Below, one piece after another: positions 1 to 64,000 of a DNA stretch of 64,000 nucleotides. The DNA comes from a virus (Duplodnaviria; Caudoviricetes). Both the position numbers and the translations under genes were made by a program. Below the pieces are notes generated by a model. That model ran no database searches, had not been told where the DNA came from, and saw nothing but the letters and a program-made list of their open reading frames with translations. The stretch spans positions 743 to 64,742 of the IMG/VR virus record IMGVR_UViG_3300032259_000004. The stretch is one strand, 5' to 3'. Position 1 is the stretch's first letter. Each line of letters starts with the position of its first letter.

Positions 1-3000
1 TTTGACCACCGGGTCGCGGATCTCCTGAATCCTCTTGAAGTTCTCGGCGGCCTTCCGCAGGTTTCTCTTCCTCTCCTCTTCAGTCTTTTCGAGAACCTTC
101 AGCAGCCTCTTCCGGATGGCCGAGCCTTCCTTGCCAGCCCTGGCCTTCGCCTCGCGTCTCGCCGTATCGACGAAGCGGATCTGCGCCCCTCGATCTTGGG
201 CTCCGAGAATGTTCCGTATCTCCTGGGCGGATAGGTTGTTGGCGTCCTTGTCCGGCATCAACTTGGCCGCCTTCACCAGATCGCGAAGCTCATCGGTTTC
301 GAGGTTCTCCAACTTCACATCGTAGGCTTTCGCCATCGCGTTGGCGATCCGGACCCGGATCGGCTTCATTAGCTCGTCTGGAATCTCGCCCAGGTCGCCG
401 TCCATCTCATCGCGAAGATCGAAGATCGCTTGCTGTAGACGAACGAACGTCGGGAGGTCGTCCCCGTCGATGGCGTCGAGGATCTTCTCGCCCCACTCCT
501 CGTACTTCTTCGCTCTCGCCTGCCAGGTGGCATCAAGCACCTTCCCGAACCTGTCCCCGAGCTGCTCTGCGACCTCCGCCACGACCTCTTTGAGCGCATC
601 GTCGTCGATGTAGATGACATCCGGAGCGAACTCCTCGCCGAGGTGCTTTATTAAGCTGCCTCGCCTGGTCTTCGACATGAAGAGGACCCGATTGACGTCC
701 CCCTGCTGTTCGCGCGGTAGCTTCGACAGCTCGCGAAGTTGATCCCGATACCAGACCCTCATCCCGGCCTTGAGCGCATCGCGCAAGGCGATCTGATCGT
801 CCTCGTCGAGCGTGGCGAACTTCGGGACTGTCTTCCAGCGGCGCTTGAGGACCTCGCTCGACTGCACGGCGGCCTTGAGCGCGGCGTCCATGCCGGTGTT
901 CGTGATGGCGCTGTCGGTCGCGGTCCCCCATTGACCGATGTTGGCGTTCATCGAGCCCGTGATCCAGTCCCTCGCGTCGTCCCGAGTGGTCCGCTTGCCC
1001 GCCCGTATCCGGTCGCGGATCATCACCTCCAGGCCATCTCGCATCACGGAGCGCAGGCCGCCCTCTCCCTCGAACAGCTCAGCGATCTCCGGCTCGGCCT
1101 TCATCCACAGCTCTGGCGGGGCGAGTTCTTCCGCCATCTCGTCGGCAACCTTGGCCGCATACACATCAACCTTGTCGTCGACCTCCTGCGTGATGGTCTC
1201 CGTCATCTTCTGGAGCGCGAACTTGTGGGCGTCGTCGCGATCTGGCTCCAGGTCGGTGTCGAGCATCCGCTCTCGGAACGCCGCCCGATACACGTCCATC
1301 CCCCTGAAGACGATTTGGCCTGATTCGAGGTCCTCGGCTGGCATCACCTGTTTCAGAAGCTCGTGTCGACTGATCTGCGCCAATGCGGTGCTCGTCGCCT
1401 GAGCGATCTCCATGTCTGGTGGCAACACAACCTCGGTAGCCGCCTTCTGCGCCACATTGGCGACGGCATCCTCGACGGTCACAGCGTCCTTCTCTGGCCG
1501 GATCGCAGGCCGCATCCTGGACTCCTCGGCTGGCCGCGCCAGGAGCGTTGTAGATGGCCTCTCGTGACCGATCTCGGAATCGACCAACTCAAGGAACGCG
1601 CTCTCATCGTCACCCCAGATCTGCCCAGCTCGAACCCTGGCTGCGTTCAGCGCCGAGGGGTACTCAACGCCCTGTCCGGTGCCTGGAACCTCGATGAGCT
1701 GCTCTGCCCGGATGTTGCCGTCCTCGTCGAGCAGCGTCACGCGAAACGTCCACTGGCCCCGCTTCTTGGGCACGGGACCGAACGCCTTGCGGTAGGGCGC
1801 GGTGGAAGACTTCATGCCGTGATGGTCGATCTTCGGGATCTTCGGCAGCGTCGGGGTCGGGACGATCTCGGGGATCTCCGGCCCAGCCGCTTTCAGCTTC
1901 GCCGCCTTCTCCGCCATCGCCGCCTTCCGGACGTCGTGCTGGTAGTTGTTGTTCACGTACTTCCAGAACCGCGCCATCGCCTCGTCGTCTTCGAGTTCGA
2001 GATCGCCCTGCCAGCGATTCCGGTAGAGCAGCAACCGGCCCAGCGTGGTGGTTCCGGTGAGGCGAGGATCGTCGAGTGCCCCGAGGTCGATCTCCAGGTC
2101 GAGATCCGCGAGCTTCCACATGGCCTTCGGGTCTGGATCGGCGAGGATCGTCAGGAGTCGGTTGCGGTCCTCGGGGCTCAGTGCGTCGAGGATCTGGCGC
2201 GTGATGTGCGGATCGCCCGCCGCGCCCCACGGCTCCTCCGAGATCCGTCCTGGCCCCATGACGGCGGTGATCTTGTTCCGCACGTTGTCCCAGGCTCCTT
2301 GGTTGGGTGTGAACCCATACCGAGCCCAGGCATAAGAGCCGTTCGAGGTGGCGTCCGGGATGTGGATCTTGGAGACCCCGATCTTCTCGTACCACTCCAT
2401 CGAGTTGCGCATGATGTGGCGCCCGAGACCGCGCGCAATCGGGTCCACGTAGAGCGCGTCGTGATCGACCTCGACGCTGCCATCGGCCTTCTTGTTGAAG
2501 GTCCGCATGATGTCGAACATTTTGTTGCCGTCTTTGTCCGCGTACTCGATGTGGACGAACCCGGTGCGCTCGTTGGGGTCGATGCTCACTGTCATCGAGT
2601 TGATGTGCGTGGCGTCGTCCGAATCTTCGATGATCCGGATCATCCAATCCTCGACCTCCTGGTCTTCGCCGAAGAGGTTCTGCCAGGCCCGGTGCATCTC
2701 GTCGAGATCGACATCCTCCTCCCGCGCTCCACCCTTGGCCGTCTTCAGCAGCGAGAGCTTGATGTCGGGCTCGACCTCCACCGCACCACCGCCAGGATCG
2801 GTGACCCGGATCGGCTTGAGCAGCGTTTCGAGCTTCTGGCGAGCGGTGACGTACTCGACCCTTCCGGATTCCTCGATCCGCTCCCAGATGTCCCAGGCTT
2901 CTCGGCCCTTGGCCTTGTCCAGGAAGCGGGTCAGCGCATCCCGGTTGTGGACGTAGATCTTGCCGTCCTTGCCCTTCGATTCGAGGATGAGCTTGGCAAC

Positions 3001-6000
3001 GCCACGGACCTCGTTGTCCCAGATGTTGATCTCGTCGAAGAGCGACTCTTCCAGGGCGTTCATCGCCCGCACCGTGACGGTCCGATGGGCGCCGCGAAGA
3101 ATTGGATCTGGCACCCCTCGACCCATCTTGGCCTCGCGCATCTTGGCGAGCTTGGCGGCGAGGTCTTCGGGCAGCGTGTTGTAGTCGGCGACGACCCGGT
3201 AGCCTCGCTTCCTCGCCATCTCGATCTTCTTCTTGAGACCCTCCAGGCTGCCGTCTCCGGTGCCGTCGAGGACCATGTGGGTCTTCCTCTTGGCAGCCAC
3301 CCGGCGCAGGGCCTCCTTGACGAGGTAGCTCGACTCCTCGTGGACAACCTGGGCGTTCTCGACGCTGCGCAACTTGAGGAGCTGCTGGTACTCCGGCAGC
3401 CAGTCTTTGATGGCGTCGGCGTTCAGCAGCGCGTGACCCTTCGGCAGCGAGTAGTAGCCCGCCTCGATTCCGGTGCTCTTGCCCGAAGCCGGGCCGCCTC
3501 CCATCATGTGAAACGTCAGCTCGTCGACGTCGATGTTGTCGGAGTCCTCGATGATCGTGTTGACCATGTAGTCGAGGATGGTCTCGTGCAGCTCGCGCCG
3601 CTCTGGGGTCCACTCCCCCTCCGGCGTCTTGTGCATATTCTGGGTCTCTTGCTTCGTGCCGGGCTCGTGCCACTGATCGACCTCGGCCTGGATCTTCTCG
3701 CGCTCCTCGCCCTCGGCCTCCTTCGCCATCCACTTGAGGAACTCCTCGTCGCCGGGGTGATCGCCTGGAGCTTCGGAATCGAACTTGGCGGCAGCCCTGG
3801 CTCCCACCTTATAGGAGAGGCCCTGGCGCTCCAGCACCTCGTCGAGCTTGTGCTCGAACTGGTTCTTCGCCAGCTCGCGCCGGTACTTGTTCCCGACGTA
3901 GTGCCAGAAGCGCGTCATCTGCTCCGGGTCGTCGAGCTGGATGCGAGCACCCCAGTAGCTATTCCTGGCAACGAGCACCTGGCCCAGCTTGAGCGCGTCC
4001 TCGACGCCATCCGGATCGGGCACCACGAGATCGAGATCGGCCAGTTGCCACATGGCCCTGGGGTCCGGGCTGCTGAGGATGTCGAGGACCCTGGCCTTCT
4101 CGTCGTCGGTCAACGCCTGGAACGCTCGGACCATCTTGGTCTGGTCGGCCCAGCCGCCCTCGAAGTCGATGTCCTCCGCGCCGCCCTTGCCCAGGAGGAC
4201 GCGGCGGAGCTTGTTTCTCCAGGTCATCCACTGGTTCGGCCCAGTCTCGAAGCCGTAGCGTGCCCAGGCATACGGCCCGACGTCAGCGGTGAAGGGGATC
4301 TCGATTTGCCGGACGCCGATCTTCTCGTAGAACTCGACCATGTTGTGCATCACGTCGCGACCGATGCCCCGGTACTTCTCATCGACGTAGAAGTTGCCGT
4401 GCCGTGCGACGAGCCGCCCGTCCTTGCCCCGGTAGATCTCGCGGGCCAGGTCCATGATCTTGTCGCCGTCCTCGTTGACGACTCGCAGGCCGATTTCGAT
4501 CTTCGGGAACTCGTCAGCCGTGTCGATGTCGATGTCGAGGTGCTTGAAGCTGTGGCCTTCGTCCACCTGGCGGACGATGCCCGAGAGGTAGTCTTCGAGT
4601 TCGATCCCGAACTCTTCTCGCACCTCCTCGATGAGATCGTCGAGCCCCGCCTCCACGGCTGGCATCCGGGAGCCCTCGACGCGGCGTGTGATATTGCCGG
4701 TCCAGAGCAGGTCGTCATCGACGTCCTTGCCCTCGCTCTGCGCGAGCATCTTCCGGAGCTTGCGGCTCGCGCCCCTGTACTCGACCTTGCGCCCGCTCGC
4801 GAGGATGCGATCCCAGGCATCCCGAGCCTCCTGGCCGCCCTTGTCAAGGAACCGCCGCAGGGCCTCGCGATTGCGCACGAAGATCGTGCCGCCACGAGTC
4901 GCGTCGAGGATCGCCCGAGCCTTGCCGCTGATCTCCGTGTCCCAGAGTCGCATCTCGTCGAAGAGGTCCCGCTCCAGGAACTCAATCGCGCGAATCGAGA
5001 CGGCCCTGTGCACTCTGCGTGTGACGCCCTCAGCCACCCAGCGACCCGTCCGCTCGGCTCGGTTTTTCGAGTAGAAGACCGCCAGGTCGGTGGGGTTCGA
5101 GGAGTAGTCCACCACGAGGCGGTAACCGGCCTCTCGCATCCGCGTGAGCGTCCCGACCATCGAGTCCAGGTCGCCGTCTGCGGTGCCGTCCATGACGATG
5201 TTGTGGGTGCCCTGAGCGAGCAGTCGGCGGTGGATCTCCCAGGTGATGTCGCTCGACTCCAGGTGAACAAGCTCGGCCCCTTCGTAGCGCCGGGCCTTCA
5301 GGAGCTTCTGGTACTCCGGGAGCATATTCTTGATGTCGTCCGCCGCGATCATCGAGTGGTTGCGTGGCAGCTTCACGAACCCGGATCGGATCGAGGTCGT
5401 CTTGCCTGCCGCGATCCCGCCACCCATCATCTGATAGGTCAGCTCCTCGACCTCTTCGGTGCCCTCCTCCGACGTGATGATCTTCTTCATCACGTAGTTG
5501 ATGATCTCCTCGTGGAGTTCCTTGCGCTCGGGCGTGTACTCGCCTTCGGCGTCGGTGTGCATCGCCTTCGTGGAGCCCCGCTCGATGATCTCGTCCAGCT
5601 CCGGCGCCAGCTCGTCCTTGAGCGCGTCGTCAGCCTCTTCCTCTAGCCACTTGACGTAAGCCTTGTCGTCGCCGTGCTGACCCGGTGAGTCGTCGAACGC
5701 CTTGCGCTTGGCGAGCCGCTCCTCGATGTCGGGCAGCTCCAGCTCATCCGGGGTCTTCGCCGCCTTCTCGGCCTGGAGAACCGCCCGCTGGATCGCCCCC
5801 TCGGCGCGGTCGTCGTCATCGACATAGCGCCAGAACCGAGCCATCTGCTCCCCGTCTTCGGTGTCGAGCTTGAGTTCGCTGAACGCCTGGCGCTTGAGCA
5901 GGGCGTAGCCGAGCTTCACCTCAAGGGATTCGCCGTCGGTCATGTAGTCACTGGAGATCGTGACCTTCTGCGACAGAGCTGCGAGATCCTGGAGGGCGCT

Positions 6001-9000
6001 CGGGTCGGGGTTGTCGAGGATCGCGAGCACCTCCTGCTGGACGTTTCCAGGTAGCGCGTCGAACCACCGCTCCAGATCCTCTGGCGTGTCGGCGAAACCG
6101 AAGGGCTCGTTGAACCCTGGGTACTCGTCGTCAGTGGCAGATCCGGTCAGTGCAGCTCGGAGCGGTTTCCGAACTTCGTCCCACGATCCTGCGTCGGCCT
6201 GGAATCCGTAGCGCGGCCAGGCGTAGGCCCCGTCGTTGACGGCGCTCGGAATCCTGACCTCGTTGATGCCGAGCTTTTCGTACTCGATGAAACTCGCCCG
6301 CATGAACTCCTTACCCGCGCCCCGGTAGTCGGGGTCGACGGTCATCACTCGATGCACGGCGCGGAGCCTTCCGCCGCTCAGGAGTTCGATCTCTCGACTG
6401 ACGAAGAGGATCTGCTTACCTTCGGCGTCGATCAGGTTGAACGAGAAGTAGACCTTTGGAACCTCGTCGACCTGATTGATCGCGATCCCCATGCTGTCGA
6501 TGTGGTCAACGCCCTCGATGCTGTTCGCGATGTTGTAGAGGAAGTCGTCCAGGCTCTCGTCGGTGCCGAGCGCCTCCTTCCACTGATCGTTCATCTCCTC
6601 GCGGCTGAGGAAGGTTCTCTGGACCTTGCCGTCCTTATCCTTCCAGGTGCGTCGGAGGCTTGCGCCCTCGGGCAGGATCTCTTCGAGGTCCTTGCGGGCC
6701 GGGCAGCCTGGGAACTCCGGATGCTCCAGGCAGGTCCTTCGCCAGGCGCGCCCGTAGAGCAGCTCGCTCTCCTTCGCCAGGCGCTTGTATTCCGGGTCGG
6801 TCTTCGGCAGCACGCGCATCTTCTTGTAGAGCGTGTGACCCTTGCCAGCCTTGGCGAGAAGCATGGGCCGGTTGTTGATCTGGACCTCGGCCTTCATGCC
6901 ATCCTTCAGCGTCAGCTTGAAAATCACATCGCGGTAGCCCGCAGGCCCCGCGTTCAGCATCCGGTTCTTGAGACCGACGGGCTCGTCGATGGCCTCCAGC
7001 TTCTCGAAGAGCTTCATCGCGTCCGCTGGGTCGTCCACGACGAAGGTCATGCGGAGCACATCCCCGACCTGCGAGAGGTCGCCATCGTAGTCCGTCATGG
7101 CCTTCTCGGCCACGCGCTCGGCAGTCTTCAGTGGGCCGTAGAAGTAGCTGTTCGGCGTCGGGTCCTTGAAGCTGCTCATCTCCATGCCCAACTCGCGAGC
7201 CACGGCGTCGATCAGCTCGTTGTACTCGTCTTCGTTGTCCGCAGCTCGGGCGATGTAGGAGAGGACCTTCTGCTTCTCGGGCTCGGAGAGCGAGAGGAAC
7301 ACCGCGTCGGGCTCGATGTCTTCGCCATCCTCGACCTTCTTGACCAGCTCCAGGGCCGCCTTCTCTGGGCTGATGACGTTCTCGCGCGGCGGCTCCTTCA
7401 TCCTCTTCTTGGCCTCGAAGGTGCGCTCCTCGTCGCCAACGTAGCGCCAGAAGCGGACCATCTGGGCGTCGTCCTTGAGGTCGATGGAGCCGGACCACTC
7501 GGTTCGCATCGTCAGCGCTCGACCGAGCGGCATCTCGACCTTGGGCCGCGCGACAACCGCAGCCTCGTCGTTCAGGGTGGCTAGCTTGATCTTGACCCTG
7601 GTCTCCAGGTCAACGAGGCGATGGAACGCTGCGGGATCGGCATCCTCCAGGATCTCGATGACCGACTCGCGCAGCTCCTCGGGGAGGCCCTCGAAGAAGG
7701 CGCGCATCTCCCTGTTGTTATGCGGGACGAAGTGACCCAGGCCGCGCTCGCCCTCGATGTCGCTCTCCGGTCCATAGAGCCAGCGGGTGAGGTAGCGCCG
7801 ATAGTCGTCCCACTCGTCCTGCTTCATCTTGAAGCCGTAGCGGCCCCAAGCGTAGGAGCCGACGTCCACGGCGAATAGGCTGACTTCATCGGCCCCCATC
7901 TCGTCGTAGGCGTCGAAGGCTGCCCACATCATCTTCTTCCCCAGGCCGCGCAGCTCGGGGTGGATCTCGATGCTGGTGTGGTGGACGTGGAGCTTGCCGT
8001 CCGTGTCGTGACCGAAGCGGATCGCCCAGTGAAACTTGACATTCGGGTTAGCGGAGTCCTGCGCGTACAGCACGAACGAGATCGAGTCGCCCCCGCTCTT
8101 GTGCTGATGGTAGGTGGTCATAATCCCGGTGACGTCCAGGTCGATGTCGGCTTCTGAGAGGAGCCTGGTCGCGTACTCGTCCAGGTCGATGTCGGTGGTC
8201 TCCTTGATCCACGCCATCGCCTTCTCGACATCCGACAGCGTGGCGTCCGTGCTCCCCGGTAGATCGGGCAGGATGTCCTCCACGTCGCCGTTCGCCAGGG
8301 TGCGCGAGATCTTGACCTCGTGAGCGAAGGTGCTGCGGCCTCCGGGGACAGCCTTGTCCAGGGGCTTGATCTTCTGCGGGCAGCCTGGGAAGGTCGGGTG
8401 GATCTTGCACGTCCTCAGCCATGCCCGGCCATACAGCAGCTCCGACTCCTTGGCGAGCCTCTTGTACTCCGGCGTCCCCTTGTCGAGCACCCGCATGGCC
8501 TCGTAGAGCTTGTGCCCTGGTCCGTTCTTCGCCAGGAGCATCGGGCGATTGTTGATCTGCACTTCAGCCTTCATCCCGTCTTTGAGGACGAGCTTGAAGA
8601 TGACATCCCGGTAGCCGCCCGGTCCGGGCTCGATCATCCGGTTCTTGACACCCTCCGGAGCATCCAGCTCTTCGAGCGCTCGGAGCACCTTGGCTGCGTC
8701 CGCAGGATCATCGACCACGTAGGTCATCCGCAGGACGTCGCCCACCTGGCTGAGATCTCCGTCGTAGTCACCCAGCGCCTTGGCCGCGACCCGCTCCGCC
8801 TTCTTCAGGGGGCCGTAAAAGTAGGTCTCGGGCTCGGGGTCCGCGAAGTCGCCGTCGGTCATCTTGAACTGCTTGGCAACCGCGTCGATGATGGCCTTGT
8901 ACTCGTCCTCGTTGCCAGCCGCTCTCTCGACGTACTGAGCGACCCTCGCCTTGTCGGCATCCGAGAGCGCCAGGTAGAGCGCGTCGTCGTCGATCTTGCC

Positions 9001-12000
9001 GCCGTCCTCGACGATCTGGAGCAGCTCCTTGACCTTCGGGTTGTTGTGGTCGATCTGGAGGGCCGTCGGGACGTCCGGCTTCTTGTCGGCCTCGGGGATC
9101 GCGGCCTGGTAGAACCTCGGCACCATCGGGTCGGGTCCTGGCACATCCGGAGGGTCGGACATCCCCATCGTGCGGTAGAGGGTCAGGATCGCGTCCTTCA
9201 TCGACTCCCGCCACTCGTCTCCCGCGAGAGGTGACTCTGGGACGACGCCGTTGAGCCCTTTCCGGTAGACCGCCGCGTAGAGTTCGGTGACGACCTCGTT
9301 CCAGTTGAACATCATGTCGTCTTCCGACGCATAGCCGGAGATCGACCGGAAGTAGAGCACCCGGAACTGGTTCTGGGACATCTGGCCCGTGGCCCCGCGC
9401 TGCGCGACCGCGATCACGTTGTCCATCGCGTCGCGGATTTCCTCCGAGGCGTAGTGCTGGATGTAGTGCATCATCTCGTGCTGGAAAACCTCGCGCAGGT
9501 TCCCCTCGGACAGGTAGCCTCGATTGAACGCCTTGAGCACGATGCTCTCGACCGACTCTCCCTTCGCGGCCATCCGGTCGAAGAGCGACTTGTTCCAGTC
9601 GATGCTCATCTTCCGGTAGTTGAAGCCGAACAGCGAGCCGCGCGTGGGCCAGTCAACATCCTTGCCGTCGGTGAGTTCGCGCAAGAGTGGCAGCTTGAAG
9701 CGATGCTGGGCTCCGACGATCTCCTCTACCAGCTCTCGGGCCATGTCTCCCAGCCCTTCGAGCTTGACCAGCCGCACGGCCTCATCGGCCTCCTCCAGCG
9801 CCTTCGCGACCGATCCAAACTCGTCGATCTTGTCGTTGTCGGACAGCGCCAGGATGCGTGCGCGTTCTACGCGGGCCTCCGCCAGGACGTCCTTGTCGAT
9901 GATGTGGTCGAGCGCCCATCTTTCCAGCTCGCGGACGTCCTGGAACTCCGGCACCTGGGGCATCTCGCCGTCGCGCTGCTTGGCGAGGTTCGCGATCATC
10001 TTGTTGAAGAAGTCCTCGGCGGCCTCTGAGTCCGGGCTCGGCTCGCTCACAACGAGACGCATCTTGAGCCGGTGGTTGAGGGCGTCCACCATCCGGTCGC
10101 CCGCCTCGTTCACCCAGTCCGGCCAGTCGGCCCGCTTGTAGTTCGGGTCGGTGATGATCGTGAACAGCTCCGCGAAGGCATCGGCGAAGTCGGCGTCGGC
10201 CTTCTTCGAGAGGTCCGCTGCAACTCGCCCCTTGTTCGCCAGGAGCACTTGGCGAATCCCCCCGGCCTCCTCGTACTCGTTGTTCATCATCCTCTGGAGG
10301 CGATAGCCGAGCCTGGCTCTCAGGACTCGACTCCAGGTGTTCGCAACGGTGTCCACGCCTGGGGCGAAGGGCTGGTCAGAGGTCAGCGTCTCGACCAGAT
10401 CGAGGAAGTTCTCGACGTCGTGGAAAAAGCTCGTGCCGATGCCCGCGATGTCGCCAGCCGGTCCGTCACCGTCAACGAGATCGAACCTCGTCATGGCTTT
10501 CTTCAGGCTCACGTAGATCTGCTCTGGCAGCTCGTCGCTGTCGAGGATCTGTCGAAAGACCGGGTTGTTCCAGTTGGCGTTGAGGGCCTCCTGGAGAACG
10601 GCCAGGCGCTCCGGGTCGATCTCCTTGATCCCGGCGTCCTTGCCTATGAGCTGACGCTTGATCTGCGCGAAGGTGCTGTGTTGATTTGCCCGCCAGGCGA
10701 TGTACTCGTCGCTGAACGGGAGGCCGGTGCGCGGGTCGATGTTCTGGTCCGGGAGATCCCCCCGGAGAGTCAGCTTCTCGTTCCAGTCGTCGGTGGCCTC
10801 GGCCAGGGCGCGCGCGGTCTTCGTCTCCGTGGTCTGGAGGATCGGCCCATCGTTGTCCTTCGCCCACTTCTTCGCAGCCCGGACGCGCTCGTTGGTGCGC
10901 TGCCGGGGGATGACCTTCGGAACGTCCGGCTTGCGATCAATCGCTTCTCCCACGATTCGCGCCCTCATTGCGGTGTTCGTGGGGATCATCACCTCCGCTT
11001 CGGCGATGGTCTGGCCTGAGCCGTAAGTCTGCGACGGCTTGAGCTTGATCTCGAACAGATCGCCGCCATTCTTGTCGATGAACTTCTGCGCCGTGCGCTT
11101 GTCGAGAGAGAACGACTGGAACGTGTTCCTTGCGTCCGATCCCGAGAGCTTCCCGCCCCGATAGAGGGTGTACTCCGTGTTCAGGAACTCGTCGAACGGG
11201 ACCTCCTTCCCGAGAAGGTCTTCGACCTGCCTGTGCATGATGTTCAGCGCGGCATCGCGGGCGTCTTGCGACTCGTCCATCGCCTCCGTGATCGTGCGCT
11301 TGTAGGCGATGTCTTCCCTGCGAAACCAGCCGACGTGCGCGTTCTCCGGGATCTCGCGCTCGAAGACCTCGATGGCCTCGGCGCGTGACATCTGCCTTGC
11401 CTTGTACGACGGGCGAAGATCCGCCTGCGGCATCACCTGGCTCGGAGCCTTCTTGCCTGCGGGCTGCGTCATCTCGCGGACGCTGATGGTCCCGTCGGTC
11501 TTCCGCATCTCGTAGGTGATGTGGGCCTTGTCGTCTTCGATGACGTTGCTCGTGATCCTCGCTCGATTGCTGCCCATCTTGAGCACGTCGCCTTCGCGCA
11601 GCTCGCCGAAGGTCGCGTCTCGTGCCTTGAAGAACTCCTGCTCCGGCGTCGGCTTCGGCTTGGGCTTCGGGAGCCGCCCCTCCTTCTTCGCCTTCATCGT
11701 GAGGAGCCGCTGCATCTGGCCGCGTTCGAGCCACTGGTCGAGCTTCACGATCTCGGCATCGCTCAGGGTGAGGAAGAGCCGGGCGTCCTGGGCGACGAGC
11801 TGTGAGAGCGACATCATGCGGCCCTGCGGATCGGCGAACTTGTGGATCGAGATGTCGGGGTTCGTCCGGTACAGCCTGCCCCGGTAGCGTCCCAGGACGA
11901 AGTTCTGCATCTCCGCGTTCTGGCGCCGGAGCCAGCGGTTGTAGGTGACCTTGCCCGAGGTTGTGCCGTCGAGCATGGCGCGCTCTCGGGGCGTCCTGCG

Positions 12001-12900
12001 CACCTTGCCCCGCAGCTCGGGGACCAGCTCGCCGTAGCTCTTGAGAACGGGAGCCGTGGTCGTGCGACAGGAGTAGTGGAACGGCGGCCTGGGGCCGGAG
12101 CCCACGGGGTAGACCTCCCCGTCCTCCGTCTGGCAGATCAAGGTCGTGCGCCCGTCGAGGGTGGCGACGATCTGGATCGACTTCACGATGTCGTCGTTCG
12201 CCTTGTATAGCTCCTCGCGGCTCGCAGTCGTGACGTGGTTGACGCTCGTGCGCACCAGGGTCTCGGCCTCGTATCGGCGCTTTCGGGACGTCCAGGCGCC
12301 ATCTGAGAACTTGAAGCCCTTGGTGCCGATGACGTTCGAGGTGATCTGATCCACCGTCTCTCCGGCGATCACCCCGCGCTGGATCGTCTGCGCAACGGAC
12401 GCGAACTGGCTGGCTGCGAAGTCGCTGATGTGCTCGCCGTAGAACTTGGCGTTCTCACCGCCGTAGGGCAGCTCCGTGACCAGGCTCTTGAGGGTATTGG
12501 AGGAGGGCGTGGAGTAGTTGACGGACAGGGGAACGAGTCCCGAGAGGAGCCTCTCTTGAAAGCCAACCTCCCACTCCCCCACGCCCTCCAAGGCGCTGAT
12601 GAGATGATCGTCGATGTTCTGGACAACGCCATCCACGTACTTGCGGATCGCTTCGAGCTGAACGGCAGCTCGGGCCGAGACCACGGGGCCTGGATCGTAG
12701 CCGAGCGGCAGGGCTCTCGCGAGCCTGGATCGCAGCAGGTCTTCGAGCTGTCCACGGCTGTCTTCGAGGACCTTGACGATCTCGGCGCTGATGGCGTTCG
12801 AGTGGCGGAGCAGGCCGACCTGATGCCCGATCATGGCATCGGCCAGGGCGCCGTTGACGGTCTGCTGGAGCGCCTCCCGAATGGCAGCTTCGGTTGCCAC
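1..12900 (-). CDS. Giant MuF (SPP1 gp7-like head morphogenesis) polyvalent protein, >=4300 aa, 3' end outside window
   Basis: GTG at 12900 overlaps the TAG of the upstream gene. Hand translation of this frame shows no stop down to base 1. N-terminus MATEAAIREALQQ...RYEAETLVRT...ATLDGRTTLIC...PPFHYSCRTT is the MuF core. It is followed by ART (TLYRG/FQSFS/EAEV), HEMMH zincin, 2 RelA/SpoT-like, 2 zeta-like P-loop and 4 GNAT domains. Confidence 0.9.
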   Translation of the reverse strand, partial: MATEAAIREALQQTVNGALADAMIGHQVGLLRHSNAISAEIVKVLEDSRGQLEDLLRSRLARALPLGYDPGPVVSARAAVQLEAIRKYVDGVVQNIDDHLISALEGVGEWEVGFQERLLSGLVPLSVNYSTPSSNTLKSLVTELPYGGENAKFYGEHISDFAASQFASVAQTIQRGVIAGETVDQITSNVIGTKGFKFSDGAWTSRKRRYEAETLVRTSVNHVTTASREELYKANDDIVKSIQIVATLDGRTTLICQTEDGEVYPVGSGPRPPFHYSCRTTTAPVLKSYGELVPELRGKVRRTPRERAMLDGTTSGKVTYNRWLRRQNAEMQNFVLGRYRGRLYRTNPDISIHKFADPQGRMMSLSQLVAQDARLFLTLSDAEIVKLDQWLERGQMQRLLTMKAKKEGRLPKPKPKPTPEQEFFKARDATFGELREGDVLKMGSNRARITSNVIEDDKAHITYEMRKTDGTISVREMTQPAGKKAPSQVMPQADLRPSYKARQMSRAEAIEVFEREIPENAHVGWFRREDIAYKRTITEAMDESQDARDAALNIMHRQVEDLLGKEVPFDEFLNTEYTLYRGGKLSGSDARNTFQSFSLDKRTAQKFIDKNGGDLFEIKLKPSQTYGSGQTIAEAEVMIPTNTAMRARIVGEAIDRKPDVPKVIPRQRTNERVRAAKKWAKDNDGPILQTTETKTARALAEATDDWNEKLTLRGDLPDQNIDPRTGLPFSDEYIAWRANQHSTFAQIKRQLIGKDAGIKEIDPERLAVLQEALNANWNNPVFRQILDSDELPEQIYVSLKKAMTRFDLVDGDGPAGDIAGIGTSFFHDVENFLDLVETLTSDQPFAPGVDTVANTWSRVLRARLGYRLQRMMNNEYEEAGGIRQVLLANKGRVAADLSKKADADFADAFAELFTIITDPNYKRADWPDWVNEAGDRMVDALNHRLKMRLVVSEPSPDSEAAEDFFNKMIANLAKQRDGEMPQVPEFQDVRELERWALDHIIDKDVLAEARVERARILALSDNDKIDEFGSVAKALEEADEAVRLVKLEGLGDMARELVEEIVGAQHRFKLPLLRELTDGKDVDWPTRGSLFGFNYRKMSIDWNKSLFDRMAAKGESVESIVLKAFNRGYLSEGNLREVFQHEMMHYIQHYASEEIRDAMDNVIAVAQRGATGQMSQNQFRVLYFRSISGYASEDDMMFNWNEVVTELYAAVYRKGLNGVVPESPLAGDEWRESMKDAILTLYRTMGMSDPPDVPGPDPMVPRFYQAAIPEADKKPDVPTALQIDHNNPKVKELLQIVEDGGKIDDDALYLALSDADKARVAQYVERAAGNEDEYKAIIDAVAKQFKMTDGDFADPEPETYFYGPLKKAERVAAKALGDYDGDLSQVGDVLRMTYVVDDPADAAKVLRALEELDAPEGVKNRMIEPGPGGYRDVIFKLVLKDGMKAEVQINNRPMLLAKNGPGHKLYEAMRVLDKGTPEYKRLAKESELLYGRAWLRTCKIHPTFPGCPQKIKPLDKAVPGGRSTFAHEVKISRTLANGDVEDILPDLPGSTDATLSDVEKAMAWIKETTDIDLDEYATRLLSEADIDLDVTGIMTTYHQHKSGGDSISFVLYAQDSANPNVKFHWAIRFGHDTDGKLHVHHTSIEIHPELRGLGKKMMWAAFDAYDEMGADEVSLFAVDVGSYAWGRYGFKMKQDEWDDYRRYLTRWLYGPESDIEGERGLGHFVPHNNREMRAFFEGLPEELRESVIEILEDADPAAFHRLVDLETRVKIKLATLNDEAAVVARPKVEMPLGRALTMRTEWSGSIDLKDDAQMVRFWRYVGDEERTFEAKKRMKEPPRENVISPEKAALELVKKVEDGEDIEPDAVFLSLSEPEKQKVLSYIARAADNEDEYNELIDAVARELGMEMSSFKDPTPNSYFYGPLKTAERVAEKAMTDYDGDLSQVGDVLRMTFVVDDPADAMKLFEKLEAIDEPVGLKNRMLNAGPAGYRDVIFKLTLKDGMKAEVQINNRPMLLAKAGKGHTLYKKMRVLPKTDPEYKRLAKESELLYGRAWRRTCLEHPEFPGCPARKDLEEILPEGASLRRTWKDKDGKVQRTFLSREEMNDQWKEALGTDESLDDFLYNIANSIEGVDHIDSMGIAINQVDEVPKVYFSFNLIDAEGKQILFVSREIELLSGGRLRAVHRVMTVDPDYRGAGKEFMRASFIEYEKLGINEVRIPSAVNDGAYAWPRYGFQADAGSWDEVRKPLRAALTGSATDDEYPGFNEPFGFADTPEDLERWFDALPGNVQQEVLAILDNPDPSALQDLAALSQKVTISSDYMTDGESLEVKLGYALLKRQAFSELKLDTEDGEQMARFWRYVDDDDRAEGAIQRAVLQAEKAAKTPDELELPDIEERLAKRKAFDDSPGQHGDDKAYVKWLEEEADDALKDELAPELDEIIERGSTKAMHTDAEGEYTPERKELHEEIINYVMKKIITSEEGTEEVEELTYQMMGGGIAAGKTTSIRSGFVKLPRNHSMIAADDIKNMLPEYQKLLKARRYEGAELVHLESSDITWEIHRRLLAQGTHNIVMDGTADGDLDSMVGTLTRMREAGYRLVVDYSSNPTDLAVFYSKNRAERTGRWVAEGVTRRVHRAVSIRAIEFLERDLFDEMRLWDTEISGKARAILDATRGGTIFVRNREALRRFLDKGGQEARDAWDRILASGRKVEYRGASRKLRKMLAQSEGKDVDDDLLWTGNITRRVEGSRMPAVEAGLDDLIEEVREEFGIELEDYLSGIVRQVDEGHSFKHLDIDIDTADEFPKIEIGLRVVNEDGDKIMDLAREIYRGKDGRLVARHGNFYVDEKYRGIGRDVMHNMVEFYEKIGVRQIEIPFTADVGPYAWARYGFETGPNQWMTWRNKLRRVLLGKGGAEDIDFEGGWADQTKMVRAFQALTDDEKARVLDILSSPDPRAMWQLADLDLVVPDPDGVEDALKLGQVLVARNSYWGARIQLDDPEQMTRFWHYVGNKYRRELAKNQFEHKLDEVLERQGLSYKVGARAAAKFDSEAPGDHPGDEEFLKWMAKEAEGEEREKIQAEVDQWHEPGTKQETQNMHKTPEGEWTPERRELHETILDYMVNTIIEDSDNIDVDELTFHMMGGGPASGKSTGIEAGYYSLPKGHALLNADAIKDWLPEYQQLLKLRSVENAQVVHEESSYLVKEALRRVAAKRKTHMVLDGTGDGSLEGLKKKIEMARKRGYRVVADYNTLPEDLAAKLAKMREAKMGRGVPDPILRGAHRTVTVRAMNALEESLFDEINIWDNEVRGVAKLILESKGKDGKIYVHNRDALTRFLDKAKGREAWDIWERIEESGRVEYVTARQKLETLLKPIRVTDPGGGAVEVEPDIKLSLLKTAKGGAREEDVDLDEMHRAWQNLFGEDQEVEDWMIRIIEDSDDATHINSMTVSIDPNERTGFVHIEYADKDGNKMFDIMRTFNKKADGSVEVDHDALYVDPIARGLGRHIMRNSMEWYEKIGVSKIHIPDATSNGSYAWARYGFTPNQGAWDNVRNKITAVMGPGRISEEPWGAAGDPHITRQILDALSPEDRNRLLTILADPDPKAMWKLADLDLEIDLGALDDPRLTGTTTLGRLLLYRNRWQGDLELEDDEAMARFWKYVNNNYQHDVRKAAMAEKAAKLKAAGPEIPEIVPTPTLPKIPKIDHHGMKSSTAPYRKAFGPVPKKRGQWTFRVTLLDEDGNIRAEQLIEVPGTGQGVEYPSALNAARVRAGQIWGDDESAFLELVDSEIGHERPSTTLLARPAEESRMRPAIRPEKDAVTVEDAVANVAQKAATEVVLPPDMEIAQATSTALAQISRHELLKQVMPAEDLESGQIVFRGMDVYRAAFRERMLDTDLEPDRDDAHKFALQKMTETITQEVDDKVDVYAAKVADEMAEELAPPELWMKAEPEIAELFEGEGGLRSVMRDGLEVMIRDRIRAGKRTTRDDARDWITGSMNANIGQWGTATDSAITNTGMDAALKAAVQSSEVLKRRWKTVPKFATLDEDDQIALRDALKAGMRVWYRDQLRELSKLPREQQGDVNRVLFMSKTRRGSLIKHLGEEFAPDVIYIDDDALKEVVAEVAEQLGDRFGKVLDATWQARAKKYEEWGEKILDAIDGDDLPTFVRLQQAIFDLRDEMDGDLGEIPDELMKPIRVRIANAMAKAYDVKLENLETDELRDLVKAAKLMPDKDANNLSAQEIRNILGAQDRGAQIRFVDTARREAKARAGKEGSAIRKRLLKVLEKTEEERKRNLRKAAENFKRIQEIRDPVVK

Positions 12901-13532
12901 TATGGGACCACCTCGAAGCCAAGAGCGTCAACGATGATCTGATCGAGACTCTCCTCCATGCGCTGCCACGAGGTTGGGTCGTATTCGAGCCTCCAAAGCT
13001 CTTGGTAGTAGTAGCCGGGGTCGAAGTAGGAGTCGGCGAGCTGGTAGCGGTACTGGGCGAAGCCGACCCGTGAGTGTGAGGGCTCGATGTTCAGCCAGTC
13101 GCCGACCTTCTCGACTGCCGCGCCAGGAGCTTCGAGAATCCACTCGTAGCGCAGGAAGAGCTTCTCGTAGCAGTCCACCCCGAGCCAGGAGCGGTGTTGC
13201 TGGCTCCAGGCTCGCCCAGGTCGGTAGCGGTTGACGAACTCGTGGAACGTGCCGCCGTGCCAGGGCTCCGGCATCCAGGTGAGTTGGAGCCCGCGATCCT
13301 CGCTCGCCGTCCGAGACGCCCATCTCCACACCGAGACAGCCCAGGCCATCGGGTGCTTCGAGATGACGAAGAGCCGGTCCGATCCGGTCCCGTAGTGGTC
13401 CCAGTCGCGGTGCTTGTTCGCGGGCTGGAGCGCGACACTTGGAAAGTGCTCCCCGAAGAGCCACCGTTGGGCGAAGTTGGTGCCGGAGCGCTGGAGGCCC
13501 CGGAGCATCACCGGGAATCTCTCACCCGCCAT
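12900..13532 (-). CDS. Sulfotransferase-family protein
   Basis: GLQRSGTN (5'-PSB-like), ISKHPMAWAVS (3'-PB-like), FLRYE; translationally coupled to MuF. Confidence 0.65.
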   Translation of the reverse strand: MAGERFPVMLRGLQRSGTNFAQRWLFGEHFPSVALQPANKHRDWDHYGTGSDRLFVISKHPMAWAVSVWRWASRTASEDRGLQLTWMPEPWHGGTFHEFVNRYRPGRAWSQQHRSWLGVDCYEKLFLRYEWILEAPGAAVEKVGDWLNIEPSHSRVGFAQYRYQLADSYFDPGYYYQELWRLEYDPTSWQRMEESLDQIIVDALGFEVVP

Positions 13533-13695
13533 GATGGTCTCGAATCAGGTCGCGCAGCTTGCGCGTGATGGCGGCCTTCTTGCCGCGTTCATGCAGCGCT
13601 GTCGCCTTCGCCTTCGAGCCCTTTCCGAAGTGGGGCTTCCCGGTTGGTGTCTGGTGTCCGACTTGTCCCTCGACGACGATCTTCTTGACGGTCAT
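13522..13695 (-). CDS. Small basic hypothetical protein (57 aa)
   Basis: MTVKKIVVEGQVGHQ...KLRDLIRDHHGG; AAGGA RBS; overlaps the next start codon. Confidence 0.5.
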   Translation of the reverse strand: MTVKKIVVEGQVGHQTPTGKPHFGKGSKAKATALHERGKKAAITRKLRDLIRDHHGG

Positions 13696-13779
13696 GGCGT
13701 TCCTTTGACTCAGGATGGAAGCAGCTATGCGCGCCCCTCACGGGGCGACCGCAGTGCGGACAGTTCACTCAGGCCCTCC

Positions 13780-14412
13780 TCAATGGCGGCAACATCCCCA
13801 CTCGATCTCACCTTTGAGGCCGTAGCAGTTGTCGACGAGCTGCCGATACTGGCAGCAATCGGCGAAGGTGTAGTAGACCCACATCTCGCACTCGTTGATC
13901 GACTCCGGCTCGTACTCGAAGTAGCCGGGGTGGTTCCCGTTTTTCGGGCAGCGCCGTGGATCGCCGCAGCTCGCACCTCGACACCGATCCTGGAGACTAC
14001 CTGGGCCAGCCGCCAGAGCGGGCGAAGCGAACAGCGAGGCCACGGTCTCCGTCTGGTTGCCATCGTCGAGCACGAAGGCGAGCACTTGGTTCGGCCCGTC
14101 GGGGTTGTTCCTCTCGACGGAGACACAGTTGTCGGTGTTGCCCCAGTGGTTGAGGAGCTTACCCCCAGCAACCTCGAAGCTCTCCGTGGGGGTCTCGCCC
14201 CAGTGCTTCTCGAACTCCTCCTTGAACGTCGGCCCGGTCGGGTCCTGGACAGCAACGAAGACCTGAACGATGTCCCGGTGGAGGTAGTGAAAATACCCCC
14301 AGGTGAAGACCATGATGACGGCCATGCAAGACGCAAGGGTCACGACAGAATGGGGGATCTCATCGCACTCGATGATTGGCTTTTCTCTGGGCCATCGAAT
14401 CTTGGTCGTCAT
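13780..14412 (-). CDS. Membrane-anchored Cys-rich hypothetical protein
   Basis: GGAGG RBS; hydrophobic segment near aa 23-42; many Cys in the C-terminal third. Confidence 0.65.
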   Translation of the reverse strand: MTTKIRWPREKPIIECDEIPHSVVTLASCMAVIMVFTWGYFHYLHRDIVQVFVAVQDPTGPTFKEEFEKHWGETPTESFEVAGGKLLNHWGNTDNCVSVERNNPDGPNQVLAFVLDDGNQTETVASLFASPALAAGPGSLQDRCRGASCGDPRRCPKNGNHPGYFEYEPESINECEMWVYYTFADCCQYRQLVDNCYGLKGEIEWGCCRH

Positions 14413-14480
14413 GGCTCCCCTCCTGGGGGCTGGTTACACGAATGGTCGGCACTGATGACAGTCACAGTCAGTGGTGTGCA

Positions 14481-16037
14481 CTAGGCATCGCCCCCTTCCA
14501 GGTCCTCGGCGTCATCCCCGGCGTTCTGCGGCATCTTGTCCTTACCTGCCGCCATGAGCCCGGCCAGGCTCGCCAGCGAATCGTTGTCGTCCTTCGAGTT
14601 CTCTTCCAGCCGATCTGCCTCCTCCTTCTCGTCGAAAGCGTCCGAGAGGATGTTGCGCCGCTTCCACTCACTCCACATCGTCTCGCGGCTGATCTGTCCT
14701 TTCGACTCTGCCTCAGCCAGCATCTTCCCGACCTCCGAGTCATGCAGCGCGATCCCGAAGTCGGTGTAGACCTTCAGGCTGCCGCCGCCGCTGGTGATCC
14801 CCCACTGGTCCGCCGTATAGGCCGTGCCGATCTCCAGGGAGTCCTGGAGGCCCTCGGCCATCGCCTGAAGGGCACTGTGAGCCTCGGCGGCTTCGACGCC
14901 TGTCTGGGTCGCTGTGATGTCGCCCGTCTTCGGGAGCAGGAGACGCATCGCGACGTCGCCCATCTGCTCCATCAGGTCGTTCAGGTCATCTCGACCGGCA
15001 CCGATGGCGTTGCCATTGATCTCGACGTAGCTGAGAGCAGCTTCGGAGTTCTCCTGGGTGATGAGCCGGTTCGGCCCGATCTCCAGGGAGTCTCCAGGAG
15101 CACTGACCCAGCCCTTCGCGAAAAGCAGCGGCACACGAGCGACGTGGAGGATGTGGCGCTGGTCGGAGCTGGACTGCCAGTGAGCCAGGTTCAAGTAGGC
15201 GAGGTCGAGCAGCGGAGGCGCTCCCACCATGTAAGCGACCCGCTTCGTGTAGACGGGGACGATAGGAATGTAGCCTATCGAGGTCTTGCCCTGCGCCAGG
15301 AGCCGATAGCGGCCCTCCTCGTCGTCCTCGATGGGGACGTACTGAGCCCAGCCGCCCGGCACGAGCACCATCACACCCTCGACATCCTCCTCGGTGAAGT
15401 CATCGCGGTCGACGGTGAGGTCGATCTTGACCCGGAACTGCGACAGGAACAGCCGCCCGTTGTAAATTTCCGTCTTCCAACCCAGGACGTCATCGGCCCG
15501 ATACTGGACCCAGTAGACGCGCTTCTCCTTGGCCGCTCTGTCTGACTTCCGGAGCTTCACGACGTTACCCTGCTCATCCTTGGGCTCGGCCTGCATATCA
15601 ACCAGGAAGTAGGAGATGCCATCGAGCAGCGCATCCATGAAGACATCGCGAGCGAAGATGTTGAGGTGCCTGCCGGTGTTGTCGATGTTCTCCATCCACT
15701 CCCTGACGACGGGAGGGACGTCCTCGCCGATGTCGATGGGCCTGGCGAACGGCTTGCCGCCGAGCACCTGAACGGTGCGCGAGATCCCGTTGTAGAGGAA
15801 CGTGCGCTGGAGCCTCGACTCGTAGGCCGCATTCGTCTCGCCGGGCTCCTGCGGCAGATACGTCTTGCCCAGCGCTCGCATGACCTCGGTGCCGCCGTAG
15901 ACGGCTCGCACTGGCGCCCTCTGAGCTGCCATTGCCTGAACGACAGGCGTCGGTGTCGCGATCTCCAACGGCGCCGTCTGCGGCCAGTTCAGCCCCTCTC
16001 CGAAGGACGACTTCAGTTGTGCTTGGGCTTCAGCCAT
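14481..16037 (-). CDS. Phage portal protein (DUF4055-like)
   Basis: YLPQEPGET..YESRL, PPLLDLAYLNLAHWQSSSDQRHILH motifs; 518 aa; follows terminase. Confidence 0.9.
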   Translation of the reverse strand: MAEAQAQLKSSFGEGLNWPQTAPLEIATPTPVVQAMAAQRAPVRAVYGGTEVMRALGKTYLPQEPGETNAAYESRLQRTFLYNGISRTVQVLGGKPFARPIDIGEDVPPVVREWMENIDNTGRHLNIFARDVFMDALLDGISYFLVDMQAEPKDEQGNVVKLRKSDRAAKEKRVYWVQYRADDVLGWKTEIYNGRLFLSQFRVKIDLTVDRDDFTEEDVEGVMVLVPGGWAQYVPIEDDEEGRYRLLAQGKTSIGYIPIVPVYTKRVAYMVGAPPLLDLAYLNLAHWQSSSDQRHILHVARVPLLFAKGWVSAPGDSLEIGPNRLITQENSEAALSYVEINGNAIGAGRDDLNDLMEQMGDVAMRLLLPKTGDITATQTGVEAAEAHSALQAMAEGLQDSLEIGTAYTADQWGITSGGGSLKVYTDFGIALHDSEVGKMLAEAESKGQISRETMWSEWKRRNILSDAFDEKEEADRLEENSKDDNDSLASLAGLMAAGKDKMPQNAGDDAEDLEGGDA

Positions 16038-16067
16038 CTATGGGCCTCCGTCGTTTGGTTCGTAGTC

Positions 16068-16187
16068 CTAGCGGCGTTTCAGGGTGATCTTGCGGCCTGT
16101 CTTCTTCTTGGGCCTGGGGGGCTGCTTGCGCTTCTTCTTCGTCGGGGTGTACCTGACCGGGAGGTAGCTCGTGATCTGGTTCGGCAT
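16068..16187 (-). CDS. Very basic 39-aa peptide
   Basis: MPNQITSYLPVRYTPTKKKRKQPPRPKKKTGRKITLKRR; GGAG RBS; fills the terL-portal gap. Confidence 0.45.
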   Translation of the reverse strand: MPNQITSYLPVRYTPTKKKRKQPPRPKKKTGRKITLKRR

Positions 16188-16253
16188 CGTCTCTCCAGGG
16201 CGGCTCGAAAGCGCGCCGGTTCATGCGGTGCATCATGCGCGTCCAGCGTCGCA

Positions 16254-17729
16254 TCATTGCCGGAACTCCGTACTGCTCATCGTCTTGTAGCTCATCACCG
16301 CGTAGCGCACCTCGTCGCCGATGTGGTCCTCGGCGTCAGTGTCCACGTCGTCGGGCTTCTTCTCGTCCATCGGCAGCAAGGGCATTGTCCGCTCGAACTC
16401 GCGGCAGTTACCCTCGAACCAGTAGAGTCCGGGACCTTCGGGGTGGTCGGAGGCGGCCTCGCTCAGCATCTCGCGCACCCTACCCCAACCGGCGATCCTC
16501 GTGTTGTCGGCCTTCATCATCCCCAGCCACTTCAACTGGGTGCCTTCGGTCATCTGCCGGTAGATCGACTTGCCGCCGCTCTCGTCGAAGATCGACGGGT
16601 CGGCGTAGCCTCTCCACTCCCGCGATGGCGCGATCTCCTCGCGAGCTTCCTCGACCAGGCGACCGAGCCTGGCGTTGACGATCCTGGCGCCCTGGTTCGG
16701 CTTCAGGATGCCGTTCTGGTCGCGCTCGGCGGTGTAGACCTCGCCGATCCGGATGAAGGTGCCCTTCGGGAAGACCCGCCCAGGATACGGGCACCCGCTG
16801 TTCTTCGGCAGTGGCTCCCCGGAGCTGATCGCGTAGAGCCCGAGCGCGGACGGCTTCGCGAAGCCCCAGTCGAAGCTCGACAGCAGCCCCCAGGAGGCCG
16901 GGATCTCGAACCACTTCAAGCGCTGCTTCTCGGGTCGCCAGACGTCGGAGAAGAACGCCCCGGCAATAACATCCCAGGCACCGTAGCGCCACGCCTTGAT
17001 GAGCGCCTGGGAGTTCGAGGAAGCCATGAGGCGGCGCTCGTAGGTCGGGTCGGACTCGACGAGCTTCGGGTTGTCTTCGAGCTTGGCCGGGATGAACATC
17101 ACCCCTTGGCCGGTCACCGGGTCGATATGCTCCTCGAAGCCCTGTGGGGCTGGATCGACATAGCGGGCCTTGACCCAGTGGTGACCCGGCCCTCCAGGGT
17201 TGCCGGTCAAGAGCATCTCGCAAGAGACGCCGTGCGCGGATCGGAGTGTCGCACCGATGAGCTTGATGGGCTCAGGATCGGGCCACTGCTGGGCCTCCTC
17301 GATGACGATGTAGGTGTAGGCGTGCCCTTGGTAGAACTGTGCCGCTTTCGCGTCCCAGAGGTGACGGAAGCGAAGCTGTGACCCATCAGGCCACTGCCAC
17401 ATGAGTCGCGGCGAGCCGATGAACTTGCCCCCGGTCGCGGGGTAGAGCTGGAGCGACCTGGCGATCACGTCTTCGAGGTTGATGGCGCGTCGCCGGAAGA
17501 CGATCCCGCGAGCGTTGCCCCTCCAGCGATCCCGGTGCTTGAGCCACTTGCCGAGCACTCCGTCCGTCTTACCCCCGCCACGGGCTCCACCGTAGAAGAT
17601 CTCGGGGCAATCGCTCTCGATCAGCTCGATCTGCGGATGGGGCTCCCCGAGCGTGCTCTCCTGCGGGCTCCAGATGTTGCGCCAGTTCTGGGACTCGACG
17701 TTCAAGACTCCGTGGACGATCTCCGACAT
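16254..17729 (-). CDS. terL: Terminase large subunit
   Basis: Walker A YGGARGGGKT, Walker B YIVIEE, TGNPGGPGH, nuclease SFDWGF and DHIGDEVRY; alternative start at 17792. Confidence 0.95.
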   Translation of the reverse strand: MSEIVHGVLNVESQNWRNIWSPQESTLGEPHPQIELIESDCPEIFYGGARGGGKTDGVLGKWLKHRDRWRGNARGIVFRRRAINLEDVIARSLQLYPATGGKFIGSPRLMWQWPDGSQLRFRHLWDAKAAQFYQGHAYTYIVIEEAQQWPDPEPIKLIGATLRSAHGVSCEMLLTGNPGGPGHHWVKARYVDPAPQGFEEHIDPVTGQGVMFIPAKLEDNPKLVESDPTYERRLMASSNSQALIKAWRYGAWDVIAGAFFSDVWRPEKQRLKWFEIPASWGLLSSFDWGFAKPSALGLYAISSGEPLPKNSGCPYPGRVFPKGTFIRIGEVYTAERDQNGILKPNQGARIVNARLGRLVEEAREEIAPSREWRGYADPSIFDESGGKSIYRQMTEGTQLKWLGMMKADNTRIAGWGRVREMLSEAASDHPEGPGLYWFEGNCREFERTMPLLPMDEKKPDDVDTDAEDHIGDEVRYAVMSYKTMSSTEFRQ

Positions 17730-17754
17730 CACCTTCCGGTGAAGGCTCGGCGGA

Positions 17755-18486
17755 TCAACCAGAGACGTGGTAGTCGGACTCGTCGAGAGCAACCAGACCT
17801 CCGGGTGTGTTGGCTTCGATCCTGGACGCGAAGGCCCGCAGATCGTTCGGGTCTCGGATGAAGTCGCGAGCCGCCTGGACGACGACAGCCGCCAGGGCGA
17901 GCGCCTGCTCTGCCGAGAGGGCGACAGACTTGCGGAACGCGATCTTCGAGTCGGTGTCTACGGTCTTCCGTCGTTGCTCCCAGAGGTCGAGGAGGTCGTT
18001 CCAGATCAGGTCCTCACCGATGCCCTGCTTGAGCACCTCGATCATCTCGTCGAGGACCTTCAGGCGCTTGGCGTCCTTCGTCATCCCGCGCAGCTTCTTG
18101 GCAGACGCCAACGCCACTTTGAGCGACTCACCGTGACCGCCGTCCGCGAGCTTCGAGAACAGCTCGTCGGCCCTGGAGTCCATGAGCGCGATCTGGTTGC
18201 GGTTCGTTCTGAGGTTCTCGGAGTCGAGCGCTCGGCTGGCGACGTCGAGGTAGCGGGCTGGGAGGTGCTTCGAGAACTCGCCGTGCGTTGTCGAGGGATG
18301 AGCGAATCCCTTCAGCGCCTTCCCGCCGTGCACGCGACAGCAGTGAGCCCCACGGATCGCGTGACCATTGCAGAGGATCTTGGTGCGCTTCGAGTGAGCC
18401 GTGCAGCCGTTCTTGCCCTTCGGCTTCCCGCAGCCGCAGGGACAGATCCCATACTTCGGATTTTTGAGTTTACAGAGGCGGCACAC
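17755..18486 (-). CDS. Putative terminase small subunit (HGGxSTG-like N-terminal Zn motif)
   Basis: CTAHSKRT..C...CRVHGG..T.HG.FSK; helical C-terminus; directly upstream of terL. Confidence 0.7.
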   Translation of the reverse strand: MCRLCKLKNPKYGICPCGCGKPKGKNGCTAHSKRTKILCNGHAIRGAHCCRVHGGKALKGFAHPSTTHGEFSKHLPARYLDVASRALDSENLRTNRNQIALMDSRADELFSKLADGGHGESLKVALASAKKLRGMTKDAKRLKVLDEMIEVLKQGIGEDLIWNDLLDLWEQRRKTVDTDSKIAFRKSVALSAEQALALAAVVVQAARDFIRDPNDLRAFASRIEANTPGGLVALDESDYHVSG

Positions 18487-18598
18487 TTCTCACCCGTTGC
18501 AAGAGGGCATCCTCGTTGCATGAGGACCCCGAAGTAAGTGTGCCTGTCTTCTTCGGAGCTTTTACCGCGTGTAGTGTAGCACCTACGAGTTGTGGAGG

Positions 18599-26561: not shown

Positions 26562-26689
26562 GACGACGCCCCGGTGGTGAGCCGGGGCGCTAGTGAGGAG
26601 TGAGGGAGCGAAGAAGGGTCGGTGGTCGCTCGCCTGGCCTGGAGCTTACACCCACTGCGCCGAACCTACAACTCGTGGGCGCAGGGGCC

Positions 26690-26739
26690 TTGACAGATCC
26701 CCACCGATGAAGTACCATCTAAGTGGAGGTGATGACATG
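26690..26739 (+). promoter_or_regulatory. Early promoter cassette 1
   Basis: TTGACA-17-TACCAT-CTAAGTGGAGGTGATGAC-ATG. Confidence 0.85.
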
Positions 26740-26925
26740 GCAACGACAACGACAGTCCTGAGAGGCAACGTCACTACCATCGAGGAGGCGGTCGCAAGAG
26801 TCCGGGCGGCGCTCCTGGAAGAGAGAGTCGCAAGAGTCCTGGCGCGGATCGGCGAAGCGGTCGCCGCGCGAGTTCTGATCCCGGTCGAGGTTCCTCGGCT
26901 GGCAACTGCGGAGGAGGTGGCATGA
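26737..26925 (+). CDS. Early hypothetical protein
   Basis: GGAGG RBS in the cassette; 62 aa. Confidence 0.6.
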   Translation: MATTTTVLRGNVTTIEEAVARVRAALLEERVARVLARIGEAVAARVLIPVEVPRLATAEEVA

Positions 26926-27161
26926 TGACCTACAACGAAGCGAAGAGGCTCGGCGAGAGCTTGGTGGAGCGCGCTCCATCGTTCGAGTACATCACGAACT
27001 GGTTGATGTCCGAGGGAGCCGCCGAGAAGACGCCTATCGAGATCGCGATGATCGCGCTGGTCGTCAACGATTTGATGCGCGGCGGGCGGGTCGGAGACGA
27101 ACTCGCGAAGCCCGAGATTTGGTACTACGCGGTCCGTCGGATGATCGACGCGACAGCGTGA
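26922..27161 (+). CDS. Early hypothetical protein
   Basis: GGAGG RBS, ATGA overlap. Confidence 0.65.
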   Translation: MMTYNEAKRLGESLVERAPSFEYITNWLMSEGAAEKTPIEIAMIALVVNDLMRGGRVGDELAKPEIWYYAVRRMIDATA

Positions 27162-27178
27162 ACGGGAAGGAGGACAGG

Positions 27179-27499
27179 ATGGGATACAGCGTGGCAGCAG
27201 CAGCAGGAAACTCAGAGCGCGAGATGCTCCGAGTGCTCACCACCCTCTACCCGGTCTACGAGAACGGCAGTCCGTTGTCGAATGGCTGGGCGCGCGGGGG
27301 TCGGGAGTATTTCGCCGAGGCAACGAGGCGGACCAACCCTGACGGCTCGGCGACCGGGACGGTCTTCCGGGTCAACGGCTCGAAAGCCTTCCGAGTGGGC
27401 GGCTACCGGGTCGATGCCGAGGGCCGAATCACTCGCTGGCCTGGGACCACGGAAGCTCTCCGAGAGAGAGCGGAACGGAACGCGGGAGCGCGGAGATGA
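27179..27499 (+). CDS. Early hypothetical protein
   Basis: AAGGAGG RBS. Confidence 0.65.
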   Translation: MGYSVAAAAGNSEREMLRVLTTLYPVYENGSPLSNGWARGGREYFAEATRRTNPDGSATGTVFRVNGSKAFRVGGYRVDAEGRITRWPGTTEALRERAERNAGARR

Positions 27500-27735
27500 G
27501 CTACGGTGAACCACCGAGATTCCGCGTCGGCGACGTCATCGAGTTCGGCGGACAACGCTGGACGGTGACCCAGGTGACCAACTGCGCGACCCGCTGCAAG
27601 CCGGTCAGCAAGAAGAAGGTCACGATTCGCGAGCGAACGTTCCAGGTGCCTGGCAAGGAAGTTTACATCTCGAACCATGCCGAGGTGCCAATCGTGAAGC
27701 TCGCCAGGAAGGGGCGGCGCCATCGGACGCCTTGA
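27496..27735 (+). CDS. Early hypothetical protein (SH3/KOW-like beta pattern)
   Basis: FRVGDVIEFGGQRWTV. Confidence 0.6.
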   Translation: MSYGEPPRFRVGDVIEFGGQRWTVTQVTNCATRCKPVSKKKVTIRERTFQVPGKEVYISNHAEVPIVKLARKGRRHRTP

Positions 27736-27782
27736 CACGACTGCCCGACCTGGGTTACCATCTAAGTGGAGGTGATGACATG
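27732..27782 (+). promoter_or_regulatory. Early promoter cassette 2
   Basis: TTGACA-18-TACCAT-CTAAGTGGAGGTGATGAC-ATG. Confidence 0.85.
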
Positions 27783-28052
27783 GCAACGAAAGTCACGAGG
27801 CTCGAAGGGTTGATGATCGACAACATCGGCGGCAACAACTTCGGCGACGGCCCTGGAGACGAGGTTTGGAGCGACAGTCTGCACGAGGGGCCGCACGGCT
27901 CCTTCGCCCCCAACGCCAGCTTCGGCGGGATCGTGTCCTCGCTGGTCAAGAAAGGGCTCGCCGGAACGAGCGGCCTGGAGGGTCGGGACGCGACGGTCTG
28001 GCTGACCGAAGAAGGCGTCAGGATCTACGAAGAGCGGAACGAGGAGGTGTGA
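27780..28052 (+). CDS. Early winged-helix-like protein
   Basis: GIVSSLVKKGLA...VWLTEEG. Confidence 0.6.
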   Translation: MATKVTRLEGLMIDNIGGNNFGDGPGDEVWSDSLHEGPHGSFAPNASFGGIVSSLVKKGLAGTSGLEGRDATVWLTEEGVRIYEERNEEV

Positions 28053-28053
28053 G

Positions 28054-28521
28054 ATGAGAATCATCGTCAACTACAGCAGCGTGGACGGCTTCAGTCGGAG
28101 GGGCGTGTTCGCGACCCTGGAGGGCGCGAGACGGTTCGCCTGGAAGTGGGTCGGTGAGAACGCGGAGGTCTCCTGGACCTTCGGCTACGCGATCTCCGAC
28201 GACGGGATCGGCAAGGTCCGGGTCAAGGGTGACGCCACGATCTTCGACGTCTTCCCACGGGCGGGTCGCGAGATTCGCGAGAGCATCGAGGAGGTCGACG
28301 ACTACCCTCCTCTGCCACGTCCCGAGTACTTCGAGTTCCCTGGACAAGAGGACGCCTGGCGGATCGAGAACCAGTACCGGGCCGCTATGCGGCGAGGGCC
28401 GGTCGAGTGCTCGGGCGGCTGCGGCGCCGAGGTCACGAACACCGATGGGATCTGCTACGAGTGCCAGTGCAGATTGCACGCGCTGGGAGACTTCAACATG
28501 GACGGCGAAGGATGGAGGTGA
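28054..28521 (+). CDS. Early hypothetical protein
   Basis: GGAGG RBS; C-terminal CSGGC..CYEC. Confidence 0.65.
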   Translation: MRIIVNYSSVDGFSRRGVFATLEGARRFAWKWVGENAEVSWTFGYAISDDGIGKVRVKGDATIFDVFPRAGREIRESIEEVDDYPPLPRPEYFEFPGQEDAWRIENQYRAAMRRGPVECSGGCGAEVTNTDGICYECQCRLHALGDFNMDGEGWR

Positions 28522-28523
28522 GC

Positions 28524-29345
28524 ATGACTTTGACGCTGACTGACTACCGGGCACTGGGGGTCGAGGATCGGGTTCGATACCTCGCGACCCTCTCGGGCCT
28601 GCGAGCCAAGCCACTGGCCGTGCGCGAGGCTTACGAAGTCGCGGTGAGCTTCGGGATGAACTCGACGGTGACCGCCGACGGCGACAGCAACGCGAAGCTG
28701 GCGAAGAGCGGCGAGCTGGCGGTGACGATTGGCCTGAACCTGATGCCCGCCGACGGCGCCGGGAAGAACGTGTGCCCCTACTCGACGCCGAACTGCCGGA
28801 GGGTGTGCCTGGGGATCGCGGCGGGCCGCAATGTCCAGACCTCGGTCCAGGCGGGCAAGGTGAAACGGAACCTGATGTTCTTCGCGGACCGCGATGCGTT
28901 CTATCTCTGCGTGGCCTGGGAGATCTCGCGGGCCGTCCGCAATCGGCCTGGCAAGACGGTCGCAGTGAGGCTGAACGTGACCTCCGACCTGAACCACGCC
29001 GCCCTGGCCCCGTACCTCTTCCTGGCCTTCCCCGAGGTCCAGTTCTACGACTACACGAAGGGCTGGGACAGGATCACCGAAGAGCTTCCCGCGAACTACG
29101 ACATCACGGTCTCTTGGAGCGAAGAGTCGGTGGACTCCGACCTGGCTTCGATCCGCGAGGGGCGCTCTCGCGTGGCGGTCGTCTTCGACGAGATCCCGAC
29201 GACGTGGCGCGGCCTCACGGTGATCGACGGCGACGAAACCGACGCGCGGTGGCTCGACCCACTGGGCGTGGTTGTCGGACTCAAGGCGAAGGGCGCAGCG
29301 AAGCGCGACACAAGTGGCTTTGTTCAGATTGGAGGTGCGCGATGA
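28524..29345 (+). CDS. GP88-like phage protein (radical-SAM-like Cys motif)
   Basis: NVCPYSTPNCRRVCL, RLNVTSD, FYDYTK, GDETDARWLD..VVGLKAKG. Confidence 0.75.
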   Translation: MTLTLTDYRALGVEDRVRYLATLSGLRAKPLAVREAYEVAVSFGMNSTVTADGDSNAKLAKSGELAVTIGLNLMPADGAGKNVCPYSTPNCRRVCLGIAAGRNVQTSVQAGKVKRNLMFFADRDAFYLCVAWEISRAVRNRPGKTVAVRLNVTSDLNHAALAPYLFLAFPEVQFYDYTKGWDRITEELPANYDITVSWSEESVDSDLASIREGRSRVAVVFDEIPTTWRGLTVIDGDETDARWLDPLGVVVGLKAKGAAKRDTSGFVQIGGAR

Positions 29346-29590
29346 CGACGAAGTACAGACTGGCGAGCCCAAGGACCGCGAGGGGTTGGCGCTGGTTCGA
29401 GAAGTCCGGCGACAAGCGACCACCGAGGCGCGGCGAGTTCTTCCTGTCGGGCGCGATCCCGACCGTCTACCAGGCGCCGAACGACCTGCCATCGGCCTAC
29501 AACATCATGGTCGAGATCGAGCCCCCACCGAGAGAGGTCACCGTCGATGGCTTCACCTACCGGCTCGTCGTTCCGGCCACGCCGATGTAG
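29342..29590 (+). CDS. Early hypothetical protein
   Basis: GGAGG RBS, ATGA overlap. Confidence 0.6.
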   Translation: MTTKYRLASPRTARGWRWFEKSGDKRPPRRGEFFLSGAIPTVYQAPNDLPSAYNIMVEIEPPPREVTVDGFTYRLVVPATPM

Positions 29591-29594
29591 CCCC

Positions 29595-29634
29595 TTGACA
29601 GATTCACCCGAATGGGTTACCATCTAAGTGGATC
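29595..29634 (+). promoter_or_regulatory. Early promoter cassette 3
   Basis: TTGACA-17-TACCAT-CTAAGTGGATC. Confidence 0.85.
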
Positions 29635-29663
29635 TGGGAGACATCGGAAAGGAACGAAAGACA

Positions 29664-29936
29664 ATGACCGCCACTGCCAACAACCTTCTGACCGACCGGG
29701 CGCTCTGGGACGAAGAGCGCGAGCGGGTTGAGCTGTTCGAGCTAGACGCCCGCAACCGGGAGTTCGCGGCGCGGACCTTCTTCCTCGTCGAGACCGAGGT
29801 CGTCGAGGCCACCGAGGCTGAGGACTTCGAGTGGGTCGTAAACCTGGCCGAGACCCGGCTCTCCGCCATCGAGATCGCGGAGGAGTGGGGCGTTGACTGG
29901 CGGGCGATTTCCGCCGCAGTGAGGGAGGCTGCCTGA
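29664..29936 (+). CDS. Early acidic hypothetical protein
   Basis: AAGGA RBS; 90 aa. Confidence 0.6.
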   Translation: MTATANNLLTDRALWDEERERVELFELDARNREFAARTFFLVETEVVEATEAEDFEWVVNLAETRLSAIEIAEEWGVDWRAISAAVREAA

Positions 29937-30088
29937 TGCGGACTCACTTCGATCCGCGCGACGGCACCGGGTTCACGAAGTGCGGTCTCCCGACCCGGTG
30001 GTATCACTCCACGACAGCGAGAGCCGACGTGACGTGCGGGCGCTGCAAGCCGAAGAAGAAGGGCAGCGAGAAGGAGGCAAAGCGATGA
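29936..30088 (+). CDS. Small Zn-finger protein (50 aa)
   Basis: H...TKCG...VTCGRC; TGATG coupling. Confidence 0.5.
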   Translation: MRTHFDPRDGTGFTKCGLPTRWYHSTTARADVTCGRCKPKKKGSEKEAKR

Positions 30089-30972
30089 CCGAGACCTACA
30101 CACCACGGAGCCGCGAGGCAATCCTGGCCGAGGCCGTCGTTCGACGGACCACGGCGGGCGATGAGGCCGTCTGGGTGACCTGCTGGAACTGCGGCGGGTC
30201 CGGGGACTTCCCCTCCCCCGTGGAGCCGCCTGGGCGGTGCCGCTTCTACTGCTGGACCGGGCGAGATGCCGAGACCTTCGGACGGATGCCCGTCAGCCTC
30301 GAAGGGTACGTGAAGCGCATCCGGGCAGAAGAGAAGATCGCCTGGTATCACGAGCGCGGCCTGGAGACTCCCGCCGAGATCAAGCGGCGCGAGAAGAGGG
30401 AAGCGGCGGTCGCTGAGAAGGCGGCAGCCTACCGCGAGACCCGCGACGAGGAGTTCGAGTCTGAGCTGTTCACGCGAGCCCACCACAACCCCGAGACCAG
30501 CGACGGCCAGGAGACGTTCTACGCCTCTCTGAGGAGCCAGCTCGAAGACAAGGGCTACCTCACCGAGAGCCAGATCGAGGCGGCTAAGACGGCCTTCGAG
30601 CGCGACGACGAGCGGACTGCGGCGAGGGCCGTCTTCGACAGCTTCGTTACCGGCTCCGCGACGATCCCCGAGGGCCGGGTCAAGCATGAGGAGTTCCAGG
30701 TCTTGTCCTCCCAGGAGCGGCAGGGATACCTGAGCGGCCAGTCGGTCACGAAGCTCCTGCTCCGGTCGCGCGACGGCTGGAAGGTCTGGCTGACCCACCC
30801 GACGATCCGGCTGCCGGAGGAGGAGTGGGGCGGGCGCCCGTACTACTGGGCCGAGCGCGGCGACGTGCTCCGGCTGAGCGTGACGATCAGCCCGAAAGAG
30901 GACGACTTCGGATTCGGTTCCCGGCCCTCGAACGCGGAGGTCGTGAGCCAGGCTCCGAGAGAGGAGGAGTGA
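30085..30972 (+). CDS. Early hypothetical protein (N-terminal Zn motif, C-terminal OB-like strands)
   Basis: AAGGAGG RBS; CWNCGGSG; YASLRSQL..KGYLTESQIEAA. Confidence 0.7.
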   Translation: MTETYTPRSREAILAEAVVRRTTAGDEAVWVTCWNCGGSGDFPSPVEPPGRCRFYCWTGRDAETFGRMPVSLEGYVKRIRAEEKIAWYHERGLETPAEIKRREKREAAVAEKAAAYRETRDEEFESELFTRAHHNPETSDGQETFYASLRSQLEDKGYLTESQIEAAKTAFERDDERTAARAVFDSFVTGSATIPEGRVKHEEFQVLSSQERQGYLSGQSVTKLLLRSRDGWKVWLTHPTIRLPEEEWGGRPYYWAERGDVLRLSVTISPKEDDFGFGSRPSNAEVVSQAPREEE

Positions 30973-31004
30973 GGACGACCTCACGGCCTACGAGTCTTCT
31001 TGAC

Positions 31005-31047
31005 TTGACAACCCTACCCGACCTGGGTTACCATCTAAGTGGAGATG
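31005..31047 (+). promoter_or_regulatory. Early promoter cassette 4
   Basis: TTGACA-18-TACCAT-CTAAGTGGAGATG. Confidence 0.85.
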
Positions 31048-31080
31048 AGAGAGACAACGACAACGGAAGGAGGCTAAGAG

Positions 31081-31722
31081 ATGGCAGTCACCTACAACGG
31101 CGAGCTGAGCTACGAGGGCGCTGTCCTCGCAACTCGCGAGCGCAACGGCTACCACGACTCGGACTTCTACGCGATTGTCTGGGACGAGGCCGAGGGTCGC
31201 CTGACGAGCGTGCTCTACGACACGACACGGGGCGCGAGCGGCGGGAGCGCCACGGTGGACGCTACCGAGGAGGTCATCGAGAAGGCGCGAGCCTGGGTGC
31301 TGGAGGTCGATATTCGGAACGAGATCGCACGAGAGGCGCGGCGGGTCGAGGAGCCCGGCCCTGGAGACATCAAGAAGGGTGATCGTCTCCGCCTCAAGGA
31401 GGCCGTCACCTTCAAGGACAAGAAGAGCGGCGAGACCATCGAGGCCGAGGCCGGAGAGTCCGGCGCGGTCATCTGGAAGGGTGCCTTCGGGACCTTCTAC
31501 CGCAACGGCTACAACAAGCCCGACCGGGGCAACACCCGCGTCGGCTTGAAGCTCGACGACGGTCGCGTGATCTTCGCGGGGCTCGACAAGTTCCGCCTGG
31601 ACCGCGAGGCCCTGACCGACGAGGAAATTCGGGAGCGCGAAACGGCCTGGACGAAAGGCAACGACCCTGCGGTCGCCTACGCCGCTGCGACGGCACCGTC
31701 CGGCTACGTCTTCGTGGCCTAG
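31081..31722 (+). CDS. Early hypothetical protein
   Basis: AAGGAGG RBS; RERNGYHDSDFYAIVWD. Confidence 0.7.
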   Translation: MAVTYNGELSYEGAVLATRERNGYHDSDFYAIVWDEAEGRLTSVLYDTTRGASGGSATVDATEEVIEKARAWVLEVDIRNEIAREARRVEEPGPGDIKKGDRLRLKEAVTFKDKKSGETIEAEAGESGAVIWKGAFGTFYRNGYNKPDRGNTRVGLKLDDGRVIFAGLDKFRLDREALTDEEIRERETAWTKGNDPAVAYAAATAPSGYVFVA

Positions 31723-31736
31723 AAAGGGGGAGTGAG

Positions 31737-32687
31737 ATGGCGAAGAAGAAGGGCAAGATCAAGGTCCGGGACATCGTGACCGAGAAGATCATGGACGCGC
31801 TCAAGGCCGGGGTGGTTCCCTGGCGGAGACCGTGGGCCATCACCGGGCGGCACAAGAACGTGACGCGCGGCAACGCCTACCGGGGTATCAACGTCTGGCT
31901 GCTCGAAGCGGCAGCCGCCTCGCGCGGGTACGAGCGGCCCCTCTGGTTGACGTTCAACCAGGCGAAGAAGTGGGGCGGCACGATCAAGCCGGAGGAGGCC
32001 AAGCGCAACGGCGGCCCCGGCCCGACGCTGATCGTCTTCTGGAAGTGGCTGGAGAAGAGCGTCGAGGACGACGACGGCGAGACCGAGGTCCGGCGCTTCC
32101 CGATGATGCGCTACTACAACGTCTGGAACGTCGCCCAGGTGGACGGCATCGAGGACCGACTCCCCGAGGAGGAGGAGCCCAAGGTCGTCGATCCCATCGA
32201 GGCCGGTGAGGCCGTGATCGACGGGATGCCGAAGAAGCCGACGATGCACTGGGGCGGTGACCGGGCGTGCTACTGGCCGCTGGGTGATCGGATCGACCTG
32301 CCCGAGCGGGACGTCTTCGAGAGCGCTGCCGCCTACTACGCGACGGCCTTCCACGAGCTAGCGCACTCGACCGGCCACGAGGCCCGGCTGGGTCGCTTCG
32401 ACTCGACCGACGTCCGGAACGCGATCTTCGGATCGACGAGCTACAGCGAAGAGGAGCTGGTCGCCGAGATGACCGCCGCGTTCGTGATGGCCGAGGCTGG
32501 GATCGAGACGCCAGAGCGGCTCGACAACTCCGCCGCCTACATCGCGAGCTGGCTCAAGAGACTCGCTGACGACCACAACCTAGTCATCGTGGCCGCCCAG
32601 GCCGCCCAGAAGGCCGCAGATTGGATCTTGGATGCTGAGGCCAAGAAGGCGAGCCCGGAGCCCGTAGAACTCAAGGAGGCGGCATAG
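31737..32687 (+). CDS. ardC: ArdC-like antirestriction ssDNA-binding protein with zincin-like C-terminal domain
   Basis: GVVPWRRPW, YRGINVWLL, WLTFNQAKKWGG, YYNVWN; HELAHSTGH, YSEEELVAE, YIASWL. Confidence 0.9.
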   Translation: MAKKKGKIKVRDIVTEKIMDALKAGVVPWRRPWAITGRHKNVTRGNAYRGINVWLLEAAAASRGYERPLWLTFNQAKKWGGTIKPEEAKRNGGPGPTLIVFWKWLEKSVEDDDGETEVRRFPMMRYYNVWNVAQVDGIEDRLPEEEEPKVVDPIEAGEAVIDGMPKKPTMHWGGDRACYWPLGDRIDLPERDVFESAAAYYATAFHELAHSTGHEARLGRFDSTDVRNAIFGSTSYSEEELVAEMTAAFVMAEAGIETPERLDNSAAYIASWLKRLADDHNLVIVAAQAAQKAADWILDAEAKKASPEPVELKEAA

Positions 32688-33536
32688 GTGACTAGCATCG
32701 CGACACGAATCCTCAAGGGCGAGACGATCCAGCAAGGTGACGCCCTCCCGAATCGGGTGGAGGAGGACACGCGGAAGGCGCGCTCCTTCATCCTGAACGC
32801 GGTCAAGATCCACGTCCAGAACGTCGCCGACTACCTGGCGGACTGGCAGAAGGGCGGCTTTTCGTATCGCGACGACCTGCCAAACTGTGCGCCGCCGTTC
32901 GAGGTGATGTGGTTCGAGTACCACTTCGGATCGCGAACCTTCGGCGTGGGAATCCAGGGCGTCGAGAACGGTCCAGGTCGGACGTTCCCCTGGACGCTGC
33001 ACTGGAGCGTTGTCGCCACCTCCCTCGACAACCAGACGATCAGCGCAGTCGCCCAGAGCAGTTGGAACGTGACCGAAGACGGGCACCTCGACATCGACCA
33101 CAGCCGCGAGATCTTCATCGAGCCGCCGTGGGGCGAGCTGTTCTGGAACGACGAGAAGGACGAGAACTACAACGCCGCGATGTTCGTCACGCTCGCGCTC
33201 CCGGCGCTGATGGCGATCTGCTTCATGCACTGCCGCAATGTCGAGATGATCGACATGAACATCGCCAAGATTGGCAAGGGCTCCCAGCTCCAGCGAAGGC
33301 GTCCTCTGGCCGAGTGGAAGATGCTCAAGATCCGAGCGATGACCAAGATCCTCGACGGCTCCGGCGAGCGAGGCGACTCCCTGGCGACCCGGCTGCATAT
33401 CTGCCGAGGCCACTTCAAGGACTTCACGAAGAGCGGCCTCTTCGGTCGGCACAAGGGCGTCTACTGGTGGCACTCCCACCTCCGAGGCGACGAGGCCGAG
33501 GGGACCGTTCACAAGGAATACGAGGTGACACCATGA
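32688..33536 (+). CDS. Conserved-looking phage hypothetical protein
   Basis: AAGGAGG RBS; C-terminal RLHICRGHFK...LFG...YWWHSHLRG. Confidence 0.7.
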   Translation: MTSIATRILKGETIQQGDALPNRVEEDTRKARSFILNAVKIHVQNVADYLADWQKGGFSYRDDLPNCAPPFEVMWFEYHFGSRTFGVGIQGVENGPGRTFPWTLHWSVVATSLDNQTISAVAQSSWNVTEDGHLDIDHSREIFIEPPWGELFWNDEKDENYNAAMFVTLALPALMAICFMHCRNVEMIDMNIAKIGKGSQLQRRRPLAEWKMLKIRAMTKILDGSGERGDSLATRLHICRGHFKDFTKSGLFGRHKGVYWWHSHLRGDEAEGTVHKEYEVTP

Positions 33537-33721
33537 GAGTCAGGATCGAGTACACGGTCGAGGTCGGCGACGACTTCAGGCGAGCGATCAATCACCACTA
33601 CGGCGAGCCCGGCCTTGCCAGTAGGAACGACGTCAAGCTGCACTTCCGACAGTACGGCCACAGCGTCACCGACGACCTCCTCTACGACCTCCAGGTGGCC
33701 GAGGAGGAGGACGACGAGTGA
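33533..33721 (+). CDS. Early hypothetical protein
   Basis: GAGG RBS, ATGA overlap. Confidence 0.55.
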   Translation: MRVRIEYTVEVGDDFRRAINHHYGEPGLASRNDVKLHFRQYGHSVTDDLLYDLQVAEEEDDE

Positions 33722-33966
33722 TCGGTCCGTGCGTCCGATCCGGGTACTGCTGTCGACGGGTGCCGTGCCCGTTCGGCCACCCCCGCGAGGGCTCGGGCTG
33801 GTGCGTCTACCTGGGCGGAGATCGACCCGGCTTCCACTGGTGCATGATCCACGCCTGGATCAAGACGCAACCAGGGGCTCGGGTCTCGCCCGCCTTCGGG
33901 GCGGGTTGCTGCTCCAGCCTGAACGGCGAGCGCCGCGACGTGATCCGCCGCCTCCGCCGCTCCTGA
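33718..33966 (+). CDS. Cys-rich protein (YkgJ-like metal/Fe-S pattern)
   Basis: CVRSGYCCRRVPCP...CVYL...C...GAGCC. Confidence 0.6.
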   Translation: MIGPCVRSGYCCRRVPCPFGHPREGSGWCVYLGGDRPGFHWCMIHAWIKTQPGARVSPAFGAGCCSSLNGERRDVIRRLRRS

Positions 33967-34055
33967 TCCTGGGCCAGATCGCGGAATCGGCCCCTCCTGC
34001 AAGTCATTGAAAACACACCACTTACCGGGCAGGTTCTCGGAGGCTCCTCCTGGAC

Positions 34056-34095
34056 TTGACAGGTTGACCCAAATGACTTACCATATAAGTGGATC
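34056..34095 (+). promoter_or_regulatory. Early promoter cassette 5
   Basis: TTGACA-17-TACCAT-ATAAGTGGATC. Confidence 0.8.
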
Positions 34096-34111
34096 TGGGA
34101 GACACAAGACA

Positions 34112-34303
34112 ATGACCGAAATCCTTCTCGCAACAACCGCCATCACGGCCTGGGGCCTGATCCTCGAAACGGGGATCGCCTGGCTGACCAGCCGGTTTCC
34201 CCTCGGGACCTTCACGGCGGTCGGCGGCAACGGTGCCTGGGCCGAGGATGAGGAGCCCCGCCGTTGGGATCGAGGACTGACAGTGAAAGGAGCCCTGAGA
34301 TGA
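34112..34303 (+). CDS. Small membrane-associated hypothetical protein
   Basis: Hydrophobic N-terminus; follows cassette 5. Confidence 0.5.
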   Translation: MTEILLATTAITAWGLILETGIAWLTSRFPLGTFTAVGGNGAWAEDEEPRRWDRGLTVKGALR

Positions 34304-34650
34304 GAGAGACGCTGAGAGCCACGAGAGGTCACCTTCTCCTGACCAAGGAGATCGAGGCCAGAATCCCCGCGACGTACTCGACCGAGGCCACGCCCCTGGC
34401 CGAGAAGATCGCGGTCGCGAAGTTCTTCAGCCCCTACTCGAACTGGACTTGGTACGTGATCGAAGGCGAGCGGATCGAGCCGGACGGAGACTGGTACTTC
34501 TTCGGCTGGGTCGAGGGCTTCGCCAACGAGCTTGGCTACTTCGCCTTGAGCGAGCTTGAGGCGACCACGGTCCTCGGCGGCGTCCCCGCTGTCGAGCGCG
34601 ACACGAGCTTCGAGCCTACCCGGCTCGGTGACCTGACGAAGGAGGTGTGA
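34300..34650 (+). CDS. DUF2958-like protein
   Basis: KFFSPYSNWTWYVIEG...FGWVEG..ELGYFALSEL..VERD. Confidence 0.8.
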   Translation: MRETLRATRGHLLLTKEIEARIPATYSTEATPLAEKIAVAKFFSPYSNWTWYVIEGERIEPDGDWYFFGWVEGFANELGYFALSELEATTVLGGVPAVERDTSFEPTRLGDLTKEV

Positions 34651-34651
34651 C

Positions 34652-34852
34652 ATGAGAGAAGGAATCCGACCCATCCCCACCGACAGCGTGACGACTGTCG
34701 AGGTCATCACGACGCTGAACTACCTCGTCGAACTCATCGAGGACGGCGAGCCCACGAGCGAGGAGATCGTCGAGCTTCTGCGCGACTACCTCGGCGAGCG
34801 AGTGGGGATGCTCCGGTTCCGGACCGCAACGACCACCAGAGAGGAGGCATGA
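34652..34852 (+). CDS. Early hypothetical protein
   Basis: AAGGAGG RBS. Confidence 0.6.
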   Translation: MREGIRPIPTDSVTTVEVITTLNYLVELIEDGEPTSEEIVELLRDYLGERVGMLRFRTATTTREEA

Positions 34853-34853
34853 G

Positions 34854-35216
34854 ATGACGAACCTGACCTACAACTTCCCCGACACCGAAGAGAGCCCTTG
34901 GCTCGATTTCATCCGAGCCGTCAACACAGCGGCCCACGAGGCCGGTGAGGAAGAGGGCATCTTCATCGGTGAGCCGACGCTGATCGGCGAGACCTGGCTC
35001 GGCTACATCGAGCCCGACCCCGAGGGCGTGCTGGCCGAGGGCGAGACGGGGCGCGAGGAGTACCCCGAAGCTCGGCTGAGCATCCTGCGACCGAACGGCT
35101 TGCCGGGGCGGCGCGCGGGAGGCGAGGCGACCATCGCGATCATCGCACTGACCGAGCGGGCCGAGAGGCTCTTCCGAGCTTCCGCGATCCGCCCGCCACT
35201 GACGGAGGAGGTGTGA
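34854..35216 (+). CDS. Early hypothetical protein
   Basis: GGAGG RBS; ends EEV. Confidence 0.65.
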   Translation: MTNLTYNFPDTEESPWLDFIRAVNTAAHEAGEEEGIFIGEPTLIGETWLGYIEPDPEGVLAEGETGREEYPEARLSILRPNGLPGRRAGGEATIAIIALTERAERLFRASAIRPPLTEEV

Positions 35217-35217
35217 G

Positions 35218-35430
35218 GTGACACGACCGGAACTCAAGGGACGAGACGCCGCGATCTACGCTGCCGGTTGCGCGGAAGGCTTGCGCCGGTACGCCGACCT
35301 GATCGAGGCCGCGCGGCGGATCTCCGACTACTACTACCCCAACAACGAGCCGAGGCTCGACACCGAAGAAGGGCGACGATGGGCCGCGCTACGAGAGGCG
35401 CTCGCCGCCGCCCCCAGAGAGGAGGAGTGA
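35218..35430 (+). CDS. Early hypothetical protein
   Basis: GGAGG RBS, GTG start. Confidence 0.55.
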   Translation: MTRPELKGRDAAIYAAGCAEGLRRYADLIEAARRISDYYYPNNEPRLDTEEGRRWAALREALAAAPREEE

Positions 35431-35431
35431 G

Positions 35432-35650
35432 ATGACGAGAGGACACGGCTACTACCTGATCCCTTGGGTGACTGAGGAGATCGACGAACGCGAGGCGGCC
35501 CTGGAGTGGGCCGAGGAGGCTGGCGCCGAGACGCGCGAGATGGAGGTCAACGACGGCCTCTATGGCCTGAACATCGAGACCCGGAGCCTGGGGCTCGCTG
35601 TCGAGTTCACGAAGCGCTTCGGAGGCTGGGTCTACGCTGCGCTGATCTAA
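35432..35650 (+). CDS. Early hypothetical protein
   Basis: GGAGGAG RBS. Confidence 0.6.
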   Translation: MTRGHGYYLIPWVTEEIDEREAALEWAEEAGAETREMEVNDGLYGLNIETRSLGLAVEFTKRFGGWVYAALI

Positions 35651-35666
35651 CGGAAGGAGGCACGAG

Positions 35667-35996
35667 ATGACGACACTGATCGAGGTCAAGACGAAGATCG
35701 AGCTGCTGGCGAAGTTCTACCGCAAGGAGTACGCGAAGCTCGTCTCGGAGATCGGGATCGGGAACAGCACAAAGGGCTACGATGGAGACCTTCGGCGACT
35801 CTACGACCGGGCTGGCGCCTTCGACACCGCGCTGGGCATCATCGCGAACATCGAGAACGGGATGCTCGACGAAGACATCGAGACCGCTCGGGCCTCGGTG
35901 ATCGCGCCCGGCTCCTGGACGTGCCCGGAGTGCGAGACCCTTAACCCGCCCGAGGCGACAGTCTGCTCCTGCGTGTTCGCGCGGAACCCCTATTGA
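35667..35996 (+). CDS. Early protein with C-terminal RanBP2-like Zn finger
   Basis: WTCPECETLNPPEATVCSC. Confidence 0.65.
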   Translation: MTTLIEVKTKIELLAKFYRKEYAKLVSEIGIGNSTKGYDGDLRRLYDRAGAFDTALGIIANIENGMLDEDIETARASVIAPGSWTCPECETLNPPEATVCSCVFARNPY

Positions 35997-36042
35997 CAAA
36001 TCCTCCTAAATGCACTACCATCTAAGTGGAGGTGATGAGATG
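35993..36042 (+). promoter_or_regulatory. Early promoter cassette 6
   Basis: TTGACA-17-TACCAT-CTAAGTGGAGGTGATGAG-ATG. Confidence 0.85.
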
Positions 36043-36474
36043 ACACGAGAAACGGCAGCAACGAGAGACGCCCGGTTCGCGGCCCTGGTGGCCCGAGCTG
36101 AGGCAGCCGGGCACGCCGCCGCTGCGGCAGCGATCCCGACCCCGATGGTGGTCGTCGAGACGGACGGCCTGAGTGACCGTCCCACGCCGGGTGGCCGGAG
36201 TTGGGTGGTCAACGAGGGGCCGTGCGGCTTCGCCTGGATCGTCGTCCGGCCTGGTGGTTCGAGCTTCGCTCGGTGGGCCAAAGCCAACGATGAGGCCCGA
36301 CGGCCCGACGGTTCGACCTACCCCGCCTGGAGCAACCACTACTACGGCGGCCTGTCGCGCTGGGTCGGTGAGTTCGGCCAGAGCGTCACGCGGAAAGAAG
36401 CCTTCGCCACGGCTTACGCCGAGGTCCTCCGCGAGGCTGGGATCGAGGCCACGAGCGGGAGCCGCCTGGACTGA
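36040..36474 (+). CDS. Early conserved-looking phage protein
   Basis: EGPCGFAWI...QSVTRKEAFA.AYAEVLREAGI...SRLD. Confidence 0.7.
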   Translation: MTRETAATRDARFAALVARAEAAGHAAAAAAIPTPMVVVETDGLSDRPTPGGRSWVVNEGPCGFAWIVVRPGGSSFARWAKANDEARRPDGSTYPAWSNHYYGGLSRWVGEFGQSVTRKEAFATAYAEVLREAGIEATSGSRLD

Positions 36475-36486
36475 GGAGATGCCGAG

Positions 36487-36840
36487 ATGACCGAGACCAC
36501 GAGACTGGGAGACTGCTACGAGGCCGCTGTCGGGTTGCTGCTCGATCTCAAGATCGACGGCACGGTCGAGAACGCGACCCTGGTTCACGGGCTCGTGACC
36601 GGGACGGACGGCGAGGTCGAGGGCGTCCGGTACGGCCACGCCTGGGTCGAGATCGGGGACGCGGTGTTCGACTACTCGAACGGTCGCAAGATCGTTCTCC
36701 GCCGCGAGCACTACTACGAGGTCGGCAACATCACCGACGAGGACACCACGCGCTACTCCTGGGACGAGGCCAGAGCGGCGCTGCTGGAGAACGAAACCTA
36801 CGGCCCTTGGGAGGACCGTTTCTTCTACGAGGAGGTGTGA
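36487..36840 (+). CDS. Small transglutaminase-like (Cys-His-Asp) protein
   Basis: GDCYEAA, LVHG, GHAWVE, VFD. Confidence 0.6.
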   Translation: MTETTRLGDCYEAAVGLLLDLKIDGTVENATLVHGLVTGTDGEVEGVRYGHAWVEIGDAVFDYSNGRKIVLRREHYYEVGNITDEDTTRYSWDEARAALLENETYGPWEDRFFYEEV

Positions 36841-36841
36841 G

Positions 36842-37114
36842 ATGAAAGCGATCACCGCAAAATACGCCGGGACCTGCCGCTGGTGCGGCACCAACATCAG
36901 CGCCGGGGAGAAAGTCCTCTGGTCGAGGGGCGCCGGGGTCGGGCACATCAACTGCCGCCCCTCTGGCAACGCCCGCGAGGACGCCGAGTATTACGCCGGA
37001 CGGGCTGACGGCCAGCGCTACTCCGACGAGCGGAAGATGTACGGCCCAGAGTTGGCTGAGGCGTTCGCGGTCGCCGACGAGATGGCACGATGGAACCGAG
37101 GCGAGGACTACTGA
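36842..37114 (+). CDS. Early hypothetical protein
   Basis: AKYAGTCRWCG...HINC. Confidence 0.65.
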   Translation: MKAITAKYAGTCRWCGTNISAGEKVLWSRGAGVGHINCRPSGNAREDAEYYAGRADGQRYSDERKMYGPELAEAFAVADEMARWNRGEDY

Positions 37115-37129
37115 GAAAGGGGGAGTGAG

Positions 37130-37333
37130 ATGAGAGTGACAGACGTTGACGCTTTTACCCTGCTGGACGACGGCACCCTGGACACGGTGATCCGGTGGCC
37201 GGATGGCAACGAGTGGCGCTACAGCCAGGAGACCGCCGCCGAGTACCGGGACGAGGATGGAGTCCTGGACCTGGATCGCTTCCTCGCCGAGGTTGTGATC
37301 CCCACCTGGGAAGACTACGGGAGGAGGGTGTGA
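37130..37333 (+). CDS. Early hypothetical protein
   Basis: GGGGAG RBS. Confidence 0.6.
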   Translation: MRVTDVDAFTLLDDGTLDTVIRWPDGNEWRYSQETAAEYRDEDGVLDLDRFLAEVVIPTWEDYGRRV

Positions 37334-37530
37334 TGAAGTTGATGATCGCGAGAGACAAGATGATCGACACGGGCTCGGGGGCCATCGCGGTCCTCTACAT
37401 CCGTGACGGCCTGAAGCGCTGGAAGGTTCGCAACGGATCGACCGGCTACATGGAACTCCTTCGGGCAGGCTGGCGCCTGGTCGGAACGGACGCGCGTGGG
37501 ATCACCACGTTCGAGGAAGGAGGTGCATAG
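37333..37530 (+). CDS. Early hypothetical protein
   Basis: GGAGG RBS; TGATG coupling. Confidence 0.55.
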   Translation: MKLMIARDKMIDTGSGAIAVLYIRDGLKRWKVRNGSTGYMELLRAGWRLVGTDARGITTFEEGGA

Positions 37531-37766
37531 TGCGATACGACTACGAGATCACCATCGACGGCGAGGTCTTCGGGACCGACTTCATCGGCCCCATCGGCGC
37601 CGCCAAGAAGGCTCGGGCGGTTGCCCTGGAGAACCCCGAGGCCACGATCCAGATGTTCGAGGTCGTGACCGACGACGAGGGAGACGTCGAGCGAGAGCTG
37701 CTCTTCAGCGCTCGGGGTGGTGGGGCTGCCGGGGGCGGTCACGAGGCGATCAAGGGGGACTTCTGA
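37530..37766 (+). CDS. Early hypothetical protein
   Basis: GGAGG RBS; GTG start. Confidence 0.55.
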   Translation: MRYDYEITIDGEVFGTDFIGPIGAAKKARAVALENPEATIQMFEVVTDDEGDVERELLFSARGGGAAGGGHEAIKGDF

Positions 37767-38080
37767 TGTCCGACCCTCCGAACCAGGAGCAGATCATGGA
37801 GTGGCTCCACGGAGTCGAGGAGCGCCGGAGAGCTGCCAGGCGATCCGGCGACCGCGAGCGCGAGTGGATCGCGGGACAGATCCGCGAGGCCATCGAGGGC
37901 GAGCAGCGACACGACTGGCGACCCATCGGCGCCGAGACCAGCGATCTGGTGCGTTGCGCAAAGTGCGCCAAGATCGAGATCCGCCAGATCGCTCATCAAC
38001 TCATCGTCCCCTGCGGCATCGCGAACGTCGTGGAGGGGCTGCGGCGGGCCTTGCAGATCATCACCGGGAGCCGGGAGTGA
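37766..38080 (+). CDS. Early hypothetical protein
   Basis: TGATG coupling; HDW...CAKC. Confidence 0.55.
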   Translation: MSDPPNQEQIMEWLHGVEERRRAARRSGDREREWIAGQIREAIEGEQRHDWRPIGAETSDLVRCAKCAKIEIRQIAHQLIVPCGIANVVEGLRRALQIITGSRE

Positions 38081-38088
38081 CAGGGGGC

Positions 38089-38138
38089 TTGCATTCTCCA
38101 CCCGCATGGGTTACCATCTAAGTGGAGGTGATGACATG
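38089..38138 (+). promoter_or_regulatory. Early promoter cassette 7
   Basis: TTGCAT-17-TACCAT-CTAAGTGGAGGTGATGAC-ATG. Confidence 0.8.
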
Positions 38139-38354
38139 GCAACGAACCGACGAGCGAGCTACGAGTTCCGGACGGCCCCAGAAGGCAACACCGCCTGGGG
38201 CTTCCCAAGATCGCCAACGGCCCCCGCAGTCTTCCTCGAAGAGTGGGCTGGGCGGAGCCTGGAAGAGTTCGAGAAGCGCCTGGGTCGCCCTGCCGACTGG
38301 GCCACCTATCACAACTGGAACGGGCGCAAGGTGAACTTCTACTACTGGCGGTGA
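38136..38354 (+). CDS. Early hypothetical protein
   Basis: Start within cassette 7. Confidence 0.6.
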   Translation: MATNRRASYEFRTAPEGNTAWGFPRSPTAPAVFLEEWAGRSLEEFEKRLGRPADWATYHNWNGRKVNFYYWR

Positions 38355-38366
38355 GGAGGTAGCGAG

Positions 38367-38510
38367 ATGACGAGACTGGCAAGAGAGATCGCGGTTCTGG
38401 TTCTGGTCGCAATCGTCGCCATCGGCGCGGTTCCGGTGGCAATCCCCACTGAGGTCCGGGTTCCCGTGACGGTCGCCCTGGCTTCCATCGAGTACGGCCC
38501 GGAGGTGTGA
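38367..38510 (+). CDS. Small membrane protein (47 aa)
   Basis: IAVLVLVAIVAIGAVPVAI; GGAGG RBS. Confidence 0.55.
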   Translation: MTRLAREIAVLVLVAIVAIGAVPVAIPTEVRVPVTVALASIEYGPEV

Positions 38511-38511
38511 G

Positions 38512-38733
38512 ATGACGAAGACGACAGCGACCCGCTTCAAGAAGATCGAGTATGGCCGATACTTCTTCGAGACCACCACCGGGGTTCGCGGCGAGGTCAC
38601 GGCATGGCCCGCGAGATACCAACTGAAGAACCGCTGGGTCGCGCGGGTCGGAGCGTTCTCCGCCGCTGCCCCGAGACGCCACCTGGCCGTCGAGGCGGTC
38701 GTCGCCAGCTTGAGCTTGAGAGAGGAGGTGTGA
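38512..38733 (+). CDS. Early hypothetical protein
   Basis: GGAGG RBS; ends EEV. Confidence 0.6.
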   Translation: MTKTTATRFKKIEYGRYFFETTTGVRGEVTAWPARYQLKNRWVARVGAFSAAAPRRHLAVEAVVASLSLREEV

Positions 38734-38734
38734 G

Positions 38735-38944
38735 ATGACGACCACCAAGACCACCGAGCGAACAGCCTACGCGATGGCCGTCGCTGGCCGTCAGGATGCG
38801 TGGGTGGCCGCAGCCGGTGGAACCGAAACGCCCGTCCGTGATGCCCTTGGGCGCCGGATGTTGTACTGCTACAACCCCGGCCAGAGGCGCCACGCCTACA
38901 TCGACCTCGACACCGACATCGAGGCGACCCCGACCTGGAGGTGA
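38735..38944 (+). CDS. Early hypothetical protein
   Basis: GGAGG RBS. Confidence 0.6.
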   Translation: MTTTKTTERTAYAMAVAGRQDAWVAAAGGTETPVRDALGRRMLYCYNPGQRRHAYIDLDTDIEATPTWR

Positions 38945-38948
38945 CGAG

Positions 38949-39233
38949 ATGACGAAGACGATACCCCTGTACCCACCGCCTGAGTTCGGGAAGGATCGAG
39001 TGCTCATCACCGAGCGGAGCCCGAGCTACATCCGGGGCGAGTGGAGACCGAAGGGTCGGATGCTGACGCGAGCCATTCGGAACATCGAGTGGATCGAGGA
39101 CGACGACCCGCGCTACTGCCACTGGAAGGGCACCGTGACGTTCCTGGGTGAGGAGGTCGAGGTCACCCGCTACCGCTTCGCGCACTCTTGGAGCGGGACG
39201 GTGTGGAGCGTCGAGCGGAGATGGCGGAGATGA
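38949..39233 (+). CDS. Early hypothetical protein
   Basis: GGAGG RBS. Confidence 0.6.
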   Translation: MTKTIPLYPPPEFGKDRVLITERSPSYIRGEWRPKGRMLTRAIRNIEWIEDDDPRYCHWKGTVTFLGEEVEVTRYRFAHSWSGTVWSVERRWRR

Positions 39234-39427
39234 GCGACTTCCCCGGAGCAGCCTACGACCGATGGCGCCTCCAGGCACCACCGGAAGAAGAGCACGACCC
39301 CGAGTGCCCGTGCCACGAGGACCACGCCCCTGACGACGACGCCGAGTGTCGTTGCCAGGACATCGAAGAGTACCTGGCCGACGAGGCCGCCGAGTTCTAC
39401 CTCGAACGCATGAGAGGAGACGGATGA
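39230..39427 (+). CDS. Small acidic Cys/His protein
   Basis: AYDRW...HDPECPCH...CRC. Confidence 0.55.
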   Translation: MSDFPGAAYDRWRLQAPPEEEHDPECPCHEDHAPDDDAECRCQDIEEYLADEAAEFYLERMRGDG

Positions 39428-39780
39428 TGACGAATGCAGTCTACGTGGGCAGCCCTGGATTCCCAGGCAAGGTGACCGTCGTCACCGGGACTGTTCACAC
39501 CGAGAGCCGCCAGGTGAAGCCGCTACCGCTGCGCCTGGATCTCGCGAACCACTCGCCAACCGGGTTCGCCTGGGGCTACGGCGGGAGCGGGCCAGCGCAG
39601 CTCGCGCTCGCGATCCTGGCGGATACCGTCAGTGACGAGCTGGCGCTCAAGTGGCACCAGCACTTCAAGATGAGATTCCTATCGACGCTCGACGGCGACC
39701 AGCCGTTCCAGTTGCCGCGCTCGATGGTCGTGGAGTTCGTCCTGGCGATGGAAGAGAAGGAGAAAAAGGTTGGGGAGTGA
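39424..39780 (+). CDS. DUF6166-like protein
   Basis: NHSPTGFAWGYGGSGPAQLALAILAD. Confidence 0.75.
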   Translation: MMTNAVYVGSPGFPGKVTVVTGTVHTESRQVKPLPLRLDLANHSPTGFAWGYGGSGPAQLALAILADTVSDELALKWHQHFKMRFLSTLDGDQPFQLPRSMVVEFVLAMEEKEKKVGE

Positions 39781-39906
39781 ACGGTCCCTGAAACGTCCAC
39801 TCCCCAGGAGGTGATACAGCAGAACCGATTATACACCCAGCCATAGGGGCTTCGCAAAACCTCACTTCTATGGCTATACTAAGAGGTCAAGAGAGGAGGC
39901 ACCACC

Positions 39907-40185
39907 ATGATGGAAGCGTTAGCGAAAAAGTACATCCGCGAGACCGGCCTGGAGCCCACCTATCGGCGGCTCGCGAGGGCGATGGCATTCTGCCGCAAGT
40001 ACGGCCTCCAGCCGCGCGAGGTGAGGTTCGAGAACCACATCGACCCGCGCTGGGCATCGTGGGACAAGCGGACCGCTGCTGAGCGGCTGTCTGTGGATCT
40101 CGGGCACACGAACGCGACGAAGCGCTACGGCCCGGCGTCCCGCTGGTGGATCGTTCCGAAGCGACTACCCAAGAAGGCGGCGTGA
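39907..40185 (+). CDS. Hypothetical protein
   Basis: GGAGG RBS; candidate promoter TTCGCA-18-TATACT at 39851-39880. Confidence 0.65.
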   Translation: MMEALAKKYIRETGLEPTYRRLARAMAFCRKYGLQPREVRFENHIDPRWASWDKRTAAERLSVDLGHTNATKRYGPASRWWIVPKRLPKKAA

Positions 40186-40649
40186 TGTCCTGCTCGCGTT
40201 GTGGCGGGAGAGGGTGGATCTACGATCCGCACAATCGGTCGGCTGTCCGTTGTATGGACTGCGAGGCGAACGACCGCCTGAAACGTGAAGGCGTCCCTCC
40301 TGCTGAGGATGTCGCCGGACCACAGCAGCCCAGCGTCGATGATGACCGCGCGGACTTCTACAACACGATCTCCTTGACCGGCGACGAGCTGGCGGAGGCG
40401 AAGTCCGGTGCCCGAACGCAAGAGTCTCGGGTGCTCGCGTACTTCAGAGCTTTCCCGGACCTAGAGCTGACCCCCTGGCAGGTCCAATCGAAGTTCCCGC
40501 GCTGGCCCATCACCTCTGTCCGCAGAGCGATCACAAACCTCACGGCAGAGGGTTGTCTTGTGCGAACACACCACCAGAGGCCCGGCCCTCACGGGAAGCC
40601 CTCTTACTGCTGGAAGCTGCGAAGGAGGAGCACCTCTCTCAGGGCTTGA
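40185..40649 (+). CDS. Zn finger plus winged-helix DNA-binding protein
   Basis: CSRCGGRG..CMDC; LTPWQV...ITSVRRAITNLTAEG.L. Confidence 0.65.
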   Translation: MSCSRCGGRGWIYDPHNRSAVRCMDCEANDRLKREGVPPAEDVAGPQQPSVDDDRADFYNTISLTGDELAEAKSGARTQESRVLAYFRAFPDLELTPWQVQSKFPRWPITSVRRAITNLTAEGCLVRTHHQRPGPHGKPSYCWKLRRRSTSLRA

Positions 40650-40679
40650 CTCTGGGACCTCTTGTGGAGTAGACTCCAC
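40646..40679 (+). promoter_or_regulatory. Sigma70-type promoter with palindrome over the -10 box
   Basis: TTGACT-18-TAGACT; GTGGAGT-AG-ACTCCAC at 40664-40679. Confidence 0.65.
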
Positions 40680-40682
40680 CGT

Positions 40683-40871
40683 ATGCCGAAGCACTACAAA
40701 GAAGTCAGAGCACGAATTGATCCCAAGGCGCACGCGAACGCGGTGAAGGTTTGCGAGCACTACGGGATCACCCTGACGGTGCTCGTCGAGCGGCTCTTGG
40801 CGCGCTCGGACCTTTGGGACCTTTGGGAGGAGGAGACCGTCGGGAAGAGACCAGGGAAGTTCCAGTCATGA
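40683..40871 (+). CDS. Ribbon-helix-helix-like regulator
   Basis: KEVRARIDPKAHANAVKVC...ITLTVLVERLL; no RBS, ATG 8 nt after -10. Confidence 0.6.
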   Translation: MPKHYKEVRARIDPKAHANAVKVCEHYGITLTVLVERLLARSDLWDLWEEETVGKRPGKFQS

Positions 40872-41716
40872 CGCATCTCTCAGTGAGTCAACTCGACACG
40901 CTGACGAAGTGCGGACAACAGTGGTACTTCCGCTACGTCGAAGGTCTACGAATGCCGCCTGGGGTCCGGATGGTGATCGGGAGCGCGGTCGATGGCTCGG
41001 TCAACCGGAACCTCCAAACCAAGATCGAAACGGATGAGCTGATGCCGACCGAGGCCGTTGCCGAGACCGCGCGAGACGTCCTGAACGAGGCGTGGTCGAG
41101 GAACGGGGTCGAGCTGGACCCAGAGGAGAAGGAGCTGGGCATCAAGAAGGTCAAGGGGGCCGCCATAGACCGATCCGTGGGGCTCGCGGTGCACCATGCT
41201 GAGCAGCTCGCTCCGGGGCTTCGACCCGTCCAGGTCCAGCGCAAGTTCGAGATCGACCTGATCGGCTACGACACCACCTTCCTCGGCTACATCGACATCG
41301 ACGAGGGCACGCGGATCAGGGACACGAAGACGACCCGCAAGGGCAAGGGGCAGGTCAAGGACGACGTTCATATCTCGACCCAGTTGACCGCCTACGCCCT
41401 GGCGAAGAAGGTGATCGACGGGAAGATCCCGAAGGCGGTCAAGCTCGACTTCGTGTTCGACCGCTACGACAACAAGCGCGACCGCGAGCCGCAGCACGAG
41501 ACGTTCACGGCGAGGCGCACGACCGCTGACTTTCAGCCGTTGCTGAACCGAGTCGAGCGCGCCATCGAGGTCATCGAGTCCGGGGCGTTCATGCCAGCCC
41601 CTCCGGGGTCCTGGTGGTGTCATCCGAAGTGGTGCGGCTACTGGGCCGTGTGTCCGTGGGTCAACAAGAAGAGCATCTCAATCCAAGTACCGAAGAAGGC
41701 AGGAGGTGGAAAGTGA
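40868..41716 (+). CDS. PD-(D/E)XK RecB/Cas4-like exonuclease
   Basis: HLSVSQL...CGQQWYFRY, GYIDI, DTKT, QLTAYA, CHPKWCGYWAVCP. Confidence 0.85.
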   Translation: MTHLSVSQLDTLTKCGQQWYFRYVEGLRMPPGVRMVIGSAVDGSVNRNLQTKIETDELMPTEAVAETARDVLNEAWSRNGVELDPEEKELGIKKVKGAAIDRSVGLAVHHAEQLAPGLRPVQVQRKFEIDLIGYDTTFLGYIDIDEGTRIRDTKTTRKGKGQVKDDVHISTQLTAYALAKKVIDGKIPKAVKLDFVFDRYDNKRDREPQHETFTARRTTADFQPLLNRVERAIEVIESGAFMPAPPGSWWCHPKWCGYWAVCPWVNKKSISIQVPKKAGGGK

Positions 41717-43032
41717 CGACGAAGGAAGCGACGAAGGCGCTGGCCCAGGTGGCCCGCAGCGAAGAGATCTCCAAGGCGACCGGGGTCCTCAGTGACAAGG
41801 ACATCGGCGCCTCGGCTCAGTCCCTCGCAGCCCAGACGGAAGTCCAGGGTGCGATCCTGATGGCGAAGCAGTTCCGACGCGACGAGGACAACGCCTTCGA
41901 GCGGATCATCCGCGCCTGTCGGCGGAGCACCTTCGCGGAGAACGTGACCTACAACTTCCCGCGTGGGAGCACCAGGGTCATCGGCCCTTCGATCTACTTC
42001 GCCCGCGAGATGGCGAAGGCATGGGGCAACATCACCTACGGTTTCCGGGTCATCCGCGACGACGAGGAGCTTCGGGTCATCCGGGCCTACGCCTGGGACA
42101 TGGAGCACAACACTCGCGTCGAGCAGGAGGACAGCTTCAAGAAGCTCATCCAGCGCAAGTTCGGAGGCGAGACGAGATGGGTCTCCCCGGACGAGCGAGA
42201 CCTCCGAGAGCTGACGAACCGCAGGGGCGCGATCCTGGTCCGCAACTGCCTTCTGTCGCTCATGCCCCAGGACTACGTGGATGAGGCCATCAGAGAGGCT
42301 ACAGCGACGATGCAGAAGGGTATTGCGGCAGACCCCGACGGAGCCCGGAAGAAGATTATCGCTGGCTTCGGCAAGCTCAACGTCAAGCCTGCGGCGCTGA
42401 AGACCTATCTCGGGATTCCACTGGAGCAGGCATCCCCGGCCCAGCTTGCCGAGCTGCGCTCGATGTACGAGTCGATCCGTGACGGTCACTCGACCTGGGC
42501 GGACTACTCCCAGGACGGGACCGAGAGCAAGCCGAAGCAGCCGCAGAAGACCGGCAAGCTCGACCCGTCGAAGCTCCAGAAGACGGAGGAGAAGCCGGAG
42601 GAGCAGGACAAGATCGAGTACGTCAACGCCGACGAGATCGAGGCCATCAAGAACCTCCAGAAGGTCGCCACTCAGCACGGCTTCGACATCACCGAGCTGA
42701 ACGAGTACCTGAAGGAGCACGCTGGCACGGCGGCCCTGAAGAAGATCCCGCGCGACAAGTTCGAGCAGGTCCTCGACTGGCTGACTGAGCGGATGAACGA
42801 GCTGGCGGTCAGCGGTTCCGATTCTGAGCCCTCAGATGAGGAGACAAAACCGGAACCGAAGATGATGAGCGCGGCCCAGATCAAGCGGATCGAGGACACC
42901 GCCGACAATCTGGGGATCGACATCGGTGCCGTGAAGCGTCACACTTCCGCGAAGTTCGGCGCGAGTGTCCTTGAGAAGATCCCCGCGAACGAAGAGACCG
43001 AGATCCTCGCCTGGATGGCGAAGAAGAAATAG
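41713..43032 (+). CDS. Putative ssDNA-annealing/recombination protein
   Basis: Follows the exonuclease; YNFPRG...GPSIYFAREMAKAWGN; acidic, low-complexity C-terminal half. Confidence 0.6.
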   Translation: MTTKEATKALAQVARSEEISKATGVLSDKDIGASAQSLAAQTEVQGAILMAKQFRRDEDNAFERIIRACRRSTFAENVTYNFPRGSTRVIGPSIYFAREMAKAWGNITYGFRVIRDDEELRVIRAYAWDMEHNTRVEQEDSFKKLIQRKFGGETRWVSPDERDLRELTNRRGAILVRNCLLSLMPQDYVDEAIREATATMQKGIAADPDGARKKIIAGFGKLNVKPAALKTYLGIPLEQASPAQLAELRSMYESIRDGHSTWADYSQDGTESKPKQPQKTGKLDPSKLQKTEEKPEEQDKIEYVNADEIEAIKNLQKVATQHGFDITELNEYLKEHAGTAALKKIPRDKFEQVLDWLTERMNELAVSGSDSEPSDEETKPEPKMMSAAQIKRIEDTADNLGIDIGAVKRHTSAKFGASVLEKIPANEETEILAWMAKKK

Positions 43033-43041
43033 GAGACCAGA

Positions 43042-43506
43042 GTGACCAAGAGATTCGAGCGGACGCTGCCCGTTGAGCTGAGCACCACGGAACTCGACGA
43101 GCGGCGCGACAAGCTGGCGAACTTCGACCTCAAGGTGCAAAGCCTGATGGAAGAACTCGAAGCCGTGATCGAGGAGGCGAAGGCGCAGAAGAAGGCGCTC
43201 TCGACGCGGATCGACGCGGCCCAGGCGATGTGCTTCAGCCTGGCCGGAGAGATCAAGGACAGGTCCGCCTATAAGGCCGTGCTCTGCGAGCTGAGCCTCT
43301 ACCATGATGAGGGCCAAGCGGTGACCGTGAGGACCGACACCGGGGAGATCATCGACGTCCGCGAGCTGGACGAGGAGGAGCTACAGCTCGGCCTCGAAGA
43401 CAAGCCCCAGAAGATGCCAGCGGCCTTCAAGAAGGCGCTCAAGAAGTGGGCTGCCGAGCAGGAGCAGGAGGGGCAGAAGGTCTCGATCACCTTCGACGAT
43501 GAATGA
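43042..43506 (+). CDS. Coiled-coil hypothetical protein
   Basis: AGGAG RBS, GTG start. Confidence 0.65.
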   Translation: MTKRFERTLPVELSTTELDERRDKLANFDLKVQSLMEELEAVIEEAKAQKKALSTRIDAAQAMCFSLAGEIKDRSAYKAVLCELSLYHDEGQAVTVRTDTGEIIDVRELDEEELQLGLEDKPQKMPAAFKKALKKWAAEQEQEGQKVSITFDDE

Positions 43507-43739
43507 AAATCCACGAGCTGCTCGACGTCGAGGAGGGGGAGCCGTTGGCGTTCAGCTTCCCACTCGACGGCGAGCAAGTGTACGGCTCATTCGAGGTGCT
43601 CTACGAGCGCACGAGAGGACCCGCGACGATCTGGCGGTGCCAGGGCAACACGCGCGACACGCGAGTGGTTCAATTCGACTTGATCGGTTTGTCGGGTGGT
43701 CAATGGCGGGTATCGAACATACGCATTGTTAGGAGGTAG
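43503..43739 (+). CDS. Hypothetical protein
   Basis: ATGA overlap. Confidence 0.55.
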   Translation: MKIHELLDVEEGEPLAFSFPLDGEQVYGSFEVLYERTRGPATIWRCQGNTRDTRVVQFDLIGLSGGQWRVSNIRIVRR

Positions 43740-43741
43740 AC

Positions 43742-43960
43742 ATGGCAGAGAAGAAGGCAGCTAGAGGGATGACGATCAAGGTGCCGCAGGAGTTCGCTCT
43801 CGCGATCCGCAACGCCGCGAAGGTGAGCGGTGTGTCGGAGAGGAAGATCCGCGAGCTGCTGGCGACTCGACTCTTCAGCGAGTACACCGCCGCGATCATC
43901 CCGAAGATGGTGCACGACATGGTTGGCACCCAGCTCGGTCTCGACCTCGACGACGAGTGA
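43742..43960 (+). CDS. Putative small DNA-binding protein
   Basis: AGGAGG RBS; MTIKVPQEFALAIRNAA. Confidence 0.6.
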   Translation: MAEKKAARGMTIKVPQEFALAIRNAAKVSGVSERKIRELLATRLFSEYTAAIIPKMVHDMVGTQLGLDLDDE

Positions 43961-43961
43961 G

Positions 43962-44363
43962 ATGATCTGGCACCTTGTCATCGAGGGACCTCCGTCCACG
44001 AAGAAGAACTCCCAGCAGCTCGGCCAGATGGGGAAGAAGTGTCCCGCGTGTGGCCGGGCTCGAATGGGGATCTTCCCGTCGCAGGACTACCGCAAGTGGG
44101 AGCGCTCCGCGCTCAAGCAGCTCGCTCCTCAGTGGCACGACCCGCCGCTCGGATCGAAGGATCAGATCCTCTGGGTGCGGGCCGTCTTCTACCTGGGGAA
44201 GCGACAGCGGCCCGATCTCACGAACCTGGAGGAGGCCGTCGGCGATCTCCTGGAGAAGGCCGAGGTCATCACGAACGACTACTGGATCGGGTCCTGGGAC
44301 GGATCGAGAAAGGCGAAGGACTGGGACAGGCCGCGTGTTGAGATTCAGCTACGACTCATGTGA
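43962..44363 (+). CDS. rusA: RusA-family Holliday junction resolvase
   Basis: GPPSTKKN, RPDLTNLEEAVGDLL, ITND, PRVEIQL. Confidence 0.8.
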   Translation: MIWHLVIEGPPSTKKNSQQLGQMGKKCPACGRARMGIFPSQDYRKWERSALKQLAPQWHDPPLGSKDQILWVRAVFYLGKRQRPDLTNLEEAVGDLLEKAEVITNDYWIGSWDGSRKAKDWDRPRVEIQLRLM

Positions 44364-44372
44364 CGTTGCGAC

Positions 44373-44530
44373 GGGCCGTGGGGTGTCGGCGCCTGGCGTC
44401 GAACGAAGAGCCATCCCACGGCCCCTCGGAGCGCCGCGTGGGCGCTCTACCGGGGCGTCGGAGCTGCTGAGCGATCTTACTGACGAGGTGAGATCGCCGG
44501 GCTTCGTCTCTGTTGAGAAAAGGCCCGGCG
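44373..44530. terminator. Hairpin cluster between convergent operons (probable terminator region)
   Basis: Four inverted repeats of 7-10 bp; no clean poly-U tract. Confidence 0.4.
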
Positions 44531-44545
44531 CTCCGGTCTCTCGCC

Positions 44546-44695
44546 CTAGAAGAGGTCGACGACTTCCTCGAACAGCGCGATCCAGTCGTCGTTCGCGAAG
44601 ACGACGAACACGTCGTCCCACGTCATATCGGAGATCTTCTTGCCGGTGATCTGCTGGGCTTTAGCGGCGAGTATGATGAGCTTCAGGAACTTCAT
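44546..44695 (-). CDS. Small hypothetical protein (49 aa)
   Basis: MKFLKLIILAAKAQQITGKK...EEVVDLF; GGAGG RBS. Confidence 0.55.
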   Translation of the reverse strand: MKFLKLIILAAKAQQITGKKISDMTWDDVFVVFANDDWIALFEEVVDLF

Positions 44696-44708
44696 CCTGT
44701 CCTCCTTC

Positions 44709-46781
44709 TTATAGGTTCAACTTCTTCAACTCCGACAGCAGCGCAGCCAAGTCGCCGGGGAGCAGTGCGATCTGCGTGATGGCGACGTGGTTGTCCCCGC
44801 CCTCAATGGTCTCGATGGCCTTGCGAGCCGTGTCGCTGTCGAACTTCAGGAAGCCCCGAGACACCTCCACGGTGTGCCAGCCTGGGCCGTCGTCAGGTGG
44901 CGGTGGCGGTGGCGGAGCGTCGTTCCTCATCTCTTTGTCAACCCACTTGGGAACATCGAAGCAGTTAAAGACTGGCTGGACAAGCGGCTCTAGTGTGGCT
45001 AGATTGGTTGGCTTCACATCGAACCCTGCTAGATCCCAGTCAAGAAAGCCCCACCCACTAGCGTAGGTGAACGTCTCGGTCTGTCCAACGTTCGGCCCCC
45101 ATCTCCAGTCGATCCGGTAGCAGACTGTCGAGCGTGGAACGTCATCGCTGTGCAGGCCAAGCTCGCCAGCGGTGTAGGCCCTACCGTGGAGCGTCGTTCT
45201 GGCATCACCAAGGGATAGCACCGGCCCCCTTGAGCAGTTAGCCCATTGATGGTATCTCGTGCTGGATGCGAACGACTCACCAAGGGTAGCAAACCTCCTG
45301 CACCAGATCACTCCCGGTGCGATGTGAGACTTGAACGTTGTTGGATCGTCCCAACCGCCATCCTCCGTGATGACATGGTAGATCCAGTTGTCGTCCCAGT
45401 AGTACCAGTCCCACGCCATTCCCTGCCGCCCCTTGACGATGGCGAACACCCGGTTCTCATCATCCCTTACGGTGGACATCCTGCCGCCGCCTGAACTCGT
45501 CTTGGCGAAGTGAACAGACGACGGGGCCATGAGTTCCAGCATATCGACCCTGCCCGTTGGCGGTGGCGGTGGTGGCGCGGTCCCGCCGTCCGGGTAGACC
45601 AGCTTCACCGACTTCTTGCCGTCCATCCTGACGTGCCAGACGCGGCTGCCTCCGAGAGTGACGACCTGCGGCCCCGCCTTCCAGCCGTCCGGGTCGCGCG
45701 GGTTGTCGCGCCCGTCGTTGTGCTTGTTCGGCCCAGGCAGGTAGCCATTCGAGCAGTCCCCAGCCCCAGTCCACGCCTTGAGCACGTACTTAGTGCCATC
45801 GTGATCGACAGACCCGAAACCTCCGGGGTCAGCGCGCCTCGCCTTGTTGCCCTCGAAGATGGGGGCGAAGTGCTTGCTGTACTTGTCGGCCCACACCTGT
45901 TGATTTTCGGATGGATTCCGTTGCCCCGCGTACCAGACCTTCCCAACCATGAAAGAGGTCGAGCCCGCGCCGTGAGTCTTCTCCGAGATCCAGGCGGTGC
46001 CGTGGTCCGTCTTGATGAGGTGGACGGCGCCATGAAAAGAGACGTTGCAGTCACGGATTCTCGCGATCAGAGTGTTCAGGTCATGGAGCCCTGCGGGGTT
46101 CATCGAGCGCAGCGCTACGAGGCCCTGGCAGAGCGTCTTGTCGCCACCGGCCAGGTAGTCCCAGCGCCGATGGCCGTGCTTCTTCAGGGCCTTGAGGATC
46201 GGCTCCAGCTCCCAGTTCGCCTCCGGGCACTTTCCCAGCCAGTTGTTCACGTTCCGCCCGATCCCGGCCTGCTCGATGAGGTGCTTGTACGGGTCGCCGG
46301 TTCCCTTGCCGCTCGGTGTGTCCCAGCCGCACCAGGAACGCGACCCGCCGCGAGCGTAGGAGTAACCGAAGCCAGGCTGACTCGCCCAGCCCATCGTCAG
46401 GATCGTCGACAGCATCTCGAACCGGAGGTAGCGGGCCAACCCCTCGACAACGGTCTCGTTCCCCAACATCCGAGCCAGGTGCAACGTCGCCTCGTAGCTC
46501 ATGTTGATCCAAGAGCCGTATCTGTGAGAAGTCCAGGGTTCGGACGTGTACCACTTCCCGAGCCCGAGATACCCCTCCCACGCCCTGAGCACGGCCCTGG
46601 CCTTGTTCTGGTCGCGGTGATACCAGAACCACCCGGCGCAAGTCGCTTGCAGGCAGCAAATGTTCGCGCTGCCTTTGCTGAAGACAGTTTGCGCGTTGTA
46701 TTGGCTCCGGTGTATCTCCGGGATGTCGTCCCCGTTGATCGCTTTGACGATCCAGTCTGCCGCTGATTGCCCGCCCATCAT
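44709..46781 (-). CDS. Large modular hypothetical protein with two poly-Pro linkers
   Basis: 690 aa; TAPPPPPPT and APPPPPPPDD linkers; Trp-rich. Confidence 0.75.
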   Translation of the reverse strand: MMGGQSAADWIVKAINGDDIPEIHRSQYNAQTVFSKGSANICCLQATCAGWFWYHRDQNKARAVLRAWEGYLGLGKWYTSEPWTSHRYGSWINMSYEATLHLARMLGNETVVEGLARYLRFEMLSTILTMGWASQPGFGYSYARGGSRSWCGWDTPSGKGTGDPYKHLIEQAGIGRNVNNWLGKCPEANWELEPILKALKKHGHRRWDYLAGGDKTLCQGLVALRSMNPAGLHDLNTLIARIRDCNVSFHGAVHLIKTDHGTAWISEKTHGAGSTSFMVGKVWYAGQRNPSENQQVWADKYSKHFAPIFEGNKARRADPGGFGSVDHDGTKYVLKAWTGAGDCSNGYLPGPNKHNDGRDNPRDPDGWKAGPQVVTLGGSRVWHVRMDGKKSVKLVYPDGGTAPPPPPPTGRVDMLELMAPSSVHFAKTSSGGGRMSTVRDDENRVFAIVKGRQGMAWDWYYWDDNWIYHVITEDGGWDDPTTFKSHIAPGVIWCRRFATLGESFASSTRYHQWANCSRGPVLSLGDARTTLHGRAYTAGELGLHSDDVPRSTVCYRIDWRWGPNVGQTETFTYASGWGFLDWDLAGFDVKPTNLATLEPLVQPVFNCFDVPKWVDKEMRNDAPPPPPPPDDGPGWHTVEVSRGFLKFDSDTARKAIETIEGGDNHVAITQIALLPGDLAALLSELKKLNL

Positions 46782-47473
46782 TCACACCCCTTTCGAGGAA
46801 TGTGTTGGAGCTTGAAGTGGTTGAGGTACTTTTCTGGATTCTCCGCCAGGAAGTCTCGCAGGTTGTCGGGGTTGCCCTGGAACGGTGACTCCAGGCCGAA
46901 GTGGAGATCCTCGGGCCAGTAGGCGAGCATCACCATCGGCGTGCAGACACCCCACGACTTGACGCACGCGAGCCGCCGCGCCACCATCCGCCCACCGAAG
47001 AGACGCTCGTCGATAAAATGAAAAATCAGCCGGTGCCACGGATACCAGTTTCCAACGTGCTCCATGATCCTGGCGACGATCCGGTCGCGCTGCTCGTCGT
47101 CGACGTTGAGCGGCCTCCACAGCTCCACCTTGCCCCTTCCGGCGTAGCGGTCGACCAGCTTGTGATGTCGAACTCGACCCAGGGCCTCGACGACCTCGAC
47201 GTCCTCGATCCGGTCGCAGTCGTTGACGACGAGGAGTGTATGGTTGACCAGGCTCTTCGGTTCCCAGTGCTGGCGGGTAGCCCAGCGGATCGCGCGGCTC
47301 AGCCAAGCGGTCCCCTGCGTCCCTCCGATGTCCCCCTTCCGGAAGCGAGCGGAGCCGTCAGAGGCGCTCTGACGCACGACCATTGATACACGACGCTCAG
47401 CCTTCACGTCGAATCTTTTGCTCTCAGGGCCGCTCAGGGCGCCACGCAGGGCCTCATTTGGGTCATCTTTCAT
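46778..47473 (-). CDS. Permuted papain-like (YiiX/YaeF, NlpC/P60) amidase-like protein
   Basis: FRKGDI, VNHTLLV, VVEALG, Y, late GVCT: His precedes Cys. Confidence 0.65.
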   Translation of the reverse strand: MKDDPNEALRGALSGPESKRFDVKAERRVSMVVRQSASDGSARFRKGDIGGTQGTAWLSRAIRWATRQHWEPKSLVNHTLLVVNDCDRIEDVEVVEALGRVRHHKLVDRYAGRGKVELWRPLNVDDEQRDRIVARIMEHVGNWYPWHRLIFHFIDERLFGGRMVARRLACVKSWGVCTPMVMLAYWPEDLHFGLESPFQGNPDNLRDFLAENPEKYLNHFKLQHIPRKGCE

Positions 47474-47481
47474 CTCGCACC

Positions 47482-47871
47482 TCAGTAGTCGGCGATCTCG
47501 GCGTGCTCCTGGAGCACGAGAGCCTCGTTCAAGTTGAGCCATCGGTCGCCGATCCAGAGAAAGACCTGGGCCAGCCATCGGCCATACTTCCCCTTTCGAT
47601 CCCTGTAGGTGAGCAGTCGGATCGCCCCTGCGGAGTTGAGGAGATCCTCGGCGAACTCCTTGGCCTCGATGCCGTCGGGGCGCTCGGGGCCGCGCAGCTC
47701 GAAGGCGTCGATGCCGTAGAGCCGGACCGGCTGTTCGTTCAGCCAGACACCGAAGCCGAGGTCGATGTTGAACCGGATCGTGTCGGCGTCGTAGATGCTG
47801 AAGAACTCCGCCTTGTACCAGTAGAAAGAGAACTCCAGCTCGGGGTCGTTCGCGTCCACGAAATTGACCAT
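47482..47871 (-). CDS. Thermonuclease (SNase)-like phage protein
   Basis: YDADTIRFNIDLGF, VRLYGIDAFE, KGKYGRWLA. Confidence 0.8.
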   Translation of the reverse strand: MVNFVDANDPELEFSFYWYKAEFFSIYDADTIRFNIDLGFGVWLNEQPVRLYGIDAFELRGPERPDGIEAKEFAEDLLNSAGAIRLLTYRDRKGKYGRWLAQVFLWIGDRWLNLNEALVLQEHAEIADY

Positions 47872-48311
47872 CACTTCTCCTTGATCTTCACCTTGATCGT
47901 CCGGTCGTCGTGGCGCGGCGGGGAGTTGTCGGTCTGGATGTGGCAGGTGATCTCGTAGGACTCTCCGGGAGTCCCGCCCGAGAGCCAGACTGTCGCCACG
48001 TAGCCGTCGTCGGAGTCGGAATCTTTCGTGATCCCAGTCGGGACGTTCCAGGTGGCGGAGTTGATCTGCTCGTCGGTGATCCCATCGAGCCAGAGGTCCT
48101 CGTCCCGCTCCTCCCAGTTGTCGGAGTCGTCCTCCAGGGTGGCTCCCGCGACGTGCGGAACGATGCAGTCGTACCAGAGCCCATCGGCAGGATTCCAAAC
48201 GACATTGCGCCGATTGTACTGCGTCGTCGTCGTCCAGGGCGGAGCCCCCCAGCCAATCGAGTATTCCAGAACGGCATCGGGGTCCTTCTCGTATGTGTCC
48301 AAGACAGCCAT
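47871..48311 (-). CDS. Virion adaptor-like protein with an inserted CBM-like segment
   Basis: KDPDAVLEYSIGW...ATVWLSGGTPGESYEITCHIQT; insert WTTTTQY...WYDCIVPH. Confidence 0.65.
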   Translation of the reverse strand: MAVLDTYEKDPDAVLEYSIGWGAPPWTTTTQYNRRNVVWNPADGLWYDCIVPHVAGATLEDDSDNWEERDEDLWLDGITDEQINSATWNVPTGITKDSDSDDGYVATVWLSGGTPGESYEITCHIQTDNSPPRHDDRTIKVKIKEK

Positions 48312-48320
48312 CGGCTTCTC

Positions 48321-50693
48321 CTATCTCTCGAATTGAACGAACACGTCGCGATCCTCGCGCTCGACGTCCGCGTGTCGGCTTTCGCGCGCAACCCTCGCGA
48401 GCCTGGATTCTCGGCCTACCTCAGCGTGACGATTGTCGCGGGCAACATGGGCGAGCCTGGGCTCGCGCTCAACGAACGCCAGGCGGTAAACCTGGACCTT
48501 GAGACCTGGGACCGTGACCGTGACAGTGATCGGCTGTCCAGCGATCTCCAGGACGCCGCTGCCGAGGACCGTGTGGGCTCCGGCGCTCGTGCTGACCGCG
48601 TGACCCGAGACCTCGACCGAGCCGCTCCCAAGGACAACGTGAACGCCGTCGTTGGCCGTGGTCGAGGTTGGGTGCCCAGTGGCTTCGACAACGCCCGAGC
48701 CCAGCTCGATCTTCTGCCCTGCTTCCGTTGCGACCGGGTAGCCACTGACCTCGACCGAGCCGCTTCCGAGGGCGAGCTTCTGGTCCGCCTTGGTCTCGGT
48801 GGGCTGACCCGAGACCTCGACCGAGCCACTGCCGAGAGTGACAAAGACGCCATCGGTGACCGACACCGCAACCGGGTAGCCGGTCGCTTCCACCACGCCC
48901 GAGCCGAGGTCGATCTTCTGCCCCGCGACGGTCGTCGTCGGCCAGCCGGTGACCGCCGTGGTGCCCGTCCCGAGCGTGAGCGATTGATCGGCCTTCGTTG
49001 AGACAGGTTGACCCGAGACCTCGACGGTGCCGGAGCCCAGCTCCACGTTGACGTTGCCAGCCGTTGTGGCGGTGACGGTGATCTGGTGCCCGGTGGTCTC
49101 GATGTCGCCCGATCCCAAGGTGAGCTTCTGGTCGGCGGTCGTCTGGACTGGCTGACCAGTGATCGCCACCTGGCCCGCTCCCAGCTCGATGAGGACGCCA
49201 TCGGTGGTCGTGGTCGTCGTTGGGTGTCCCGTGATCTCCTGCGTCCCAGAGCCCAAGGTGAGATTCTGGTCCGCCTTCGTCGAGACTGCATGACCACTGG
49301 CTTCGACGGTCCCGGAGCCCAGCTCGACGAAGACGCCAATCGTTGTCGTCGTGGTCGTCGCGTGTCCGGTGGCTTCGACAACTCCGTCGCCGAGGGTGAG
49401 GCTCTGATCGGCCTTCGTGCTGACCGGCTGCCCCGAGATCTCGACAGTGCCATCGCCGAGGGTGAGAGATTGATCGGTCTTGGTGGAAACGGGATAGCCG
49501 GTCGCCTCGACCGCGCCCGCCCCTAGCTCGACGTTGACGCTCGTCCCAGTCTGGACGGTGAGCTGGTGTCCGGTGACCTCGACGGTGCCGTCGCCCAGAG
49601 TGAGCTTTTGGTCGGCGGTCGTCTGGACGGGGTAGCCGGTGGCTTCAACAACTCCAGAGCCGAGGGTGAGATTCTGATCGGCAGACGTGGAGACGGGGTA
49701 GCCAGTCGCTTCGATGACCCCGGAGCCTAGCTCGACGTTGACGTTGGCCGTCGTGGTTGTGGTCGTCGCGTGCCCGGTTGCTGCAACGACACCCGAGCCC
49801 AGCGTGAGGATCTGGTCAGCCGTTGTTGTCGTGGGCTGCCCGGTCGCAGCGACAACCCCCGATCCCAGCGTGAGCTTCTGGTCGGTGGTGGTGGTCGTGG
49901 GCTGCCCCGTGACCGCAACGACACCCGAGCCAAGGACCACATTGACATCAGTGCCGCCTGCCTCCGCAATATCCCCGCCGCCCCAATCATCGAAGTAGTA
50001 GTCCCCGCTGGACAAAATGTATGTGGCGATCCCAAGGCGAGGCCCCGAATCCACAGCATTCGCGCCGGGAGCCGTGGAGGACTTCCAAGTGTAGTTGCCC
50101 CAGTTCGAGGAAGCCCCTTCGACGCCATCCCACGCTCCAGTGTCGGGCAGCGAGGAGCCGAGGTTCCAATAGTAGGCGTAGGTCGAGGCTCCGGTTCCTT
50201 TGACCGCGAAGCCGAGGTAGTCGTTGTTCTGAATCGAGTAGTTCGAGGTGGATTGCTGGATGTCCACATTGAACGTCTCGACATTGGTGTAGTTCGAGAA
50301 CTTGACCTTCTTGCCGCCGAAGTTGTCGATCTCGATGGCAACTCGATAGCAAGAGCCACCGAGAGGATCGTGTTGAACGCGAAAGTAGGCTCCCGCAGAA
50401 ATCGCAGCGTTAGCGACATCGGCAACCTTGATCCGCGCACACTGATCGGCGCTGTCGAATCGCTCTGTGCGGATAGCTGCTTGTGCTGCGAAGGAACCGT
50501 TGGCATCAATCCATAGTCGGTCGGCTGGTTTCGTGCCGTCGCCCGTGTGGGCATGGAAGGCGTAATTAGAGGAACCACCATAGAAGGTGTCCCACCACTT
50601 CGACTTGTTGAGATCGAGCGGCGAGTCCCACTCCTGCGAGAAGTCAGAAGTGACCCAATCGGAAATCGTGCCTGGACCAAAGACGAAAGGCAC
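48321..50693 (-). CDS. Repeat-rich virion protein (N-terminal globular domain plus 21 repeats)
   Basis: 21 copies of a 22-26 aa unit xxLG[SDAT]GxVExTGxPxxT. Confidence 0.8.
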   Translation of the reverse strand: MPFVFGPGTISDWVTSDFSQEWDSPLDLNKSKWWDTFYGGSSNYAFHAHTGDGTKPADRLWIDANGSFAAQAAIRTERFDSADQCARIKVADVANAAISAGAYFRVQHDPLGGSCYRVAIEIDNFGGKKVKFSNYTNVETFNVDIQQSTSNYSIQNNDYLGFAVKGTGASTYAYYWNLGSSLPDTGAWDGVEGASSNWGNYTWKSSTAPGANAVDSGPRLGIATYILSSGDYYFDDWGGGDIAEAGGTDVNVVLGSGVVAVTGQPTTTTTDQKLTLGSGVVAATGQPTTTTADQILTLGSGVVAATGHATTTTTTANVNVELGSGVIEATGYPVSTSADQNLTLGSGVVEATGYPVQTTADQKLTLGDGTVEVTGHQLTVQTGTSVNVELGAGAVEATGYPVSTKTDQSLTLGDGTVEISGQPVSTKADQSLTLGDGVVEATGHATTTTTTIGVFVELGSGTVEASGHAVSTKADQNLTLGSGTQEITGHPTTTTTTDGVLIELGAGQVAITGQPVQTTADQKLTLGSGDIETTGHQITVTATTAGNVNVELGSGTVEVSGQPVSTKADQSLTLGTGTTAVTGWPTTTVAGQKIDLGSGVVEATGYPVAVSVTDGVFVTLGSGSVEVSGQPTETKADQKLALGSGSVEVSGYPVATEAGQKIELGSGVVEATGHPTSTTANDGVHVVLGSGSVEVSGHAVSTSAGAHTVLGSGVLEIAGQPITVTVTVPGLKVQVYRLAFVEREPRLAHVARDNRHAEVGRESRLARVARESRHADVEREDRDVFVQFER

Positions 50694-50696
50694 GAT

Positions 50697-51392
50697 CTAT
50701 TCCTTGTAGATGATCCCTGGAGGATGGGGGAAGGATTCGACCGTCCCCGTTTCTGCCCCCGTTCCTCCTGCAATTTGATCGGGGCGCAGAACTGCCACGC
50801 CGGGATCGTAGAACAACAGGTTCTCAGGACGAATCAGGAGAGGGGCGTAGCCATCTTGGTACGCCTCAACCTCGGCATCGGTCAGGGCGACATTCCAGTA
50901 GGCTGTCTCAGCCCAATAGCCATCCCAACCCCGGTCGTAGCCGTAGGAGGAATCGTTGTTCCCTTGAACCAACTTCCAAGTCGAGTATTGCCAGTTCAAG
51001 GTCGAGGTGTTGTCGTTGTCGTTATGAGTCCTCCCGGTGTCGAGCCGCAGGATGTCAAACTCATGCCACACATTTGAGTGTTGCCTACCAACAAGCGAAA
51101 ACCATTTGCCGTCTACCCAATCGGTGTCGTCTAGCGTATTCTGCGCCAGGCTCCCGTCCCATGCCTGGAACTGCCACCGCCCGTTCGCGTGGGTCGAGGT
51201 ATCGTAGGCGATGGCTGCCCAATGTCCCGCCGACTGACTGGTGAGGCAGAACAGGCAAGACCCGTCCGTGTCAGCTTGAAGCGGATACCCCTTGGCAGCC
51301 AATGTGAAGGCTGAAGATGGATAGCTGAGACTAGGGGCCGACCAAAGAACCTTGTTCGAGTGCCCCGCGTAAGAGTCGTATCCTCTCGCCAT
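50697..51392 (-). CDS. LamG/concanavalin-like virion protein
   Basis: GWDGYWAETAYWNVALTDAEV...YAPLLIRPENL. Confidence 0.7.
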   Translation of the reverse strand: MARGYDSYAGHSNKVLWSAPSLSYPSSAFTLAAKGYPLQADTDGSCLFCLTSQSAGHWAAIAYDTSTHANGRWQFQAWDGSLAQNTLDDTDWVDGKWFSLVGRQHSNVWHEFDILRLDTGRTHNDNDNTSTLNWQYSTWKLVQGNNDSSYGYDRGWDGYWAETAYWNVALTDAEVEAYQDGYAPLLIRPENLLFYDPGVAVLRPDQIAGGTGAETGTVESFPHPPGIIYKE

Positions 51393-52048
51393 CAGCGGAT
51401 CTCCGTCATCAGTTGCTTCCAGGCCACCCGAGGCAACCGTTGTCGAGCAATGTCGAGAGCTTCGTAGACTTCCCGCGTCATCTCTCGCAGAGCGTCCTCC
51501 TGCATCTTGGTCATCGGCTCGACTTCTCCCGTGACCTTTGACTCATGCTCGTGGACGGGTAACTCCTCGCACCGCACGAACTCGAACCTCTGATCCGAGG
51601 CGTCGAGGATGCGACGGTAGGTGTCGTTCCACCACGACGCCGCTTGCTCCTCCCAAGTGTCTCCCTCCCGAACGTGGTGGTCCCGGTAAGGGTCGTGCTT
51701 GGTCAGGAACCGGAACCGTCGCCAGCTTCGGGCCGTTGCGACAGGATCTCGGTAGACAACCACGATGCGCGGGTTCTTGTCCACCTTCAGAATCCACGGC
51801 AGGATCATCTCGATCCGGGCATCGACAATCGGGATGCCTCGCTCCAATCCTTCCATCACGAACTTCAGCACTAGGCGTCGAGCGTGGAAGTAGCCGAAGT
51901 TGTCCCCTGCGTCCTCGTCCTGCGGCGAGCGGGTCATCACCCAATAGAACGGCCAAAGCTCGAACTCTCCAGGCTCGTGCCTGCCGCCGATCATCTGAGC
52001 CAGCGACAGAGTGCCGGATCGCAGCGCCCCGGTTCCCCACAGCATCAC
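51392..52048 (-). CDS. Sulfotransferase-family protein
   Basis: GTGALRSGTLSL, IVVVYRDPVATARSW. Confidence 0.7.
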   Translation of the reverse strand: MMLWGTGALRSGTLSLAQMIGGRHEPGEFELWPFYWVMTRSPQDEDAGDNFGYFHARRLVLKFVMEGLERGIPIVDARIEMILPWILKVDKNPRIVVVYRDPVATARSWRRFRFLTKHDPYRDHHVREGDTWEEQAASWWNDTYRRILDASDQRFEFVRCEELPVHEHESKVTGEVEPMTKMQEDALREMTREVYEALDIARQRLPRVAWKQLMTEIR

Positions 52049-53220
52049 AGCACCTCCACAAGCTCGACGTTCTTCAGTTCGGCGTCGTCGGCCATCGAGT
52101 CGCTTGCAGGCGTTCTGGTGATCGAGAGACGGAACGATTCCCCCGGCTCCAAGGAGTCGATCTCTTCAAGGTTGCGCCTACCGCCGAGCCGGATGTATGC
52201 CTGCCGCGAGATGCCAGCGGAGGACGGAGCATCGGCACTCCGGTAGGTGTAGTCACCCCACGAGTTCGAGTCGAGATCCGTCGCGTCGTCCTCGTGCCGC
52301 TCGAATACGCAGCCCCATCGGACATCCCCGCTCGTGGCGGCTGAAGTCCAGGTGAGCTTGACCCCGAGCCGATCCCGCAGCGCCCGACGAGGCATCACCC
52401 CGTAGAAGTGGATGTACTCCTGCGTCGTGTCATCGAATAGCCGGACGGGATGCCGGTTGCGGAACCCTGCCGCCGCCGTGTTCGATCCTGCGCTCTCCGC
52501 GTTGTGCATCGTCCAAGCGTAGAGGGTGCGAGAACCGATGTCGATGACGCCGACTTCGGGAGCGGACGGATAGATGATCTCTGGCGCATGGACCCCGACA
52601 TCCGGACTGAGTGACGTAGACCAGGCTGTGCCTCCGATGGGGTCACGAGTGTCCCTAACCAGAGGAACGTAGGCAACGAGAGCATCGGGTCGAATAAGCA
52701 GAGGCGACACGCCGGACGCAAGAGCCTGTTCCTCTCCGACCGTCAGGTGCGCCGTGTTCCAGATCCCCACCTCGGCAATCCTTCCGACCATCGTTTCGCT
52801 AGTCCACCCGGTGTTGCCACCGATGGATATATTGGGACTCCAAGGGAACCCTCCGTTGATAGCAGTGGTGGAAGTATCGACATCTGTGCCATGAAGAACC
52901 AAGCGGTGATTCGAGTCGCTCGAAGAGCTTGCAAGAATATGCGACCACTCTTGAAACTCTATCGTCCAGCCAGTAAACGAGTCGCTGTTGCCGCCATACC
53001 AAACCGCGCCAGCAGGTGTCGGTCCCCAATCAGCCTCGGTGTACAAGCAAATGAAGTCATTGGTGTCATTGAAAACACCGACACCTGTTTGCCACTCATA
53101 CTCCCCGATATAGGACGCATCAGGATACGCCCACATCGAAATCGTGATCGGGTAGGCACTGATGGGTGCCGAAGAGAGGTAGACCCGCTGACTGACGGTT
53201 CTGTCGAACTCGTAGGCCAC
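52045..53220 (-). CDS. LamG domain fused to a paralog of the adjacent 167-aa virion protein
   Basis: GRIAEVGIWN...SPLLIRP; C-terminal FDDTTQEYIHF..VRW..FERHEDD.TDLDS. Confidence 0.75.
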   Translation of the reverse strand: MAYEFDRTVSQRVYLSSAPISAYPITISMWAYPDASYIGEYEWQTGVGVFNDTNDFICLYTEADWGPTPAGAVWYGGNSDSFTGWTIEFQEWSHILASSSSDSNHRLVLHGTDVDTSTTAINGGFPWSPNISIGGNTGWTSETMVGRIAEVGIWNTAHLTVGEEQALASGVSPLLIRPDALVAYVPLVRDTRDPIGGTAWSTSLSPDVGVHAPEIIYPSAPEVGVIDIGSRTLYAWTMHNAESAGSNTAAAGFRNRHPVRLFDDTTQEYIHFYGVMPRRALRDRLGVKLTWTSAATSGDVRWGCVFERHEDDATDLDSNSWGDYTYRSADAPSSAGISRQAYIRLGGRRNLEEIDSLEPGESFRLSITRTPASDSMADDAELKNVELVEVL

Positions 53221-53223
53221 TCT

Positions 53224-53727
53224 CTACGTCTCCTTGATCTCGACCCTCATAAGCTCCGCGTCGTCGGTCATCGTGTCGTTGGTCCCGTCGTCGGCGTCCC
53301 TGGCAACCGATAGCCGGAAGCTCTCGCCTGCCGCCAGTGAGTCCATCTGTGCCCCGCTCGTGTGGGTATTCGTCTCGGTGTACTGAGGCTCGCCAGAGAC
53401 AGAAGCACACGCGACCGCGCCGCTGGCCTGAGCCGTGGCGAAGCTATCGGAGTCCAGGTCGGTTACATCGTCCTGGTGCCGCTCGATAGCCGTCTCCCAT
53501 TCGACGTTCCCCGTCGTGGCAGTCTCGGCCATCCACACCAGCAGGATCGTCAGCCCACCCCCGCCATAGTGCCGAGGGAGAACCCCGGTGAAGTAGCAAG
53601 TCTCCTGTGTCGTGTCATCGAAGTCGAGGACCATATGGTTGTTGCGCGTGTCAATGGTCGGCGCATTCGAGGACGGGAAGCTCGCCGCCCCTGGAGTGAA
53701 TACGAGAAGGGTGTCGCCGCTAGCCAT
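53224..53727 (-). CDS. Putative virion structural protein
   Basis: LDFDDTTQETCYF, VEWETAIERHQDD, GESFRL. Confidence 0.7.
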   Translation of the reverse strand: MASGDTLLVFTPGAASFPSSNAPTIDTRNNHMVLDFDDTTQETCYFTGVLPRHYGGGGLTILLVWMAETATTGNVEWETAIERHQDDVTDLDSDSFATAQASGAVACASVSGEPQYTETNTHTSGAQMDSLAAGESFRLSVARDADDGTNDTMTDDAELMRVEIKET

Positions 53728-54236
53728 CAGTCTGCCGTCCCTTCAGAGCAGATCGAATCGTAAGCGGCCTTCGCTTGCGCCAAGGTCCGATCCGCCAGAG
53801 AGGGCAGGGCTGCGATCCTCGCCTGAAGGTCAGCGAAACTCGTAGCCGCCGCCACCGCTGCCTGGAAGTCCCGATCCCACTCGCGGAGTATGTTGATCTC
53901 TCGAATCGTCATCTCCGCTATCGCTCGCTTAGAGGCTCCCTGCGGCCCGTCTGCCAACATTATTGCCTGTGCCCCTGCTCGCTTGTTCGCAAGCCACTGA
54001 GCAGCAATCTCGGCGTCCCTGGCCGCTTTCTCCCCGGCGTCCATGTCGCGGATCTCCCCGGCGTCGTGCCGCCAGTATGCCTGCGGCTCCGTCAAGGTCG
54101 GGAAGGTAGACCCTTTCCCGTAGATCACGACATCGACGCCCACCCTCGGAAGGTAGGGACTCCCGCTCACCGAGGGCAGGTAGTTCAGTACCCGGTCGTT
54201 GTCGTGGGCGGGGTCGTAGATGTAAACGTCCGCCAT
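53727..54236 (-). CDS. Putative tail-fibre-associated/chaperone-like protein
   Basis: GGAGG RBS; YWRHD.GEIRDMD.GEKAARDAE; helical C-terminus. Confidence 0.6.
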   Translation of the reverse strand: MADVYIYDPAHDNDRVLNYLPSVSGSPYLPRVGVDVVIYGKGSTFPTLTEPQAYWRHDAGEIRDMDAGEKAARDAEIAAQWLANKRAGAQAIMLADGPQGASKRAIAEMTIREINILREWDRDFQAAVAAATSFADLQARIAALPSLADRTLAQAKAAYDSICSEGTAD

Positions 54237-54246
54237 GAGTCACCTC

Positions 54247-54693
54247 CTAACTGGTCTGTGCGACAGTGACGAGGCCGTTAGTGGCATGGAAGTCCACGTC
54301 GAAATCACCGTTGCTCGAAGACTTGTCTGTCGTGTCGTCGAGTTCGCACGAGAAGCACAGCTTGTCGGTGCCAGTCTTCGCGGCCACGGTCCCCTTGAGG
54401 ATCGCCATGTAGCGCGCCGTGATCGTGACGGTGTTGCCAAAATCGACGACATCGGCATCGTACTTCACCGTCCCGGCTGCTCCGCTGAGCGCCTCGCCGG
54501 TCATATCCTGCGGGCTGTAATCCCCGTCGCTGATCTCGTTGGCAACGATGTCGGTGAGCGTGGTGTCGCCGATGGTGAAGGTGTGGGACGAAGTGAGGAG
54601 GATCGCGTAGTGATCGTCCGTGACCCAGTTGTCGGTGTTGTCCAAGCAATCCAAGAGGAACTGCCCGTACATCTGTGGATTTCCGCTTGCCAT
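54247..54693 (-). CDS. Putative virion structural protein
   Basis: D...AILLTS...EIS.GDY...YDADVVDF...ARY...SSNGDF. Confidence 0.7.
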   Translation of the reverse strand: MASGNPQMYGQFLLDCLDNTDNWVTDDHYAILLTSSHTFTIGDTTLTDIVANEISDGDYSPQDMTGEALSGAAGTVKYDADVVDFGNTVTITARYMAILKGTVAAKTGTDKLCFSCELDDTTDKSSSNGDFDVDFHATNGLVTVAQTS

Positions 54694-54695
54694 TT

Positions 54696-54866
54696 TTATC
54701 TCTCCCAGGTGACAAATGATTGACGAATCTCAGCGACGACGAAGCTAAGGCGATGAAAGGATGTTATGTGTCCGACCCAATTCCCGAGACCAGAGAGGAA
54801 CGCCACGCCACCCTGCTGGATGGCTCCGAGCCTGCCCATCCCGAACGCGCACCGAGGGGTCATCAT
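54696..54866 (-). CDS. Small Gly-rich hypothetical protein
   Basis: MMTPRCAFGMG...; ATGA overlap; fills the gap. Confidence 0.35.
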   Translation of the reverse strand: MMTPRCAFGMGRLGAIQQGGVAFLSGLGNWVGHITSFHRLSFVVAEIRQSFVTWER

Positions 54867-55600
54867 GGCGTCTCAAGCCTCTCTTGTCGCTGCATCCCTC
54901 GGCCCTGGTACGGCTGCGAGGTGTCCTTCGACTCGTAGATCGGAGCCTCGAACCAGACGTCCACGCCGTTGTCCTCGTAGATCGTCAGGATGCCGGTGTC
55001 CTCGTCGGTGATCTTCTTGTTCCTTGCGATCTTGGAGACAATCGCCAGGTCGAGCTGGATCGTCCCGATGTTGGTCTCAATGGTGGCGACGTCGGACTCG
55101 ATGGAGACAATAGCCCCGGAGATTGTCGTCAGGGTCGTCGTGTTGGCATCGACATTGGTGTCGATGTCGGTCAGGGCTTGAGACTCTTGAGCTGTCAACC
55201 CAGAGACCCCCGTCTCGGAGATCGTATTGCCAGCCGAGTTCTGGGGGATCACCTGCACCTGATTCTGATTCAAGATCCCGGCACCGACATCATGGAAGTT
55301 GTTGTTCGAGCCCCCATCCATCAGGACGGTCCATTGGCTGTTGGGAAGGAAGGTGATCGAGTAGCCGTTGATGATGTTGATCGCCCGGACATAGGTCACG
55401 CCGGAGATTGTATTCTCCAGGGCTTGTTCGTGAGTGTCGGGGAAGGCCATGCCATCCTCTGAGTCCTCAAGATCCTTCAGCTCCTGCTGGAAAGCCAGGG
55501 TGTCCATCTCGTAGAGTGTCCCACTGACCAGAGTCAAGATGTCTGTGTCCGTTTGGGTCACAGTAATCACCTTGGTTCCCCAGTCAATCGAGATAGCCAT
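54863..55600 (-). CDS. Putative virion protein
   Basis: MAISIDWGTKVI; coiled-coil; TGILTIYEDNG. Confidence 0.75.
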   Translation of the reverse strand: MAISIDWGTKVITVTQTDTDILTLVSGTLYEMDTLAFQQELKDLEDSEDGMAFPDTHEQALENTISGVTYVRAINIINGYSITFLPNSQWTVLMDGGSNNNFHDVGAGILNQNQVQVIPQNSAGNTISETGVSGLTAQESQALTDIDTNVDANTTTLTTISGAIVSIESDVATIETNIGTIQLDLAIVSKIARNKKITDEDTGILTIYEDNGVDVWFEAPIYESKDTSQPYQGRGMQRQERLETP

Positions 55601-55602
55601 TC

Positions 55603-55881
55603 TCAGCCTCCGATTTCGATGTCATTCTCCTGCAACACCTTGCGTAACCTCAGAACCTCTTCCTCGAATGAGCGGTAGCGTCGGTTGTTGTCGTCAACGA
55701 CCATCGCCAGATTGCTTCTCTCGGCGGCAAGCTCCGCTTCCAAGCGAGAGCGGATCTTGTCGGACTCCATAAGATCGGTTCTCGCCTTGTCGAGCTTCTG
55801 GTTGATCTTCATGTTCTCTTCGGCGTAGGCATTCTTCATCCTGCGCTGCTTGTCATACTGCTCGTCGGTGTGGTTCGGCAT
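55603..55881 (-). CDS. Coiled-coil hypothetical protein
   Basis: 92 aa, charged. Confidence 0.6.
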   Translation of the reverse strand: MPNHTDEQYDKQRRMKNAYAEENMKINQKLDKARTDLMESDKIRSRLEAELAAERSNLAMVVDDNNRRYRSFEEEVLRLRKVLQENDIEIGG

Positions 55882-57690
55882 TTATTCGTCCGGTATGAGA
55901 AAGGCTGGATAAGAAAGACCAGTGGCATTGTCAACGGTTCCAACGATAGTGGCCGTTTTGTACTTCGGGCTATCGGCGGCAGAGCCCTTGCGGACGTATC
56001 CTGTCATGGGCTGGTCATTCGTGATCGAGCGAGAGTCCGACACGACTCCGCTGGCATTCGTCAGGGTATTGAAGTATCCGCCCGTCGAGGTGATGCTACC
56101 CGTAGCTGGTGAGCTTGCGCTCCCCGGCATCGTGTAGGTGTAGGCGTCAACCCCCGTCACGCTGATCGCGTAACACCCGTTGTAGTTCTGTTCATTCGCG
56201 CCAACGATGTAGGCAAAGTCGCCACTCGACATCCCATGACCCGTATGGGCTACCGTGGCCGTGGTTCCAGAACTCGTGATCGTCACCGACTCTTGATAAG
56301 GAAGATCGCCAGTGCCATCAGAGGCGACGAGAAACACGCGGGCTCCTTGGATGACGGCCTGGGTATTGCTGTTCTTGACCGTCACAGTTGTCGTGACTGG
56401 ATCACTGGCGATAGTGGTCGAGGCCCCTGAGCCATTCCGATAGGTGGCGTTCCCGGTCGTACCCGACAGATTGATGGTTAGCGCCCCTCCAGTGTTGTTG
56501 TAGAAGGTCGAGTCGTTCTGTCCGTTCGAGGCGTTGTAGCCCGAGTAGGTCTGATCTCGCAGCGTCACAGACGCAGGAGTGTTGGAGCCGAACTCGATAG
56601 CATGAGTAGTTGCCGTTCCCTTGACGAAAGTGATCCCGTCCACCTCTCCGTCAGGATCGGTGTTGACGTTATAAACGAGGGCGGCTGTCCCCGTGGTGCC
56701 CTCGTAGCCCTGAATAATGCAGTTGTTCATATTCGCGCCAGCATGAGTGATCTGGCCGCAGTCGTCGAAGGTATTGCCCGTCGCCGTCATCCCGGATTGG
56801 AAGGCGATTGTCGAGGCTCGAACCACGAGGTTGCTGCTGAACTCGACGGCGTTGAGATTGGTGTCCGAGAGGTCGATCACAACGCGAGTGGAATCCAGGG
56901 TTCCGCCTGAGCGGATTACGCTCCCGGTGATGAAGCAGTTGCACCCCGATCCGGTGGCTGTGATGTCGTAGAGGCCAGTGGGAATCGACAACGCCCCCGG
57001 CGGGTCCACGAACACCAGCACCTCGCCAGCCATCTCGAACCACGTAGTCGTTGCGCCGCTGCCGACCTGGAGTGTGCCGTACCCGAAATAGACTCCGTTG
57101 ACCGTCTGCGTGATTCCGTAAGCTGAAGTGAGGTCCAGGGCGGCAACGCTCGCCAGCGTAACCCTGTCACCAGTGGTGCCTCCCGTGAAGCTGTACCCAT
57201 CCAGATACCGCATCACATCCATCCAGGTGTTGACGACATTCTTGGCGTTGGAGGCATGGCCGGACTCGACGCCCCATCTGTCAACGTTGGCAAGCGTCAG
57301 CGTCGTGAACGCATCCATGTCCTGCCAGATGTAGAACCACCCGCCAGGATAAGTGTCGGACCCAAAGAGTGCCAACTGCTCTTCGGTGGTCCCGTCGAAG
57401 GCCAGGAGCTTGTACGGGTCAGTGGCATAGACGTCCATATACGGCAGGTTGTTCGTCAAAATCCAGCCTCGAAAAACAAGGCCAGAGGCGCTGACGGGAG
57501 CGCCCCCGGCATCGTAGTATCCTTGCTCGCCATCGGCGCGGAAGATGCCGCTCATCGACCCTGTGCCCTCTACCTTGATGTCGGTATCGGCAGTCGTCAG
57601 ATCGTTCCATCCCGTATTGGCATCGGCGGAGGTCAGGACTCCATCGGTCAGACCTCCAGCGCCGATCAAGGTGAATGTAGGAGTAGCCAC
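55882..57690 (-). CDS. Putative virion (tail) protein, G/T/S-rich, beta-helix-like middle
   Basis: 602 aa; GGAG RBS. Confidence 0.75.
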   Translation of the reverse strand: MATPTFTLIGAGGLTDGVLTSADANTGWNDLTTADTDIKVEGTGSMSGIFRADGEQGYYDAGGAPVSASGLVFRGWILTNNLPYMDVYATDPYKLLAFDGTTEEQLALFGSDTYPGGWFYIWQDMDAFTTLTLANVDRWGVESGHASNAKNVVNTWMDVMRYLDGYSFTGGTTGDRVTLASVAALDLTSAYGITQTVNGVYFGYGTLQVGSGATTTWFEMAGEVLVFVDPPGALSIPTGLYDITATGSGCNCFITGSVIRSGGTLDSTRVVIDLSDTNLNAVEFSSNLVVRASTIAFQSGMTATGNTFDDCGQITHAGANMNNCIIQGYEGTTGTAALVYNVNTDPDGEVDGITFVKGTATTHAIEFGSNTPASVTLRDQTYSGYNASNGQNDSTFYNNTGGALTINLSGTTGNATYRNGSGASTTIASDPVTTTVTVKNSNTQAVIQGARVFLVASDGTGDLPYQESVTITSSGTTATVAHTGHGMSSGDFAYIVGANEQNYNGCYAISVTGVDAYTYTMPGSASSPATGSITSTGGYFNTLTNASGVVSDSRSITNDQPMTGYVRKGSAADSPKYKTATIVGTVDNATGLSYPAFLIPDE

Positions 57691-57700
57691 TTCTCAGCTC

Positions 57701-59692
57701 CTAGTAGTCGTCAATCCGCGAAGCCGTCGCCGATCCACCTGTTGATGTCAGAGAACCCTGTCCTTCGTAGGTCTTGATCGGGGTGTTGTTCTTGCCAACC
57801 CCGCCGTCGCGGACTCGAATCCAGAGAGGCAGCGGACCACTGGTGTAGATCGTGGTGAACGCCTCGTCCGTAGATGCAGCTTCCTTGTCCAGATAGCTGA
57901 CCATGACATTGTTGGTCGAGGAAGCGTCGTCTGGGTCGGTGTAATCCGCCGAAGCGATTGTGAACGTGTCCGTACCATCGTGCGCCGTGTACGCCTGACG
58001 ACGATAGCGACCATCGTCCAGTTCGATTCGTAGCGTCCCGGTCTGCGGAGTGTTAGCTGGAATAGCGTTGACGACCACCTCGACTCGATTGGTTGTGGCT
58101 AGCGCCGTCGAGAGGGTCATCTGATCCCACTTGAAGGCGTTGCCCGTATCCTTCGGGCCAACAAGGATCTGATCCTCTGTCGAGATCAGCCCACCAAGAG
58201 TCCAGGTGACGTTGTTCGGAGGCGTGTTGATGTCTCCGTCCAAGTCGGTCACGGTATCCAGGTTGGTCAGGTCGTCAGAGTCGATTCCGACGCCGTAGCC
58301 ACCGATCAAGGTTCCTACATAGCTTCCCAGGAAAACCGGGGTGACGGTTCGAGAAGTGACTGATCCGTTGACATCGCAGGTGTTGGCCCCGTCTCTGATT
58401 TCGAGAGTGTCAACAGGTGCGACTCCGGTACGAAGTTCGATGTGGTGCTTGGTCCCGGTGGTGTCGTTTGCCAACAGGACACCAGAGCCGCCGCCCAAAG
58501 TCGGGTCGGCAACAGGGGTCGTCGTGTCAACTGCTGCCGTGACAGAGGTGGCTCCAGTTCCAGGCGTACCAGCATCGCCTTTCTGGACTGCGTACTCCGT
58601 CATCACCTCGGTATCAACAGGGGTGATGTCGCCAGTGATGTCTTCGAGGGCCACAACCATGAAAGTCGTGCCGTTGTCGTACATGATCCGACCAGCATTC
58701 CCGCCCGTCCCGAATCGGATGTAGTTCCCGACCGTGAACGTCCCGCCAGCCAGCGTGTCATAGGTCACGCCAGTTCCCCAGACAACCTCGTTGTCCTCCG
58801 TGAACGAGCCGGACAGGTTGTTATAGGAGTAACTGTGCGTGATTCCTCGGAAGCACTCGCCCTCGTCGTCCGCAGTACCATCAACCCAATAGAGAGCAGC
58901 GGCAGTGGAGGCCCCGGTGCGTGTCTCGTTCTTCGCCCACTCCCAGACAGCCTTCAACTGATCGCCACTCGTGTCGGCCCCGTAGGTCCACTGCGAGTAG
59001 TAGGGCTGAACACCATTACCGTCACCAATGTCGATGCTCTGAAACCCTTCGGTATTGGTGACATGGGTGTAGGCATCGACGGTGCCCTGAGCGGTGTCGT
59101 TCTGCGGGTCATCGACAGTCGAAACAGCCGCAACAGCCTCACCAACTCCGAGTGTTACGTCGAACGATGCGTAGGTGTCACCGTAGTTGCGAGCCTGAAC
59201 GCGGATCTGGGCCTGGTCGATGTCGCAACCGAACTCGCGACTCTTCACTAGGCAGCGCATCAGGGTCGCGCCACCACCATTGAACGGTGATGTCTGGTCG
59301 CCCCAGAACGGCGCATCGCCGTCGTAGAGGTACTTGTCCTGGACGATCTGGATTTGCGTTGCCGTGCTTACGACCGATCCCAGAACCTTCAGGCCAGACC
59401 AGCGTTCCTGCGTCGCGCCTGACCCCTGAGTGATCGACCCGCCGTATAGGAACTCAGCGCAGGTTTCGTCGATGTTGTAGCCGTTGATGAGGTTGATGAT
59501 CTCGTCCGTGATTCGTTCCGATGGCGTTGAACTGAAGATCGCCGCTACATCGTTCGACGCACTGGACACTTCTGAGTTATCCGCCAGGTCTTGCAGGTAG
59601 CGGTGGAGGTCGATGACCGGATAGGTCGTCGTCCCCGAGGTGTGGGTAATGTTCCCGGTTACATCTACTTCAAAATCGTCAGCGAACGCCAT
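57701..59692 (-). CDS. Putative virion (tail) protein
   Basis: 663 aa; GAGG RBS; H...Y.V.DLHRYLQD, PSERITD, LYGGSI. Confidence 0.8.
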   Translation of the reverse strand: MAFADDFEVDVTGNITHTSGTTTYPVIDLHRYLQDLADNSEVSSASNDVAAIFSSTPSERITDEIINLINGYNIDETCAEFLYGGSITQGSGATQERWSGLKVLGSVVSTATQIQIVQDKYLYDGDAPFWGDQTSPFNGGGATLMRCLVKSREFGCDIDQAQIRVQARNYGDTYASFDVTLGVGEAVAAVSTVDDPQNDTAQGTVDAYTHVTNTEGFQSIDIGDGNGVQPYYSQWTYGADTSGDQLKAVWEWAKNETRTGASTAAALYWVDGTADDEGECFRGITHSYSYNNLSGSFTEDNEVVWGTGVTYDTLAGGTFTVGNYIRFGTGGNAGRIMYDNGTTFMVVALEDITGDITPVDTEVMTEYAVQKGDAGTPGTGATSVTAAVDTTTPVADPTLGGGSGVLLANDTTGTKHHIELRTGVAPVDTLEIRDGANTCDVNGSVTSRTVTPVFLGSYVGTLIGGYGVGIDSDDLTNLDTVTDLDGDINTPPNNVTWTLGGLISTEDQILVGPKDTGNAFKWDQMTLSTALATTNRVEVVVNAIPANTPQTGTLRIELDDGRYRRQAYTAHDGTDTFTIASADYTDPDDASSTNNVMVSYLDKEAASTDEAFTTIYTSGPLPLWIRVRDGGVGKNNTPIKTYEGQGSLTSTGGSATASRIDDY

Positions 59693-59704
59693 GTAACTTC
59701 TCCT

Positions 59705-61957
59705 CTATTCGGGTTCGTTAATTTCCACTGTCACTTCGTCAACGTCCTGACAAGTAGCTATGACTCCAGCACCTGCAATCGTACAGACAGAGATGACCCT
59801 GGTGCCCTCAGACCTTGCAAAGAACACGGAGAATGGATCGGTCGGCACTGGGGGAGCTTCACAGTCTGCCGGACAAGTCTCATGGTTCTCGCCAGGTTCG
59901 CAGATCCCGTTCCCGCAGGGATTGGGGGGTGGGGCCGAAGCCAGGAGCCAGTCCAGATTCGCACCCGCACCATTCGCGCAAGTATCCGTCTCGGCGATCC
60001 TCACATCGCCGTTCGCTCGATCCAAGAACTCGACCTTGCAGTAGTCCTGCTCGTAGCCGCGATCCGTAGCTCCCCACCCCGTATGAGAGGAGAACTCCGC
60101 GAGGGAGTTCGTGTCGATGTCATTGTCGCCATTGTCGGATTTCCAGAGCTTGCGGCTGGCGGGTTGGTCCTCGTGCGGCACCAACTCCCACACGTTGCCC
60201 TGCATCGTCAGGATGATGTCGAGTGGCTTCCAGAGCGCAGGATGGTTGGTTGATGAATAGTTCGGGAAGCTCTGGTTCGCTGTCTCATTGGCGAAGATGT
60301 TCTTCTCCACCAGATAGTCGTGCGACTTATCGGGAAGACTGACATACGTGCCGTCCGGCAGCTTGCGCCGATCTCCTGCTCCGACAGTGAACCACCCCGC
60401 GTACCCGTTCGGCTCTGGAGAGTAGAACGTGTTATTGCGAATGATGATCTTGTCGTTCGACGGATCGAAGTTCGGAGGGTCGCCCCCATACACATCGTCG
60501 CCTATGTTGATCGCTCGCTTGAGATTCGGCACCACGCCGAGATCCACGACCATGTTGTTCTCTACCGTGATGTCCTCGGTATAGACGATCTCATCGCGTC
60601 CCGCGCCAATGTTGAGCGCGATACTGTTCGTCCTGTCATCGTCCAGAATGAGAAGATTGTTGCTGAAAACGAGGTTGTCGCCATTTCGCTCCTGACAGCC
60701 TCGCAGCAGACCACCCTGGACTACGAATCCGTCCTGGATGTTCTTCAGGATATTCCCCTCGGCGTAGAAATCTCGGATGCAGGTGTTGATCGACATGGCC
60801 CCGCCTGCGACCTTCGTGATGCCGGGGTTCTCCCACGCAACAGGAGACTGGTCGAAGAAGTTGTTGAGGAACCTTACGTCGGTGTACGTGCCCCATATCT
60901 TCAGGCCAGGAGTGCTGGTACTGCCGTCGTCAGCATCGTCGTCACAGAACCAGTTCATCGAGACATTCTGCACGAGAAAATGCTCCTTCGGTCCCTTGAT
61001 CCCGCCACCTCGCCAGAAGTAGCCGCAGCTATCCCAAATGTCGATATTCGTGAAGCTCATCCACTCCTGAGCAGCGCGATCCCATCCCTCGATCATCATG
61101 CTCCCGCTCTTGGAGTCGCCGCCCTTGTTGATGTCGTAGGCCCCGATGTCGTGGAACCAAACGTGCGATCCCATCTCGCGAGCATCGCCGTAAGCCTTTC
61201 GCTCGGCATGGAACAGCCCTCGGCCTGGACTCGGATCGGGCAGCAAACCGTACTCGCGGACTCGGATGTGCGCGACCTCCCACCGACTCGTCGAGAGCCA
61301 GTTCTGACTCTGAACGCACTGACCGCCAACGTCCTTGCAGTCCTGCCTCCAGAACACGTTGATGTGGCTGCCATCCACGAAGCCGTCGAAGTCGGCGATG
61401 TCCTCCTGATCGACTGGAGCATAGATGCCGTTCTGGTTGTAGTCCCACCCGACGATCATGGTCGGGTTCGAGGGTAGCTCCCAATCCGTCCGACGCATCC
61501 CCGCCGCAGGCCAGATCTTCACGCCATCCTGTCCGTTGTGCAGACCGCTTTCGAGTAGCCCTTCGTGGAACTCACCGCGAGCGCAGAAGATATTCTCTCC
61601 CTCGGTTTCGAGGAATCGGTTGTCCTTCGCGTAGGTCACGGTGCGACACGGAGTCTCCGGCCCCCCACACATCGGGTTGTCGTCGCCACGATAGCTGTCG
61701 ATGTACGTCTGGACCTCGAACTCCCCATCGTTGTCGAAGTCTTCGAGGATCTGCGTCGTGCCCTCGATGTCGTTGCAGATCACGCAGTCCTCGGGCTCTC
61801 CGAAGATCAGGTCATCGTCCAAGTCGAAGCTGCATCCCTTCGCAACGTACCCAACCCCGTAGGTCGCCGCCTGTTCGCGAGTCATGTTCCAGAAGTCGAT
61901 CTCTTCCACGGCTCCGACAGGAGCAGCGAGCAGCATCAAAACAGCTAGACATCTCAT
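59705..61957 (-). CDS. Signal-peptide-bearing right-handed beta-helix (pectate-lyase-like) protein
   Basis: GGAGG RBS then MRCLAVLMLLAAPVGA; repeated xxxNN strands; DxDxD motifs; CGNGICEPGENHETCPADC. Confidence 0.7.
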   Translation of the reverse strand: MRCLAVLMLLAAPVGAVEEIDFWNMTREQAATYGVGYVAKGCSFDLDDDLIFGEPEDCVICNDIEGTTQILEDFDNDGEFEVQTYIDSYRGDDNPMCGGPETPCRTVTYAKDNRFLETEGENIFCARGEFHEGLLESGLHNGQDGVKIWPAAGMRRTDWELPSNPTMIVGWDYNQNGIYAPVDQEDIADFDGFVDGSHINVFWRQDCKDVGGQCVQSQNWLSTSRWEVAHIRVREYGLLPDPSPGRGLFHAERKAYGDAREMGSHVWFHDIGAYDINKGGDSKSGSMMIEGWDRAAQEWMSFTNIDIWDSCGYFWRGGGIKGPKEHFLVQNVSMNWFCDDDADDGSTSTPGLKIWGTYTDVRFLNNFFDQSPVAWENPGITKVAGGAMSINTCIRDFYAEGNILKNIQDGFVVQGGLLRGCQERNGDNLVFSNNLLILDDDRTNSIALNIGAGRDEIVYTEDITVENNMVVDLGVVPNLKRAINIGDDVYGGDPPNFDPSNDKIIIRNNTFYSPEPNGYAGWFTVGAGDRRKLPDGTYVSLPDKSHDYLVEKNIFANETANQSFPNYSSTNHPALWKPLDIILTMQGNVWELVPHEDQPASRKLWKSDNGDNDIDTNSLAEFSSHTGWGATDRGYEQDYCKVEFLDRANGDVRIAETDTCANGAGANLDWLLASAPPPNPCGNGICEPGENHETCPADCEAPPVPTDPFSVFFARSEGTRVISVCTIAGAGVIATCQDVDEVTVEINEPE

Positions 61958-62382
61958 AGTCGTGCCTCCACTTGTTCGACGAGATCCTCGAAGGGGAAAA
62001 ATGCGCCGGGGCAAGCCGTGTCCCACCAATCTGAGTGGCGGGATATGTCAGATGGTTCGGCGCCGATCATGGCGCACAAGCTCGCAATCGACCGTGCCCC
62101 GGCGATGAGTTGCTCTTCCGGCATTTCGTAGAGGTCAAAGTTGCCCACGAAGCACACCCCCAGGTGCGTCCGGTTGACCGGGATGCAGTGGGCTCCTTGC
62201 ATATAAGCGGGGCGACCATCCAGCCCCTCGTAGATGTCGTCGATGTCTTCGATGACCTTGTGGTAGCCGATGTCTTTCCAGAGCCGGATCTCCTTGTGGT
62301 AGCGACGGAACTGCTCCGTGTTCACCCCAGGAGTGTCCTTGGTGGCAGAGTGGTGCAGTACGATCCCTTTCCAGCGACTCAT
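61954..62382 (-). CDS. Endolysin, N-acetylmuramoyl-L-alanine amidase (Amidase_2)
   Basis: IVLHHSAT, IGYH, GAHC, GVCFVGNF, H..TACPG. Confidence 0.9.
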   Translation of the reverse strand: MSRWKGIVLHHSATKDTPGVNTEQFRRYHKEIRLWKDIGYHKVIEDIDDIYEGLDGRPAYMQGAHCIPVNRTHLGVCFVGNFDLYEMPEEQLIAGARSIASLCAMIGAEPSDISRHSDWWDTACPGAFFPFEDLVEQVEARL

Positions 62383-62837
62383 TGGGTGATTCCGTTCTTG
62401 TATTCGAGAATGGCAACGCGCTCCCTCAGCTTTGCCTCTTTGTCGGATTGCTTCGCTCGATACTCCAGTTCTTCTTCCAGCGTGTAACGCCCACCAACCG
62501 CAAGCGCCCTAGTGTTCTCCTCAACTTGTGACCGGATTCTGCCGATGTCGGTATGGATGCTTTCGACTGTCGAGTTCATCGACTCTACAGTTTTTTCCAA
62601 TCCAGCCACGCCCCGAACGTTGACGAAAAACGGGGCAACGAAGACCCCGGACAGTAGACTCAAAACAGCGACCAGTCCGGTAAGAAGTGCTGATTTCTGC
62701 TTGGCCGTGTCTCCCACTCGCCGCTCTCCTATGCCTTCGCGTCCCTCAAGAAGCTCTGCTTCTTCAATCAGGTCTGCGGTTGTATCTCCGGGCTTGCACA
62801 TAACTCGACCCTCGGTGTCAATGACAGACACGATCAT
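62379..62837 (-). CDS. Membrane protein with coiled coil (lysis region)
   Basis: LLTGLVAVLSLLSGVFVAPFFV then heptads. Confidence 0.65.
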   Translation of the reverse strand: MIVSVIDTEGRVMCKPGDTTADLIEEAELLEGREGIGERRVGDTAKQKSALLTGLVAVLSLLSGVFVAPFFVNVRGVAGLEKTVESMNSTVESIHTDIGRIRSQVEENTRALAVGGRYTLEEELEYRAKQSDKEAKLRERVAILEYKNGITQ

Positions 62838-63024
62838 CCGCCATCAGGAGGACGTTCGTCTCTTCGATCTCGGCGACGTCGAGACCTCGCTCCAGCCACA
62901 CTTGGTAGAGCTGCTCAAGGTAGCCTCGATCCCGTTCCATCGCCAGCTCGATCTCGATTACCAGAGAGATGAAGCTGGCCTCCTCTGCCAGCAGCTCCAT
63001 GTTGGTCTTGTCACAGCAGCCCAT
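62818..63024 (-). CDS. Hypothetical protein
   Basis: 68 aa; GGGG RBS. Confidence 0.5.
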   Translation of the reverse strand: MGCCDKTNMELLAEEASFISLVIEIELAMERDRGYLEQLYQVWLERGLDVAEIEETNVLLMADDRVCH

Positions 63025-63078
63025 TGTTTCCCCCAGACGGTAGCCGCTCGCGGCTGGCTCCCACGCCGCGTGGGAGAA

Positions 63079-63327
63079 CTACTTTTTGTTCCTCATAAAG
63101 CCAGCTACCCAAGCTCCGAGAACTGATCCCCAGATGTAGAAGTGCTGACCGACGAACGCTGGCGTGAAGGCGTCCTGCCAGCTCGCGAGGTCCTTGATCT
63201 CCGGAGCCACGGCCACGAGGATCATGGCGAGCAGCGCGAGGATCGACCACCCCATCGGCTTCGACTCCATACTGACCGATGCGACCTTCCAGTTGTCCCG
63301 TTTCGGTGCGGCTTCTTGCGTTCCCAT
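63079..63327 (-). CDS. Holin-like two-TM membrane protein
   Basis: AGGAGG RBS; two hydrophobic segments; basic C-terminus RNKK; near the amidase. Confidence 0.6.
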   Translation of the reverse strand: MGTQEAAPKRDNWKVASVSMESKPMGWSILALLAMILVAVAPEIKDLASWQDAFTPAFVGQHFYIWGSVLGAWVAGFMRNKK

Positions 63328-63336
63328 TTTGTCCTC

Positions 63337-64000
63337 CTATGATTGCGATCCGATGTCGTAGTCATTCAACAGCTTCCATGCCACGTTCATGTGCTCCTGT
63401 GGCGTCAAGGCTTTTTTGATAAGGGCAATCTCACCGCACTCCATGAGGTAGTCAGTCGGCCCGTTTGTACCGCCACCGCCCGACTCACCAAAGATTGTGT
63501 CGAAGCCCTGGTCTGTCATCTCGTAGGTTGCGTTGCCATCAGCGATGGCATTGAGGCGCCCAGATGGTAGGCCGTTCATGTAGAAATCGCAGGTGGCATT
63601 AGAGACATCGTAGTTGTAGGTGAAGCCGATCACGAGCGGCATCCCCGATGTGTAGGCTCTCTGGGTGCAGAGAGTCGTGTTCCAAGAGAACCAAGCCGCC
63701 TTGAACGCTCCGATGGTTGGGTCGAGCCGCAACTGGTTGATGGTCCCGGTTCCGGCGTTGTCGTAGAGGTAATAGTTTCCACCCTCCGGGTCGGTATCGT
63801 GGGCAATCGCGACAACAGCAATCACGGTGAAGTCCGTCAGGCTGCTTGTCCAGTTGATCTGCGTGAAGCTCATAAATGAGCCATCGCCAGAGGTCACTTG
63901 ATTCCGACTGGCTACCGCAGGCTTCGCGCCCCAGTAGGTGCCACTAGATACATACTTCGGCTTATTGTCTGCGTTTGACTGACTGGCCGTGTGTCCGTTC
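63337..64000 (-). CDS. LamG-domain virion protein (5' end outside window)
   Basis: Frame open to the window edge (NGHTASQS..KPKY); GEIALIKKALT..E. Confidence 0.7.
   Translation of the reverse strand, partial: NGHTASQSNADNKPKYVSSGTYWGAKPAVASRNQVTSGDGSFMSFTQINWTSSLTDFTVIAVVAIAHDTDPEGGNYYLYDNAGTGTINQLRLDPTIGAFKAAWFSWNTTLCTQRAYTSGMPLVIGFTYNYDVSNATCDFYMNGLPSGRLNAIADGNATYEMTDQGFDTIFGESGGGGTNGPTDYLMECGEIALIKKALTPQEHMNVAWKLLNDYDIGSQS

Follow-up and report, generated by a model that had tools for sequence, protein, structure and literature searches.

A giant MuF-type head protein of a sediment phage with an array of predicted enzyme domains

The locus and the integrity of the giant gene

The window analysed here, a 64,000-nt stretch covering bases 743-64742 of a linear IMG/VR virus record of 64,742 nt, opens with a single minus-strand frame that, by ORF listing and translation, runs without a stop from a GTG at 12900 to base 1 of the window (4300 codons), as the initial annotation had reported. 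That annotation set a minimum of 4300 residues, which holds: the frame stays open up to the first base of the contig, giving at least 4547 residues, and a database protein encoded on another contig, of 47.8 kb (P0002), is 100% identical and 4698 residues long, corresponding to a full-length protein of about 530 kDa. Beyond the window the gene covers 742 nt of contig and at least 453 nt past the contig end; extension toward the stop codon, suggested at the outset, reaches the contig end with the frame still open, and the length comes from P0002 and from a C-terminus shared with an orthologue (P0003). The GTG start is preceded at about 7 nt by a GAGGTGG Shine-Dalgarno sequence and shares one base with the TAG of the upstream ORF (TAGTG overlap). 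The gene sits on the same strand after the genes for the terminase large subunit and the portal protein, in the packaging and late structural module, which is the canonical place for the MuF-family head protein that had been recognised there. The Pfam inventory of the window also contains DUF4055 (E 8e-35), which probably belongs to the portal ORF. The features of the locus are listed below; the domain coordinates agree with those first proposed to about 100 nt.

1..12900, minus strand: giant MuF polyvalent protein gene, first 4300 codons (open frame, P0002)
11707..12867, minus strand: MuF / SPP1 gp7-type head-morphogenesis core, residues 12-398 (phrog_241, E 6e-89)
11386..11643, minus strand: short segment rich in beta strands, residues 420-505 (also conserved in P0003 and P0153; a low-confidence model shows three strands)
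10906..11388, minus strand: putative R-S-E ADP-ribosyltransferase (ART)-like domain, residues 505-665 (motifs and hhalign)
9964..10905, minus strand: variable middle region, residues 666-979 (27% identity to the orthologue)
9106..9963, minus strand: zincin-like region ZN1, residues 980-1265, with HEMMH at residues 1141-1145, window 9466-9480 (invariant motif)
8332..9027, minus strand: RSH1, Tas1/Apk-like putative (p)ppApp synthetase domain, residues 1292-1523 (Tas1 match)
7351..8223, minus strand: G1, GNAT with helical insertion, residues 1560-1850 (RGLGK, family evidence)
6658..7350, minus strand: RSH2, second Tas1/Apk-like domain, residues 1851-2081 (67% identity to RSH1)
5755..6597, minus strand: G2, GNAT with helical insertion, residues 2102-2382 (module comparison, motif)
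4747..5697, minus strand: Zeta1, zeta/AvrRxo1-type P-loop kinase, residues 2402-2718 (Pfam Zeta_toxin, Walker A GGIAAGKT)
3811..4638, minus strand: G3, GNAT with helical insertion, residues 2755-3030 (module comparison, motif)
2821..3783, minus strand: Zeta2, zeta/AvrRxo1-type kinase, residues 3040-3360 (best Pfam stretch 3131-3297; 45% identity to Zeta1)
1876..2700, minus strand: G4, GNAT with helical insertion, residues 3401-3675, the modelled copy (AF2 pLDDT 91.8)
1..1875, minus strand: beginning of the A/E/L/R/K-rich tail, residues 3676-4300 (composition; no family match)
Outside the window: ZN2, C-terminal HELGH region, residue 4472 (phrog_33618, E 2e-11)
12900..13532, minus strand: 210-residue ORF coupled to the MuF start (TAGTG), no family match in profile searches
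14481..16037, minus strand: portal protein gene (phrog_145, E 5.5e-101)
16254..17792, minus strand: terminase large subunit gene (phrog_2, E 2.8e-32)

The open frame by itself proves little, because antisense ORFs of up to 1427 residues occur in the same DNA, which has a GC content of 63%. Its coding status is established by homology, by the orthologue P0003 (4564 residues, 62% identical, colinear, with the same domain order and C-terminus, and from a different data set) and by a bias of the population variants towards synonymous changes: 17 of the 24 variants in the gene are synonymous, the seven non-synonymous ones are concentrated at 10224-10283 in the variable middle region, and none creates a stop. 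The gene is spanned by a single 21.5-kb contig from X1, a run flagged as a potential origin of the sequence; contigs of the independent sediment-metagenome runs X3, X4 and X5 cover it piecewise with about 100% identity and no supported indel, and in three runs without that flag pieces of 0.5-2.6 kb cross domain borders free of gaps. Independent assemblies thus tile the gene with no supported indel or stop, which answers the concern about misassembly and frameshifts raised with the initial annotation. Logan contigs from several runs contain short-sided joints and loose ends within the gene (e.g. at 3147 and 4045); the sides of these joints are only 20-21 letters long and are flagged as typical of other organisms or repeats, and we judge that they derive from other sequences and not from a rearrangement of the giant gene. 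No RNA dataset carrying the gene was found among the listed sequencing runs. The frame is a genuine, intact gene encoding a MuF-type head protein of about 4,700 residues in an uncultivated tailed sediment phage.

Domain families of the array

The protein is predicted from its sequence to hold about eleven enzyme domains in one polypeptide. At least five different domain families occur within its 4698 residues, a combination of several unrelated effector domains as found in phage polyvalent proteins (PMC5512222). Two RSH and two zeta domains form the central array, each followed by a GNAT with an insertion; paralogous domains share 67% protein identity in the RSH pair, 45% in the zeta pair and 30-36% among the four GNAT modules. 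The MuF core, the two RSH domains, the two zeta/AvrRxo1-like kinases and the four GNATs with a helical insertion of about 90 residues are well supported. Eight of the ten enzyme domains originally proposed were accordingly recovered (two RSH, two zeta and four GNAT), while the ART call is of moderate strength (hhalign 68%) and the zincin call weak (HEMMH, a sub-threshold SprT-like match and language-model leads only).

The MuF core (residues 12-398) matches the 'head morphogenesis' family phrog_241 (E 6e-89) and eight further head-protein (MuF-type) PHROGs. The Pfam MuF model PF04233 gives no match to this copy at E <= 0.01, so that the MuF call rests on the PHROGs; a search of PDB sequences with the core likewise returned no significant match.

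The RSH domains match Tas1 (6ox6) among PDB sequences with E 1e-9, and tblastn relates them to MuF (Apk2) proteins of S. pneumoniae prophages (33% identity, E 5e-5) and to Bordetella phage PHB04. The Pfam RelA_SpoT model scores only 16.1 bits (cut-off 27), and the synthetase motifs EVQI and DxxR (GDVLRM) are retained in RSH1, RSH2 and the orthologue. Apk2 domains of the pneumococcal prophage MuF proteins have been shown experimentally to make (p)ppApp (PMC12226406). By their sequence relationships, the RSH domains would probably make (p)ppApp and not (p)ppGpp, which preserves the earlier link to (p)ppNpp signalling and corrects the nucleotide concerned.

Two stretches of the protein match Pfam Zeta_toxin (E 1.8e-32, 112.8 bits against a cut-off of 22.3), with Walker A motifs GGIAAGKT in Zeta1 and GGPASGKS in Zeta2. 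Against the PDB, Zeta2 matches AvrRxo1 at E 5e-4 and zeta at E 3e-3, both of them marginal, and against NCBIfam Zeta1 gives a weak XopAJ/AvrRxo1 match (E 0.017). AvrRxo1 is an NAD 3'-kinase, and the substrate of zeta/PezT is UDP-GlcNAc. The two domains thus appear slightly closer in sequence to AvrRxo1 than to the cell-wall-targeting zeta toxins and, because of this slightly better match (E 5e-4 as against 3e-3), the cell-wall nucleotide precursors named as a target in the initial annotation are not specifically supported.

The fourth GNAT module, G4, was modelled with AF2 at a pLDDT of 91.8. Its top Foldseek matches are all GNATs (probability 0.97-1.0), as are the top matches of a VIA-wide search (Z 6-7.3, over residues 1-254), and BFVD contains whole-module matches down to E 5e-11; Bacillus phages CP-51 and JL are among the carriers of the module. 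All four copies contain YAWxRYGF and the acetyl-CoA pyrophosphate-binding motif RGxG[KR], the latter also conserved in the orthologue; Acetyltransf_1 scores 23.4 bits on the whole protein (cut-off 20.7) and 59-66 bits in relatives. The family to which these modules belong has about 3,300 cluster representatives; its members often recur within one protein and are found both in head proteins of phages and in giant toxins of mycobacteria. A fusion to Phage_Mu_F was found in 15 of 71 GNAT-module relatives, other fusion partners being portal, minor capsid protein 2, ADPrib_exo_Tox, Zeta_toxin, InPase, Acb1 and LPD23, and stand-alone MuF-RSH-G and MuF-Zeta-G proteins exist. The module is present at many sites in bacterial genomes, with PF04233 below threshold at the expected place in one of five genomes carrying G-bearing ORFs of 600 residues; a tblastn search of 50,697 phage records with the G module gave no match. 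The 'Ct_MAD' domain of Jamet et al. is probably not this module, given its link to the C-terminus of COG2369. In a tree, the eight modules of both orthologues group in a single clade with the module of the MuF-RSH-G protein P0008 (support 99), and the four GNAT modules therefore arose by duplication inside this lineage. The modules do not sort by toxin type in the tree, and they lie often in direct tandem or right after MuF (32 of 75 gaps are shorter than 60 residues, with no toxin between). Between the two orthologues they are 43-59% identical, compared with 70-78% for the toxin domains, which corresponds to a divergence about twice as fast.

Upstream of this array, residues 505-665 carry the ART-like motifs R581, S596-F-S598 and E634-A-E636, invariant in three proteins, with a spacing from R to ExE of only 55 residues. 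Comparison of this region by hhalign with the Pfam-verified ADPrib_exo_Tox family gave a probability of 68% (E 5e-5) with the motifs in register, controls reaching at most 1.3%, and its atlas neighbours are ART-fold families only, including DUF4765, an ART-like family (PMC7883292). The segment has no significant match in Pfam (E <= 1), PDB sequences, the PDB profile search, NCBIfam or tblastn against phages, gives a marginal PHROGs match to phrog_7449 (unknown function, E 0.005), and in word-based homology searches found P0153 only. We regard an R-S-E ADP-ribosyltransferase identity as moderately supported by these sequence comparisons. An AlphaFold model of residues 420-1290, which include the ART-like, middle and ZN1 regions, was built from three sequences and proved unusable (pLDDT 36.6).

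Both HExxH motifs, HEMMH at residue 1141 and HELGH at residue 4472, are retained by the orthologues. ZN1 gives a SprT-like match below threshold (E 0.0065, 16.8 bits against a cut-off of 25.6), and its atlas leads are zincin families and LPD1/LPD23. The same phage carries MPTase-PolyVal in a separate ArdC-N gene; the MPTase-PolyVal model did not match the HExxH regions, and hhalign probabilities among ZN1, ZN2, a different HEIGH segment in the middle region of P0003 and the phage's MPTase-PolyVal were 0.4-13.6%, the best being that between the HEIGH segment and ZN2. ZN1, ZN2 and the tail had no significant match among PDB sequences, and tail residues 3676-4300 had none in Pfam, PHROGs, NCBIfam or PDB. 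A zincin-like nature of the two HExxH regions is thus weakly supported.

Proposed role and alternative explanations

Among relatives of the giant protein, P0011 (6205 residues) and P0007 (7601 residues) are larger still, and P0153 is compact, with the order MuF, ART, tail and C-terminal HExxH, suggesting that a scaffold as simple as that of P0153 acquired the enzyme array by insertion. Searches for DNA that is related to the gene or lies downstream of it, by 24-kb megablast against phage records, by exact 40-mer in viral contigs and with the C-terminal 333 residues in metagenome contigs returned nothing useful, and peptide-pattern scans of viral contigs (P0002, A3) returned one distant MuF only.

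We interpret the protein, with a probability of about 0.8, as a giant MuF minor head protein (SPP1 gp7-type) of the polyvalent protein / MuF polymorphic-toxin class that would serve as an injected multi-enzyme payload. By analogy with the MuF, Alt/polyvalent and Apk2 families, a few copies would be recruited into the procapsid through the MuF part, and the protein would exit the capsid along with the DNA. Its domains, perhaps freed by the HExxH peptidases (a conjecture, because both zincin calls are weak), would then become active as soon as they enter the host cell: ATP would be consumed by the Apk domains in making (p)ppApp, NAD or nucleotides of the UDP-GlcNAc type would be phosphorylated at the 3' position by the kinases, and host proteins would be modified by the ART and GNATs, with the net effect that host metabolism or defence is shut down or sensitive cells are killed. 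Against this reading, the phage itself would suffer from an early loss of ATP in the infected cell. In addition, published MuF-Apk2 toxins need the adjacent immunity genes iapK and aph1 (PMC12226406), and a search for an HD-type hydrolase or epsilon-like immunity gene found none in the record, which is 77% complete and lacks the DNA directly downstream of the gene; the tolerance of four toxin-type domains by the producing cell is therefore a difficulty for this reading.

The same domains could instead constitute a MuF polymorphic toxin of a temperate phage, acting mainly as a weapon against non-immune competitors or in superinfection exclusion, with its immunity genes in the missing downstream DNA. 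This explanation overlaps the payload reading and differs from it in purpose only, killing as opposed to takeover, and we consider it possible if rather doubtful. The toxin types concerned (RelA-like/Apk, ART and metallopeptidase) all figure in the published list of MuF toxins (PMC5576092), the bactericidal Apk2 toxins of S. pneumoniae prophages, which are paired with iapK and aph1 (PMC12226406), are homologues of the RSH domains, and the many bacterial-genome sites of the G module would fit prophages; yet no integrase or repressor family is among the Pfam hits of the 70 ORFs, nor was an immunity-like HD hydrolase found in the 77%-complete record. It is improbable that the enzyme-like domains are mostly inactive relics and that the protein chiefly provides structural mass inside the head or in an ejection channel. 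The great size of the protein, its long stretches called helical without a family match, the fast divergence of the G modules (43-59% identity as against 70-78% for the toxin domains) and the occurrence of inactive domains in certain MuF proteins, PBECR in Mu gp30 being an example (Iyer et al., PMC5512222), would be in keeping with such a role, but each copy, like the orthologue, retains its catalytic signatures (GK[ST], EVQI, DxxR, RGxG[KR], the RYGF tyrosine, R/STS/ExE and HExxH) and the population variants are mainly synonymous.

An assembly artefact, be it a chimera or a repeat-driven mis-join of smaller MuF-toxin genes, is an explanation to which we attach almost no weight. Internal paralogous repeats and the joints and loose ends of the Logan contigs could be read in its favour; the paralogues, however, are at 30-67% protein identity too divergent to mislead an assembler, the X1 contig spans the gene, three other runs tile across domain borders, and the 62%-identical orthologue has all domains in the same order in a different data set. 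A further proposal concerns the array itself, in which each G module would be the built-in partner (a safety catch or activator) of the toxin domain before it, forming self-contained toxin-GNAT units that need no separate immunity genes. The strict toxin-GNAT alternation seen here, the stand-alone MuF-RSH-G and MuF-Zeta-G proteins and the failure to find an immunity gene count for it, and the G modules, diverging about twice as fast as their toxin partners, may resemble binding-type immunity proteins, which diverge fast (PMC12226406). Counting against it are the kept GNAT catalytic motifs, the tandem G modules without a toxin and the tree without sorting by toxin type, and we hold it to be unlikely. 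If it were true, four lethal nucleotide-modifying enzymes could be made and packaged without separate immunity genes, and the same logic would apply to the mycobacterial multi-toxin giants.

Relation to known systems and significance

Phage polyvalent proteins with 2-15 domains, which include MuF, ART, MPTase, RelA/SpoT, zeta-like kinase and GNAT domains, were described by Iyer, Burroughs, Anand, de Souza and Aravind in 2017 (PMC5512222). In the light of that range and of the larger relatives P0011 and P0007, the initial annotation set the usual number of effector domains in such fusions, one or a few, too low. Like these proteins, the giant protein is a very large polypeptide encoded in the portal-terminase late module, with a MuF hub joined to ART, zincin-like, RelA/SpoT-like, zeta-like kinase and GNAT domains, and in both cases travel with the DNA is a prediction. 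It differs in its roughly eleven predicted catalytic domains, in which the Apk-like and zeta-like domains come in tandem pairs and a single GNAT family is present four times, and in its HExxH regions, which do not match MPTase-PolyVal. Two GNAT families have been described in polyvalent proteins (PMC5512222).

Comparison with better-characterised proteins places the array further. The pneumococcal MuF-Apk2 toxins share an N-terminal MuF and a RelA/SpoT-like domain with the giant protein, but they have a single C-terminal toxin domain with adjacent iapK and aph1, whereas here two internal copies stand in an array. With the zeta/PezT and AvrRxo1 kinases it shares a Pfam Zeta_toxin match well above the cut-off and the Walker A motif, and with AvrRxo1 an N-terminal 'W-PER-LHE' helix; in contrast to them, its two kinase copies are fused inside a predicted virion protein, and no epsilon-type antitoxin is seen in the 77%-complete record. 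T4 Alt (ART), N4 virion RNA polymerase (~3500 residues) and P1 DarB are large capsid-carried enzymes that enter the cell with the DNA and act before phage gene expression (PMC5512222); each has one or two activities, as opposed to an array, and for the giant protein packaging is inferred only from the MuF domain and the gene position. Arrays of the same GNAT-with-insert modules between toxin domains are found in giant actinobacterial multi-toxin proteins (Mycobacterium WP_462145658.1, 7601 residues, and WP_036475922.1, 6971 residues), a cluster-mate of which, P0009, carries Gln_amidase and Abhydrolase_8. Those proteins are chromosomal, have no MuF by the profiles used, and are presumably delivered by a secretion system instead of a capsid.

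All domain types of the giant protein are already catalogued in polyvalent proteins or MuF polymorphic toxins, and for this reason it represents an unusually large addition to a known class and not a new kind of system. With about eleven predicted enzymes in 530 kDa, it illustrates the extent of domain accretion in phage polyvalent proteins and draws attention to the large, unannotated GNAT-with-insert family. It also raises the question of how a producing cell survives while making such domains. If the domains are active, the protein would provide a compact candidate set of enzymes for disabling host nucleotide metabolism or nucleotide-based defence at DNA entry.

Extent, coding and assembly of the giant MuF gene

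The giant MuF gene lies on the minus strand, where the ORF listing and translation carry a single unbroken frame from GTG 12900 to base 1 of the window (4300 codons, zero stops), as the initial annotation had read it. The window represents bases 743-64742 of one linear 64,742-nt IMG/VR virus record, 77% complete by CheckV, and the frame continues uninterrupted as far as the record's first base and so encodes 4547 aa or more; the 247 residues beyond the window include a second HExxH motif. The initial annotation had proposed extending the contig to reach the stop codon. None occurs up to record base 1, but a word-indexed homologue search of 5.8 billion proteins recovered two giants that supply the missing end: P0002 (4698 aa, from a 47.8-kb contig), 100% identical across the part covered here, and the orthologue P0003 (4564 aa, from a Logan assembly), 62% identical. 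Since the C-termini of these two are homologous, we place the full length at ~4698 aa; the computed mass is 530 kDa and the pI 5.1. A Shine-Dalgarno sequence (GAGGTGG) precedes the start, and the GTG shares one base with the stop of an upstream 210-aa ORF (TAGTG); this coupled ORF (12900-13532, minus strand) had no match in Pfam, PHROG or NCBIfam, so a sulfotransferase-like label for it finds no support.

High-GC DNA yields long spurious frames, so an open frame by itself is no evidence of coding; an antisense ORF of 1427 aa is present within the gene. Three lines of evidence, namely run contigs, variants and the orthologue, establish both that the frame is coding and that its assembly is correct. 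DNA of the gene is present in nine sediment-metagenome runs (at least 72% of sampled words in five), and contigs of four were aligned to it, one from a run marked as a possible source of the DNA (X1) and three from runs not so marked (X3, X4 and X5). One 21.5-kb X1 contig covers all 13.6 kb of the gene with two substitutions and no gap, while X3, X4 and X5 contigs of 0.5-2.6 kb tile it at ~100% identity and run across domain borders. The frameshifts and stops that, by the initial annotation, would betray a misassembly did not appear in these contigs: no indel is supported in any of the four runs, and the 24 listed population substitutions comprise 17 synonymous changes, 7 non-synonymous changes and 0 stops. 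P0003 carries all of the domains in identical order, and the paralogous domains, just 30-67% identical as protein, are too divergent for repeat-driven mis-assembly. A few 'joints' in the run contigs have sides of 20-21 letters, flagged by the tool as typical of other organisms.

Several local features accompany these alignments. The IMG/VR record stops at contig base 1, 742 nt left of the window within the C-terminal HExxH region, and so does a Logan contig of X1 that was assembled independently; assemblies are broken at this base by some feature, for example a strain variant or a repeat. A variant cluster at window 10222-10283 (residues 873-893, in the middle segment) holds four of the seven non-synonymous changes; at this position P0003 has a different, HEIGH-containing insert and the segment is 27% identical. 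The region looks like a hypervariable or exchangeable cassette. At the junction of the third GNAT module and the second zeta domain (window 3147-4045), X3, X4 and X5 contigs match over ~900 nt, with two synonymous G>A changes (3997 and 4006), and then run into unlike sequence on both sides, the loose-end letters being identical in all three runs. This suggests that another phage in those sediments shares the module in another setting, which would mean module exchange.

Domain make-up of the protein

Residues 12-398 match MuF-type head-morphogenesis PHROGs (E 6e-89), with no match on the protein to Pfam PF04233 (MuF). Directly upstream on the same strand are the portal (phrog_145, E 6e-101) and the terminase large subunit (phrog_2, E 3e-32), which form a same-strand block with two small ORFs; the position after terminase and portal is canonical for a MuF/gp7 gene and, together with the PHROG match, bears out the proposed head-protein identity.

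The effector domains read from sequence alone were largely recovered. By sequence, the protein unambiguously has two zeta-toxin domains (Pfam, 112.8 bits against a cut-off of 22.3), both with an intact Walker A motif; among solved structures AvrRxo1 is the closest (E 5e-4), followed by zeta (E 3e-3), and an N-terminal W-PER-LHE helix is common to both domains and AvrRxo1. The two RSH domains, 67% identical to each other, reach just 16 bits on Pfam RelA_SpoT. A profile of the pair nevertheless matches Tas1, a T6SS (p)ppApp synthetase, at E 1e-9, and tblastn matches 'head morphogenesis' proteins of S. pneumoniae prophages in their C-terminal parts; these proteins are the MuF-Apk2 toxins, which are bactericidal and whose only product is (p)ppApp (PMC12226406). 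Both domains end in a C-x2-H-P-x-F-P-G-C-P motif (residues 1498-1508 and 2057-2067; window ~8377-8409 and ~6700-6732), invariant in the orthologue and with no counterpart in the Tas1 alignment, which may form a small metal-binding or disulfide knuckle.

Searches of Pfam, PDB sequences and NCBIfam gave no match for residues 505-665, previously read as an ART, and the sole PHROG match was marginal, to a family of unknown function. The ART motifs (R, S-x-S, E-x-E) are invariant in all three proteins with the segment, however, and its ESM-Atlas neighbours are ART-fold families throughout, including DUF4765, the ART-like D4 domain of CNF toxins (PMC7883292). When its profile was compared with that of an ADPrib_exo_Tox family built up from a Pfam-verified domain of the relative P0004, the probability was 68% (E 5e-5) with the three motifs in register, against 1.3% and 0.1% for two control profiles. 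We regard the segment as probably an ART.

The zincin calls for the two HExxH regions are weaker. HEMMH at residue 1141, in the region read initially as a zincin, is conserved in orthologues, but its SprT-like match is sub-threshold and is joined by zincin-type Atlas leads. HELGH at residue 4472, beyond the window, is likewise conserved, in a region matching C-terminal parts of phage PHROGs, one of them a 'minor head protein' family. Profile-profile comparison detected no relationship among the two regions and MPTase-PolyVal. The middle segment (666-979) and tail (3676-4400) had no family match and are 27-31% identical between orthologues.

The GNAT-with-insert module and origin of the array

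The four GNAT modules are ~270 aa each, share 30-36% mutual identity and keep the motifs RGxG[KR] and G-x-YAW-x-RYGF. An AlphaFold model of the fourth, from 58 sequences, reached a pLDDT of 91.8, and all leading Foldseek and VIA-align matches are GNATs. As these alignments reach residue ~250, we read the module as one GNAT fold with a ~90-residue helical insertion, and rejected a GNAT plus second domain. Relatives pass Pfam GNAT cut-offs (up to 66 bits summed over copies), and the four GNAT domains of the initial annotation stand.

Exhaustive profile searching found 3319 cluster representatives at E <= 1e-3. Whole-module BFVD matches include Bacillus phages CP-51 and JL (E down to 5e-11 across the set) and an uncultured-phage 'head morphogenesis domain' protein. 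Among 71 relatives, the module co-occurs with Phage_Mu_F in 15 and InPase in three, and also with LPD23, ADPrib_exo_Tox, Acb1, Zeta_toxin, topoisomerase IB, portal and minor capsid protein 2. In the genomes of bacteria from many phyla, it usually makes up the final 200 residues of 300-630-aa ORFs. Larger arrays include P0011 (6205 aa, MuF at the N-terminus), P0158 (4782 aa, five ART domains) and chromosomal Mycobacterium giants of 7601 and 6971 aa (P0007, P0155). Annotations of the latter name a glutamine-deamidase toxin and alpha/beta hydrolase, and their cluster-mate P0009 has glutamine-deamidase and alpha/beta-hydrolase toxin domains. Successive modules in multi-module proteins are separated by <60 aa in 32 of 75 cases, so the toxin-module alternation is specific to this lineage and no general rule.

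Compact relatives bear on how the array arose. P0153 (1437 aa) comprises MuF, a beta region, an ART segment 73% identical to that of the giant, a helical tail and a C-terminal HExxH; P0008 is laid out as MuF-RSH-GNAT and P0117 as MuF-Zeta-GNAT. In a tree of 226 module instances, the eight modules of both giant orthologues and that of P0008 form one clade (SH-like support 99), with no supported split by toxin type inside it, and the P0117 module falls outside. The simplest history compatible with these sequences is that an RSH-GNAT unit entered a MuF-ART-tail scaffold, after which internal duplication took place and the kinase domains were acquired, the array being assembled wholly before the two giant orthologues diverged. 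Between orthologues, the GNAT modules are 43-59% identical versus 70-78% for the toxin domains.

Genomic setting and proposed role

Additional genes of the window
18833-19651, minus strand: IS110-family gene (phrog_4285 transposase, E 9e-51; Pfam Transposase_20, E 1.6e-5)
31737-32687, plus strand: ArdC-N (E 1e-28) and MPTase-PolyVal (117.5 bits) gene (Pfam)

The IS110-family gene stands just beyond the terminase. The ArdC-N/MPTase-PolyVal gene, in the plus-strand early region, is a classic anti-restriction or polyvalent module; being separate, it gives the phage two different 'polyvalent-type' proteins. Some of the Pfam matches hint at a tail of podovirus type, namely those to the podophage Gp77 fibre-tail adaptor, to GP88 and in two Laminin_G_3 proteins; the inventory also has RusA. 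The only Sulfotransfer_3 signal in the record (window 51590-51799, minus strand; 18.3 bits, below the cut-off of 27) sits in a 218-aa ORF (51392-52048) among minus-strand ORFs near the window's far end. In this 77%-complete record, no gene was recognised as encoding the major capsid protein.

Established directly here are the existence and location of the gene, the domains that it encodes and the fact that their catalytic motifs are conserved; to these we add a mechanism drawn from published work on MuF, Alt/polyvalent and Apk2 proteins (PMC5512222, PMC5576092, PMC12226406). The MuF part would carry few copies of the protein into the procapsid, from which it would exit together with the DNA, to take effect immediately. 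ATP would be turned into (p)ppApp by the Apk domains, and the zeta/AvrRxo1-type kinases would add a 3'-phosphate to NAD or to UDP-sugar nucleotides. Host proteins would be modified by the ART and the GNATs, and the HExxH regions may free the domains. Alternatively, the protein could be a weapon of a temperate phage with immunity genes downstream, a reading that differs from takeover in purpose only and that we consider less likely. Within the 77% of the genome that is available, neither an Aph1-like HD hydrolase nor an epsilon-like gene turned up, the record ending inside the giant gene.

Whether weapon or, as we prefer, agent of takeover, the protein has the same domain types as known polyvalent proteins and MuF toxins. 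Phage polyvalent proteins have 2-15 domains, among which all of the types found here are described, including MuF-fused RelA/SpoT and zeta-like kinases and GNATs beside ARTs (PMC5512222), and MuF toxins with RelA-like/Apk, ART and metallopeptidase domains were described by Jamet et al. (PMC5576092) and in later work. The giant MuF protein therefore belongs to a known class, as a very large member. The literature consulted says least about the GNAT-with-insert family, which is large and unannotated, and about how multi-toxin giants use it repeatedly.
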